Positions 1 to 32,000 of a DNA stretch of 32,000 bases are shown piece by piece. The translations under genes were made by a program, and so were the position numbers. Origin of the DNA: Kineococcus radiotolerans SRS30216 = ATCC BAA-149 (GTDB lineage Bacteria > Actinomycetota > Actinomycetes > Actinomycetales > Kineococcaceae); contig NC_009664.2 of NCBI RefSeq assembly GCF_000017305.1, positions 150,001 to 182,000 of the forward strand, read 5' to 3'. How positions within the stretch are numbered: the first letter of the stretch is position 1; each line of letters starts with the position of its first letter. Under the pieces are notes generated by a model. That model ran no database searches. It worked only from the letters and a program-made list of their open reading frames with translations, and was not told the DNA's origin.

Positions 1-1151
1 CGGGCGAGCTCGTCGCGCACGAGGAACGGCACCTGGGTGCTGCTGCGCACCACCAGCCGTCCCTCCTCGTCCAGCCAGCCGACCGCGGCGTGGGTCTCCA
101 GCGCGACGTGGGCGACGCGCTGGGTGCGCCAGGTCCCCTCGACGACGGCGTGGGCGGAGGCCAGGGCCTCCTCGACGTCGCCGACCTCGCTGTGCAGCTC
201 GGCGACCAGGTTGCGCGCGGGGTCCGCGATGCGGCTGTCGGCGTCCTTGTCGGCGTGCAGCAGCGGCGCACCGGGAGCGGTGGCCCGGTGCGGGTCCAGG
301 ACGGCGGGCAGCACCTCGTACTCCACGGCGATCAGCCCCAGCGCCTCCTCGGCGAGCGCCACTGACTCGGCGACGGCCACCGCGACCCGCTGGCCGTGGT
401 GGCGCAGGACGGGGTCGAGGACGAGGGTGTCGTCGGGGTCGTCGAGGCGGTTCTGGTGGCGACCGGTGGAGAACAGCACCGGCGGTGCGTCGTGGTGGGT
501 CAGCACGAGGTGCACGCCGGGCAGCGCGGCGGCGGCGCGGGTGTCGATGGCGGTGACGCGGGCGTGCGCGTGCGGGCTGCGCAGGACCGCGGCGTGCAGC
601 AACCCCGCCGGAACGTCGCCCTCGGCGAGGTCGAGGGTGTACGGCTCGGTGCCGGTGACGACGCGGTGCGCGGCCGGCGCCGCGACGGCCTCGCCGATCC
701 CCCCGCTGCGGGCGAGCGCGGGCAGGGTCTGTCCGCCCGCCGCCTCGCGGACCGCGCGGTACCCGGTGCAGCGGCACAGGTTGCCCTTGAGGTGCTCGTC
801 GAGGTCGGCGCGCTGCTCCTCGTCCAGCGCCGCGGCGGTGACGACCATCCCCGGCGTGCAGAACCCGCACTGGAACCCGGCCGCGTCCACGAAGCGCTGC
901 TGCACCGGGTGCAGGCTCCCCGCCGGGGCCAGGCCCGCGGCGGTGGTGACCTCCCGGTCGCCCGCGCGCAGCGCGGGGTACAGGCACGAGTGCACCGGGG
1001 AACCGTCCACGAGCACCGTGCAGGCCCCGCAGTCCCCGGTGTCGCAGCCCTTCTTCACCGTCGTCCCGGCGTTCTCGCGCAGCAGGGTCCGCAGGCACTG
1101 CCCCGGCCGCGGCTCCACCTCGGCGGCCACCCCGTCCACGGTGAGCTTCAC
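1..1151 (-). CDS. Xanthine dehydrogenase/aldehyde oxidase-family fused [2Fe-2S]-binding + molybdopterin-binding subunit (N-terminal part only; the gene continues past the left edge)
   Basis: Absent from the ORF track because it runs off the edge. My reverse-strand translation from GTG at 1151 gives [50 protein letters not shown]...[12 protein letters not shown]...[12 protein letters not shown]. These are the two Cys clusters typical of XDH-family 2Fe-2S subunits. The frame continues without a stop into Moco-domain-like sequence ([20 protein letters not shown]...[14 protein letters not shown]...VALETHAAV). GTGA start/stop overlap with the upstream FAD subunit gene. Confidence 0.85.
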
Positions 1152-2026
1152 GAGGCACCCCCGGGTTCCGCGGGTTCCGCGAGTTCCTCGAGTTCTCCGA
1201 GTTCTCCGAGTTCCGCCACGACCCCCGCGACCGAGCGCAGCGTCACCGCGCGCCGCCAGTCCGGGTCGCCGTGCACGTCGGAGAACCAGCCCGGCCCCTC
1301 CGCCACGGCGGTGCGCACGTCCTGCACCGCGCGCGCGGTGGACGGCGCGGCCGGGTAGCGCAGCACCACCGGGCGCGGTGTCGCCGCCGTCACCGCCAGC
1401 GTGAACGTCCCGTCCGCGTCGCGGCGCGCGGTCACCAGCGACGCCGAGCGGCCGAGGCGCTGCAGCGAGGTGCGGCGGAACGCGGTGCGTCCGCGCAGCG
1501 CGCGCTCGGGCAGGTCCACCGCCCGCAGCACCTCCCCGGGGCGCAGCGCGGTGCGCCCGTCGCCCACCACGAACTCGGCCACCGGCAGGTGCCGGGTGGA
1601 ACCGTCCGCCCCCCACAGCTCCACGACGCCGTCGAGGGCGACGGCGAGGGAGGTCATGGCGCCGGCCGGCAGCGCCGTGCACACGTTGCCGCCGACGGTG
1701 GCCACCGCGCGCACCTTGAAGGAGGCCAGGAGCGCCCGCACGCACTGCCGCAGCAGCGGGTGCGCGGACCACCCCGGCCGGGCCGGCACGGCGGCCACCT
1801 CGGCCACCGGGCACGTCGCGGCCAGGCGCAGGCCCGCGGCGGAGACGGTCCAGGGCTGCCACTCCAGGGTGGTCAGGTCCACCAGGGTGCGCAGGTGCGG
1901 CTGCTCGCAGGAGAACAACCACGTCCCCCCGGCCAGGACGGAGGTCGTGCCCGCGCCGGTGTGCGCGGCGGCCAGCGCGGCGCGGTCACGCACGGGGATG
2001 ATGGCCTCGATCGTGTTCAGGTCCAC
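1148..2026 (-). CDS. FAD-binding subunit of xanthine dehydrogenase-family molybdoenzyme (CoxM/XdhB-like)
   Basis: 292-aa ORF with [11 protein letters not shown] and [16 protein letters not shown] motifs typical of FAD-binding molybdopterin dehydrogenase subunits. It overlaps the downstream 2Fe-2S/Moco gene by 4 nt. The C-terminal tail is encoded by a 9-bp tandem repeat. Confidence 0.88.
1162..1215. repeat. Imperfect 9-bp tandem repeat x6 inside the 3' end of the FAD-subunit gene
   Basis: cgggttccg cgggttccg cgagttcct cgagttctc cgagttctc cgagttccg. On the minus strand it encodes [18 protein letters not shown]. Confidence 0.9.
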
Positions 2027-2061
2027 GGGTGCGAGCCCTTCTCGAGACGACGGAGGTGCGC

Positions 2062-3582
2062 GTGCGGGTCCACGACCTGCTGCCGCGGTACGACGGCGAC
2101 CCCGCGGGTCCGGCCGCGGGAGCCGGGCTGCGGATGCTCGCCGGTCGGCCCACGGCGTTGCAGCGTCCCGTCACGGGCACCAGCACCGTGGACCTGCTCG
2201 ACCCCGGCCGCTACGTCGGCGTGGCCCACCTGGTGCTCACCGGCTTGGCGTGGCGCCGCGGCGGCGACGACAGCGAGCGGTTCGTCGCCGCGGTCGCCGA
2301 GGCCGGGGCCAGCGCCCTCGGGGTCGGCGAGGGTCTGCTCGGGGAGGTCCCCGCGGACGTCGTGCGGGCCGCGCGACGGCACGAGCTGCCGTTGTTCGCG
2401 GTGCCCGCCGACCTGCCCTTCCACGAGATCAGCGCGCGCGTCGCCGCCGCCGTCGCACCCGGCACGGGCCCCGGTTCCGGTGCCGGGTCGGCCGGCGACG
2501 GCGCCGTGCTCCGGGTGCTGCGGGGCCTGGCCGAGGGCCGCCCCCTGTCCGAGCAGGTCGAGGACGTCTCCGCCCACCTGGGCCGTCCGGTGCGGGTGCT
2601 GTCGGCCACCGGCCGGCTGGTGGCCGGACCGGCGACGCTCAGCGAGGACGAGGCCGACGACGTCGTGCGCAGCGGGGCGCGCGCGACCGCCCGCGGGGCA
2701 GCCGGGCCGGGCCTGGTGCGGCTGGCGGGCGGGGCGGTGCAGGTGCGTGCGGTGGCGGCCGAGGACCCCGCCGAGCGCTGGTGGGTGCTCACGGACGCCG
2801 GTGCTCCCGCCGGGGCGGGTGCGCTGCTCGACGCGCTCGCCGGAGCGGTCGCGGTGCACCGCCGCACCGCGGCACCCCCACCCGCCCCGGCGGGGCGTGT
2901 CGTGGTGGTCCTGGCCGAGGGGGCGTGGTCGGCGCAGGCGCTGGCCGACGCCCTGGGCGACGTGCCGCACCGGGTGCAGCTCACCTCCGGCGGCACCACC
3001 GCCGTCGCGCAGGCCCGCCCGGACCTGGTGGCGCTGCTGCGCCGGCGCCTGTCGCGCCTGGAACCCTCCCTCGGTGCGCGCCGGCTGCTCGTCGGGGTGA
3101 GCCGTGGCGAGGAGGAGGGGGAGGACGCGGTGGCCGGCGCGCGGCGCGCGCTGAGCGCCGCGCACGACACCACCGCGGACCGCGTCGTCGTCCTGGAGGA
3201 CACCCGCACCGGCACGGTCGTGGACCTGCTGCGCGCCGTCCCGGTCCCTGAGCGGACGGCGTTCGTGCGCAGCGTGCTGGACCCGGTGCTCGGCGACGGG
3301 GAACTGCTCACCACGCTGCGCGTGCACCTGGGCCACGGCTGCTCGCCCACCCGCACCGCCCAGGCGCTGCACGTGCACCAGAACACCGTCCGCTACCGGG
3401 TGGCCCGCCTGGAGGAGCTGCTCGGGCGGAACCTGCGGGAGGTCGCCGACCTCGCCGACGTGCACGTCGCCCTGCGGCTGCACGACGACCTCGCCGGTCC
3501 CGGCGGGCGCGGGACCGGCGGTCCCGGCGGGCCCGGCCGGGGTGCCGCTGGTCCGGTCCGACACGGCGGGGCTCCTCAGTAG
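2062..3582 (+). CDS. pucR: PucR-family transcriptional regulator (purine catabolism regulator-like)
   Basis: C-terminal PucR-type HTH: LLTTLRVHLGHGCSPTRTAQALHVHQNTVRYRVARLEELLG. N-terminal purine-catabolism-regulator-like region: HLVLTGLAW, ELPLFAVPADLPFHEI. The ORF opens at GTG 2029 (only 2 nt from the divergent gene start), but GGAGG at 2052-2056 favours GTG 2062. The start is uncertain; the stop, TAG 3580-3582, is firm. Confidence 0.85.
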   Translation: MRVHDLLPRYDGDPAGPAAGAGLRMLAGRPTALQRPVTGTSTVDLLDPGRYVGVAHLVLTGLAWRRGGDDSERFVAAVAEAGASALGVGEGLLGEVPADVVRAARRHELPLFAVPADLPFHEISARVAAAVAPGTGPGSGAGSAGDGAVLRVLRGLAEGRPLSEQVEDVSAHLGRPVRVLSATGRLVAGPATLSEDEADDVVRSGARATARGAAGPGLVRLAGGAVQVRAVAAEDPAERWWVLTDAGAPAGAGALLDALAGAVAVHRRTAAPPPAPAGRVVVVLAEGAWSAQALADALGDVPHRVQLTSGGTTAVAQARPDLVALLRRRLSRLEPSLGARRLLVGVSRGEEEGEDAVAGARRALSAAHDTTADRVVVLEDTRTGTVVDLLRAVPVPERTAFVRSVLDPVLGDGELLTTLRVHLGHGCSPTRTAQALHVHQNTVRYRVARLEELLGRNLREVADLADVHVALRLHDDLAGPGGRGTGGPGGPGRGAAGPVRHGGAPQ

Positions 3583-4061
3583 TCGACGCGCGCGGCGCTG
3601 GTCAGCCACGCGTCGAAGGGTTCGGTGGCGCAGGGGACCTCCTGCTGGAGCACCGGCGTGGACCACGACGCCCGGTCGGTGGAGAAGAGCTCGTAGAAGG
3701 TGCGGTCGTCGAAGCCCCCGCGGGCGGCGTCGTCGCGGTCGGCGGCGTACACGACGCGGTCCACCCGCGCCCACAGCGAGGAGGCCAGGCACATCGGGCA
3801 CGGCTCGCAGCTGGAGTACAGGGTGGTGCCGTGCAGGGAGAACGTGCCGGTCAGGCGGCACGCCTCGCGGATGGCCTGGACCTCGGCGTGCGCGGTGGGG
3901 TCGTTGTCCCGGGTGACCCGGTTCTGCCCCGCGGCCAGCAGTTCCCCGCCCCGCACGAGCACCGCGCCGAAGGGGCCACCGCCCTCGGCGACGTTCTTCG
4001 TCGCCAGTTCCACGGCGCGTTCCAGGAAGTGCGCGTCGGCGGCGCCCGCAGCCGCGCTCAC
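3576..4061 (-). CDS. guaD: Guanine deaminase, cytidine-deaminase fold (B. subtilis GuaD type)
   Basis: FLERAVELATKNVAEGGGPFGAVLV...GQNRVTRDNDPTAHAEVQAIREAC...LYSSCEPCPMCL...AAADRDDAARGGFDD aligns closely with my recollection of B. subtilis GuaD (HAE and PCxxC zinc motifs). The track ORF (to 4643) is over-extended. GTG at 4061 overlaps the uricase stop (GTGA). Confidence 0.85.
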   Translation of the reverse strand: MSAAAGAADAHFLERAVELATKNVAEGGGPFGAVLVRGGELLAAGQNRVTRDNDPTAHAEVQAIREACRLTGTFSLHGTTLYSSCEPCPMCLASSLWARVDRVVYAADRDDAARGGFDDRTFYELFSTDRASWSTPVLQQEVPCATEPFDAWLTSAARVDY

Positions 4062-4957
4062 GCCCACGCCTCCGGCGCCGCCGGGAAGACGTCGTTCGCC
4101 ACGACGGCCTGGATCAGGCCGTAGGGGCGGTCGGCGGCGTGGAACACCTCGCCGTGGTTGTCGGTTCCGAAGCGCGCCAGGTCGTAGTCGAAGTGGTGCT
4201 TGTTCGGCGCCAGCAACCGGATCTCCGCCGCCTCGGGCACCCGTTCCAGGGCGCTGCGGCCCATGTGCCACAGGGTCTGCTGCAGCGCGAGGGAGTGCAG
4301 CGTGGCGAACTGCTCGATCAGCGCCTCGCGGATCGTCGCGTACGCGGCGTCGAAGTCGAAGCCGTCCGCCAGGGCCGCGGCGCCGTAGCGCCAGGTCGCC
4401 ACCAGCGACGTCGCCATGACCCGGTCGTCGGTCTCGGGCAGGGTGGTGTACGCGTCGGTGAGGAAACCCTTGAACTGCGACCCGGTGGACTTCAGCAGCG
4501 TGAGGTCCTTCAGGCCGGCGAGCACGTGGACGACCTGCCGGCCGTCCCCGTCGCTGACGGTGGCGGCGGCGGTGCGGACCTCGGCCCCGGACCGGATCCA
4601 GGTGTGGTCGTGCTCGTTCCCGCCGACCTGCGCCCGCGTCCACGGGTACGCCTCGACGTCGACGCGCGCGCCGCTGACGGGTTCGACGTCGTCGACGAAG
4701 TGGCGCGCGAGGTCCAGCGCGTACCCCTCGACGGTGGCGACGCCCTTCTCCTTGGCGTACGCGTACACGGTGTTCTTCTGCGTGTCCGTCGGGAGGACCT
4801 TCGACTGGTCGCCGCTGAGGTAGGCGTCGGCGAAGTCACCGCGCAGCGTCGTCGTGACGTTCAGGTCCACGATTTCGTGGCGGGCGGTGTCCCGCCGGAA
4901 GCGGACGACCCGGTTCTCGGCCTTGCCGTAGCGGTGGTCCGCCAGGACGATCGACAC
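4058..4957 (-). CDS. uox: Urate oxidase (uricase)
   Basis: VLADHRYGKAENRVVRF...VLPTDTQKNTVYAYAK...LKSTGSQFKGF...HSLALQQTLWHMG...LAPNKHHF are hallmark uricase motifs. The start is trimmed to GTG 4957, 2 nt after the upstream gene's TGA. Confidence 0.92.
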   Translation of the reverse strand: MSIVLADHRYGKAENRVVRFRRDTARHEIVDLNVTTTLRGDFADAYLSGDQSKVLPTDTQKNTVYAYAKEKGVATVEGYALDLARHFVDDVEPVSGARVDVEAYPWTRAQVGGNEHDHTWIRSGAEVRTAAATVSDGDGRQVVHVLAGLKDLTLLKSTGSQFKGFLTDAYTTLPETDDRVMATSLVATWRYGAAALADGFDFDAAYATIREALIEQFATLHSLALQQTLWHMGRSALERVPEAAEIRLLAPNKHHFDYDLARFGTDNHGEVFHAADRPYGLIQAVVANDVFPAAPEAWA

Positions 4958-4959
4958 GG

Positions 4960-5289
4960 TCAGCTCCCGCGGTAGGTGGAGTAGGCGAACGGGGACAGCA
5001 GCAGCGGCACGTGCAGGTGGGGACGGGCGTCCGCGCCGGGGGTGACGGTGAAGGCGACGACGACCTCCGGGTGGAACGTCTCGCGCCCGGCGGCGGCGAA
5101 CCACTCCCCCGTGGCGAAGGTCAGGCGGTGCACCCCGGCCCCGAGGTCGGCGTCGAGGCGGGCGCGCCCGTCGGCGTCGGTGCCGGCCCTGGTCAGGACC
5201 TCCCCGCCTGGCCCGGTGAGGGTGAGGCTCACCCCCACGGCCGCCGTGCCGGTGACGGCGTCGAGGACGTGGGTGGACAAGGTCGTCAC
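4960..5289 (-). CDS. uraH: 5-hydroxyisourate hydrolase (transthyretin-like)
   Basis: 109 aa. LSTHVLDAVTGTAAVGVSL...GRARLD...HLHVPLLLSPFAYSTYRGS, including the diagnostic C-terminal YSTYRGS. GTG 5289 overlaps the upstream stop (GTGA). Confidence 0.9.
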   Translation of the reverse strand: MTTLSTHVLDAVTGTAAVGVSLTLTGPGGEVLTRAGTDADGRARLDADLGAGVHRLTFATGEWFAAAGRETFHPEVVVAFTVTPGADARPHLHVPLLLSPFAYSTYRGS

Positions 5290-5825
5290 GACGCGGTCCC
5301 CGCCCGCACCGGCGACGCGTCGCCCACGGCGCGCTCCAGCCGCAGGCGGGTGATGGCCGCGAGTTCCCGGCGCAGCACGGCGCGCTCGGTGACGGGGTCG
5401 TTGTCCAGCCGGGAACGGAGCACGGCGAGCAGCTCCTCCGCGCTGCGCCCGGACGCGCACACCAGGTACACGTGCCCGAAGCGGGCCTCGTAGGCGCGGT
5501 TTCCCGCGGCGAGGTCGTCGAGCACGGCCGCGTCGGCCGACAGCGCCGCGGCCTGCTCCCGGCGGGAGGCGGCGTTCGCCGGACGTTCCCCGATGCGGGG
5601 GTGAGCGGCCAGCGCGGCGTCGACGTCCTCCTCGGACGCGGTGGCCAGAGCGGCGTCGGCGGCGTCCAGCAACGCGGCCACCGCGGGGAACGGGCGCTGC
5701 GCCGCGAGGGCGGCGGCCCACCCGGGTGCGTGGCAGCAGGCCAGGAGCAGGTCGCGGAACTCCTGCTCCGGAAGGGCGTTCAAGGCGACGACGCCCTGGA
5801 CGCGGCCCTCGGTGGTGCTCACCAT
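5286..5825 (-). CDS. uraD: OHCU decarboxylase (2-oxo-4-hydroxy-4-carboxy-5-ureidoimidazoline decarboxylase)
   Basis: 179 aa. LNALPEQEFRDLLLACCHAPGWA...AHPRIGE...SRREQAA...NRAYEARFGHVYLVCASGRSAEELL matches the OHCU decarboxylase family. ATG 5825 is preceded by GGAGGAGG. It is the first gene of the uraD-uraH-uox-guaD operon. The 566-aa track ORF is an upstream over-extension. Confidence 0.88.
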   Translation of the reverse strand: MVSTTEGRVQGVVALNALPEQEFRDLLLACCHAPGWAAALAAQRPFPAVAALLDAADAALATASEEDVDAALAAHPRIGERPANAASRREQAAALSADAAVLDDLAAGNRAYEARFGHVYLVCASGRSAEELLAVLRSRLDNDPVTERAVLRRELAAITRLRLERAVGDASPVRAGTAS

Positions 5826-5928
5826 CGTTGCCTCCTCCTGGTGACGGACGGCCAGTGTCACCGGGTCCGGCGAGGCCGCGCAGCCGCCGAAGTGCCAGCG
5901 TTCGGTGTCCGCGACCGCGGTCCCTGGT

Positions 5929-5981
5929 CGGAACCACCAAACGGCGCGGAGTCCGGAACCCGCCGGAAACGTGCCGGAAAC
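5929..5981. promoter_or_regulatory. Array of four direct CCGGAA(A/C)C-type repeats; the last three are at 10-11 bp spacing (candidate operator in a divergent promoter region)
   Basis: cggaacc at 5929, ccggaacc at 5953, ccggaaac at 5963, ccggaaac at 5974. The array lies in the 243-bp gap between the uraD start (5825, minus) and the mocA-like start (6069, plus). Confidence 0.3.
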
Positions 5982-6068
5982 ACCGCCGCCCACCCCGCCC
6001 CCGTCTCCCCCGCCGACCGCGTCCTCGCCCGCGCCGGCCGGCCGGCGGTCCCGTGGTGGAATGGGCCG

Positions 6069-6683
6069 GTGCCGGTCCTGGGGGTGGTGCTCGCAGCGGG
6101 CGCGGGAACACGCATGGGGGTTCCCAAGGCGCTGCTGCGCTCGGCCGGGGGCGCCAGCTGGGCGGCCCGGACGACGGAGGTCCTCCGGGCCGGCGGCTGC
6201 GCGTCGGTGGCCGTCACCGTCGGCGCCGCCGCCGGGGAGGTCCGCTCCAGCCTGCCGGACCGGGTGGACGTCCTCGAGGTGCCCGACTGGGACCGCGGCC
6301 CGGGCGGAAGCGTCCTCGCCGCGCTCGACCACGCGCGGGCCGCGGGGGTCGAGGCGCTGCTGCTGATGCTGGTGGACCTGCCCGAGGTCACGGCGGGCGA
6401 CGTGCGGGCGGTGCTGGAGGCCGGGGGCGAGGATCCCTCGGCCGCGCTCGTCCGCGCGGGGTGGCGGGGCCGCGGAGGGCACCCCGTGCTCCTGGGGCGT
6501 CGGCACTGGGCCCGGGCCACGAGGCTCGCCGCCTCCGGGACGGGGCTGCGGGAACTGCTGCGGGAGGAGGGGTGTCTCGAGGTCGCGGTGGCCGCGTCGG
6601 TGCGGGACGTCGACACCCCGGACGCGCTCCCGGAAGGCACCTCCTCCCCCGGCGGTGTCCGGTGGAGGGCCCCGGCGCGGTGA
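6069..6683 (+). CDS. MobA/MocA-like nucleotidyltransferase (probable molybdenum cofactor cytidylyltransferase)
   Basis: 204 aa starting at GTG 6069. N-terminal LGVVLAAGAGTRMGVPKALL NTP-transferase motif, then LLLMLVDLPEVT and GGHPVLL. This family typically accompanies XDH/CoxL-type enzymes. High GC3 in this frame. Confidence 0.75.
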   Translation: MPVLGVVLAAGAGTRMGVPKALLRSAGGASWAARTTEVLRAGGCASVAVTVGAAAGEVRSSLPDRVDVLEVPDWDRGPGGSVLAALDHARAAGVEALLLMLVDLPEVTAGDVRAVLEAGGEDPSAALVRAGWRGRGGHPVLLGRRHWARATRLAASGTGLRELLREEGCLEVAVAASVRDVDTPDALPEGTSSPGGVRWRAPAR

Positions 6684-6702
6684 CCCGGGGCCCGTCCCCG
6701 GG
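6684..6702. terminator. GC hairpin between convergent genes (possible bidirectional intrinsic terminator)
   Basis: cccgggg (6684-6690) pairs with ccccggg (6696-6702), with a 5-nt loop. It sits in the 37-nt gap between the mocA-like stop and the permease stop. There is no T-tract. Confidence 0.3.
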
Positions 6703-6720
6703 CGGGTCCTGACCGCGCGG

Positions 6721-8094
6721 TCACACCGCAGCGGGCCTCCGCTTCGGCAGCAGCGCGTAGGTGGCGGCGGCGACCGCAAACCCGACGAGGGCGGTGAGGT
6801 CACCGGCGCCGGGTGCTGCGGCGGGAACGGGACCCACGTAGATCTCCTGGTTGGCGAAGAGCCCCACGGAGAGGACGAGCCCGATGAGCATGGCGGCCAC
6901 GCCCGAGGGGTTGCGGAAGGCGCGGTCGTGCAGCAGGGGCTGCAGGTCCCGCCCCCGGCGGGCGAACTGGTCGACGAGGACGACACCGAGCCACGGGGCG
7001 ATCCAGTAGGCGATGACGAGCAGGAACTGCTCGTAGGCGTGACCGGCGTCGGACAACCCCGCCCAGGCCAGGACGAAACCCACGACGCCGAAGGCGACCG
7101 GCACGATCGCCCGGCGCCGGGTCAGCGCCGTGAACCCCATGGTCAGGAACGACATCGAGCCGGAGTAGACGTTGAGGATGTTCGCGCAGATCGCCCCCAG
7201 GGCGATGGCCAGCAGGGTGATCTGGCCCAGCGCAGTGGGCAGGTGGGAGGTGAACGCCGCGGTGGGGTTGCCGTCGACCGCGCCGGGGATGGTCACCGAC
7301 GCGGCGCCGGCGAGCATGAGGACCGAGGTGGAGACGAACAGACCGAGACCCGCCGCCCGGCCCGCCGCGGCCCCGGTGCCCGGCCGCAGGTAGCGGGTGT
7401 AGTCGGTGGCGTAGGGGTTCCAGCCCGCGGTGTAGCCCCAGGCGGTGGCCGCGGCGAGGATGAAACCGCCGGTACCGCCGGGGGTGGCGGGCGCCGCGCT
7501 GTAGTCCGCCTCGGCGAAGGTCAGCACCGCGACGACGGCGAACACCACCGCCAGCACGACGGCGGCGTAGCGCTCGAAGAGGTGCACGAGGTCGTGCCCG
7601 AGGGCGGCGATGGCGATCTGCACGACCACGACCGCCACCAGGCACAGCAGGGCGGGCAGGCTCGTCAGGGCGGACAGCGCGAAGGCCGCGCTGACGCTGT
7701 TGACGGCGAACCACCCGAAGCCGGCCATGACCGACATGAGCGCCGCGGGCAGCAGGTTGCCGAGGTGGCCGAACGCCGTGCGTCCCAGCACCATCTGCGG
7801 GACCCCGACGCCGGGCCCGCGGGCGGACAGGACGCCGTGGCTGATCGCGGCCAGGGCGTTGCCCAGCAGGAGGGCGGCCGCGGCCTGCCAGAACGACAGG
7901 CCGAAGGCCTGCGTGGCGAGGACCCCGACGAAGATCGTGGCGAACTCGAGGTTCGGTGAGCTCCACGTCCAGGCCAGGTTCCGCGGCCGACCGCGACGTT
8001 CGTCCAGGGGGATGGTCTCGGTGCTGCGCCGCTCGATCGTCTCGGTGCGCACCGCGGTGGTGGTCTCGCCGTCGGCGGTGGGGGTGGTGGTCAC
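6721..8094 (-). CDS. NCS1-family purine/cytosine permease (CodB/FCY2-like)
   Basis: 457 aa with about 12 hydrophobic segments. N-terminal IPLDERRGRPRNLAWTWSSPNLEFATIFVG and GWNPYATDYTRYL are typical of cytosine/purine permeases. GTG 8094 overlaps the cytosine deaminase stop (GTGA). Confidence 0.85.
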   Translation of the reverse strand: MTTTPTADGETTTAVRTETIERRSTETIPLDERRGRPRNLAWTWSSPNLEFATIFVGVLATQAFGLSFWQAAAALLLGNALAAISHGVLSARGPGVGVPQMVLGRTAFGHLGNLLPAALMSVMAGFGWFAVNSVSAAFALSALTSLPALLCLVAVVVVQIAIAALGHDLVHLFERYAAVVLAVVFAVVAVLTFAEADYSAAPATPGGTGGFILAAATAWGYTAGWNPYATDYTRYLRPGTGAAAGRAAGLGLFVSTSVLMLAGAASVTIPGAVDGNPTAAFTSHLPTALGQITLLAIALGAICANILNVYSGSMSFLTMGFTALTRRRAIVPVAFGVVGFVLAWAGLSDAGHAYEQFLLVIAYWIAPWLGVVLVDQFARRGRDLQPLLHDRAFRNPSGVAAMLIGLVLSVGLFANQEIYVGPVPAAAPGAGDLTALVGFAVAAATYALLPKRRPAAV

Positions 8095-8588
8095 GGGAGG
8101 TCCTCTCCGATATCTTCGAACCACACGTCGGGGCGCTGCTCGATGAAGGTGGTCATGAGGGCTCGGCAACGGTCGTCGTCGAGCACGGTCACCGAGACGC
8201 CGTGCTCGGCGAGCCAGGCGTGCCCGCCGGTGAAGGTGGTGCTCTCCCCGACGAGCAGGTGCCCGATCCCGAACTGGCGCACCAGCCCGCTGCAGTACCA
8301 GCAGGGCGACAGCGTGGTCACCATCACGGTGTGGCGGTAGGACGCTCGCCGGCCGGCGTTGCGGAAGGCGTCGGTCTCACCGTGCACGGACGGGTCGTCG
8401 TCCTGCACGCGCCGGTTGCGGCCGGCGCCGAGCAGGGTGCCGTCGAGGGTGAAGAGGGCGGCCCCGATGGGGACACCGCCCTCGGCGGCGCCCGCGCGGG
8501 CCTGCTCGAGGGCCACGTCGAGCAGGCGGGTGGCGTCGAGGGCGGGTGGGAGCAGGAGCGTGGTGGTCACGGTGGCAGTCCACCGCAC
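8091..8588 (-). CDS. Cytosine deaminase, yeast FCY1 type (cytidine-deaminase fold)
   Basis: GGVPIGAALF...HGETDAF...TTLSPCWYCSG...VLDDDRCRALMTTFIEQRPDVWFEDIGE parallels my recollection of S. cerevisiae Fcy1 along its length, including the C-terminal WFEDIGE. Co-transcribed with the permease. Confidence 0.85.
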   Translation of the reverse strand: MRWTATVTTTLLLPPALDATRLLDVALEQARAGAAEGGVPIGAALFTLDGTLLGAGRNRRVQDDDPSVHGETDAFRNAGRRASYRHTVMVTTLSPCWYCSGLVRQFGIGHLLVGESTTFTGGHAWLAEHGVSVTVLDDDRCRALMTTFIEQRPDVWFEDIGEDLP

Positions 8589-8662
8589 CCGGCTCGTCCC
8601 CCGGCAGGGACACGACGTCAGCCATCGAGCCGGCGATCACGTGCACCGCGTACCGTGCGCGG

Positions 8663-10312
8663 ATGGTCCTGAGCGTGCGCAGCGCGTTGCTCCACCCCGT
8701 CGTGCGGGATGCCCGTCCCGAGCTGCTCAACGGGGAGGAGGGTCTGGACGCTCCCGTGCGGTGGGTGCACTCCAGCGAGATCTACGAGATCGGGCCGCTC
8801 CTGCAGGGCGGGGAACTCCTCCTGACCACCGGGCTGGGCGTCGCGACCGTCGACGCGGGGGCTCGCCGGCACTACGTCCGCGACCTCGCCACCCGCGGGG
8901 TCGCCGCCCTGGCGGTCGAAGTGGGCCGCTCCCTCCCGCAGGTCCCGCCGGAGATGGCCGACGAGGCGGCGCGTCGCGGGTTGCCGCTGGTGGTGCTGCA
9001 CGAGGTCGTCCCGTTCACCCGCATCTCCGAGACGCTGAACACGGCCATCATCGGCGGTGCGACGCTGCGGCTGCGCTTCGCCGAACGGGTCATCACGGCG
9101 GTGGAGGGCGCGCAGGTCGAGGAGCGGGGGTTGTCGGGGCTGCTGTCGGCGGTGGGCGACCTGGTCCAGCGCTCGCTCGTCCTCGTCTCGGCCGGGGGCG
9201 CGCTCGTCGCGGCGGCGGGGACCTCCTCCGACCGGGACGCCTGGCGGGTCCTGGAGGCGGGTGGCCCGCGGGCGTCGATCTCGGTCCGCGGCCGGGCCTG
9301 GGGCGTGGTCGCCGCCGCTCCCGCGGCGCTGCCCGGCCCGGGGTCCGACCCCGGCGGGGACGAGGACGACGTGGCCACCGCGTTGCGCTGGCTCGTCCCC
9401 GCCCTGGCCATGGAGGTCGTGCGCACCCACCGGGCTCCCAGCCGCCCCGACCAGCTCGCCGAGCGGCTGCTGTCCGAACTCGTCGACGGAACCGCCCCCG
9501 CCGACACCGACGTCCTCGTCCGGGCGGGCGCGGCGGGGTTCCACCCGGGCGTGGGGGACGTCGTGGTCGCCGTCGCGGTCGACGCCCCCGAGAGCCGGTC
9601 CGGCCTGTCGGTGCTGGAGTCCGCCGCCCGCGTGACGGGAGGGGTGCTGCTGCGCGGGCGCGTCGGAGCGGAGGTGCTGGGGCTGTTCGCCCTCGCCGAG
9701 CGCGGTGACCAGGTGCGGGTCGTGACCGCCGCCGTCGAGCGGGCCTGGCAGCGTGCGGGCCGCCCGCCCCTGCGGGCCGCGGTGGGTGACCCGGTGCGCT
9801 CGGACCGCGCCGCGGGCGGCTGGCGGTGGTCCCTGGGCCGGGCGCGGGCGGCCCTGGCCGTGGCGGGCACCACCCGCCCGCCGCTGCCGGAAGCGGGCAC
9901 GCCGGTGACCACGAGCCGGACGTGGGCCCTGGACCTGCTCCTGCGCGACGCCGACGTCGACGTCGAGGACCTGGTCGAGGCGACGCTGCACCCGCTGCGA
10001 CGGTGGGACGAGCGGCACGGGAGCGAACTCATCCGCACCGTCGAGACGCACCTGCGCCTGGGCTGCTCCCCCGGTCGCACGGCCGCAGCCCTGTCCATCG
10101 GCCGCCAGACCACCTACCAGCGGCTGCGCCGGGCCGAGGAGCTCCTGGGCCACCCCCTCGACGACGCCGACGCCCACGCGGGGCTGCTGCTGGCCACCGC
10201 CGCCGCCCGCCTGGGCGGTGGGCCGCCCACCCGGTCCGGCCCCGTCCCGGGCGGGGCGGTCAGCGGCGACCGGGGTGCGTCCCCGGTAGGTGCGGAGAAC
10301 CGGAACCGGTGA
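8663..10312 (+). CDS. pucR: PucR-family transcriptional regulator (second paralog)
   Basis: N-terminal VRWVHSSEIYEIGPLLQGGELLLTTG...GLPLVVLHEVVPFTRISE, and C-terminal HTH LIRTVETHLRLGCSPGRTAAALSIGRQTTYQRLRRAEELLG. The start is set at ATG 8663 (MVLSVRSALL). It is divergent from the deaminase-permease operon. Confidence 0.85.
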   Translation: MVLSVRSALLHPVVRDARPELLNGEEGLDAPVRWVHSSEIYEIGPLLQGGELLLTTGLGVATVDAGARRHYVRDLATRGVAALAVEVGRSLPQVPPEMADEAARRGLPLVVLHEVVPFTRISETLNTAIIGGATLRLRFAERVITAVEGAQVEERGLSGLLSAVGDLVQRSLVLVSAGGALVAAAGTSSDRDAWRVLEAGGPRASISVRGRAWGVVAAAPAALPGPGSDPGGDEDDVATALRWLVPALAMEVVRTHRAPSRPDQLAERLLSELVDGTAPADTDVLVRAGAAGFHPGVGDVVVAVAVDAPESRSGLSVLESAARVTGGVLLRGRVGAEVLGLFALAERGDQVRVVTAAVERAWQRAGRPPLRAAVGDPVRSDRAAGGWRWSLGRARAALAVAGTTRPPLPEAGTPVTTSRTWALDLLLRDADVDVEDLVEATLHPLRRWDERHGSELIRTVETHLRLGCSPGRTAAALSIGRQTTYQRLRRAEELLGHPLDDADAHAGLLLATAAARLGGGPPTRSGPVPGGAVSGDRGASPVGAENRNR

Positions 10313-11609
10313 GCATCTCGCGCAGCGAACCCCGCCGCGGCTGCGCGGGCAGCAGTCCCCTGGCCCGCAGCAGCGGCATCACGTCGGCGATGAAGTCGCG
10401 GTAGGACTCCGTCCCGCCGAAGGTGAACTCCACGAGGAAGCCGTCGACGTCGGTGGCCTCGACGATGGACTCGATCTCGTCGGCGACCTGCGCCGGGGTC
10501 CCGGTGACCTTGAATCCGCCCATGGTCTCGCGCAGACCGTCGAGGACCTGCCCCACGGTCAGCGAGGGGTCCTGGTACTGCCGCAGGAGGCTCTGGCCGA
10601 CCTCGGTGGAGATGTCCTGCAGGGTGGCGGCCGGGTCGAAGCGGGTCAGGTCGATCCCGGACCACCCCAGGAACAGGGCGGCCATCGCCTCCCGGCTCGG
10701 GGCGTCGGTCAGCTCGCGCCGCAGCCGGCGAGCCTTCTCCTCCGTGTCCCCGACGACGACCGACAACCCGTTGACCACCTTGACGCCGTCCCGTGGGCGT
10801 CCCCGCTCCTGCGCGCGGTCGCGCAGGTCCCGCACCAGCGCCGCGGCGGCCTCGACGTCGCGTTCCTGGGTGAAGATGCACTCGGCGTAGGTGGCGGCGA
10901 AGTTCTTGCCCGCCACCGACGCCCCGGCCTGGAACAGGGTCGGGGTCCGCTGCGGGGACGGCGCGATCGGGTAGTAGCCGTCGAGGGCGAAGAACGGGCC
11001 GTCGTGGTGCAGGCGGTGCACCTTGGCCGGGTCGGTGAAGACCCCGCTCGCCTTGTCCATCGGCTGCGCCTGCTCGTCCCACCCCTTCTCCCACAACGTC
11101 AGGCACAGGGAGACGAAGTCGTCGGCGCGGGCGTAGCGGGTGTCGTGCGCCGTGACCGCCCCCTCGCCGAGCAGCCGGACGAGGGCGTCCTGCATGTCGG
11201 AGGTGACGATGTTCCACCCCACCCGCCCGTTCGTGAGGTGGTCGAGGGTGGAGTACTTGCGGGCCAGCAGGTAGGGCCGTTCCGCGGTCGTCGACGAGGT
11301 GACGACGAAGCCCAGCCGGTCCACGGTCGCGGCCAGCCCCGACAGCAGCAGGGGTGCGTCGTGGACGGGGAACTGCACCGCCTCGCGCACGACGACCTCG
11401 GGGACCTCCCCCTCCGGGGTCATCGGGTAGGCGAGGGCCTCGGCGAAGAAGAGGAAGTCGAAACCCCCGGCGTCCAGCTGGCGCGCCAGCTCCTGCCAGT
11501 GAGCCATCCCGGCGTACCCCTCGGGCTGGGCCAGAGGATGGCGCCAGGAGTTGGCCAGGAACGTGGGGGCCATGACCTCGAAGGCCCCCAGGACCAGCTG
11601 CTTGCTCAT
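10260..11609 (-). CDS. Luciferase-like (LLM) flavin-dependent monooxygenase, NtaA/SnaA/DszA(RutA-related) family
   Basis: 449 aa from ATG 11609 (MSKQLVLGAFEVMAPTFLANSWRHP...GFDFLFFAEAL...GRVGWNIVTS...HDGPFFALDGYYPIAPSPQRTPTLFQAGAS). ATGA overlap with the upstream deaminase gene. The 562-aa track ORF is an over-extension. Confidence 0.85.
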   Translation of the reverse strand: MSKQLVLGAFEVMAPTFLANSWRHPLAQPEGYAGMAHWQELARQLDAGGFDFLFFAEALAYPMTPEGEVPEVVVREAVQFPVHDAPLLLSGLAATVDRLGFVVTSSTTAERPYLLARKYSTLDHLTNGRVGWNIVTSDMQDALVRLLGEGAVTAHDTRYARADDFVSLCLTLWEKGWDEQAQPMDKASGVFTDPAKVHRLHHDGPFFALDGYYPIAPSPQRTPTLFQAGASVAGKNFAATYAECIFTQERDVEAAAALVRDLRDRAQERGRPRDGVKVVNGLSVVVGDTEEKARRLRRELTDAPSREAMAALFLGWSGIDLTRFDPAATLQDISTEVGQSLLRQYQDPSLTVGQVLDGLRETMGGFKVTGTPAQVADEIESIVEATDVDGFLVEFTFGGTESYRDFIADVMPLLRARGLLPAQPRRGSLREMLTGSGSPHLPGTHPGRR

Positions 11610-12661
11610 GCCCTCGCCTGCCCCGCCGTCGCCAGTCGGGCGATGCGGTCCTCGACCTGCGTCCGCAGGGTCTGCTTGTCGCTCTCGTCCAGCCAGCAAC
11701 CGTCGACGGCGTTGCGGGTGAACTGCGCCAGCTCGTCCAGGCCGTAGCCCAGGGCCCGGGCGAGCACGCGGTAGTCGTGGGTGGGGTCCGTCCCGAACAT
11801 GGGCGGGTCGTCGGAGTCGATGGTCACGCACAACCCGGCGTCGACCATCTCGCGGATGCGGTGGTGGGTCCCGTCGCCGCTGCCCGAGTACCTCCCGATG
11901 TCCGAGCTCACGGGGGTGCAGGTGAAGGGGATGCGCTCGCTCACGCAACGGGCGGTGAGGTCGGGGTCGTCGACGACGTGGTAGCCGTGGTCGATCCGTT
12001 CCCCGCCCAGCAGGTCGAGGATGGTCTCGACGTGGTGGGGAGGCCCGGACTCCGAGTGCGCGGTGCGGTGCAGCCCGGCGCGCCCGGCGAGGGCGAAGGC
12101 CCGCCAGAACTTCTCCGGGGGCCCGATGGCCTCGGAGTAGTCCAGTCCGACCCCCAGGACCTCCTCGCGCCGGTCGGCGATCACCTCCTCGACGAGCTGG
12201 AGACCCGCGGCGGCGCTGTCGTTGCGGTTCAGGGCGACGACGAGACCGGAGGCGATGCCGGTGTCGGCACGGGCGTCGCGTGCACCGGCGATGACCCCGT
12301 CGAGGATGGTGGCGTAGGGAACGCCGGGGTGGCCGGGTGGGCTGAGCATGATCTCGCGGTACAGCACACCGTGAGCGGCGCCACCCGCGGTGAGGGACTC
12401 GTACGTCACCCGGTGGAAGTCGTCCGCGTCGCGGATGACGGCCCCCACGACGTCGAGCACCCGCAGGAACTCGTCGAGGTCGTCGTAGCTCTCGTGGTCG
12501 TAGAGGTCGTCCGCCGTGCAGCCGGGGCGCCCCACCGCCGCGTCGAGGTCCACGTCGTGCTTGCGGGCCAGTTCGAGGACGGTGCTCGCCGACACCGACC
12601 CGATGAGGTGGGTGTGCAGCGACACCTTGGGCAGCCGGGCCGTGAGCTCGTCGAGGTCCAT
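11606..12661 (-). CDS. Adenosine/adenine deaminase-family amidohydrolase
   Basis: 351 aa. LPKVSLHTHLIGS (HxH metal site), HRTAHSES, IDHGYH and TIDSDDPPMFG match the adenosine deaminase superfamily signature. Confidence 0.85.
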   Translation of the reverse strand: MDLDELTARLPKVSLHTHLIGSVSASTVLELARKHDVDLDAAVGRPGCTADDLYDHESYDDLDEFLRVLDVVGAVIRDADDFHRVTYESLTAGGAAHGVLYREIMLSPPGHPGVPYATILDGVIAGARDARADTGIASGLVVALNRNDSAAAGLQLVEEVIADRREEVLGVGLDYSEAIGPPEKFWRAFALAGRAGLHRTAHSESGPPHHVETILDLLGGERIDHGYHVVDDPDLTARCVSERIPFTCTPVSSDIGRYSGSGDGTHHRIREMVDAGLCVTIDSDDPPMFGTDPTHDYRVLARALGYGLDELAQFTRNAVDGCWLDESDKQTLRTQVEDRIARLATAGQARA

Positions 12662-12711
12662 GCGGTCATCCTGCCCGTGCGCCGGGCGCCGTCCCGGGTG
12701 CGGCGCCGACC

Positions 12712-12860
12712 GGTAACACGATGGAAACGCGGGTGGCGACGGAGGGGACGGGGACCGGGGTGCCCGCCCGGCCCGCGTCCACGGACGGAGCCCGCCACCC
12801 GCCGTTCCCGGTGAGGACCACGAAACGCAGAAGTAGTCCGGGGGTAACCAGCCGGAAACG
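12712..12860. promoter_or_regulatory. Two copies of GGTAAC-N5-GGAAACG in a divergent intergenic region (candidate operator pair)
   Basis: ggtaacacgatggaaacg at 12712-12729 and ggtaaccagccggaaacg at 12843-12860. They lie in the 221-bp gap between the deaminase start (12661, minus) and the amidohydrolase start (12883, plus). The second copy contains the same CCGGAAAC core as the 5963/5974 repeats. Confidence 0.25.
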
Positions 12861-12882
12861 GTTCGCGCGTTAACTACCTCTC

Positions 12883-13704
12883 GTGACCCGGACCCACGAC
12901 GCGCACCGCCACCTCGGCCGGCTGCCGGCGTACCCCTTCTACGGCGGTCCTCCCGTCAACCCCGACACCACCGCTCGCGAGCAGATCGCCGACCTGCTCG
13001 ACGACCTGGACCACGAGGGCACCGAACGCGCCCTGCTGCTGCCCAACTACGGCGTGCCGGTCGCCGAGGCCTCCTTCGCGCTGAACGACCTCGTGCTGGA
13101 GACCACCGCGAAGGACGACCGGTTCGTCTGCGGGCTGTGGACCTCACCGCGCAGCGAGGACGCCGCCCTCACCGACGCCGCTCTGGCGCTGGCCGGCGAA
13201 CCCGGCGTGGTCGCGCTGAAGACGAGCTTCCTGCTCGGCGGCGGGGTCGACGACCCGACCTCCCAGCCGCAGATCGAGAGGATCTTCACCACCGCCCGCG
13301 AACGGGACCTCGTCGTCCACGTGCACACCTCTCCCGGGGCGGCCTCCGACATCGACGAGGTCGGCAAGCTCGTCGACCGCTACGGCGACGAGGTCCGCAT
13401 CCACCTCGTCCACCTCGGGGGCGGGATGAGCGCGCACATCAAGCTCATCGGCGGGCGGTTCTTCGACTGGATCGAGGCCGGCAAGAAGGTCTACACCGAC
13501 ACCAGCTGGGCCATCGGCTTCGCCCCCCGCTGGCTGGCCCGGGAGATCGAGCGCCGCGGCGTCGGCGGGGACCGCGTCCTGTTCGCCAGCGACGAACCCT
13601 GGGGCGACCACGCAGGCGAACTGGCCCGCATGCGGGCCGCCGCCGGCGACGGCGAGCTGGCCCGGATGTTCCTGCACGAGAACTTCTCCACCCTCTACGG
13701 CTGA
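12883..13704 (+). CDS. Metal-dependent amidohydrolase (amidohydrolase_2/TIM-barrel type)
   Basis: 273 aa, GTG start. N-terminal HDAHRHLG (HxH), VVHVHTS, IHLVHLGGG and LFASDEPWG resemble the metal ligand set of PF04909-like hydrolases. Same strand as, and 106 bp upstream of, the radical SAM cluster. Confidence 0.75.
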   Translation: MTRTHDAHRHLGRLPAYPFYGGPPVNPDTTAREQIADLLDDLDHEGTERALLLPNYGVPVAEASFALNDLVLETTAKDDRFVCGLWTSPRSEDAALTDAALALAGEPGVVALKTSFLLGGGVDDPTSQPQIERIFTTARERDLVVHVHTSPGAASDIDEVGKLVDRYGDEVRIHLVHLGGGMSAHIKLIGGRFFDWIEAGKKVYTDTSWAIGFAPRWLAREIERRGVGGDRVLFASDEPWGDHAGELARMRAAAGDGELARMFLHENFSTLYG

Positions 13705-13810
13705 CGAGCTCAGCCACCCCGAACCCCCGCCGCGCGGCGACCGCCCCGCGCCCGCACCGCGGCGGGTCACCTCCATCGAGAACCCACCCCACGAGCCAGG
13801 AGCAGCCACC

Positions 13811-14368
13811 ATGACCACCACGACCACCACCCCCGGCACCACCACCACCGAGGTCGAGGAGCAGATCAAGGCGAACATCGCCAAGTCCATCTCGGAGATC
13901 CCCCACCCCGCCCTGCCCAAGGGCAGCAACATCTACGGTTCCACCAAGATCTTCCCGGACTACCAGGCCGAGGACGGCGAGACCTACTTCACCCTCGTGC
14001 ACGGCATCGCCCACGAGTCCTCGGTCAGCTTCGTCGCCGTCCTGCAGGCGACCCGCGCCCTGCGCAAGGGCTTCGAGTCCGCGATCTACTTCTACGGCCC
14101 CGGGTCGATGAACTGCATCGCCACCCGCGGGTTCCCCACCACGGGCGACTCCGGGTTCCCCGGCGAGCAGAACATCAACGGCGCCCTGGAGACGTTCATC
14201 AGGGAGGGCGGCACCGTCTACTGCTGCCGCTTCGGCCTGGCCCTGCACGGCAACCGCGAGGAGGACCTCATCGAGGGCGTCATCCCCTGCCACCCCCTCG
14301 ACGTGCAGGACGCGATCATCCACTACGCCCGCAAGGGCGCCATCATCAACTCCACCTACATGGTCTGA
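13811..14368 (+). CDS. Sll0783/MSMEG_0572-like nitrogen-starvation-response family protein (function unknown)
   Basis: 185 aa; AGGAG lies 9 nt upstream of the ATG. The sequence (IYGSTKIFPDYQAEDGETYFTLVHG...YFYGPGSMNC...GGTVYCCRFGLALHG) and its first position in the cluster fit the small conserved protein of Nit1C-type clusters. The family assignment is from memory. Very high GC3. Confidence 0.7.
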   Translation: MTTTTTTPGTTTTEVEEQIKANIAKSISEIPHPALPKGSNIYGSTKIFPDYQAEDGETYFTLVHGIAHESSVSFVAVLQATRALRKGFESAIYFYGPGSMNCIATRGFPTTGDSGFPGEQNINGALETFIREGGTVYCCRFGLALHGNREEDLIEGVIPCHPLDVQDAIIHYARKGAIINSTYMV

Positions 14369-14392
14369 TCCCCGCGGGCGAGGGGAACGACG

Positions 14393-15517
14393 ATGAGCTG
14401 CCCGGACGCGATCGGTGCCGAGGACCGGGCCACGGCGGGAACCGTCTCCACTCGGGTCGACGTCGCGATCCGCGGTGTCCGCCTCGCCGCACCCGTGCGC
14501 CGCACCGGCGGAGCCGGTCCCAGCGACGACGGCCACGTGGTCCTCGGCGGTCTGGCCACCGCGCTGCCGCTGCGCTCGGACAGCCCCTACCTCGTCCGCG
14601 AGGGCCGGCTGGTCCGGGAGGACCCCCTCGGCGCCCTGCTGGAGGTCACCGACCTCGGCATCGAGGTGGAACCCGTGCAGCGGCCGAGGTTCTACGACCT
14701 CGCCACCACCGACGGGATCCCCTACGAGAAGATCGCGAAGCTGCACGGCCGCGACGTGCTCGCCACCACCGTCGTGCAGACCTGCTCGCGCTACGCCCCC
14801 GAGGACCGCTGCCGCTTCTGCGCGATCGAGTCCTCGCTGGAGTCGGGATCGACCATCGCGGTCAAGACCCCCGCGATGCTCGCCGAGGTCGCCGAGGCCG
14901 CGGTCCGCCTCGACGGGGTGAAACACGTGGTCATGACCACCGGGACCTCCACCGCCCCCGACCGCGGCGCGCGCCACCTCGCCCGCTGCGTCCGGGCGGT
15001 CACCGAGGCCGTGCCCGGCCTGCCCGTGCAGGTGCAGTGCGAACCCCCCGGTGACCTCGCCACCCTCACCGAGCTGAAGGACGCCGGCGCGAGCTCCATC
15101 GGCATCCACGTCGAGTCCCTCGACGAGGCCGTCCGCCGGCGCTGGATGCCGGGGAAGTCCACCGTCCCGATGGCGGAGTACCGCGCCGCCTGGACCGAGG
15201 CCGTCCGCGTGTTCGGGCGCAACCAGGTCTCCACCTACCTCCTCGTCGGCCTCGGGGAGGACCCCGACGAGCTCGTCGCCGGGGCCGAGGACCTCGTCGA
15301 GCTCGGCGTCTACCCCTTCGTCGTGCCCTTCCGGCCGCTGGCCGGAACCCTCGCGGTCGACGTCGACGGGGCGGGGGCCCCCGGGGCGGCCGTCCTGGAG
15401 GACGTCTCGCGCCGCGTCGCGAAGGCCCTGCGCGCGGGCGGGATGCGCGGTGCGGACCAGATGGCCGGCTGCGCGGCGTGCGGGGCCTGCTCCGTGCTGC
15501 AGAACCTGAACGGCTGA
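14393..15517 (+). CDS. Radical SAM protein (MSMEG_0568-like family)
   Basis: 374 aa. Cys triad CSRYAPEDRCRFC (Cx8Cx2C), then TIM-barrel-like VVMTTG, IGIHVESLD and YLLVGLGE, plus a C-terminal CAACGAC motif. Confidence 0.85.
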   Translation: MSCPDAIGAEDRATAGTVSTRVDVAIRGVRLAAPVRRTGGAGPSDDGHVVLGGLATALPLRSDSPYLVREGRLVREDPLGALLEVTDLGIEVEPVQRPRFYDLATTDGIPYEKIAKLHGRDVLATTVVQTCSRYAPEDRCRFCAIESSLESGSTIAVKTPAMLAEVAEAAVRLDGVKHVVMTTGTSTAPDRGARHLARCVRAVTEAVPGLPVQVQCEPPGDLATLTELKDAGASSIGIHVESLDEAVRRRWMPGKSTVPMAEYRAAWTEAVRVFGRNQVSTYLLVGLGEDPDELVAGAEDLVELGVYPFVVPFRPLAGTLAVDVDGAGAPGAAVLEDVSRRVAKALRAGGMRGADQMAGCAACGACSVLQNLNG

Positions 15518-15530
15518 AGGGGAGCGCCCG

Positions 15531-16970
15531 GTGGAACCACGGACCGCGCACGCCGACCCGCCCCCGCTGGAGGTGTCGATCCTGTCGGGTCTCCCCCGTC
15601 AGGTACCGCGCTTCCGGGTGGAGGTGGCCAGCCCCCAGGACGAGGCCGCGTACCTGACGCTGCGCCGCGACGTCTTCGTGGGGGAACAGGGCCTCTTCAC
15701 CGGCGACGACCGGGACGAGACCGACGACGACCCGCGCCGGCGGGTCCTCGTCGCCCGCACCCCGGAGGGGAGGGTCGTGGGTGGTGTCCGCCTCGCCCCG
15801 GCCACCGCCGGCCCCGACATCGGCTGGTGGCGCGGCAGCCGCCTCGTGGTCGCCACCGGCGCGCGCAGCCTCGGCGGCGTCGGGAGCGCCCTGGTCCGCG
15901 CGGCCTGCGCGCACGCCGAGGAGGTCGGCGCGCTGCGCTTCGAGGCGAGCGTGCAGGCCGCCAACGCGGTGCTGTTCCAGCGGCTGGGCTGGGAACGGGT
16001 GCGCGAGCTGGACCTGCACGGCACGCCGCACGTGCTGGTGCGCTACCCGGTGCAGCGCGTCCAGCGCCTGGTGGACGCCACCAAGGCGCCGCTGGCCGCT
16101 CTGCTCGCCGACCTGGGCGGCGGAGCGGACACCGGGGCGGGAGCGCTCGGTGGGGCGGGGTTCCGCGGTGACGACGGAGCCCCCGTGCCGGGCAGCGACC
16201 TGGTGGCGGCCTGCGACGCGATCGTGCCCTCGATGCTCGAGCGGGACCCGGTGTGGGCCGGCTGGTGCGCGGTGCTGGTCAACCTCAACGACCTCGCGGC
16301 GATGGGGGCCACCCCCGTGGGGATGCTCGACGCGCTCGCCGCCCGCGACGCGCACCAGGCGCAGCGCATCGTGTCCGGTCTCCGCGCCGCCGCCACCGCG
16401 TGGGGCGTCCCGGTCCTGGGTGGACACACGCAGCTGGGGGTCCCCGCGGCCCTGTCCGTCACCGCGCTGGGCCGCACCGGCTCCCCGGTTCCCGCCGGGG
16501 GCGGGCGCGCCGGCGACGAGGTGCGGCTGACGGCCGACCTGGGCGGTGGCTGGCGTCCCGGCTACCGCGGCGCGCAGTGGGACTCCACCTCCACCCGGCG
16601 CGGCGAGGACCTGCGCGCCATGGGCTCCTTCGTGGCCCGTTCGCGTCCCGACGCCGCCAAGGACGTCAGCATGGCCGGTCTCGTCGGCACGCTCGGCATG
16701 CTCGCCGAGGCCAGCGGCACCGGCGCGGAGATCGACGTGGCCGCCGTCCCCCGCCCCGGCGCGGCGAGCGTGGGCGACTGGTTCACCTGCTTCCCCGGGT
16801 TCGCGATGGTGACCGCCTCCCGCCCCGGGTGGGAACCGCAGCACGCAGGACCGGCCACGAGCGCAGCCTGCGGGCGCCTCGTGGCGGGAGAAGGGGTCGG
16901 CCTGCGCTGGCCCGACGGAGAGGTGACCCGGGCCGTCCGGGACACCGTGACGGGATGGGGACCGGCATGA
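15531..16970 (+). CDS. Fusion protein: GNAT N-acetyltransferase + PurM/AIR-synthase-like ATP-binding domain (MSMEG_0567 / Sll0786-Sll0787 type)
   Basis: N-terminal GNAT-like region: YLTLRRDVFVGEQGLF...GVGSALVRAACAHAEEVG...NAVLFQRLGWE. C-terminal PurM-superfamily motifs: GDDGAPV, LVAACDAIVP, NDLAAMGATP, VLGGHT. GTG start is preceded by AAGGGGAG. Confidence 0.85.
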   Translation: MEPRTAHADPPPLEVSILSGLPRQVPRFRVEVASPQDEAAYLTLRRDVFVGEQGLFTGDDRDETDDDPRRRVLVARTPEGRVVGGVRLAPATAGPDIGWWRGSRLVVATGARSLGGVGSALVRAACAHAEEVGALRFEASVQAANAVLFQRLGWERVRELDLHGTPHVLVRYPVQRVQRLVDATKAPLAALLADLGGGADTGAGALGGAGFRGDDGAPVPGSDLVAACDAIVPSMLERDPVWAGWCAVLVNLNDLAAMGATPVGMLDALAARDAHQAQRIVSGLRAAATAWGVPVLGGHTQLGVPAALSVTALGRTGSPVPAGGGRAGDEVRLTADLGGGWRPGYRGAQWDSTSTRRGEDLRAMGSFVARSRPDAAKDVSMAGLVGTLGMLAEASGTGAEIDVAAVPRPGAASVGDWFTCFPGFAMVTASRPGWEPQHAGPATSAACGRLVAGEGVGLRWPDGEVTRAVRDTVTGWGPA

Positions 16971-17908
16971 GCAGCACCGGAGCCGTGGGAACGACCAGAC
17001 TGGCCGCCGTGGCCGGGAACTTCGGCCGCGACCTCGAAGCCACGTACGCGCAGGTGGGCCGCGTCCTGGAGCGGGCCCGGGCCGACGGCACCGGGCTGGT
17101 CGCCTTCCCCGAGGCCTGCCTGGGGGGTTACCTCTCCAGCCTGGGCTCGGCCGAGGACAGGGGGACCGCGGCCAGCCGCCGCGGGCGTTCCGGACCGCCC
17201 GCGCTGACCCTGGACGGGCCGGAACTGCGACGGGTGCAGGAGATGGCCGGGGACGTCGTCGTGGTGGTGGGGATGTGCGAGGACGGCGGCCACGACCTGT
17301 ACAACACCGCCGTGGCGCTGACCGGCGACGGGATCCTCGGGGTGCACCGCAAGGTGCACCAGCCGCTGGGCGAGAACCTCACCTACGCCGCCGGTTCCGC
17401 CTTCGACGCGTTCGACACCCCCGTCGGGCGCATCGGTCTGCAGATCTGCTACGACAAGGCCTTTCCCGAGGCCGCTCGCGCCGCGGCCCTGGACGGGGCC
17501 GCCGTCATCGTCAGCATCTCGGCGTGGCCGGGTTCGCGCACCGCCGCCGCCGCCGACCTGGCCCGGGACCGCTGGCGCCTGCGCTTCGACCTCTACGACC
17601 AGGCCCGGGCGCTGGAGAACCAGGTCGTGTGGGTCGCCGCCAACCAGGCCGGGGAGTTCGGTTCGCTGCGGTTCGTCGGCAACGCGAAGATCGTCGGGCC
17701 CGGCGGGGAGGTCCTGGCCAGCACCGGGACGGACGCGGGCATCGCCGTCGCCGACGTCGACATCGAGCACGAATTGGCGCTCGCGCGGCGAGCCATGTTC
17801 AACCTGCGCGACCGCCGCCCCGATGCCTACGGCGCCGTCGTCGCCCCCAACGCCCACGCCGTCCCCGCTGTCCCCGCCGTTCAGGAGGAGGTCCCCAGCC
17901 TTGCCTGA
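16967..17908 (+). CDS. Nitrilase-superfamily carbon-nitrogen hydrolase (cluster nitrilase, catalytic triad intact)
   Basis: 313 aa; ATGA overlap with the upstream gene. Glu in VAFPEACLGGY (17111-17113), Lys in HRKVH (17351-17353), Cys in LQICYDKAFPE (17447-17449). Confidence 0.9.
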   Translation: MSSTGAVGTTRLAAVAGNFGRDLEATYAQVGRVLERARADGTGLVAFPEACLGGYLSSLGSAEDRGTAASRRGRSGPPALTLDGPELRRVQEMAGDVVVVVGMCEDGGHDLYNTAVALTGDGILGVHRKVHQPLGENLTYAAGSAFDAFDTPVGRIGLQICYDKAFPEAARAAALDGAAVIVSISAWPGSRTAAAADLARDRWRLRFDLYDQARALENQVVWVAANQAGEFGSLRFVGNAKIVGPGGEVLASTGTDAGIAVADVDIEHELALARRAMFNLRDRRPDAYGAVVAPNAHAVPAVPAVQEEVPSLA

Positions 17909-18245
17909 GACGACGTTCACGGTGCGCTGGCCCGACGAGACCGTGCAGCACTGCTACTCCCCCTCCCTCGTCGTCCACGACCACCTCGCGGTGGGCGCCG
18001 AGTACCCCGTCGCGGAGTTCCTCGCCCGCGCCGGCACCGCGCTGACCACCGCGAGCGAGCGGGTGCGGGCGAAGTACGGCATGGCCTGCACCTCGGCGAT
18101 GGCCCAGCTCGACGACCTGACCGCCCGCGCAGCGCGCTACGACCCCGCCGCCCCCGTGCGCGTGCTCGGGCTCGAACCGCCCCTCCCCCCGTCGACGCCC
18201 CCCGGACCCGCGCTGACGCAGCGACCCCCTGGAGCCACCCCGTGA
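17901..18245 (+). CDS. MSMEG_0570-like small conserved protein (function unknown)
   Basis: TTG at 17901 is preceded by AGGAGGAGG (17883-17891). It overlaps the nitrilase stop by 8 nt and is overlapped by the next gene's start (GTGA at 18242). Sequence: LPETTFTVRWPDETVQHCYSPSLVVHDHL...YGMACTSAMAQL. The track's 17823 start would overlap the nitrilase by 86 nt. Confidence 0.6.
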   Translation: MPETTFTVRWPDETVQHCYSPSLVVHDHLAVGAEYPVAEFLARAGTALTTASERVRAKYGMACTSAMAQLDDLTARAARYDPAAPVRVLGLEPPLPPSTPPGPALTQRPPGATP

Positions 18246-19579
18246 ACACCCCGCCGGCCACCACCCGTGAGCACCACCCCGTCGTCGTCGTCGGCGCCGG
18301 CCAGGCCGGGCTCTCCCTCAGCTGGCACCTCACCCGGCGCGGTGTCGACCACGTCCTGCTCGAACGCGGCACGACCGCCCACGAATGGCGCGACGGGCGC
18401 TGGGACGCCTTCACCCTGGTCACCCCCAACTTCCAGTGCCGCCTCCCCGGGTGGAGCTACACCGGGGAGTTCGCCGGCACCGACCCCGACGGGTTCATGG
18501 AACGCGACGAGGTGCACCGGTTCGTCACCGAGTACGCCCGTTCCTTCGCCGCCCCCGTCCGCGAAGGCGTGGCGGTCACCTCCCTGCGCCAGCACGGTGG
18601 CGGCTTCGCCCTCTCCACCAGCGCCGGGGAGTTCAGCGCCGACCAGGTCGTGATCGCCACCGGCGGTTACCACGTACCCGTCGTCCCCGCGGCCGCCGAG
18701 CGCCTCCCGCGCGACGTCGTGCAGTTGCACTCCTCCGCCTACCGCAGCGCGCAGCGGCTGCCCGAGGGCGCGGTCCTCGTCGTGGGCTCCGGGCAGTCCG
18801 GCGCCCAGATCGCCGAGGACCTGCACCTGGCCGGCCGCCGCGTCCACCTGGCCGTGGGGAACGCACCGCGGTGCGCCCGCACCTACCGCGGGCGCGACTG
18901 CATCGCGTGGCTGGAGGACATGGGGACCTACGACGTCACCGCCGGCGAGGTCCCCGGAGGCGCAGCCGCGCAGGAGAAGACCAACCACTACATGACCGGG
19001 CGCGACGGAGGTCGCGACATCGACCTGCGCGCCTTCGCCCGGGAGGGCATGGGCCTCCACGGGCGGCTGGAGGACGTGCGCGACGGCGTCGCCCGCTTCG
19101 CGCCGACGCTGGAGCAGGCGCTGGACCACGCCGACTCGGTGATGGAGTCCATCAAGGACGTCATCGACCGCCACATCAGCGCCCGGGGCATCGACGCGCC
19201 GAACGAGGCGCGCTACGTCCCCGTGTGGCGCCCCGAGCAGGAAGTCACCGAGCTCGACCTCGCCGCGGCGGGCATCACCTCGGTCGTGTGGAGCGTCGGC
19301 TACCGCGCGGACCACCGGTGGGTCGAGCTCGGGGTCTTCGACGGGCGCGGGCGCCCCCGCCAGACCCGCGGGGTCACCGGCACGCCGGGCCTCTTCTTCC
19401 TCGGGCTGCCGTGGATGCACACCTGGGGTTCGGGTCGCTTCGCCGGCATCGCCCGCGACGCGGAGTTCCTCGCCGACCAGCTGACCGCGGGCGCGGCTCG
19501 CCTCCCTCCGCCGTCCTCCCCCGCGTCCCGCCCCGCCTCGACGGGCCTCGCCGCGTCGCACCTCACCGCAGCCCGCTGA
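18242..19579 (+). CDS. FAD/NAD(P)-binding flavoprotein oxidoreductase (MSMEG_0569-like, class-B monooxygenase-like)
   Basis: 445 aa with two dinucleotide-binding motifs, VVVVGAGQAGLS and VLVVGSGQSGAQIA, and a C-terminal GLFFLGLPW. Confidence 0.85.
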   Translation: MNTPPATTREHHPVVVVGAGQAGLSLSWHLTRRGVDHVLLERGTTAHEWRDGRWDAFTLVTPNFQCRLPGWSYTGEFAGTDPDGFMERDEVHRFVTEYARSFAAPVREGVAVTSLRQHGGGFALSTSAGEFSADQVVIATGGYHVPVVPAAAERLPRDVVQLHSSAYRSAQRLPEGAVLVVGSGQSGAQIAEDLHLAGRRVHLAVGNAPRCARTYRGRDCIAWLEDMGTYDVTAGEVPGGAAAQEKTNHYMTGRDGGRDIDLRAFAREGMGLHGRLEDVRDGVARFAPTLEQALDHADSVMESIKDVIDRHISARGIDAPNEARYVPVWRPEQEVTELDLAAAGITSVVWSVGYRADHRWVELGVFDGRGRPRQTRGVTGTPGLFFLGLPWMHTWGSGRFAGIARDAEFLADQLTAGAARLPPPSSPASRPASTGLAASHLTAAR

Positions 19580-19581
19580 CC

Positions 19582-20694
19582 GTGCGGATCGCGCTCACGA
19601 CGTACTCCACGAAACCTCGCGGCGGCGTCGTCCACACCCTGGCGCTGGCCGAGGCGCTCGTCGAGGCCGGCGCCGAGGTGAGCGTCTGGACGCTGGGCCG
19701 CAGCGGTGACGCCGGCTTCTTCCGCCCCGTCGCCCCGCAGGTCGACGTCCGCGTCGTACCGTTCCCGGCTCGCGAGGGCGAGAGCGTCGGGGACCGCATC
19801 CTGCGCTCCATCGACGTCCTGCGGGCGGGGTTCGACCCCGCCGGCTACGACGTCGTCCACGCCCAGGACTGCATCAGCGCCAACGCCGTCGGGCGCTGCG
19901 TCCGCACCGTGCACCACCTGGACACGTTCACCACCCCCGCGCTGGCCGCCTGCCACGAACGGGCGATCGTCGAACCGTACGCGCACGTGTGCGTCTCCCG
20001 CGCGGTGGCCGAGGAACTGCGGGAGGGCTGGGGACTGGACCCCGTCGTCATCCCCAACGGCGTGCAGGCGCAACCCTTCACCGACGCGGCGGGCGACGCC
20101 CCCGCCGCAGCGGCGGCCCGCCGGCACTGGCAGGACCGGTTCGGGCGCTACGTCGTCGCCGTCGGCGGCATCGAACCGCGCAAGGGCAGCACCGACCTGC
20201 TGCGGGCCGTCGCCCTCCTGCGCCGGGAACTCCCCGACGTCGCCCTGGTGGTGGCCGGCGGGGAAACCCTCTTCGACTACCGGGACTACCGCGCCGAGTT
20301 CGACCGCCTCGCCGCCGAGCTCGACGTCGCCCCGCACGTCCTGGGCCCGGTCCCCACCGCGGACCTGCCCTCCCTGGTGGCGGGCGCCGCGGCCATGGGT
20401 TTCGTCTCCACCAAGGAGGGTTTCGGGTTGGCCGCCATGGAGGGTCTCGCGGCCGGGATCCCGCTGGTGACGCGGGACCTGCCCGTCCTGCGGGAGGTCT
20501 TCGACGGCGCCGCGGCCTTCGCCGTGGACCCCGCCTCCATCGCGACCGCCCTGCGCGACGCCGTGCTCCGCCCGGACTCCGACGTCCTGGTCGCGCGCCG
20601 GGCCGTCGGAGCCGATCTCGTCGCCCGGCACACGTGGGCGGCGGCCGCCCGAGCGCACCTGGAGTTCTACGCGGCTCTGGCCGAGTTCCCGTGA
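19582..20694 (+). CDS. GT-B (GT4-like) glycosyltransferase (MSMEG_0565-like)
   Basis: 370 aa from GTG 19582, 2 nt after the flavoprotein stop. MRIALTTYSTKPRGGVVHTLALAEAL-type N-terminus, and the EGFGLAAMEGLAAGIPLV retaining-GT motif (E-x7-E). Confidence 0.85.
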   Translation: MRIALTTYSTKPRGGVVHTLALAEALVEAGAEVSVWTLGRSGDAGFFRPVAPQVDVRVVPFPAREGESVGDRILRSIDVLRAGFDPAGYDVVHAQDCISANAVGRCVRTVHHLDTFTTPALAACHERAIVEPYAHVCVSRAVAEELREGWGLDPVVIPNGVQAQPFTDAAGDAPAAAAARRHWQDRFGRYVVAVGGIEPRKGSTDLLRAVALLRRELPDVALVVAGGETLFDYRDYRAEFDRLAAELDVAPHVLGPVPTADLPSLVAGAAAMGFVSTKEGFGLAAMEGLAAGIPLVTRDLPVLREVFDGAAAFAVDPASIATALRDAVLRPDSDVLVARRAVGADLVARHTWAAAARAHLEFYAALAEFP

Positions 20695-20748
20695 CGCCGG
20701 TGAGGACGACCGCCGGTGACGCGATCCGCCGGTGGGCGCAGGCCGGTG
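20695..20748. repeat. Phased direct repeats of (C)GCCGGTG at 16, 16 and 14 bp spacing in an intergenic gap
   Basis: cgccggtga at 20695, cgccggtga at 20711, cgccggtgg at 20727, ggccggtg at 20741. They lie in the 142-bp spacer between the glycosyltransferase stop and the second CN-hydrolase start. Confidence 0.7.
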
Positions 20749-20836
20749 CGGGAACAGGCGCTGACCCGCGCGGGCACCCGCGAGGCGCACCGCAGCCAGT
20801 GGTGCCCTGGCGCGCCGTCGACGGGAGGAACGTGCG

Positions 20837-21694
20837 GTGACGACGATCGGTGGGGTGTCTCGTCCTCTCCGGATCGCCGCGGCCGCGGCGCACTTCGGCC
20901 GAGACCTCGATCGGGGACTGGAGAAGGCGCTCGGCATCGTCGCCGCCGCCCGGCGCGGCGGCATCGACCTGCTGGTCCTGCCCCACGGGACGCTCGGTGG
21001 TTACCTCTCCGACCTCGAGGACCCGCGCAGCGATGAGGTTCCCCCGGCGCTGTCCGCCGACGCCCCGCAGATCGCCGCCGTCGCCGCGGCCGCGGGGCCG
21101 GTGACGGTGTGCCTGGGGTACACCGAGGTGGACGTCCTGCACGGGTACCCGTGCTACTTCAGCGCGGCGGTGTGCCTCACCGGCGACGGTGTCCTGGGTC
21201 GGCACCGGAAGGTGCACCAGCCCGCGGGTGAGGCCAAGGTGTTCTCCGCCGGTGACGGTTTCACCGCGTTCGACACCCCCGTGGGGCGGCTGGGGATGCT
21301 CATCGACTACGACAAGACGTTCCCCGAGGCGGGCCGGTCGCTGGCTCTGGCCGGGGCCCGGACGATCGCCTGCCTCTCCGCGTGGCCGGCCAGCGTCACC
21401 GACCGCGCCTCGCGCCTGCTCGCGGACCGTCAGTCCCGGTTGTTCGACCTCTACGACAGTGCCCGGGCGGCGGAGAACCAGGTCGTCTGGGTCTCCTCGA
21501 ACCAGACCGGGATCCAGGGGAACCTGCGTTTCCTCGGGCAGGCCAAGGTCGTCGGCCCCGGGGGCGACGTGCTGGCGCGGACCGGCTCCAAGGGCGCCCT
21601 GGCGGAGGTGCGGCTCGACGTGGAGCACGAGGTGACCCGGGCGCGCAGGACGTTGCACCACCTGGCGGAACGGCGCTCCGACACCTACCGGTAG
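20837..21694 (+). CDS. Carbon-nitrogen hydrolase paralog lacking the catalytic Glu and Cys (probable pseudoenzyme)
   Basis: 285 aa, collinear with the 16967 nitrilase (RHRKVHQP, NQVVWV and RFLGQAKVVGPGG are shared). However, FPEACLGGY is LPHGTLGGY (His codon 20984-20986) and ICYDKAFPE is LIDYDKTFPE (Asp codon 21305-21307). Confidence 0.85.
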   Translation: MTTIGGVSRPLRIAAAAAHFGRDLDRGLEKALGIVAAARRGGIDLLVLPHGTLGGYLSDLEDPRSDEVPPALSADAPQIAAVAAAAGPVTVCLGYTEVDVLHGYPCYFSAAVCLTGDGVLGRHRKVHQPAGEAKVFSAGDGFTAFDTPVGRLGMLIDYDKTFPEAGRSLALAGARTIACLSAWPASVTDRASRLLADRQSRLFDLYDSARAAENQVVWVSSNQTGIQGNLRFLGQAKVVGPGGDVLARTGSKGALAEVRLDVEHEVTRARRTLHHLAERRSDTYR

Positions 21695-21696
21695 TT

Positions 21697-22060
21697 TCCC
21701 GGCGCTGGAGAACCACCCCCGAAACACCGGGGTTCGAGGTCCGCAACTCCCTCCACCACGAGTTGCGGAGAAGCTGAGGCGGTTCGAGGTCGTACCCGCG
21801 GTCGAGGATGAGGTGCATGGGCGGGTACCAGGAGAGCTGTCGCAGCGGGTGCGGTCCCTGCTGCCGCTGCGCCCGTCGCACCGCTTCCGACGTCCCGGGC
21901 GACGGCCCGGGACGACCGCGCCCCGCCGGCCGGCGTCGTCCCGGTGTTGAAGATCACCTGCTGGCGGCTGCGGCCGGCGTGCTCGCCGATCCGCCACCGC
22001 GAACCACCCACCCCGTGGTGGCAGGAACGGTGAACCACCGCAGAGATCGGGGCCGCGTCC
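21697..22060 (-). mobile_element. Degenerate IS5/IS4-family DDE transposase remnant (frameshifted, truncated at both ends)
   Basis: One minus-strand frame reads GRSRQQVIFNTGTTPAGG, comparable to the GSKHHVITDAGGTPLAV block of IS5-like transposases. A second frame reads GRRPGRRKR and a third reads HLILDRGYDLEP (the DRGYD motif around the second catalytic Asp). No intact ORF and no downstream catalytic Glu region. It abuts the cluster's last stop codon. Confidence 0.4.
21740..21769. other. Perfect 10-bp-stem hairpin flanked by an 11-bp direct repeat
   Basis: tccgcaactc (21740-21749) pairs with gagttgcgga (21760-21769), with a 10-nt loop. ggttcgaggtc occurs at 21731-21741 and again at 21781-21791. 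The hairpin is 46 nt downstream of the second CN-hydrolase stop, so it may act as a terminator. Confidence 0.3.
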
Positions 22061-22754
22061 GACGTGTCCGCTGACGCATCTGATGGAAGGCCGTCACGAG
22101 CCCCCGCCTTGATTCAAGGCTCACCTGCTGTTGCATTCCTCGAGAACCGACACCGAAGGGACCACGAAACCAGCCTCACCGGATGGGAGAACCCAGCGGT
22201 GGAGCGACAGCCGCTTCGTCAGCGCTCGCGGTCAACGCCGTGAGCAGTCGCCTCCACGACCGGACGACCACCCGCCACGACGCACCCGATCTCCGACGGC
22301 ACCGGTGCGGCGGCCGAGCGCGCCGTCCTCGCCCTGACCACCGCACCCTGCACAGCCGGGCCCTGAACGGCGGCCCCACCGTCGGCGCCGCCGTGTCGAG
22401 CCCACCGTCCTGCGCCCACCGAACCGCACCTGAGCAACCCCACCCGTACGACCTCCCCGTCCGCGAGCGCGGGCTCAGCGGCCGCGGGAGCGGTGACGCG
22501 ATCGACGGGCGCGATCGACGACCTCGCCGGGGGCGGTGGTCTCGGCGGCGACGCTGCGGGGACGTCCTCGCGCACCGGAGGGGCGGACCGGGCCCGCGTC
22601 GTGCCCCACATCCCGTGCCATCCACGCGCCGGTGTGGCAGGCTCAGCGCAGAGCAGAACGTGACAGCCCGCCCAGCAGGTGAACACCCCGGCAGCACCAG
22701 CCGGGTTGACGAACCTCGGGCGAGCCGGGATCTGGAGCAGGCAGGAGTGACGAC

Positions 22755-23330
22755 GTGCCCCGCACCACCACCCGCGGCGATCGCACGGCCACCGGCATCG
22801 ACACCCGCCGCGCCGCCACCGTCGGCTTGACCTCCTTCGCCACCCTCACCCTGATCCCCCTGCTCACCCACGCCAAGCCCGGCGAACGCGCTCTCCTCCT
22901 GCTCGCCGCGGTCCCCACCGCCGTACTCCTCGGCTGCCTCGCCGGCTACGCCGCCGCCACCGCACCCGGCTCGGCGACCCGCCTCGACGTCGGGCAGCTG
23001 CACGCCGCGCAGCAGGGCATCGAGGTGCGGGCCGCTCACCTGCAGGCCGCCCGGCACGGCGCGTCCACCGCCGCTCAGCCCTCTGCACCGGTCCTCGAAC
23101 TCGTCAGCGACCCCGTTCCCCCGTCGGGGACCGGGTCGCCCGTGGGGAACGGTCCCCTCGCCGCCCTCCCCCGCCCCCCCGCGGACCAGCACCACGAGCT
23201 GCAGCTCGGGCTCCGCCTGGTGCCCGCCCCCACCCGGGAGGCTCCCGGCGCCGCTGCCGGAACTGCCACCAGCCGACCCGGCGACCGCGATCGCCACCTC
23301 ACCCTCGTCGTCACCCACCCCGCCAGCTGA
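22755..23330 (+). CDS. Hypothetical membrane protein (two predicted TM helices, Pro/Ala-rich tail)
   Basis: 191 aa. GTG is preceded by AGGAG (22742-22746). Very high GC3 in this frame. Hydrophobic segments VGLTSFATLTLIPLLTHA and ALLLLAAVPTAVLLGCLAGYAAA. I recognise no family. Confidence 0.55.
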   Translation: MPRTTTRGDRTATGIDTRRAATVGLTSFATLTLIPLLTHAKPGERALLLLAAVPTAVLLGCLAGYAAATAPGSATRLDVGQLHAAQQGIEVRAAHLQAARHGASTAAQPSAPVLELVSDPVPPSGTGSPVGNGPLAALPRPPADQHHELQLGLRLVPAPTREAPGAAAGTATSRPGDRDRHLTLVVTHPAS

Positions 23331-23532
23331 TCCAGCAGCCCGACCCAGCTCGAACGCCCGTCCCGGCGAGCGCAGCACCGCCGGGGTCACCTCCACGGAC
23401 CCGCCCAGTGCAGCAGAGCACCGAGCCCGGGGACACGGCCCACGAACCAGCGGGCCCGTCAGCGCACCTCTCCAGCCGCGTCGCCGCCACCTCTCGCACC
23501 CCACCCCTGGACTCCCCACCGGAGGACCCGCC

Positions 23533-23898
23533 ATGACCCAGATCCCCACCCACGAACCCGCGGACGCGGGCCACGTCGCAGGCCCCGGTGACGCCCGCGC
23601 GGGCTTCGAGATCACTCCCTCGACCGGCGCCGGGCGCGGCGGCGCGGGGGGCGACGTCGAGGACCTCGCCACCCGCGCCGCCCAGGCCCGCCAGACCAAC
23701 GCCCACCGCGCCACCTACGCCGCCGAAGCCCTCCACCGCCACGGCCAGGTCAGCCACAGCGACGCCGACGACATGCAGCGGGCCCTCGTCGAGCTGCTCA
23801 CCGACCTGCACCACCTCTGCGACACCTGCGACCTCGAACTCGCCCCCCTCTACGAAGCCGCCACCCTCATCCACACCCGCGAGACCCAGGCCGCCTAG
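23533..23898 (+). CDS. Hypothetical small protein (121 aa, acidic and His-rich)
   Basis: ATG is preceded by GGAGGA (23521-23526). GC3 is near 95%. The C-terminal half, ALVELLTDLHHLCDTCDLELAPLYEAATLIHTRE, looks structured. No recognisable domain. Confidence 0.6.
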   Translation: MTQIPTHEPADAGHVAGPGDARAGFEITPSTGAGRGGAGGDVEDLATRAAQARQTNAHRATYAAEALHRHGQVSHSDADDMQRALVELLTDLHHLCDTCDLELAPLYEAATLIHTRETQAA

Positions 23899-24134
23899 CC
23901 GGACCCCGTCACGCCCACCACGCCGGAGCCGCGCAGCACGGCGACACCTGAGCCGAGCGCGCTGCACCCGCGCCACCCCGCCAGCCGGTCTCAAGCGGAA
24001 CACGTCGGCAGACGGAGGCCACGGCCTCGCCCCCCCCGGCACGTCCTCCCCGGACACGACCAGTGCCGGTGGTCGTGGTGGTGACGTGCGTGGTCGCCTG
24101 CCGACCGGGTGAACGTCCCCGGTGAACCCGGCCC

Positions 24135-25529
24135 GTGTCGGTGGCGGTCGATACCGTCGAAATCGTGATCACCCCCTGGAGCGTCGAGCAGGTGCTCGCG
24201 CTGGCTCCCGACGCCTCGAGCGCCGCCGCTGGGCGCAAGCTCAGCGCGCCGGCCCCGTGGTCGCAGACCGGGGTCCTCGGTCCCGCCGGAGGGACGGGCG
24301 AGGCGCTGTGGGGGTTGTGCCAGGGGTCGGGCAAGACCCCGTACCAGACGGTCGTCGACCTGACCGGCCCGGCGTACAAGTGCTCCTGCCCCAGCCGCAA
24401 GTTCCCCTGCAAGCACGCTCTGGGCCTGCTGCTGCTGTGGGCCGGGGGAGCCGTCCCCGAAGCGAGCGCACCCGCCGCCTTCGGCGAGGCGTGGCTGTCC
24501 GCCCGCGCCGAGAAGGCCACGCACCCCGTGCCCCCCGCCCGGCCCGGCGCGCCGCCCGCGGACCCGGCCGCCGCCGCCCGCCGCGTCGAGCAGCGCGCCG
24601 CCCGCACCTCCGCGGGGGTCGAGGAGCTCTCGCGGTGGCTGCGCGACCAGGCCCGGACGGGGCTGGCGGGTGCGGACCACGCCGGCTACCAGCGCACCGA
24701 CCCGGTCGCCGCGCGCCTGGTCGACGCGCAGGCCGGTGCGCTCGCCACCGCCGTCCGCCGGCTCGCGCGGGTCGCGGTCAGCGGGCCGGACTGGTCCGCG
24801 CGCCTGCTGGAGGAGCACGCGATGCTCCACCTGCTGACCGCCGCCCACGCCCGCCTGGACACGCTGCCGGCGCCGCTGGCCGCCACCGTCCGCTCCCGCG
24901 TCGGTTACCCGGTGCGCACCGAGGACGTCCTCGCCGAGCCCGCCGTGCGCGACCGGTGGAGCGTGCTGGACCTGCGCGACCACGTCGAGGACCGGCTGGT
25001 CACCCGACGGGCCCACCTCGTGGGTGAGCGCACCGGGCGCACCGCGGTCGTGCTGTCCTTCGCCCCGCCCGGGCGGCCCCTGGACGCCTCCCTGGTGCCC
25101 GCCACCAGCATCGAGGCCGACCTGCACTTCCACCCCGGCGCGCACCCGCTGCGCGCGGTCGTCGGCGCCCGCCACGGCGACCCGGGCCCGCTGGGCGTCG
25201 TCGCGGCCGAGACGGTCGGGGCCGCGCACGCCCGGTGGGCCGGCGCGCTGGCCGCGGACCCGTGGTTGGGCGAACTGCCCGTGGTGCTCGCCGACGTCGC
25301 CCTCGCCGCACCCGTGGGGCACGCACCGACCACGCGCACCGCACCGGAACGGGACGGGTGGTCCCTGGTGGACACCGCCGGGCACGCCGCACCTCTCGCC
25401 GGGTCCGAGGGGGTGTGGACGGTGCTGGCCGTCACCGGAGGGCTGCCCTGCACGGTCGCCGGGGACTGGACCCCGGACGGGCTGCGGTTGAGCGCCGCCG
25501 TGACCGGGGAAGGGCTGGTCCGGCTGTGA
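24135..25529 (+). CDS. SWIM zinc-finger family protein
   Basis: 464 aa. CxCx6CxH SWIM signature YKCSCPSRKFPCKHALGLLLLW (24381-24416). N-terminal WSVEQVLALAPDASSAAAGRKL is typical of actinobacterial SWIM proteins that head this operon type. Confidence 0.85.
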   Translation: MSVAVDTVEIVITPWSVEQVLALAPDASSAAAGRKLSAPAPWSQTGVLGPAGGTGEALWGLCQGSGKTPYQTVVDLTGPAYKCSCPSRKFPCKHALGLLLLWAGGAVPEASAPAAFGEAWLSARAEKATHPVPPARPGAPPADPAAAARRVEQRAARTSAGVEELSRWLRDQARTGLAGADHAGYQRTDPVAARLVDAQAGALATAVRRLARVAVSGPDWSARLLEEHAMLHLLTAAHARLDTLPAPLAATVRSRVGYPVRTEDVLAEPAVRDRWSVLDLRDHVEDRLVTRRAHLVGERTGRTAVVLSFAPPGRPLDASLVPATSIEADLHFHPGAHPLRAVVGARHGDPGPLGVVAAETVGAAHARWAGALAADPWLGELPVVLADVALAAPVGHAPTTRTAPERDGWSLVDTAGHAAPLAGSEGVWTVLAVTGGLPCTVAGDWTPDGLRLSAAVTGEGLVRL

Positions 25530-27241
25530 CGACACCCGACGCCGCTGACGCCGGCCCCGCTCCCGTCGACGTCGCTCCCGTCGACACCGCTCCCGTCGGC
25601 ACCGGCGGAACCGCCGGCGGAGCGGGCTGGAACGCGCTCGTGGGGGCCGCTCTACTGGGCACCGACCGCCGCCCCGCCGAGCTCACCGCGCTGCCCGGCC
25701 CCGTCGCCGCGGCGCTGTCGGGGGTGCGGACCGCGACGGGCGGAGCGGACGCCGCGACCACCCTGCTCGACGCCGCCGCCCTGCTGACGACCTACCGCCG
25801 CGCCGGGCGTGCCCCGCTGCCCGGGCGCGCTCCCCTCCCCCCGGCGCCGAGCAGCGGTGAGCACCCGGTGCCGGCGGCCGCCGCCGTCCGCCTGGGCTCG
25901 CTGCTGGCCCGGCTGGACCCGGCCACCCGCGGCGGTGGTGGCAGCGGTCGAGCGGATCACCTGCTGCGGACGTGGCTGCACCTGGCGGAGGAGGCCGGCT
26001 GCACCGTCCCGCCACCGCGGTTGCCCGCCCTGCTGGACCTGGCCGTGCGGCGCACCGACGTCGCCGCGGCCCTGGCCCCCGTGCTCGGTGCGCGCGGCTG
26101 GTGGCTGGCCGCGCTGCGCGAGGACTGGAACGCCGCTGTCGGCCCCCACCGCGTCCCCGCTCAGCGCGACGGGCAGGAACAGGCCGCACCCGGACCGACG
26201 GCACAGGAACCGCCCGCACGGGAACCGAGCAGCACCTGGGAGCACGGCACCAGCGCCGAGCGCCGCGCCTGGTTGGGGCGGCTGCGCCACGGGGATCCGG
26301 CGGCGGCCCGCGCCGTGCTCCTGGCCTCGGCGTGGCGTTCGGAACGGGCGGAGGACCGCGTGGCCTTCGTCGCGGTGCTGGCCGACGGTCTCGCGGACGA
26401 GGACGAGGAGCTCCTCGAACGTGCCCGCGCCGACCGCAGCCTGGACGTGCGCCGCGACGCCGAACGGCTGCTCGCGCGGCTGCCGGCGGCGGCGTGGACC
26501 CAGCAGGTGCGCCGAGCCGCCACCGCCGCCGTGCACCTGGAGCGGCGCCGGCTGCGACGCACCCTCGTCGTCACCCTGCCCGACCCCGCCGACCCCGCTC
26601 TGCCCACCGTGAGCACCGGCAACGCCCCCGCCGGCGTCGGCCCGGGCACCTGGGCGCTGCAGCACCTCGTCGCGCTCACCCCGCCCGCCGCCTGGGAGGA
26701 GGCGCTCGGTGAGAGCGCCGAGCAGCTGGCGGCGCTGCCCGTCGACGGCGGTCTCGGCCCGGAACTGCACGGGGCCTGGGTGCAGGCCACGGTCCTGCAC
26801 CGCGACGCGCGCTGGGCACGGGCGCTGCTCGCCGCCGGTCGCCGCGCCGAGCACGACACGACGCTGCTGTCCGTGCTGCCGGCGGCCGAGCGGGTCACGG
26901 CCGTCGCGGGGCTCGTCGCCGCGGCCACGCGCACCGGGACCGGTGACGACGGCACCAGCGGCCGCGTCGGGGCGGCGGTCGCGTCCTGTCCCGCCCCGTG
27001 GCCGCAGCCGCTGGCCGACGCGGTCCTCGGCTGGCTCCTCGGCGCCGCCCGGCGCAGCCGCTGGGTGACCCACGACCTGCTGGAGCGGGCCGCGCACGCG
27101 CTGCCCGCCACCGCCGCCGGCGCCGACGCCCTCCGCACCGCCATCGACGCCCTGCCCGCCGACACCCCCTGGCGGGCCGCCCTGAGCGACGTCGCCGACA
27201 CCGTGGCCGAACGCCACCAGATGCTCGAGGAGCTCCGTTGA
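25526..27241 (+). CDS. Conserved hypothetical protein (DUF5691-like), Ala/Leu/Arg-rich, probably helical
   Basis: 571 aa from GTG 25526 (GTGA overlap with the SWIM stop). High GC3. No catalytic motif is visible. The DUF assignment comes from its position in the conserved SWIM/AAA/VWA operon and is from memory. Confidence 0.7.
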   Translation: MTTPDAADAGPAPVDVAPVDTAPVGTGGTAGGAGWNALVGAALLGTDRRPAELTALPGPVAAALSGVRTATGGADAATTLLDAAALLTTYRRAGRAPLPGRAPLPPAPSSGEHPVPAAAAVRLGSLLARLDPATRGGGGSGRADHLLRTWLHLAEEAGCTVPPPRLPALLDLAVRRTDVAAALAPVLGARGWWLAALREDWNAAVGPHRVPAQRDGQEQAAPGPTAQEPPAREPSSTWEHGTSAERRAWLGRLRHGDPAAARAVLLASAWRSERAEDRVAFVAVLADGLADEDEELLERARADRSLDVRRDAERLLARLPAAAWTQQVRRAATAAVHLERRRLRRTLVVTLPDPADPALPTVSTGNAPAGVGPGTWALQHLVALTPPAAWEEALGESAEQLAALPVDGGLGPELHGAWVQATVLHRDARWARALLAAGRRAEHDTTLLSVLPAAERVTAVAGLVAAATRTGTGDDGTSGRVGAAVASCPAPWPQPLADAVLGWLLGAARRSRWVTHDLLERAAHALPATAAGADALRTAIDALPADTPWRAALSDVADTVAERHQMLEELR

Positions 27242-28380
27242 CCGTCCCCACCACCAGCCCGGACCACGACGCGAACGGCGGGGGAACCGGCCGCCCCGAG
27301 GAGGCGGTGCTGCGACCGCACGCCGAGCAGGCCTTCGCCGCCGAGCTGGCCGCGCTGGCCGCCGCCGACGACCGGCCCCGTCCGCCGGCGTGGCGGCTGT
27401 CGCCGTGGGCGGTGACCACGTACCTGCTCGGGGGCGTCCTGCCCGACGGCACGGTCATCAGCCCCAAGTACGTCGGTCCCCGCCGCCTCGTCGAGGTGGC
27501 GGTCGCGACCCTGGCCACCGACCGGGCCCTGCTGCTGCTGGGGTCCCCCGGCACCGCCAAGACGTGGGTGTCGGAGCACCTCGCCGCGGCCGTCAGCGGC
27601 CGCTCCACGCTGCTGGTGCAGGGCACCGCGGGCACCGCGGAGGAGGCGATCCGCTACGGCTGGAACTACGCCCGACTGCTCGCCGAGGGACCCAGCGCCG
27701 CCGCGCTGGTGCCCTCGCCGGTGATGAGCGCCATGGAGCAGTCCGCCATCGCCCGCATCGAGGAGCTGACCCGCATCCCCTCCGACGTGCAGGACGCCCT
27801 GATCACCGTGCTGTCGGAGAAGACGCTGCCCGTCCCCGAGCTGGGGATCGAAGTGCAGGCGCGGCAGGGCTTCAACGTCATCGCCACCGCCAACGACCGC
27901 GACCGCGGCGTCAACGAGCTGTCCTCCGCGCTGCGCCGCCGCTTCAACACCGTCGTGCTCCCGCTGCCGGGGAGCGAGGACGAGGAGGTCGACATCGTCA
28001 CCCGCCGGGTCGCGCAGCTCGGCACCGCGCTGGAACTGCCTCCCGTGCCGGCGGCGACGGAGGAGATCCGTCGCGTCGTCACCATCTTCCGCGAACTGCG
28101 CTCGGGGCAGACCACCGACGGGCGCACCCGCCTGAAGAGCCCCTCGGGCACCCTCTCCCCCGCCGAGGCGATCTCCGTGGTGACCCAGGGGATCGCCCTG
28201 GCGGCGCACTTCGGCGACGGGCAGCTGCGCCCCCACGACGTCGCCGCCGGCATCCTCGGCGCCGTGGTCAAGGACCCCGTCGCCGACCGCGCCGTCTGGA
28301 CCGAGTACCTCGAAGCCGTCGTCCGCGAGCGCCGCGACTGGGCGCCGTTCTACCGCGCGTGCCGCGAGGTGAGCGGATGA
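27238..28380 (+). CDS. AAA+ ATPase, MoxR/AAA_5 (dynein-related) type
   Basis: 380 aa from TTG 27238 (TTGA overlap). Walker A LLLLGSPGTAKT (27541-27564), Walker B-like AIARIEELTR, then sensor/arginine region NVIATANDRDRGVNELSSALRRRF. Confidence 0.88.
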   Translation: MTVPTTSPDHDANGGGTGRPEEAVLRPHAEQAFAAELAALAAADDRPRPPAWRLSPWAVTTYLLGGVLPDGTVISPKYVGPRRLVEVAVATLATDRALLLLGSPGTAKTWVSEHLAAAVSGRSTLLVQGTAGTAEEAIRYGWNYARLLAEGPSAAALVPSPVMSAMEQSAIARIEELTRIPSDVQDALITVLSEKTLPVPELGIEVQARQGFNVIATANDRDRGVNELSSALRRRFNTVVLPLPGSEDEEVDIVTRRVAQLGTALELPPVPAATEEIRRVVTIFRELRSGQTTDGRTRLKSPSGTLSPAEAISVVTQGIALAAHFGDGQLRPHDVAAGILGAVVKDPVADRAVWTEYLEAVVRERRDWAPFYRACREVSG

Positions 28381-30758
28381 GCACGGGCACGCCCGGTGCC
28401 GCCGGTGCGTCCACCGGCGGCGCGGGCGCGGGTCCCGCGACGGCTGCCGTCGTGGAGGTCCTCGGGGTGCGCCACCACGGTCCCGGGTCCGCGCGTGCGG
28501 TCCGGGCCGCGCTGGAACGGCTGCAGCCCGACGTCGTCCTCGTCGAGGGCCCCGCCGACGCCGACCCGGTGGCCGCGCTCGTCGCCGACCCGGGCCTCGT
28601 ACCGCCCGTCGCGCTGCTCGCCCACGTCACCGACGCGCCCGGCACCGCGGCGTTCTGGCCGTTCGCGGTGTTCTCGCCGGAGTGGCAGGCGGTGGTGTGG
28701 GCGCACGAGCGTGGCGCGCGGGTCCGCTTCTGCGACCTGCCCTCCAGCACCAGCCTCGCCCTGCGCGACACCGGCACCGAGGACCCCGAGGACACCGAGG
28801 CTCCAGGAGGGTCGCAGCAGGACCTCGGGCAGGCCGCTGGGACCGAGCAGGCCGGGGAGCGCGGCGAACCCGACGCGGCGGCCCCGGCCCCTTCGGCGGA
28901 CCTGCTGGGCGTGCGCCGCGACCCGCTGGCCGCCCTGGCCGCCGCGGGCGGCTACGACGACCCGGAACGCTGGTGGGAGGACGTCGTGGAGTCCCGGCTG
29001 GACACCCCGACCCCCTTCGCCGTCCTCACCGAGGCGATGGCCGAACTGCGCGCCGCGGCACCCGCGCTGCCGGCGGCGCAGCAGCTCACCGAGGACCGCC
29101 GCGAGGCGCACATGCGTCAGGTGCTGCGCGAGGTCCTCAAGGGCGGGGCCCGGCGGGTCGCCGTCGTCTGCGGTGCCTGGCACGCGCCCGCCCTGACCGG
29201 GACGTTGCCCTCCGCCGCCTCCGACGCCCGCCTGCTGCGCGGGGCCCCGAAGCGGCGCACCAGCGTGACCTGGGTGCCGTGGACGCACTCCCGGCTCGCG
29301 CACGCCTCCGGTTACGGCGCCGGCATCACCTCCCCCGGCTGGTACCACCACCTGTTCACCGCCCGCGACGAGCCCGTCCCCCGCTGGCTGACCAGGGTCG
29401 CCGGGGTCCTGCGCGCGGAGGACCTGCCCGTCTCCAGCGCCCACGTCATCGAGGCCGTGCGGCTGGCCGACACCCTCGCCGTCCTGCGCGGACGGCCCCT
29501 GGCCGGGCTGGCCGAGGTCACCGAAGCCACCCGCGCGGTCATGACCGGAGGGGACGACGCCCTGCTCGCGCTCGTCACCGACCGCCTCGTGGTCGGCGAG
29601 GCCATGGGCTCCGTCCCCGAGGGGGCCCCCACGGTCCCGCTGGCCGCGGACCTGCGCGCGAGCGCCAAGCGGCTGCGGCTGGCGCAGGAGTCCGCCGAGC
29701 GGGGACTGGAACTGGACCTGCGCAAGGACACCGACGCCGCTCGCAGCCGCCTGCTGCACCGGCTGCGGCTGCTGGGCGTGGACTGGGGCGTGCCCACCCG
29801 CTCGCAGGTCCGCAGCACCGGGACCTTCCGCGAGGCGTGGCGGCTGGTGTGGGCGCCCGAGCTCGCCGTGTCGGTCGTGGAGGCCTCCCTGTGGGGCACC
29901 ACGGTGGCGGCCGCGGCGAGCGCGAAGGCGGTCTCCGACGCCGCGGGGGCCCCGCTGCCCGCGCTCACCGCGCTCGTCGAGCGGTGCCTGCTGGCCGACC
30001 TGCCCGAGGCCCTGCCGGTGGTGGTCGACGCGGTGGGTGAGCGCGCCGCGCTCGACCTCGACGTCGCCCACCTCATGGCGGCGCTGCCCGCGCTGGTGCG
30101 CGCCGCCCGCTACAGCGACGTCCGCGGCACCAGCGCGAGCGCGCTGACCGCCGTCGCGAGCGGCCTGCTCGTGCGCACCTGCGCGGCGCTCCCGGCGGCG
30201 GTCACCAGCCTCGACGACGCCGGAGCCACCGCGCTGCGCGCAGCGCTGGACGACGTGCACGCCGCGGTCCTCCTGTGGGAGGACCCCGACGCGAGCGAGC
30301 GGTGGTCGGCCGCGCTGGCCGGGGTCTCCGCGCGCACCGACGTCCACGGTCTGCTCACCGGCCGCACCACCCGCCTGCTGCGCGACACCGCGCGGTTGAG
30401 CCCGGCCGGAGCCGCCCGCCGACTCCGCCGCGCTCTCTCGGTCGGCACCCCCGCCCCCGCCCAGGCGGCCTGGGTCGAGGGGTTCCTCGGCCGCGACGGG
30501 CTGCTGCTGGTCCACGACGCGGACCTGCTCGCGCTGCTCGACGGCTGGGTGTGCTCCCTGCCGGAGCGGGAGTTCACCGAGGTCCTGCCGCTGCTGCGCC
30601 GCACCTTCGGCGCCTACGACCGCGGCGAGCGCCGCAGCATCGGCGACGCCGTCACCCGCCGCCCCACCACCACGACCGCCGCGGCCGCGGTGGTCGACGA
30701 CGCCCTCGCCCTGCCCGCGCTGCGCACCGCGGCGCTCCTGCTCGGAGGACCCGCGTGA
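28377..30758 (+). CDS. Large conserved protein (DUF5682-like) with an N-terminal TraB/PrgY/Tiki-like domain
   Basis: 793 aa from ATG 28377 (ATGA overlap). N-terminal VEVLGVRHHGPGSARAVRAALERLQPDVVLVEG, and later EDRREAHMRQVLREVLKGGARRVAVVCGAWHAPAL. Together these reproduce the GxxH...E...RD..M...GxxH pattern of TraB-family proteins. Confidence 0.75.
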   Translation: MSTGTPGAAGASTGGAGAGPATAAVVEVLGVRHHGPGSARAVRAALERLQPDVVLVEGPADADPVAALVADPGLVPPVALLAHVTDAPGTAAFWPFAVFSPEWQAVVWAHERGARVRFCDLPSSTSLALRDTGTEDPEDTEAPGGSQQDLGQAAGTEQAGERGEPDAAAPAPSADLLGVRRDPLAALAAAGGYDDPERWWEDVVESRLDTPTPFAVLTEAMAELRAAAPALPAAQQLTEDRREAHMRQVLREVLKGGARRVAVVCGAWHAPALTGTLPSAASDARLLRGAPKRRTSVTWVPWTHSRLAHASGYGAGITSPGWYHHLFTARDEPVPRWLTRVAGVLRAEDLPVSSAHVIEAVRLADTLAVLRGRPLAGLAEVTEATRAVMTGGDDALLALVTDRLVVGEAMGSVPEGAPTVPLAADLRASAKRLRLAQESAERGLELDLRKDTDAARSRLLHRLRLLGVDWGVPTRSQVRSTGTFREAWRLVWAPELAVSVVEASLWGTTVAAAASAKAVSDAAGAPLPALTALVERCLLADLPEALPVVVDAVGERAALDLDVAHLMAALPALVRAARYSDVRGTSASALTAVASGLLVRTCAALPAAVTSLDDAGATALRAALDDVHAAVLLWEDPDASERWSAALAGVSARTDVHGLLTGRTTRLLRDTARLSPAGAARRLRRALSVGTPAPAQAAWVEGFLGRDGLLLVHDADLLALLDGWVCSLPEREFTEVLPLLRRTFGAYDRGERRSIGDAVTRRPTTTTAAAAVVDDALALPALRTAALLLGGPA

Positions 30759-32000
30759 GCACCGACGGCCCCACCACGGGCACCACCGCCGAGACCGTCG
30801 GCACCACCACCGGCGAGGCCGAGGACGGGGCCCTCGCCCCGCTGGTCGACGACGCCGGCCGCGCCCGTCGCTGGCGGCTGCTGCTCGGCGACGCCGCGGA
30901 CGGGTGCGCCCCGCGCCTGGCCGGGGCGGACGCCGCGGTGGACGCCGCGCTGGCCGCGCTCTACGACGTCCCCGACGCGTCGGCGGGGACGCGGGGGCGG
31001 CGCTCCGCCGGCCTGGGCGGTTCCGCCCCGCGGGTGGCGCGGTGGCTGGGCGACATCCGCACCTACTTCCCCTCCAGCGTCGTGCAGGTCATGCAGCGCG
31101 ACGCCGTGGAACGGCTGGACCTGACGCGGCTGCTGCTGGAGCCCGAACTGCTCGGCGCCGTCCAGCCGGACGTGAACCTCGTCGGCACCCTGCTCAGCCT
31201 GAGCCGCGTCCTGCCCGAACGCACGAAGGAGACCGCGCGCCAGGTCGTCGCCGAGGTCGTGCGCCAGATCGAGGCCCGCGTCGCCGACCGCACCACCTCC
31301 GCGGTGACCGGGGCCCTCGACCGCGCCGCCCGCACCCACCGGCCCCGCCTCCCCGACGTGGACTGGAACGCCACGATCCGCGCCAACCTCACCCACTACC
31401 TGCCCGAGCACCGCACCGTGGTGCCCGAGCGGCTCGTCGGGCACGGCCGCCGCCAGCAGGTCGTGGCCAAGGAGGTCGTCCTGGAGATCGACCAGTCCGG
31501 GTCGATGGCCGAGTCCGTCGTCTACGCCAGCGTGTTCGGGGCGGTGCTGGCGAAGATGCGCACCCTGAAGACCACCCTCATCGCCTTCGACACCGAAGTG
31601 GTCGACCTCACCGATTCCCTCACCGACCCCGTCGACGTCCTCTTCGGTGTCCAGCTGGGCGGGGGGACCGACATCAACCGGGCCATCGCCTACGGGCAGG
31701 AACGCATCACCCGCCCCGCGGACACGTTGTTCTTCCTCATCAGCGACCTCTTCGAGGGCGGGGTCCGTGACGAGATGGTCAAGCGGATGGCGGCGATGAA
31801 GAGCGCTGGGGTCCAGGTGATCGTCCTGCTGGCCCTCTCCGACAGCGGTGCCCCCGCCTTCGACCGCGAGAACGCCGCCGCGCTGGCCGCACTGGGCATC
31901 CCCGCCTTCGCCTGCACCCCCGACGCGTTCCCCGACCTGCTGGCGCTGGCCATGACGGGCGGCGACGTCGGCGCGTGGGCGCAACGCGAGATCGCCGCGG
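30755..32000 (+). CDS. VWA domain-containing protein (3' end beyond the window)
   Basis: Absent from the ORF track (no stop in the window). GTG 30755 (GTGA overlap) is preceded by GGAGGA. My translation gives ...VARWLGDIRTYFPSSVVQVMQRDAVERL...KEVVLEIDQSGSMAES (MIDAS DxSxS, 31490-31504)...GGGTDINRAI...FFLISDLFEGG. The frame is open to base 32000. Confidence 0.85.
   Translation, partial: MSTDGPTTGTTAETVGTTTGEAEDGALAPLVDDAGRARRWRLLLGDAADGCAPRLAGADAAVDAALAALYDVPDASAGTRGRRSAGLGGSAPRVARWLGDIRTYFPSSVVQVMQRDAVERLDLTRLLLEPELLGAVQPDVNLVGTLLSLSRVLPERTKETARQVVAEVVRQIEARVADRTTSAVTGALDRAARTHRPRLPDVDWNATIRANLTHYLPEHRTVVPERLVGHGRRQQVVAKEVVLEIDQSGSMAESVVYASVFGAVLAKMRTLKTTLIAFDTEVVDLTDSLTDPVDVLFGVQLGGGTDINRAIAYGQERITRPADTLFFLISDLFEGGVRDEMVKRMAAMKSAGVQVIVLLALSDSGAPAFDRENAAALAALGIPAFACTPDAFPDLLALAMTGGDVGAWAQREIAA

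Follow-up and report, generated by a model that had tools for sequence, protein, structure and literature searches.

In M. smegmatis, the MSMEG_0565-0572 genes constitute the GlnR-dependent peroxide resistance (gpr) operon, whose expression rises more than 100-fold under nitrogen limitation and which increases the NADPH/NADP ratio (PMC6039565, PMC3662644); its deletion results in peroxide sensitivity and a lower NADPH/NADP ratio (PMC6039565), and a GlnR ChIP-seq peak and 263-fold induction were reported at MSMEG_0572 (PMC3662644). Sll0783, a member of the same family as MSMEG_0572, is reported to be highly abundant in starved cells, and an sll0783 mutant shows no rise in NADPH/NADP (PMC3901256). 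A 2021 paper still termed the function of the cluster obscure (PMC7815647), and a full-text literature search returned no published product or radical SAM substrate. The preliminary description of the locus studied here, which regarded both metabolite and role in actinobacteria as unresolved, thus holds for the product but not wholly for the role, part of which is described by the gpr work.

The Kineococcus cluster, located within a 32,000-nucleotide stretch of DNA (hereafter the window), is the same actinobacterial form (Table 1). With a probability of roughly 0.6, we read the region as a single GlnR-controlled nine-gene operon, the Kineococcus version of the gpr cluster, operating by the chemistry proposed below.

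Table 1. Genes and predicted GlnR boxes of the Kineococcus cluster, in window positions.
Feature	Position	Strand	Description	Model or detail
distal GlnR box	12713..12728	+	GTAACACGATGGAAAC	a-site GTnAC, 6 nt, b-site GAAAC
proximal GlnR box	12844..12859	+	GTAACCAGCCGGAAAC	-39 to -24 from AH2 start codon
AH2	12883-13704	+	Amidohydro_2 (PF04909) metal-dependent hydrolase, 273 aa	first operon gene
0572	13811-14368	+	MSMEG_0572/Sll0783/NitB family, 185 aa	TIGR04044
rSAM	14393-15517	+	MSMEG_0568-family radical SAM enzyme, 374 aa	TIGR04043
GNAT-PurM	15531-16970	+	MSMEG_0567 fusion protein, 479 aa	TIGR04045 + TIGR04050
CNH1	16967-17908	+	MSMEG_0571-type carbon-nitrogen hydrolase, 313 aa	PF00795
0570	17901-18245	+	MSMEG_0570/NitG family small protein, 114 aa	TIGR04042
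FMO	18242-19579	+	MSMEG_0569-family flavin-dependent oxidoreductase, 445 aa	TIGR04046
GT4	19582-20694	+	MSMEG_0565-family GT4 glycosyltransferase, 370 aa	TIGR04047
CNH2	20837-21694	+	MSMEG_0566-type CNH1 paralog, 285 aa	PF00795

Gene models obtained by GC3 frame analysis coincide exactly with those called independently on four public contigs encoding the identical radical SAM protein (offset 4392), and the layout first described, with eight same-strand genes at 13811-21694 that overlap or lie at most 24 bp apart except for 142 bp before the last, is exact to the base. From AH2 to CNH2, consecutive spacers measure 106, 24, 13, -4, -8, -4, 2 and 142 bp, so that only those after AH2 and before CNH2 fall outside the -8 to +24 bp range; no terminator-like site was found in 12500-23000. 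The 0570 gene, which overlaps CNH1 by 8 bp and FMO by 4 bp, is translationally coupled to both neighbours. As for the longest spacer, we attribute it to a move of CNH2 behind the glycosyltransferase gene in this Kineococcus lineage: the GT-CNH2 order occurs only in the window and in one other locus (L007), CNH2 in other genera lying directly upstream of the glycosyltransferase gene.

Family membership is established by the six to seven curated models that NCBIfam/TIGRFAM provides for the MSMEG_0565-0572 genes, all of which score above their cut-offs (given after each score): TIGR04044 (258 bits; 110), TIGR04043 (533; 304), TIGR04045 (110; 68), TIGR04050 (528; 312), TIGR04042 (127; 80), TIGR04046 (674; 498) and TIGR04047 (485; 260). 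Two further proteins match PF00795 (CN_hydrolase), CNH1 with 137 bits, and one matches PF04909 (Amidohydro_2; 68.6 bits). The initial assignment to a Nit1C / MSMEG_0565-0572 type is therefore retained in its MSMEG part but not as strict Nit1C, because the Nit6803-family nitrilase model TIGR04048 yields 39.8 versus 502.6 bits. The same score, together with 27% identity to Klebsiella NitC, rules out CNH1 as a nitrilase of that family.

Both CN-hydrolases are amidase-like paralogs (49% identical in pairwise alignment), and neither qualifies as a branch-1 nitrilase. CNH1, whose Glu49-Lys129-Cys161 triad is intact and kept in 74/74 orthologs, is amidase- or carbamoylase-like, its nearest solved relatives being PH0642, N-carbamoylputrescine amidohydrolase and Nit2. 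CNH2 has His50 in place of the catalytic Glu and Asp157 in place of the nucleophilic Cys, and is probably non-catalytic or non-canonical; the Cys-to-Asp exchange is found in 67 of 71 best matches, the other four being loci without CNH2 in which CNH1 was matched instead, and hence in all 67 true CNH2 orthologs.

The radical SAM enzyme combines a variant Cx8Cx2C motif (C131, C140, C143) with four more cysteines (C216, C360, C363, C366), all seven invariant across phyla; its sequence suggests a second, auxiliary Fe-S cluster (two in all). It matches variant_rSAM (NF045502) at 151 bits, and its nearest solved structures are, weakly (E 7e-4), lipoyl synthases, the LipA model TIGR00510 scoring 38 bits against a cut-off of 310. 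GNAT-PurM joins an N-terminal GNAT acetyltransferase to a C-terminal PurM/AIR-synthase-like ATP-dependent domain of ThiL/HypE/SelD type; it matches AIRS and AIRS_C, with thiamine-monophosphate kinases and HypE as nearest solved relatives. The flavoprotein, the cluster enzyme best conserved across phyla (55% identity to Klebsiella NitH), is a putative class B (FMO-like, two-dinucleotide-binding) monooxygenase that matches Pyr_redox_3 and Lys_Orn_oxgnase and is closest, among solved structures, to bacterial type II FMOs (4usq, 4a9w); GT4 matches Glyco_transf_4 and Glycos_transf_1.

Two further proteins, 0572 and the small 0570, also have invariant cysteines. The predicted model of 0572 (pLDDT 64) adopts, with moderate confidence, a DsrE/TusD/YchN-like α/β fold, with Foldseek matches to DsrE/DsrEFH/YchN/TusD (probability 1.00, E ~1e-5) that sequence searches do not detect; the Cys139 of its CRF motif is kept without exception from Kineococcus to Klebsiella and Agrobacterium, and its GC3 of 0.99 points to very high expression. 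The 0570 protein, with a core of ~90 aa, contains invariant WPD, SPS and Cys63 motifs, Cys63 being invariant across phyla, and its gene is nearly always directly upstream of that of the flavoprotein; Foldseek matched its model (pLDDT 83) to no PDB structure (best E 1.3).

The complete set of eight core genes was detected in 54 of 80 loci taken from other species of actinobacteria; in most of the remaining loci, contig ends truncate the cluster or the short 0570 protein was missed. Co-localisation, as anticipated from the gene set, is thus far beyond chance across Actinomycetota. Four gene pairs are functional modules that survive gene-order shuffling: rSAM-0567 (76/76 loci), 0570-FMO (59/60), CNH2-GT (65/67) and AH2-0572 (28/28). 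Mycolicibacterium canariasense (L083) has the orthologous gene set in M. smegmatis order, and 0572 is 71-95% identical across actinobacterial orders. Copies of the cluster are also found on plasmids between IS256 elements, its distribution being patchy and mobile. In several loci, as in Klebsiella, an AMP-binding enzyme is encoded immediately behind the cluster.

AH2, initially taken for an amidohydrolase preceding the cluster, is indeed co-oriented and upstream but is no mere neighbour: it is a conserved, lineage-variable ninth member that opens the operon. In 28/80 loci (65-92% identity) it immediately precedes 0572, and it never occupies another position. Of 23 other loci in which the spacer between the two genes was measured, 22 have 21-110 bp and one (L044) has 323 bp of low-complexity sequence. 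Its metal ligands (HxH, His, Asp) are visible in the sequence, although searches found neither an NCBIfam model nor a sequence relative with a solved structure.

Control by nitrogen is suggested by two predicted GlnR boxes, identified as sequence matches to the consensus of PMC3662644. GTNAC-N6-GAAAC occurs only twice in the 32 kb, both strands counted, against 0.09 expected, and both matches fall in the intergenic region directly upstream of AH2, a 221-bp stretch that separates AH2 (+) from the divergently oriented adenosine deaminase gene (-). If the mRNA is leaderless or short-leadered, the proximal box would overlap a -35 region; in Kineococcus rubinsiae, two Nocardioides species and one genome each of Pseudonocardiaceae and Aeromicrobium, AH2 is preceded by the same box at a distance of 38-45 nt. 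In the 400 bp that precede the first cluster gene, a strict box is present in 13/76 loci (~0.5 expected), and so absent from most, and a looser one in 29/76 (~3.6 expected).

The nucleobase-nitrogen island that was noted beside the cluster is real. Its genes encode xanthine dehydrogenase subunits, two PucR regulators, uricase, HIU hydrolase, OHCU decarboxylase, an NCS1 permease, a deaminase and adenosine deaminase; those two that adjoin the cluster are on the minus strand and divergent from it. This adjacency is not conserved in the other loci compared, including two other Kineococcus species, and is therefore a weak genomic argument for the proposed link to nitrogen economy; the link is instead supported through regulation, because both canonical GlnR boxes stand in the intergenic stretch that the cluster has in common with the adenosine deaminase operon.

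We infer each chemical step of the proposed mechanism from superfamily membership. Nitrogen starvation would switch the operon on via GlnR; the abundant DsrE-like 0572, and possibly 0570, would serve as thiol/persulfide or intermediate carriers for the radical SAM enzyme, which would functionalise an unactivated C-H bond of a small metabolite. The PurM-like domain may phosphorylate a carbonyl or amide oxygen, rendering it displaceable, while the fused GNAT domain could acylate an amine and FMO could oxygenate a heteroatom with NADPH and O2. CNH1, plus AH2 where present, would cleave a C-N bond, releasing ammonia or unmasking the product, and in actinobacteria GT4 would add a sugar with its fixed partner CNH2, whose cysteine-less form is probably a binding or scaffold subunit. 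The outcome observed in relatives is nitrogen-starvation adaptation, a higher NADPH/NADP ratio and peroxide resistance. Thiol or carrier chemistry is proposed because of the DsrE/TusD fold and GC3 of 0572, the invariant Cys139, Cys63 and seven radical SAM cysteines, and the weak relatedness of the radical SAM enzyme to lipoyl synthases.

An alternative, which we consider unlikely, is that the operon makes a sulfur-containing, glycosylated, redox-active small molecule under nitrogen starvation, such as a low-molecular-weight thiol or antioxidant cofactor, with the DsrE-like protein feeding sulfur to a LipA-like radical SAM enzyme and GT4, GNAT and amidase paralleling MshA/BshA, MshD and MshB. 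The cluster is both necessary and sufficient for GlnR-dependent peroxide resistance and raises NADPH/NADP (PMC6039565); with the modelled DsrE fold and the invariant cysteines of three proteins, this would fit, as would MshA being the next best NCBIfam match of GT4 after its own family (BshA is also listed) and the weak match of FMO to the YpdA bacillithiol-disulfide reductase family. However, the MshA, BshA and YpdA scores are far below cut-offs and generic to these folds, the inspected proteobacterial clusters share the core yet lack a glycosyltransferase, the cluster holds neither a cysteine ligase nor an obvious sulfur source gene, and the 0572 fold depends on a pLDDT 64 model. Pseudomonad genetics also count against the proposed mechanism, since they point to nitrile/cyanide assimilation and not to redox or sulfur chemistry. 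Growth of Pseudomonas on cyanide genetically requires Nit1C (PMC7815647, PMC11049912), nitrogen-starvation control suits scavenging and most Nit1C families have orthologs here; yet a Kineococcus pathway that scavenges nitrogen from cyanide-derived or natural nitriles, with the CN-hydrolases as key enzymes and the other genes making or recycling a cyanide acceptor, is rather improbable given the absent Nit6803 nitrilase, the grouping of CNH1 with amidases/carbamoylases, a CNH2 without nucleophile, a glycosyltransferase without obvious part in assimilation and an actinobacterial phenotype of redox balance and peroxide, not cyanide (PMC6039565).

That the genes form an ordinary secondary-metabolite cluster for a secreted natural product, for instance a siderophore-like or antibiotic compound, apart from nitrogen physiology, seems improbable by a wide measure, despite their tailoring-type enzymes (radical SAM, GNAT, N-oxygenase-like flavoprotein, glycosyltransferase and, in several loci, the downstream AMP-binding enzyme), the patchy, mobile occurrence that includes plasmid copies, and the GO term 'biosynthetic process' attached by NCBI: scaffold synthase, exporter and pathway regulator are absent from the cluster, with none conserved beside it, the conservation of proteins such as 0572 is unusually high for tailoring enzymes, GlnR boxes are conserved, and nitrogen starvation induces the M. 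smegmatis cluster more than 100-fold (PMC3662644). Selenoprotein read-through, an idea raised for M. smegmatis (PMC6039565) in which the stop of the MSMEG_0571 homolog encodes selenocysteine to give a nitrilase-0570-flavoprotein fusion, could invoke the distant relationship of the PurM-like domain to SelD (TIGR00476, 45.9 bits, cut-off 125) but is hardly credible. It is contradicted in the window, where CNH1, 0570 and FMO stand in three different reading-frame relationships, so that read-through of the CNH1 stop cannot fuse them; in other genomes the three genes are also arranged differently, including on separate strands.

In summary, the Kineococcus locus, under the preferred reading of a GlnR-controlled operon, represents a nine-gene nitrogen-starvation operon that is widespread and already catalogued, and is not a new kind of system. 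The gpr cluster is a sister form of Nit1C, with which, in proteobacteria and cyanobacteria, it has a conserved core in common: a DsrE-like cysteine protein, a radical SAM enzyme, a GNAT, a PurM-like enzyme, a 0570-type protein with FMO, and one active CN-hydrolase. Six of the seven Nit1C gene families have orthologs in the Kineococcus cluster, which are 36-55% identical to those of a Klebsiella plasmid Nit1C. Unlike Nit1C, which is defined by its Nit6803-family nitrilase, the Kineococcus cluster does without that enzyme; GT4, absent from the Klebsiella and Agrobacterium Nit1C clusters inspected, is in turn a trait of the actinobacterial form.

The MSMEG_0565-0572 identity proposed in the preliminary description is real and correct: six of the nine plus-strand genes score above the curated cut-offs of seven NCBIfam models, the GNAT-PurM fusion protein (0567) matching two of them, and the cluster is a member of a known, curated family. 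The organism is a Kineococcus, the radical SAM protein being 97% identical to that of K. radiotolerans. Raw lists of open reading frames are crowded because the window is about 75% G+C, and the gene models tabulated here come from third-position GC analysis and inspection of start codons; the same nine genes are called independently on public contigs encoding an identical radical SAM protein (rSAM). Successive genes are separated by 106, 24, 13, −4, −8, −4, 2 and 142 bp, exactly as first described, the adjacent genes for the MSMEG_0570 protein (0570) and the MSMEG_0569 flavoprotein (FMO) overlapping by 4 bp. A selenoprotein read-through fusion (PMC6039565) is ruled out here by the reading frames and overlaps.

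Features of the cluster and its surroundings, with coordinates in the window and supporting matches
Feature	Coordinates	Strand	Match or description
Tandem GlnR-type half-sites	5955-5981		GGAAC-n6-GAAAC-n6-GAAAC
Adenosine deaminase and NtaA/DmoA-family FMN monooxygenase	10260-12661	-	TIGR01430 230 bits; TIGR03860 456 bits
Distal GlnR box (putative)	12713-12728
Proximal GlnR box (putative)	12844-12859
AH2	12883-13704	+	Pfam Amidohydro_2
GC-rich hairpin	13726-13766		9-bp perfect stem, in the AH2-0572 spacer
0572	13811-14368	+	TIGR04044 258.5 bits (cut-off 109.85)
rSAM	14393-15517	+	TIGR04043 533.2 bits (cut-off 303.7)
GNAT-PurM fusion (0567)	15531-16970	+	TIGR04045 110.4 bits (cut-off 68.45); TIGR04050 527.7 bits (cut-off 312.2)
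CNH1	16967-17908	+	PF00795 CN_hydrolase
0570	17901-18245	+	TIGR04042 126.7 bits (cut-off 79.85)
FMO	18242-19579	+	TIGR04046 673.7 bits (cut-off 498.35)
GT4	19582-20694	+	TIGR04047 485.3 bits (cut-off 259.85)
Spacer, 142 bp	20695-20836		four CCGGTG copies within ~60 bp
CNH2	20837-21694	+	PF00795 CN_hydrolase
Orphan ORF	22755-23330		191 aa, hydrophobic stretches
Orphan ORF	23533-23898		121 aa
Co-oriented five-gene set	24135-32000		SWIM zinc-finger, DUF5691, MoxR-type AAA_5 ATPase, DUF5682, VWA_CoxE

No curated NCBIfam model is dedicated to either CN-hydrolase paralog, and the orthology of CNH1 and CNH2 follows from best hits and gene positions in a comparison with 80 loci, one of them a Mycolicibacterium canariasense locus (L083) whose mycobacterial gene order identifies CNH1 as the ortholog of MSMEG_0571 and CNH2 as that of MSMEG_0566. 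All the family models originally proposed are matched except that of the Nit6803-family branch-1 nitrilase (TIGR04048, nitrile_sll0784), against which CNH1 reaches 39.8 bits (cut-off 502.6) and CNH2 has no match. The defining nitrilase being absent, the cluster was rejected as a Nit1C locus in the strict sense. Near the cluster there is likewise no sigma-54-dependent NitA: no sigma-54 activator domain was detected, and the only regulators found in the window are two PucR-family proteins. For the subfamily of the Amidohydro_2 protein (AH2), the searches yielded no NCBIfam model and, even at an E-value of 5, no solved structure related to it by sequence.

Among solved structures, both CN-hydrolases come closest to amidases and carbamoylases and not to branch-1 nitrilases. 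The Glu-Lys-Cys triad of CNH1 is kept in 74 of 74 orthologs; in CNH2, which is 49% identical to CNH1, the positions of the catalytic Glu and Cys are occupied by His50 and Asp157, and Asp replaces Cys in all 67 loci with a true CNH2. Lacking these catalytic residues, CNH2 is most likely a non-catalytic partner, and its near-invariant position before the MSMEG_0565 glycosyltransferase (GT4) suggests that enzyme as its place of action.

Across actinobacterial orders the MSMEG_0572 protein (0572) keeps 71-95% identity; to proteobacterial NitB the figure is 45-47%. Its AlphaFold model (pLDDT 64) matches DsrE, DsrEFH, YchN and TusD with a Foldseek probability of 1.00 (3mc3, 2hy5, 1jx7 and 2d1p; E 1.2e-5 to 9e-4, target TM-score 0.58-0.82), and Cys139, invariant across phyla, is placed by the same pLDDT 64 model at a strand end just before a helix, which makes it a candidate equivalent of Cys78 of DsrE/TusD. 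A Pfam scan at E ≤ 0.001 assigned 0572 to no family, DsrE or other; searches of PDB sequences for a DsrE-type chain, by phmmer and with a 27-sequence profile, gave spurious matches only, and an hhalign comparison with TusD paired 13 residues in a plausible register, without significance. The model of 0570 is confident (pLDDT 83) and finds no fold match in the PDB with Foldseek; its Cys63 is also invariant. In rSAM, a Cx8Cx2C motif is accompanied by four further invariant cysteines, consistent with an auxiliary Fe-S cluster and hence probably two clusters in all. Lipoyl synthases are the closest solved relatives of rSAM, weakly so, and membership of the LipA family was rejected (TIGR00510, 37.9 bits against a cut-off of 310.25), leaving a distant relationship only. 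The PurM-like domain is closest to ThiL and HypE, and FMO to bacterial type II FMOs.

A scan of both strands of the window for the actinobacterial GlnR box GTnAC-N6-GAAAC gave just two copies, against 0.09 expected, and both fall inside the 221-bp region between the adenosine deaminase gene and AH2. The proximal copy covers nt −39 to −24 relative to the AH2 start codon, the same position as in five other AH2-containing loci. Across 76 loci, the 400 bp ahead of the first cluster gene contain a strict box in 13 (about 0.5 expected) and a relaxed one in 29 (about 3.6 expected); in M. smegmatis, GlnR binds at MSMEG_0572, a gene whose induction is 263-fold (PMC3662644). The AH2-0572 spacer of the window contains no GlnR box and, in the 23 other loci measured, spans 21-110 bp in all but one (L044, 323 bp of low-complexity sequence), which argues for AH2 as the first gene of the operon. 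No gene in the window is more biased in its codon use than 0572 (GC3 0.99, GC1 0.53), consistent with very high expression, which is also reported for Sll0783 (PMC3901256).

Rfam, tRNA and terminator scans of the spacers were all empty. The AH2-0572 spacer carries a strong GC-rich hairpin, within a 116-nt stretch of −41 kcal/mol (z −2.96), that is missing at this place from other Kineococcus species and from other genera, where the spacer is much shorter; judged by this distribution it is lineage-specific, and it may serve to stabilise the mRNA or as an attenuator.

The purine/nucleobase catabolic island reported beside the cluster is genuine and lies upstream; it comprises xanthine dehydrogenase subunits, two PucR regulators, uricase, HIU hydrolase, OHCU decarboxylase, a MobA-like protein, an NCS1 permease and a deaminase. 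The adenosine deaminase and NtaA/DmoA-family genes, which overlap by 4 bp, adjoin the cluster divergently from AH2 and share with it the intergenic region bearing the GlnR boxes, so that the two transcription units are probably co-induced. Tandem GlnR-type half-sites are also present between the divergent OHCU decarboxylase/uricase operon (minus strand) and MobA-like gene (plus strand), which suggests that the island is under GlnR control as well and that island and cluster probably share their regulation in this genome, although other loci do not keep them side by side. A conserved linkage was rejected, since adenosine deaminase and the NtaA-type monooxygenase stand beside the cluster in none of the 80 other loci, two Kineococcus species included, and no purine-island gene accompanies it in any other compared locus. 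Downstream, from 21695 on, about 1 kb without a called gene precedes two orphan ORFs, neither with a match in Pfam, NCBIfam or PADLOC. The five-gene set beyond them is unrelated to the cluster, and a defence-system reading of its SWIM, MoxR and VWA genes was rejected, with zero PADLOC matches.

The Nit1C/gpr gene set, reportedly first noticed in 2005, occurs in thousands of genomes and is among the loci most strongly induced by nitrogen starvation in mycobacteria and cyanobacteria. The rSAM family search gave more than 7000 relatives at E ≤ 1e-20 among 8000 candidates examined, with at least 394 confirmed places in species-representative genomes. When 80 loci from other actinobacterial species were searched with the proteins of the window, the expected co-localisation of orthologs was borne out, all eight core genes being detected in 54; the remaining loci mostly run into contig ends or come without the short 0570 protein. 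Among at least ten gene orders, four pairs persist: rSAM then 0567 (76 of 76 loci), 0570 then FMO (59 of 60), CNH2 then GT (65 of 67) and AH2 then 0572 (28 of 28). AH2 is found in Kineococcus, Nakamurella, Frankia, Nocardioides, Streptomyces, Streptosporangiaceae, Pseudonocardiaceae and relatives, and is missing from Nocardia, Rhodococcus, Gordonia, Mycolicibacterium and most Microbacteriaceae in this comparison. The order GT then CNH2, the source of the 142-bp spacer, is limited to the window and K. rubinsiae among the compared loci, pointing to a local rearrangement. The spacer folds no better than shuffled sequence, and it may be the scar of the rearrangement that put CNH2 behind GT.

Clustering of 578 flanking ORFs revealed no neighbour widely common to the loci, and the cluster behaves like a self-contained, mobile unit. 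Direct evidence of its moving as a unit comes from Rhodococcus qingshengii N9T-4 (L086), whose 565-kb linear plasmid pN9T4-1 carries the complete eight-gene actinobacterial cluster (10995-18481) flanked by two IS256 transposase genes. In a tblastn search of PLSDB plasmids with the 0572 protein, 516 records matched, 374 of them from Klebsiella, making Nit1C an unexplained cargo of clinically relevant plasmids; one such plasmid, of Klebsiella pneumoniae (L085, NZ_CP032241.1, IncFIB/IncHI1B), bears a complete Nit1C together with an AMP-binding enzyme (13187-14686), at the place where Agrobacterium has a Pnap_2097-family protein. An AMP-binding (adenylate-forming) enzyme also lies directly downstream of the cluster in six compared loci (L006, L036, L038, L042, L050 and L074), and such neighbours hint that a carboxylate intermediate may be activated in some lineages. 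A 3-kb contig labelled as a Janthinobacterium lividum metagenome-assembled genome (L005, JBPBQU010000466.1) encodes 0572, rSAM and 0567 proteins 73-95% identical to those of Kineococcus and is almost certainly a mis-binned actinobacterial contig.

Full-text literature searches found no published product assignment for the cluster, in keeping with the preliminary description. The reading favoured here, held with a probability of roughly 0.6, is layered: the family identity, nitrogen regulation through GlnR, and a small-molecule pathway ending in hydrolysis. In such a pathway, the abundant, putatively DsrE-like 0572 and the small 0570 would serve as cysteine-based carriers for an rSAM with probably two Fe-S clusters; a small metabolite would be assembled or altered through ATP-dependent activation by the PurM-like domain, acylation by the GNAT and oxygenation by the flavoprotein; C-N bonds would be cut by CNH1, alone or together with AH2; and in actinobacteria the GT4 and CNH2 pair would glycosylate the product. 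Each of these chemical steps, taken individually, is unlikely to be right as drawn. A longer shot still is an undescribed molecule made by sulfur or thiol chemistry, in which DsrE-like 0572 would pass a persulfide or tethered intermediate to a two-cluster rSAM, and GT4 with the cysteine-less CNH2 would glycosylate what might be a redox-active, nitrogen-starvation-specific metabolite; if true, it would explain the peroxide-resistance and NADPH phenotypes of relatives and a 20-year-old Nit1C puzzle.

Nitrile or cyanide assimilation, which draws on the requirement for Nit1C in cyanide assimilation by Pseudomonas (PMC7815647), is weakened by the missing Nit6803 nitrilase, and an ordinary secondary-metabolite cluster is disfavoured by the conservation and regulation of the genes and by their lack of scaffold or export functions. 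A thiol-like antioxidant pathway is attractive, the similarities on which it is based being generic.

This analysis adds details that can be put to the test: a CNH2 without its cysteine, AH2 as an accessory gene, gene pairs that stay together, and invariant cysteines surrounding a predicted DsrE-like fold. In the actinobacterial form the nitrilase is swapped for an amidase-type enzyme and a cysteine-less paralog tied to a glycosyltransferase, AH2 would be an optional first or last step, and invariant cysteines span phyla in three proteins, around the modelled fold and an rSAM with probably two clusters. The four pairs that survive rearrangement (rSAM-0567, 0570-FMO, CNH2-GT and AH2-0572) are natural units for biochemical reconstitution. 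This copy is not more tractable than the M. smegmatis model, though the question is old and significant.

Compared with mycothiol and bacillithiol synthesis (MshA/BshA GT4, MshB/BshB deacetylase, MshD GNAT), the cluster shares the combination of a GT4, an amide hydrolase and a GNAT domain, in a host group that relies on low-molecular-weight thiols and with a peroxide-resistance phenotype in relatives. This likeness is at superfamily level only (MshA 57.5 against 462.5 bits, BshA 30.8 against 273.7); the cluster has no cysteine ligase, and its radical SAM, PurM-like and flavoprotein parts are without counterpart in those pathways. The parallel with the DsrEFH/TusBCD relay and sulfur insertion by lipoyl synthase is a functional analogy only, by which sulfur transfer in the cluster may be hypothesised: 0572 has a predicted DsrE/TusD-like fold with an invariant cysteine at a strand-helix junction, and rSAM has extra invariant cysteines consistent with an auxiliary cluster, with lipoyl synthases as its nearest solved relatives. 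By sequence, 0572 was not found to belong to the relay families, LipA models score far under their cut-offs, and the cluster includes neither a DsrC/TusE-type acceptor nor a cysteine desulfurase.

Closer relatives are the Nit1C loci. Orthologs of Klebsiella NitB, NitD, NitE, NitF, NitG and NitH (47, 45, 39, 36, 40 and 55% identity) are all in one operon in the window, where the GNAT and PurM-like genes, separate in Nit1C as NitE and NitF, are fused; CNH1 and NitC are only 27% identical, so that the two forms have six proteins in common as a core, while the CN-hydrolase comes from different branches of its superfamily. The two copies inspected, on the Klebsiella IncFIB/IncHI1B plasmid and an Agrobacterium pAt plasmid, are both ordered NitB, Nit6803 nitrilase, rSAM, GNAT, AIR-synthase-like, 0570 and FMO, each with one extra gene (AMP-binding or Pnap_2097 family, respectively) and a divergent MocR-like gene; neither has the glycosyltransferase, cysteine-less CNH2 or AH2, which were seen in the actinobacterial loci only. 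The regulators also differ, being sigma-54 NitA or a MocR-like gene in proteobacteria, NtcA in cyanobacteria and putative GlnR boxes in the window. Both forms share induction by nitrogen limitation, known from relatives, in which strong GlnR- or NtcA-dependent induction in nitrogen starvation is described and the genes are required for peroxide resistance and a raised NADPH/NADP ratio (M. smegmatis, Synechocystis; PMC6039565, PMC3901256), and mutation of Nit1C affects NADPH balance in Synechocystis or nitrogen-source use in Pseudomonas.

The nearest counterpart is the M. smegmatis gpr operon, needed for peroxide resistance and associated with raised NADPH/NADP, a phenotype known in that species only (PMC6039565). 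Operon and window have in common all eight gene families (TIGR04042-04047, TIGR04050 and two CN-hydrolase paralogs, one of active type and one cysteine-less), the fused GNAT and PurM-like domains, GT4 and an upstream GlnR box, predicted here. They differ in order, 0572-rSAM-0567-CNH1-0570-FMO-GT-CNH2 in the window against 0572-CNH1-0570-FMO-rSAM-0567-CNH2-GT in the mycobacterial type, CNH2 in the window standing behind GT and leaving the 142-bp spacer. The cluster of the window has, as an added first gene, an Amidohydro_2 gene missing from Mycobacteriales loci, and shares its promoter region with a divergent adenosine deaminase/NtaA-family monooxygenase operon; its proteins are 52-79% identical to the Mycolicibacterium ortholog set (L083).

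What the first reader, a model, noticed from the sequence alone, without database searches (positions are those of the whole stretch)
20837..21694. Second CN-hydrolase paralog has lost the nucleophile Cys and the catalytic Glu (C to D, E to H)
The two cluster paralogs align without gaps around the active-site motifs. The 16967 copy has FPE, HRKVH and ICYDKAFPE. The 20837 copy has LPH, HRKVH and LIDYDKTFPE.

The nitrilase-superfamily mechanism requires the Cys thiol to form the thioimidate or acyl-enzyme. This intact, high-GC3 and evidently maintained gene therefore cannot be a conventional nitrilase or amidase. It could be a regulatory or structural partner in the homo-oligomeric spirals that nitrilases form, a substrate- or product-binding protein, or an enzyme with Asp/His chemistry.

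It is also set apart by a 142-bp spacer that carries phased repeats.
Basis: seen in the sequence. Interest (0 to 1): 0.7.

Follow-up and report, generated by a model that had tools for sequence, protein, structure and literature searches.

The report
Cys-to-Asp nitrilase-fold paralog, conserved
The second carbon-nitrogen-hydrolase gene of this nitrogen-starvation cluster belongs to a widespread, strongly conserved actinobacterial family (by synteny the one called "aliphatic amidase" MSMEG_0566) in which the catalytic cysteine is always aspartate, so it cannot be the thiol amidase its annotation implies.

Summary
The gene at 20837-21694 encodes a 285-aa CN_hydrolase-fold protein (NitB). It is 49% identical to the cluster's canonical paralog NitA (16967-17908). 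NitB has His50, Lys125, Glu132 and Asp157 where NitA has Glu, Lys, Glu and Cys.

This is not a sequencing error or decay. Asp is invariant in every cluster-type ortholog examined: 120 and 98 database homologs, and 33 metagenome loci chosen independently of NitB. The 69-genome set is also invariant but overlaps the first set. NitB is more conserved than NitA, with dN/dS of 0.14-0.23.

NitB sits in the MSMEG_0565-0572 ("gpr") cluster in 80 of 80 genome loci. It is usually translationally coupled to the MSMEG_0565 glycosyltransferase. By synteny it is the MSMEG_0566 family.

The Glu-to-His change is not a family trait. That position is Asp in about 85-90% of members and drifts to H, Y, F, G, A or N. 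The 142-bp spacer and its short 16-bp repeats are specific to this lineage.

Best reading: a selected, non-thiol paralog that keeps a functional pocket and most likely does not hydrolyse. A true Asp-based catalyst is not excluded. No paper I could search mentions the missing cysteine.

The parts
20837..21694 (+). NitB: 285-aa CN_hydrolase-fold protein with a His-Lys-Glu-Asp site. By synteny it is the MSMEG_0566-family member of the gpr cluster.
   Evidence: PF00795 scores 93.1 bits against a cutoff of 23.2. The AF2 model has pLDDT 94.8. Foldseek gives TM about 0.8 to amidases and carbamoylases. GC3 is 0.93. dN/dS is 0.14-0.23.
21305..21307 (+). GAC codon for Asp157, at the position of the nucleophile Cys.
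   Evidence: Codon and alignment. Asp is invariant in 120/120, 98/98, 33/33 and 69/69 orthologs; the 69-genome set overlaps the 120.
20984..20986 (+). CAC codon for His50, at the position of the first catalytic Glu. This is a lineage-specific variant of a relaxed site.
   Evidence: Searches give D 100, H 18, Y 2 and F 1 among 121 sequences, and D 63, H 4 and Y 2 among 69 genomes. Divergent representatives also have G, A and N.
21209..21232 (+). Lys125 (21209-21211) and Glu132 (21230-21232), the retained catalytic Lys and second Glu.
   Evidence: Both are invariant in the 69 orthologs, and all 98 further homologs have D-K-E-D.
20695..20836 (+). 142-bp intergenic spacer between the glycosyltransferase stop and the NitB start. 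It holds a 16-nt x2.5 repeat (20695-20734), four CCGGTG sites (20697-20748), a 12-nt x2.2 repeat (20764-20791) and the Shine-Dalgarno GGGAGGA (20823-20829).
   Evidence: The spacer is present in L087 and absent in K. rubinsiae L081, where the two genes abut. No promoter, terminator or Rfam match was found.
16967..17908 (+). NitA: the canonical paralog with Glu49-Lys129-Glu136-Cys161. By synteny it is the MSMEG_0571 type.
   Evidence: All 55 complete NitA hits in the metagenome loci are EKEC.
19582..20694 (+). MSMEG_0565-family GT4 glycosyltransferase, the usual downstream neighbour of NitB. In this window the order is swapped.
   Evidence: TIGR04047 scores 485 bits against a cutoff of 260. The start was located. 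NitB is followed by 0565 in 78 of 80 loci, and the NitB stop overlaps the 0565 start in most of them.
13811..19579 (+). The rest of the cluster: MSMEG_0572-like (13811-14368), radical SAM 0568 (14393-15517), GNAT+AIRS 0567 (15531-16970), NitA, 0570 (about 17901-18245) and flavoprotein 0569 (18242-19579).
   Evidence: All score above the NCBIfam curated cutoffs.

Best explanation
NitB is the window's member of a conserved actinobacterial protein family. By synteny this is the family of M. smegmatis MSMEG_0566, annotated 'aliphatic amidase'. The family arose once from an amidase-like CN-hydrolase and fixed Asp in place of the nucleophile Cys. It has been an obligate component of the GlnR-controlled nitrogen-starvation and peroxide-resistance cluster (MSMEG_0565-0572) ever since, always alongside the canonical Cys-bearing paralog NitA.

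Shown:
- It has the nitrilase-superfamily fold.
- The site is His/Asp-Lys-Glu-Asp.
- Asp, Lys and the second Glu are invariant.
- Constraint at the first Glu position is relaxed.
- Purifying selection is stronger than on NitA.
- It is linked to, and usually translationally coupled with, the GT4 glycosyltransferase.

Inferred from the established E-K-E-C mechanism of the superfamily: without a thiol and without a fixed general base, NitB cannot form the thioimidate or acyl-thioester. It is therefore not a conventional nitrilase or amidase.

The mechanism I commit to is inferred, not shown. NitB is a non-hydrolytic, pseudoenzyme-type subunit that has kept its ligand pocket. The Asp157 carboxylate, held by Lys125 and Glu132, binds the pathway intermediate or a cationic group on it rather than attacking it. 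The protein works within the NitB-glycosyltransferase module and alongside NitA, for example by presenting or sequestering the substrate or product.
For: - Fold and residue mapping.
- Asp invariance: 120/120, 98/98 mycobacterial homologs, all DKED, and 33/33 NitB in loci retrieved through the unrelated 0572 gene. The D clade is monophyletic in an NJ tree.
- Selection: mean pairwise identity is 0.737 for NitB and 0.649 for NitA over 69 genomes. Invariant columns number 95 of 285 for NitB and 81 of 313 for NitA. dN/dS is 0.14-0.23, like the other cluster genes.
- Relaxed first-Glu site: D, H, Y and F among orthologs and G, A and N in divergent members, all single-nucleotide neighbours of GAC or of each other. 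Phe cannot act as a base.
- Obligate pairing with a canonical paralog: NitA(EKEC) plus NitB are both present in 27 of 27 sufficiently long independent loci and NitA in 77 of 80 genome loci.
- Module with the glycosyltransferase: the order NitB then 0565 holds in 78 of 80 loci, with ATGA or GTGA overlaps in most.
- Many NitB-only invariant residues are charged and lie on helices (R26, K30, R190, R201, D204, K252, E265, R268). This fits a conserved interaction surface.
- In M. smegmatis both hydrolase genes are induced by nitrogen starvation, and the operon as a unit gives peroxide resistance.
Against: - Strict invariance of Asp, rather than Ala, Ser or Gly, together with Lys and the second Glu, is what one would expect if these side chains still did chemistry. 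Scaffold-only pseudoenzymes usually let such residues drift.
- No activity, binding or complex data exist.
- The mirror-tree partial correlation between NitB and NitA is only 0.08, against 0.36 for NitB and 0565 (weak method).
- The M. smegmatis protein itself was not retrieved. Orthology to MSMEG_0566 rests on gene order and on Mycolicibacterium homologs that are about 70% identical.
Confidence: 0.5

Rival explanations
1. NitB is a genuine enzyme that uses Asp157 as a carboxylate nucleophile or general base in the old nucleophile elbow. It would catalyse a reaction other than thiol-mediated amide or nitrile hydrolysis. Examples are attack on an activated acyl group (thioester, acyl-phosphate or acyl-adenylate), on an sp3 or anomeric carbon, or water activation. 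The reaction would be a step coupled to the adjacent glycosyltransferase.
For: Asp157, Lys125 and Glu132 are invariant in all cluster orthologs, and NitB is conserved more strongly than the canonical paralog. A carboxylate needs no activating base, which would explain the relaxed constraint at the first Glu position. One relative (L082) has an adenylate-forming AMP-binding gene inserted directly upstream of NitB and overlapping it. The cluster also encodes an ATP-utilising AIRS-like domain. From general knowledge, alpha/beta-hydrolases use Ser, Cys or Asp at the same elbow for different chemistries, and class III CoA-transferases use an Asp anhydride.
Against: No nitrilase-superfamily enzyme with an Asp nucleophile is known to me, and none was found in the literature searches. 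The first-Glu position includes Phe, Gly and Ala in some members. Divergent D-type relatives have also lost Lys, replaced by Gln or Arg, which is the pattern of progressive catalytic decay. There is no substrate candidate.
Confidence: 0.3
2. NitB is a purely structural partner that co-assembles with NitA into a hetero-oligomer, in the way Poaceae NIT4A and NIT4B form heteromers. It would tune NitA's activity or specificity without binding substrate itself.
For: The two paralogs always co-occur and are adjacent in a divergent cluster type. From general knowledge, superfamily members are obligate dimers or oligomers through the helices that follow the nucleophile. In NitB these helices (157-171 and 198-214) are almost fully invariant, and they carry two of the few fixed A/B switches, W203 to Q199 and R206 to L202. 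A heteromeric nitrilase precedent is cited.
Against: Invariance of the pocket residues Asp, Lys and Glu is not explained. The mirror-tree signal between NitB and NitA is the weakest of all pairs, at 0.08. Gene order keeps NitB with the glycosyltransferase and keeps NitA with 0570 and 0569.
Confidence: 0.17
3. The substitutions are a sequencing or assembly error, or the gene is a decaying pseudogene.
For: None beyond the absence of the canonical residues.
Against: Each substitution needs two base changes. An independent contig carries the same residues. The frame is intact with GC3 0.93. dN/dS is 0.14-0.23. Asp is conserved in more than 250 orthologs.
Confidence: 0.01

Closest known systems
[quoted passage not shown]
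   Same: It occupies the same position in the same eight-gene cluster. The order 0572-NitA-0570-0569-0568-0567-NitB-0565 in the Mycobacterium and Mycolicibacterium loci among the 16 with this order matches the order implied by the MSMEG locus-tag numbering and gene products in the papers. Mycolicibacterium homologs are about 70% identical to NitB, and all are D-K-E-D. The gene is induced by nitrogen starvation.
   Different: The window protein has His rather than Asp at the first Glu position. Here the gene lies after the glycosyltransferase rather than before it, separated by a 142-bp spacer. The M. smegmatis sequence itself was not retrieved. The literature treats the protein as an amidase and does not mention the missing Cys.
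Canonical nitrilase-superfamily amidases and carbamoylases (P. horikoshii amidase PH0642, D-carbamoylase, N-carbamoylputrescine amidohydrolase, H. pylori CN hydrolase 6mg6)
   Same: The fold is the same, with Foldseek TM 0.78-0.84. The motifs around Lys and the second Glu and the '..YDKxFPE' elbow are shared.
   Different: The nucleophile Cys is replaced by Asp and the general-base Glu by His or Asp. Sequence identity is only 20-25%.
NitA, the in-cluster paralog (MSMEG_0571 type)
   Same: It is 49% identical, lies in the same operon and has the same length class. Nearly all pocket-framing motifs are shared.
   Different: NitA keeps E-K-E-C and has its own invariant residues (R191, C104, F231, R111, W203, R206) that are lost or variable in NitB. 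NitA has a C-terminal tail of about 25 aa that NitB lacks.
Nit6803/NitC nitrilase of the proteobacterial and cyanobacterial Nit1C cluster (TIGR04048)
   Same: The surrounding genes are homologous: 0572/sll0783, radical SAM, GNAT, AIRS, 0570 and the flavoprotein.
   Different: It belongs to a different branch of the superfamily. NitA scores 39.8 bits against a cutoff of 502.6, and NitB does not hit. As described in 2005, Nit1C clusters have one hydrolase and in some cases a glycosyltransferase, but no Cys-less second copy.
Paralog pairs in which one copy has lost the nucleophile: Poaceae NIT4A/NIT4B heteromers, and type II PKS ketosynthase with its chain-length factor (Cys to Gln)
   Same: It may work in the same way: an active enzyme plus a neighbouring paralog that is retained by selection. 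The NIT4 precedent is cited. The KS/CLF example comes from general knowledge.
   Different: Both NIT4 partners keep Cys. KS/CLF belongs to an unrelated fold. No complex has been shown for NitA and NitB.

Membership tests
Nitrilase superfamily (Pfam CN_hydrolase, PF00795) | Sequence match to the family profile above the gathering score | tested here: met
   93.1 bits against a cutoff of 23.2, covering residues 14-260.
Nitrilase superfamily (Pfam CN_hydrolase, PF00795) | Alpha-beta-beta-alpha sandwich fold | tested here: met
   AF2 model pLDDT 94.8. Foldseek TM 0.78-0.84 and probability 1.00 to solved amidases and carbamoylases.
Nitrilase superfamily (Pfam CN_hydrolase, PF00795) | Catalytic Glu-Lys-Glu-Cys tetrad | tested here: not met
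   The site is His50-Lys125-Glu132-Asp157. The family-wide pattern is D/H-K-E-D. NitB is therefore a structural member but not a catalytic one.
Nit6803-family nitrilase of Nit1C (TIGR04048) | Score above the curated cutoff of 502.6 bits | tested here: not met
   NitB gives no hit at E <= 1e-3. NitA scores 39.8 bits.
Aliphatic amidase (AmiE type, NF009802), the name given to MSMEG_0566 | Score above the curated cutoff, and a catalytic Cys | tested here: not met
   NitB gives no hit. NitA scores 27 bits against a cutoff of 427. NitB has no Cys at the nucleophile position.
MSMEG_0565-0572 (gpr) cluster component | Encoded within a cluster whose other genes pass the dedicated NCBIfam models | tested here: met
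   TIGR04044, 04043, 04050/04045, 04042, 04046 and 04047 all score above cutoff in the window. NitB orthologs lie in the cluster in 80 of 80 genome loci and in 27 of 27 long independent metagenome loci.
MSMEG_0565-0572 (gpr) cluster component | GlnR-dependent induction by nitrogen starvation | not testable with these tools
   This is shown only for M. smegmatis. No clear GlnR box was recognised by eye upstream of 13811.
Pseudoenzyme | Homolog of an enzyme family that lacks an essential catalytic residue yet is under purifying selection | tested here: met
Pseudoenzyme | Demonstrated absence of catalytic activity | not testable with these tools
   This needs a biochemical assay.

The most novel reading that the evidence does not exclude
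NitB and MSMEG_0566 proteins would be the first nitrilase-fold enzymes to use an aspartate carboxylate at the nucleophile elbow. This would parallel the Ser/Cys/Asp versatility of alpha/beta-hydrolases. They would catalyse a non-thiol step, such as acyl or glycosyl transfer or hydrolysis of an activated intermediate, that is coupled to the GT4 glycosyltransferase. That step would belong to the synthesis of the still unknown, possibly sulfur-containing, metabolite made by the nitrogen-starvation and peroxide-resistance cluster.
Probability: 0.27. Interest if true: 0.85.

Novelty: new variant of a known kind. Interest (0 to 1): 0.55.

Why it matters
The MSMEG_0565-0572 (Nit1C-like) cluster is widespread. 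It is strongly induced by nitrogen starvation and confers peroxide resistance in mycobacterial biofilms, yet its product and chemistry have been unknown since the related Nit1C cluster was described in 2005.

Transcriptome papers count MSMEG_0566 as a C-N-bond-cleaving 'aliphatic amidase'. Showing that the whole family carries Asp instead of the catalytic Cys, and is more conserved than its active paralog, corrects that annotation. It removes one presumed ammonia-releasing step from models of the pathway.

It also gives sharp, cheap experiments: D157 point mutants, co-purification with MSMEG_0571 and MSMEG_0565, and ligand fishing.

For enzymologists of the nitrilase superfamily, this is a large natural clade in which to test whether a carboxylate can replace the thiol or whether this is a dedicated pseudoenzyme.

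Tried and rejected
- A MAFFT localpair run timed out. The first hmmalign column mapping was offset by trimming. It was redone by motif anchoring.
- Displaced nucleophile: I asked whether another Cys could substitute. C92 and C113 are conserved but are also shared with a Cys-bearing sister clade. They sit at predicted cross-strand positions of the 90-101/104-115 hairpin, several residues from the active-site end, and each is individually replaceable by Ala. C106 and C179 are not conserved. This idea was rejected.
- Fusion proteins as Rosetta-stone evidence: P0131 (669 aa, NitB plus glycosyltransferase) and P0224 (AIRS plus CN hydrolase) match only fragments of each domain and look like frameshifted gene calls. 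I did not use them.
- Genomic context of the Cys-bearing sister clade and of divergent D-type members: the contigs were too short or the genes stood alone, so this was uninformative.
- Mirror-tree co-evolution mostly recovers the sub-operon linkage blocks. It is weak evidence.
- The spacer gave no sigma-70-like promoter or terminator and no Rfam family.
- The AF2 model coordinates are not exposed, so distances between His50, Lys125, Glu132 and Asp157 could not be measured.
- I did not try a linker-fused AF2 run as a substitute for a multimer model.
- The M. smegmatis sequence itself did not appear among the listed homologs.
- Literature searches for a Cys-less nitrilase-superfamily clade or pseudoenzyme found nothing relevant.
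Full report
**The object.** The window is high-GC DNA (71-80% GC). The nearest named relatives of the gene are Kineococcus species: K. rubinsiae at 86% and K. sp. SYSU DK003 at 75%.

From 13811 to 21694, all on the + strand, lie the genes of the MSMEG_0565-0572 cluster. Each passes its dedicated NCBIfam model:
- MSMEG_0572/Sll0783-like (258 bits against a cutoff of 110)
- radical SAM 0568 (533 against 304)
- GNAT+AIRS 0567 (528 against 312)
- 0570 (126 against 80)
- flavoprotein 0569 (674 against 498)
- GT4 glycosyltransferase 0565 (485 against 260)

Two CN_hydrolase (PF00795) genes complete the cluster. NitA lies at 16967-17908 and NitB at 20837-21694.

NitB and NitA are 49% identical (E 4e-79) and align without gaps through the catalytic motifs. 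NitA has Glu49, Lys129, Glu136 and Cys161. NitB has His50 (CAC, 20984-20986), Lys125, Glu132 and Asp157 (GAC, 21305-21307).

A phmmer alignment to the solved Pyrococcus horikoshii amidase confirms the mapping. I number that enzyme's catalytic residues E42, K113, E120 and C146 from memory, and names the deposited chains as the C146A variant. His50 aligns with the Glu of the chain's VLPE motif, Lys125 and Glu132 with its RK...E motif, and Asp157 with the Ala at the mutated Cys position.

Both substitutions need two base changes from any Glu or Cys codon. An independent metagenome contig that is 99% identical (L087) has the same residues. The gene has a GGGAGGA Shine-Dalgarno 7 nt before its GTG start and GC3 of 0.93, like its neighbours. 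Sequencing error and pseudogene status are excluded.

**The Cys-to-Asp change defines a family.**
- Among the best 120 database homologs (66-99% identity; Kineococcus, Aeromicrobium, Nocardioides, Mycolicibacterium, Rhodococcus, Gordonia, Williamsia, Nakamurella and others), the Cys column is Asp in 120 of 120, Lys is invariant, and the second Glu is present in all but one.
- A second search seeded with a Mycolicibacterium member added 98 proteins, all D-K-E-D.
- In a search of 50%-identity representatives, the D-type sequences share the motif 'IDYDKTF'.
- In an NJ tree that includes full-length representatives, the D-type sequences form one clade. That clade is sister to a Cys-bearing clade, with NitA orthologs next. 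This points to a single origin.
- Some divergent D-type representatives have also lost Lys, replaced by Gln or Arg, and carry Ala at the first Glu position. One of them (P0130) sits on a short contig that shows no gpr-cluster genes.

**The Glu-to-His change does not define the family.** The first-Glu column is Asp in 100, His in 18, Tyr in 2 and Phe in 1 of 121 sequences. Over 69 genomes it is Asp in 63, His in 4 and Tyr in 2. Gly, Ala and Asn appear in divergent representatives.

His occurs in the Kineococcus group, in scattered other sequences, and in a divergent metagenomic cluster type. All of these residues are single-nucleotide neighbours of GAC or of each other. This site is under relaxed constraint, whereas Asp157, Lys125 and Glu132 are fixed.

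**Selection.** The comparison covers 69 genomes that carry all eight genes.

| Protein | Mean pairwise identity | Invariant columns |
|---|---|---|
| NitB | 0.737 | 95 of 285 |
| NitA | 0.649 | 81 of 313 |
| Radical SAM 0568 | 0.744 | 122 of 374 |

Against three Kineococcus-group relatives, NitB has dN/dS of 0.14-0.23, within the range of the other cluster genes.

Only six positions are fixed differently in the two paralog families: C161 to D157, W203 to Q199, R206 to L202, V to L, M to L, and D to E. NitA has invariant residues that NitB has released: R191, C104, F231 and R111. NitB has its own invariant and mostly charged set: R26, K30, H123, D189, R190, R201, D204, K252, E265, R268 and H275.

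**Structure.** AF2 with a 66-sequence alignment gives pLDDT 94.8 and pTM 0.93. Foldseek finds amidases and carbamoylases of the nitrilase superfamily at TM 0.78-0.84 and 20-25% identity.

**Genomic context.**
- In 80 genome loci found through NitB, the gene is always inside the cluster. The two dominant orders are 0572-0568-0567-NitA-0570-0569-NitB-0565 (49 loci) and 0572-NitA-0570-0569-0568-0567-NitB-0565 (16 loci).
- The second order is seen in the Mycobacterium and Mycolicibacterium loci. It matches the order implied by the MSMEG locus-tag numbering and gene products in the papers. This makes NitB the MSMEG_0566 type and NitA the MSMEG_0571 type.
- NitB is followed by the glycosyltransferase in 78 of 80 loci. 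In most of them the NitB stop overlaps the 0565 start as ATGA or GTGA.
- As a sample independent of NitB, I retrieved 80 metagenome loci through the 0572 gene. All 27 with at least 8.5 kb downstream contain both NitA (EKEC) and NitB (29 D-K-E-D and 4 H-K-E-D across the whole sample). A more divergent cluster type has NitA and NitB adjacent.
- The cluster also occurs on Rhodococcus megaplasmids, where PGAP names both genes only 'carbon-nitrogen hydrolase family protein'.
- The window and K. rubinsiae have the unusual order 0565 then NitB. K. sp. SYSU DK003 has NitB ahead of the cluster. One relative has an AMP-binding gene inserted between 0565 and NitB.

**The spacer.** The spacer 20695-20836 (142 bp) contains a 16-nt repeat in 2.5 copies (TRF score 57), four same-strand CCGGTG sites within 52 nt, and a 12-nt repeat in 2.2 copies.

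It is present, with five substitutions, in the 99%-identical contig L087. It is absent in K. rubinsiae, where the two genes abut. Its 5' end resembles the sequence around the NitB start: 15 nt at 87% identity, 137 nt apart. This fits a local duplication or insertion at the junction. No promoter, terminator or Rfam match was found. It is a lineage-specific feature of unknown, possibly no, significance.

**Comparison with what is known.** The M. smegmatis papers list MSMEG_0566 as 'aliphatic amidase' and MSMEG_0571 as 'carbon-nitrogen hydrolase'. Both are induced by nitrogen starvation through GlnR. The operon as a whole gives peroxide resistance and raises the NADPH/NADP ratio, and individual gene roles were not resolved.

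The Nit1C description of 2005 covers proteobacterial and cyanobacterial clusters that have a single true nitrilase and sometimes a glycosyltransferase. NitA and NitB are not of that nitrilase family. No searchable paper mentions a Cys-less member.

**Interpretation.** The established superfamily mechanism needs the Cys thiol and the first Glu as its base. NitB has neither in fixed form, so it is not a conventional amidase or nitrilase. This is an inference from established knowledge.

NitB is as strongly selected as the cluster's core enzymes and always accompanies a canonical paralog, so it is a functional non-canonical component. I favour, at 0.5, a non-hydrolytic subunit with a preserved ligand pocket that acts with the glycosyltransferase and NitA. 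The relaxed first-Glu site, including Phe, and the further decay in divergent relatives fit a pseudoenzyme trajectory. The fixed Asp-Lys-Glu triad fits retained ligand binding.

The main rival, at 0.3, is real Asp-based catalysis. The absolute invariance of Asp makes this a serious possibility. A purely structural NitA partner (about 0.17) is weakened by the conserved pocket and by the lack of a NitA-NitB co-evolution signal (weak). Error or decay is excluded.

**Verdict.** It is a new variant of a known kind: a conserved Asp-for-Cys clade of the nitrilase superfamily, currently mis-annotated. Interest is moderate to high because it bears on a long-unsolved cluster and is directly testable.

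Noticed in passing
window 21700-22750: About 1 kb immediately downstream of NitB shows no codon-position GC periodicity (GC3 about 0.65-0.8 in all frames) and no Rfam hit. The region 22000-24000 has strong C>G and A>T skew. An apparently non-coding stretch of this length is unusual for a genome this dense.
   Followed up: partly
window 17906-18242: After NitA's TGA stop, the same reading frame stays open up to the start of the 0569 flavoprotein. This is the layout that PMC6039565 interpreted in M. smegmatis as a Sec read-through selenoprotein. Here the intervening translation is Arg/Pro-rich gibberish, and the real MSMEG_0570-family gene is in another frame (TIGR04042, 125.8 bits). Read-through looks like a high-GC open-frame artefact.
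   Followed up: partly
window 12883-13704 (+); L081 2317-3213: An Amidohydro_2 (metal-dependent hydrolase) gene sits directly upstream of the 0572 gene, both in the window and in K. rubinsiae. It may be a lineage-specific addition to the cluster.
   Followed up: no
L082 5051-6502: In an 82%-identical relative, an AMP-binding (adenylate-forming) gene is inserted between the glycosyltransferase and NitB and overlaps the NitB start by 17 nt.
   Followed up: no
window 13811-20694 (whole cluster): The cluster's composition recalls the logic of low-molecular-weight-thiol biosynthesis. It has a GT4 with weak MshA/BshA similarity, a GNAT, an amidase-like NitA, a radical SAM with LipA/LipS2 similarity, a 0572 protein that PMC6039565 describes as DsrE-family, and a flavoprotein with weak YpdA/ArsO similarity. 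This would fit the peroxide-resistance phenotype, but it is speculative.
   Followed up: no
NitB residues 92 and 113 (window 21110-21112 and 21173-21175): A Cys pair is conserved in about 97% of NitB orthologs and in the Cys-bearing sister clade, but is hydrophobic in NitA and other CN hydrolases. It lies at predicted cross-strand partner positions of a beta-hairpin. Single Cys-to-Ala replacements occur, so it is not an obligatory disulfide.
   Followed up: partly
L128, L130, L154 and L150, L159, L160, L164, L168 (metagenome loci): A more divergent version of the cluster (NitA and NitB 56-63% identical to the window's) has different gene orders in which NitA and NitB are directly adjacent, and in some the flavoprotein lies upstream of 0572. 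This is consistent with a tandem-duplication origin of the pair.
   Followed up: partly
window 24135-25529 and 26998-28380: A SWIM zinc-finger protein and a MoxR/AAA_5 ATPase lie downstream. They are unrelated to the cluster.
   Followed up: no

Follow-up and report, generated by a model that had tools for sequence, protein, structure and literature searches.

A five-gene SWIM, DUF5691, MoxR, DUF5682 and VWA operon in Kineococcus radiotolerans, with a putative TIKI-like domain in its DUF5682 protein

Gene organization and junctions

The window analysed here is the whole 32,000-nucleotide stretch of the K. radiotolerans SRS30216 contig NC_009664.2 from position 150,001 to 182,000, and all coordinates below are positions within it. 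Towards its right-hand end lie five genes on the + strand, encoding a SWIM zinc-finger protein of 464 aa (g1, 24135..25529, with a true start perhaps at 24165), a DUF5691 protein of 571 aa (g2, 25526..27241), a MoxR-class AAA+ ATPase of 380 aa (g3, 27238..28380), a DUF5682 protein of 793 aa (g4, 28377..30758), and a CoxE-type VWA protein (g5, 30755..32000). The window edge removes the final six codons and the stop of g5, leaving 415 of 421 aa; the full length was taken from public contigs that carry an identical DUF5682 protein (locus L097), where the called genes are 464, 571, 380, 793, and 421 aa long. In these contigs, a convergent gene follows g5, and this gene, together with the independent gene calls, indicates that the operon consists of exactly five genes.

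The four upstream open reading frames end at 25529, 27241, 28380, and 30758, so that every start codon shares 4 nt with the preceding stop: GTGA at g1/g2 (25526..25529), TTGA at g2/g3 (27238..27241), ATGA at g3/g4 (28377..28380), and GTGA at g4/g5 (30755..30758), all on the + strand. These overlaps, which an earlier note on this DNA had reported, were read in the sequence at the same positions, and all four are present in the independent gene calls of L097 as well. Junctions of the same type were found in 34/60 (57%), 59/64 (92%), 50/80 (63%), and 42/79 (53%) of the related loci, respectively, compared to a background rate of 18% (53/297) at other same-strand junctions of these loci; the recurrence of the overlaps exceeds chance. 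Shine-Dalgarno-like motifs lie 6–12 nt 5' of the starts of g3 (GAGGAG, 7–12 nt upstream), g4 (GAGGTGA), and g5 (GGAGGA), and no terminator-like site was found within the operon. On a GC3 frame plot, the coding frame changes exactly at the junctions (in the order 3, 2, 1, 3, 2), and a GC3-based gene caller returned identical gene boundaries. The start codons are inferred positions. For g1, 24165 is more likely than 24135, since the homologue consensus MxxRWxxEQ aligns there, and the low confidence of residues 1–7 in the AlphaFold2 (AF2) model (pLDDT <50) fits this start; for g4, an in-frame GTG at 28359 is an alternative.

Domains and conserved motifs of the five proteins

The five domain assignments made earlier from the letters alone are correct, with all Pfam scores exceeding their curated cut-offs. 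The g3 protein matches AAA_5 (E=6e-38; 130 bits, cut-off 22) and aligns with E. coli YehL over its full length (41% identity over 356 aa; BLASTP E=1e-74). Its Walker A motif, GSPGTAKT (aa 102–109, 27541..27564), contains a GxPGTAK stretch conserved at 100% in the 79 sequences compared, YehL among them, and the last residue is T or S (87% T); the Walker B motif R-x-E-E (aa 173–176, 27754–27765), the sensor-1 residue Asn219, and R233–R235 are ~100% conserved in 79 sequences. The VWA_CoxE gene stands two genes 3' of g3, and this association is kept in all loci. By its AAA motifs, full-length YehL similarity, and VWA association, g3 is a member of the YehL subfamily, which has been named only as an uncharacterised MoxR subfamily (PMC3893208). 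The closest solved relatives of g3 are the AAA modules of Midasin (E=2.6e-13) and NorQ (E=2.7e-7). The g5 protein falls in the VWA_CoxE family (PF05762, aa 179–392; E=3e-50; 171 bits, cut-off 26.4) and is 36% identical to YehP (BLASTP E=4e-76). T305 and D331 complete its MIDAS motif, D246-Q-S-G-S250 (31490..31504); across 78 sequences, of which YehP is one, D246, S248, S250, and D331 are 100% and T305 is 99% conserved. Both motif sets, being ~100% conserved, are predicted to be competent.

The g4 protein matches the DUF5682 profile (PF18934) from position 1 to 727 of 727 (E=4e-267; 889 bits, above the gathering threshold), and the family comprises 4151 representatives of 50%-identity clusters. 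In the AF2 model (pLDDT 86, pTM 0.82), an alpha/beta domain at the N-terminus is followed by a small alpha+beta domain (aa 420–490) and then by C-terminal helical repeats (aa 495–790). The N-terminal domain (aa 25–310, 28449..29306) carries the motifs G30-x-R-H33-H34, E57, S100-P-E102, D120, R242-E243-A-x-M246, and G266-x-W-H269, which are invariant in 74 homologues and conserved across six phyla, and it contains a variable, disordered acidic insert at aa 135–171.

Several lines of evidence suggest that this domain is a remote relative of the TraB/GumN/TIKI hydrolases with a conserved 2His/Glu/Arg set, a relationship that is new here. Its match to the Pfam family TraB_PrgY_gumN (14.4–14.6 bits, E=0.03) lies below the gathering cut-off of 26.8; the weak matches recur, but only 5/26 family members give any. 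Profile-profile alignment to TraB/GumN with hhalign scored 33.5–36.1 (P=7.6e-4 to 3.5e-4), at a probability of 25–37% against a usual standard of 90%, and the significant segment spans the second motif region only. None of 300 column shuffles reached the real score (0/200 and 0/100), the shuffles set against the score of 36.1 giving 14.2 ± 2.6 with a maximum of 22.9, and the reversed-profile control scored 14.9; the similarity is thus significant relative to these controls. A single colinear hhalign alignment brings all four motif positions into register, such that G30xxH33, E57, R242, and G266xxH269 of g4 stand opposite GSIH41, E67, R(N), and GALH252 of YbaP. The order of secondary-structure elements in the AF2 model, beta1-GxxH-alpha-beta2-E ... 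R-helix-beta-GxxH, is compatible with this relationship. The TIKI active site has been described as 2His/2Glu together with an Arg on a parallel beta-sheet core, with H3902, E3930, R4001, and H4030 as the counterparts in RRSP (PMC6254334).

Set beside the TIKI/TraB/PrgY/GumN/erythromycin-esterase superfamily (YbaP, Tiki, RRSP, EreB, and ChaN), g4 shares the pair of GxxH motifs, a Glu that follows the second strand, an Arg helix ~27 residues before the second GxxH, and a residue composition that fits the 2His/2Glu+Arg active site. It differs in that a large insertion, helical and disordered, separates the two halves, in the fusion of the domain to a helical-repeat region of ~300 aa, and in its place in a MoxR-VWA operon, a context that was not found described in the literature searched. 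The superfamily fold also includes non-catalytic proteins, such as ChaN and PMT.

In the g1 protein, a SWIM module at the N-terminus precedes a helical middle region (aa 115–266) and a C-terminal beta-rich domain (aa 271–463); the protein matches SWIM (PF04434) at 27.1 bits (cut-off 19.6) and contains the CxCxnCxH signature of the zinc finger (aa 75–100, 24357..24434), with C83, C85, C92, and H94 invariant in 76 homologues. A Foldseek search of PDB with its AF2 model (pLDDT 92) gave no significant match (all E >0.1), and the weak top matches are tandem OB or beta-barrel proteins. The g2 protein covers positions 2–491 of 491 of the DUF5691 profile (PF18944; E=5e-121; 406 bits, above the gathering threshold), and no PDB relative of it was found. 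It is the fastest-evolving component, with ~31% identity across actinomycete loci, and shortened DUF5691 forms of 250–410 aa occur in eight loci. In Hymenobacter, a g1-type SWIM protein and DUF5691 form a single 1009-aa protein (L093:2189-5218), which is Rosetta-stone evidence linking the two.

Distribution, modularity and genomic context

All five families were present in 72/72 related loci with complete flanks. The earlier statement that the set is widespread in actinomycetes agrees with its occurrence in no fewer than 589 species genomes, and related loci keep the gene order; the same five-gene order was found in Deinococcus and Rhizobium, and the same order of the first four genes in Methylosinus. 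Conservation is graded across actinomycete loci, the accessory proteins showing 31–47% identity compared to ~70% for the VWA protein and ~80% for the ATPase.

The note had also proposed homology to E. coli yehLMPQ, and this holds for three of the four proteins. YehL, YehM, and YehP fall in the same Pfam families as g3, g4, and g5 (BLASTP E=1e-74, 3e-30, and 4e-76), whereas YehQ, encoded downstream of this triad, aligns with g1 over the SWIM finger alone. The E. coli cluster, yehI-(yehK)-yehLMPQ, thus resembles the operon in the order of the core triad, in the catalytic motifs that YehM shares with g4, in the presence of a SWIM-finger protein, and in its tight packing. It differs in its accessory genes: DUF5691 is not detectable in E. 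coli, its profile matching neither YehQ nor YehI, and the upstream gene encodes instead a 1210-aa DUF4132 protein, YehI, an arrangement also seen in Bacillus mycoides. DUF5691 and DUF4132 showed no detectable sequence relationship, and no DUF4132 was present among the window genes scanned. Full membership of the operon in a yehLMPQ type was rejected, as it carries neither a YehQ-type SWIM protein nor a YehI-type DUF4132 protein.

Collectively, these comparisons indicate that the set is modular, with an invariant core triad (YehL-type MoxR, DUF5682, and VWA) and alternative accessory modules. One module is SWIM plus DUF5691, which is fused in Hymenobacter and, in Streptomyces, transcribed divergently; the other combines DUF4132 with a YehQ-type SWIM protein, beside which the triad is kept in E. 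coli and B. mycoides. Given exchangeable and divergent accessory genes, co-translation of the five genes is not obligatory, contrary to what had been concluded from the overlaps: in Streptomyces and Kitasatospora, SWIM-DUF5691 diverges from AAA-DUF5682-VWA, and in E. coli yehL and yehM are separated by a 10-nt gap. The module is also self-contained. Among 80 loci no conserved extra neighbour was found, no flanking protein cluster occurring in more than 23; recurring flanking clusters reflect lineage-specific synteny, and the flanks are mixed in their Pfam families. All five proteins lack TM-like segments and are expected to be cytoplasmic.

The genomic surroundings do not bear out the insertion-sequence scar and the accessory or defence-island setting suggested earlier. 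The 21.7–24.1 kb region contains no transposase domains, convincing terminal inverted repeats, mobile-element matches, or Rfam match. A search of the five proteins against PADLOC-DB v2 gave no significant match, the sole entry being a 13-bit partial match to IetA in the P-loop region of the ATPase. In 20 diverse loci, the flanking genes are metabolic or housekeeping, and their 135 proteins show no enrichment in defence genes, with few generic helicase, kinase, or methylase PADLOC matches. DUF5682 relatives are nearly missing from plasmids (17/72,556), phages (1/50,697), and viral contigs (1 locus), and yehLMPQ is present in 5353/5426 complete E. coli genomes (98.7%), single-copy and chromosomal. 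These results indicate that the operon is chromosomal and non-mobile rather than a mobile defence island.

A proposed ATP-driven machine and its alternatives

Our search found no publications on DUF5691 (PF18944) or DUF5682 (PF18934) and none that deals with the function of yehLMPQ, in line with the earlier statement that no function has been assigned. We propose as the likeliest reading, at somewhat less than an even chance, that the operon encodes a soluble cytoplasmic ATP-driven machine of two modules, in which a MoxR-VWA remodeller gates a TIKI-like hydrolase; complex formation, the hydrolase activity, and the direction of regulation are what we infer. The core found in every variant would comprise the g3 ATPase, the g5 VWA protein with its intact MIDAS, and g4, whose divergent TIKI/TraB/GumN-type hydrolase domain would be joined to a helical-repeat scaffold. 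The proposed mechanism is modelled on CbbQ/CbbO, NorQ/NorD, RavA/ViaA, and Midasin: the MoxR ring would spend ATP pulling on or remodelling the VWA adaptor, whose MIDAS site would hold a partner by an acidic residue. Such remodelling may gate the DUF5682 hydrolase, by analogy most likely a site-specific peptidase or esterase, or feed substrate to it, and the exchangeable accessory module (g1 SWIM with g2 DUF5691, or DUF4132 with a YehQ-type SWIM protein) would supply target recognition or regulation. Alternatively, DUF5682 could be a client of the MoxR-VWA pair and not its effector.

The same pairs invite another reading, which we consider unlikely: a chaperone dedicated to maturing an unlinked client enzyme or inserting its cofactor. 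DUF5682, DUF5691, and SWIM would then serve as scaffolds or adaptors without catalysis of their own, and the TIKI-like pocket would bind a cofactor or metal without hydrolysis, as ChaN binds haem. Every experimentally studied MoxR-VWA pair is a maturation or activation chaperone (PMC3893208). The operon resembles CbbQ/CbbO, NorQ/NorD, CoxD/CoxE, and RavA/ViaA in placing a MoxR ATPase with intact motifs near a VWA protein with a complete MIDAS; g5 belongs to the CoxE Pfam family, NorQ is among the detectable solved relatives of g3, and the high conservation of both proteins, the core-genome status in E. coli, and the housekeeping flanks all fit a chaperone. However, known pairs usually adjoin their client, and no client enzyme gene adjoins the operon in any lineage; the absence of a conserved one from 80 loci led us to reject a client-linked chaperone of the CoxD/E, NorQ/D, or CbbQ/O kind. 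Three more large proteins, one of them enzyme-like, are strictly co-inherited with the pair, and a full 2His/Glu/Arg set across six phyla fits an active enzyme better than a pocket that only binds. An NTP-dependent conflict or anti-phage system, in which the accessory module senses an invader, MoxR-VWA transduces the signal, and DUF5682 is the proteolytic effector, seems to us quite unlikely. Predicted ternary conflict systems (Kaur et al. 2020, PMC7159879) and the Esr pathway of Actinomycetota (PMC13622651) use MoxR-vWA pairs for signal transduction, likewise with variable, faster-evolving partners, which the rate gradient and the exchangeable accessory module of the operon recall; moreover, yehL and yehM are repressed by H-NS in E. 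coli (PMC3686432), and TIKI-fold enzymes include toxins such as RRSP (PMC6254334). Unlike these systems, the five proteins and conserved flanks lack a beta-propeller, VMAP, kinase, FHA, or effector-associated domain, and SWIM is unmentioned in PMC7159879. The ATPase scores 24.3 bits against bpMoxR, below the cut-off of 27, and this score, together with the missing partner domains, rejects membership in the systems of Kaur et al. The operon type is also absent from PADLOC apart from the partial IetA match, its flanks are not defence-enriched, and it is core and chromosomal rather than patchy.

We regard as improbable a Midasin-like remodeller of nucleic acids or RNPs, in which the SWIM finger and OB-like barrels of g1 bind DNA, RNA, or RNP and MoxR-VWA extracts or remodels a bound protein. 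It would accord with Midasin AAA modules being the best solved sequence relatives of g3, with the weak Foldseek matches of the g1 C-terminal domain to ssDNA- and dsDNA-binding tandem OB/HIN proteins and EF-P, and with the WGR-domain gene yehF upstream of the E. coli cluster. None of those matches is significant, however, and SWIM fingers mediate contacts between proteins as well; the actinomycete flanks show no recurring WGR or DUF4132 genes, and the conserved set holds no nuclease, helicase, or other nucleic-acid enzyme.

Returning to the MoxR-VWA remodeller that gates a TIKI-like hydrolase, a broader and more doubtful extension is that the YehL-MoxR/VWA/DUF5682 triad might form a hitherto unrecognised class of intracellular complexes in which ATP gates a TIKI-family protease or esterase, with SWIM-containing modules choosing the substrate. 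If true, this class would span the E. coli core genome (yehI-yehLMPQ), actinomycetes, Deinococcus, Bacteroidota, and Bacillota, and it would place a new regulated processing machine beside the known AAA+ proteases.

Structure and conservation of the operon

The operon consists of five forward-strand genes, g1 (SWIM, 24135-25529), g2 (DUF5691, 25526-27241), g3 (MoxR-type AAA+, 27238-28380), g4 (DUF5682, 28377-30758), and g5 (VWA, 30755-32000, cut by the window edge). Against a G+C content of approximately 76%, a GC3 frame plot resolved five successive forward-strand coding segments, with frame changes at 25.5, 27.2, 28.4, and 30.75 kb. The four junctions described in an earlier note on this DNA (GTGA at 25526, TTGA at 27238, ATGA at 28377, and GTGA at 30755) were confirmed to the nucleotide, with the upstream open reading frames (ORFs) stopping at 25529, 27241, 28380, and 30758, respectively, and Pfam matches to SWIM, DUF5691, AAA_5, DUF5682, and VWA_CoxE agreed with the five domain families that it had assigned. 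Shine-Dalgarno (SD)-like motifs lie upstream of g3, g4, and g5. The closest relatives of the window proteins are from Kineococcus (81-84% identity). On public contigs that encode an identical g4 protein, the independently called genes are 464, 571, 380, 793, and 421 aa long, all four junctions are 4-nt overlaps, and a convergent NmrA-like gene lies 3' of g5; these gene calls indicate that the operon has exactly five genes and that the window is short of only 6 g5 codons. The start of g1 is probably 24165 rather than 24135: the homologue consensus MxxRWxxEQ aligns at residue V11, and residues 1-7 have pLDDT values below 50 in the AF2 model. The public call for g1 is still 464 aa, despite the homologue start at 24165.

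A search of an exhaustive representative library (one sequence per 50%-identity cluster) recovered 4151 relatives of g4 at E<=1e-3, and relatives were present in at least 589 species genomes. The order g1-g2-g3-g4-g5 is kept in the best 80 loci, with apparent exceptions of two kinds: DUF5691 is shortened in eight loci, and in five Streptomyces/Kitasatospora loci SWIM-DUF5691 and AAA-DUF5682-VWA lie on different strands in divergent orientation. Because both kinds were resolved in this way, all 72 loci with complete flanks carry the five families, and their co-occurrence is borne out. Conservation differs among the proteins, with identities of approximately 80% for AAA, 70% for VWA, 55% for DUF5682, 47% for SWIM, and 31% for DUF5691. 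In one metagenome-assembled genome (MAG; CAVQSC010000040.1), translation of the g3/g4 region (about 8800-12100 of that locus) is poor: the identity of g3 is only 49%, and the N-domain of g4 loses register after about 100 aa, suggesting either a frameshift or a misassembly.

In related loci, 4-nt overlaps were found at 57% of g1/g2, 92% of g2/g3, 63% of g3/g4, and 53% of g4/g5 junctions, compared to a background of 18% at other same-strand junctions. Since the overlaps recur at the same junctions well above this background, coupling is a conserved trait. The stronger proposal, that all five genes are obligatorily co-translated, did not hold, because the Streptomyces arrangement is divergent and yehL and yehM of E. 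coli are separated by a 10-nt gap.

A core triad with alternative accessory modules

The five genes occur in the same order as in the window in Deinococcus and Rhizobium. On the Methylosinus trichosporium OB3b plasmid pOB3b3, the first four genes follow this order and no VWA gene is listed, which reflects either a break in the operon or gaps in the PLSDB gene table; genes for IS66-family transposases lie approximately 3 kb downstream of position 9223 of that locus. In a Hymenobacter sp. HDW8 plasmid locus (L093), SWIM and DUF5691 are fused in a single protein of 1009 aa (2189-5218), which matches g1 (E=5e-112) and DUF5691 (E=9e-71) over the full length of each. As a Rosetta-stone fusion, it is an argument for g1 and g2 working as a single unit. 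A small ORF is annotated between the AAA and DUF5682 genes in Deinococcus (locus L092, 6762-6998, 78 aa) and Hymenobacter (L093, 6368-6979, 203 aa); it is absent from the window operon.

The layout in Bacillus mycoides is DUF4132-AAA-DUF5682-VWA-SWIM, the same as that of yehI-(yehK)-yehL-yehM-yehP-yehQ in E. coli. The Bacillus DUF4132 protein is a homologue of YehI (E=3e-47), and the SWIM protein encoded there resembles YehQ. The DUF4132 gene is upstream of the other four in both the E. coli locus (L001, yehI, 5280-8912) and the B. mycoides megaplasmid locus (L096, 1827-5261), lying directly 5' of the AAA gene in Bacillus, with yehK intervening in E. coli. The presence of this large gene upstream in both organisms suggests that YehI is part of the yeh-type system. 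The WGR gene yehF and the pseudogene yehH are also found upstream in E. coli.

The homology to yehLMPQ that had been suspected is partial: g3, g4, and g5 are clearly homologous to YehL, YehM, and YehP, respectively, whereas YehQ matches g1 at the zinc finger only. We considered whether YehQ is a fused or orthologous g1+g2 and rejected this, since in hhalign comparisons the g1 profile aligned with YehQ at the zinc finger alone and the DUF5691 profile showed no relationship to YehQ, nor did it show any to DUF4132 (the YehI/B. mycoides pair). From these cross-phylum layouts, we conclude that the system combines an invariant core triad (YehL-type MoxR, DUF5682, and VWA) with either of two accessory modules.

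Protein features and the DUF5682 N-terminal domain

In g3, the Walker A, Walker B (R-x-E-E), and sensor 1 motifs and the Arg residues are all conserved, and the MIDAS motif of g5 is complete and conserved. In the AF2 model of g1 (pLDDT 92), the SWIM module is accompanied by a helical region and by a C-terminal domain rich in beta-strands; the resemblance of g1 to tandem OB-fold proteins is weak and non-significant. Sequence and profile searches of PDB chains returned no solved relatives for g1, g2, g4, g5, or the g4 N-domain, and none of the five proteins contains transmembrane-like segments.

The AF2 model of g4 is confident (pLDDT 86, pTM 0.82). Its N-terminal domain is of alpha/beta type and carries an acidic, disordered insert; a small alpha+beta domain comes next, and helical repeats make up the C-terminal part. 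Among 74 homologues, the N-domain motifs GxRHH, L[IL]E[GC], SPE, D[LW]P, REAxM, and G[AG][WF]H are invariant, and they hold across six phyla and both architectural variants. Since these motifs resemble the TraB/GumN/TIKI signature, we tested this relationship. Pfam TraB_PrgY_gumN was the most recurrent non-self family for g4, with sub-threshold matches only. We then compared DUF5682 with a TraB/GumN profile built here by aligning E. coli YbaP with eight homologues encoded on plasmids. The profile-profile score was 33.5 (P=7.6e-4), and 36.1 (P=3.5e-4) with cross-phylum sequences added, compared to 14 +/- 2.7 for column-shuffled controls (maxima 29.4 and 22.9; real score reached by 0 of 300) and 14.9 for the reversed profile. 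The extended alignment is colinear, pairing G30xxH33 with GSIH41, E57 with E67, R242 with the RN motif, and G266xxH269 with GALH252. The TIKI active site has been described as a 2His/2Glu set that, together with a conserved Arg, sits on a core of parallel beta-sheet (PMC6254334). On this sequence evidence, homology of the g4 N-domain to TraB/GumN/TIKI is probable, not proven.

Genomic setting, candidate mechanisms, and significance

The 5' flank of the operon consists of a biosynthetic-looking forward-strand run (12883-21694; amidohydrolase, radical SAM enzyme, AIR-synthase-like/GNAT fusion, two CN hydrolases, and flavin monooxygenase), possibly a cluster for a small molecule or a modified peptide, followed by approximately 2.4 kb of poorly coding DNA (21695-24134). 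The run also contains a 185-aa orphan (13811-14368) with unusually low first-position GC and a GT4 glycosyltransferase scoring above the cut-off of the Pfam 'GT4-conflict' model (29.3 bits vs 26). Further upstream is a purine-catabolism-like neighbourhood (2029-12661) with two PucR-type regulators, a cytosine/purine permease, an adenosine deaminase, a luciferase-like monooxygenase, and a MobA-like NTP-transferase protein. The poorly coding stretch has a strongly negative GC skew (-0.26) and two orphan ORFs (22755-23330 and 23533-23898) that lack Pfam matches. Repeat, Rfam, plasmid BLAST, and Pfam ORF searches of 21.7-24.1 kb found no transposase domains, convincing terminal repeats, mobile-element similarity, or Rfam match, and the IS scar that the earlier note had placed beside the operon was not borne out.

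The suggested accessory or defence-island setting fared no better. In 20 diverse loci the flanks carry ordinary metabolic and housekeeping genes with only a few generic PADLOC matches, and the five proteins themselves gave no significant PADLOC match, the sole entry being a 13-bit partial IetA hit in the P-loop region of the ATPase. The yehLMPQ genes are present in 5353 of 5426 complete E. coli genomes as single-copy, chromosomal genes, and they (yehL and yehM by name) are repressed by H-NS (PMC3686432). Among 72,556 plasmid records, 17 contain a relative of DUF5682; most of these are megaplasmids, and 16 are non-mobilizable. Relatives also occur in 1 of 50,697 phage records and in one IMG/VR contig. 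These two, the only 'viral' records bearing the gene, are probably bacterial DNA in viral bins. The protein of the IMG/VR contig (IMGVR_UViG_2562617057_000009) agrees with E. coli YehM in all of the motif regions that were compared. The phage record (MT835988.1) is an unannotated 14-kb sequence from human faeces. Given the PADLOC results, the E. coli pan-genome distribution, and the mobility checks, membership in a defence system was rejected.

The model that we tentatively favour, without assigning it an even chance, combines a MoxR-VWA remodeller, a TIKI-like DUF5682 hydrolase, and an exchangeable SWIM module. By analogy with CbbQ/O, NorQ/D, RavA/ViaA, and Midasin, a MoxR hexamer and its MIDAS-bearing VWA adaptor would form an ATP-driven remodeller, which would gate or feed the putative hydrolase, and the SWIM-containing module would serve in target recognition or regulation. 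Anatomy, motif conservation, co-occurrence, fusion, modularity, and non-mobile distribution are observed; complex formation, catalysis, directionality, and substrate are what we infer for this scheme.

MoxR-VWA pairs form a class of AAA+ chaperones that is widespread but poorly understood, and the operon could instead encode a cofactor-insertion or maturation chaperone whose client is unlinked; no extra conserved neighbour gene was found beside the operon across 80 loci, and we regard this reading as unlikely. A role in conflict or defence, with a proteolytic effector, appears somewhat less plausible still, and adjacency of MoxR and VWA genes does not by itself make a defence system. The nearest solved relatives of g3 are the Midasin AAA modules and NorQ, and a Midasin-like remodeller of nucleic acid or ribonucleoprotein (RNP) is a distinctly improbable alternative to the hydrolase-coupled remodeller.

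These families are already catalogued as two Pfam DUFs and the YehL subfamily, one of seven recognised MoxR subfamilies (PMC3893208). The literature searched yielded no assigned function for the YehL subfamily and no paper on the function of the other families, in agreement with the earlier note. The Esr MoxR-vWA pathway (PMC13622651) was rejected as a published characterisation, as its partner proteins differ. New here are the definition of the core triad with its two alternative sets of accessory genes, the placing of YehI in the E. coli variant, the fusion of SWIM to DUF5691, and the probable TIKI/TraB-like assignment of DUF5682. Three findings make a testable model, namely, the invariant triad, the exchangeable and once-fused accessory module, and the conserved TIKI/TraB-like motif set in DUF5682, and the model names H33, E57, R242, and H269, together with the Walker B and MIDAS residues, as targets for mutation. 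If the hydrolase idea is true, it would reveal a new way in which an AAA+ motor is coupled to a peptidase or esterase of non-canonical type, and four or five E. coli y-genes, along with two Pfam DUFs that have thousands of members, would gain a function. The YehL subfamily is a gap in the knowledge of E. coli, although it belongs to the core genome there; taken together, this operon type is a widespread 'known unknown' that now carries specific, testable predictions.
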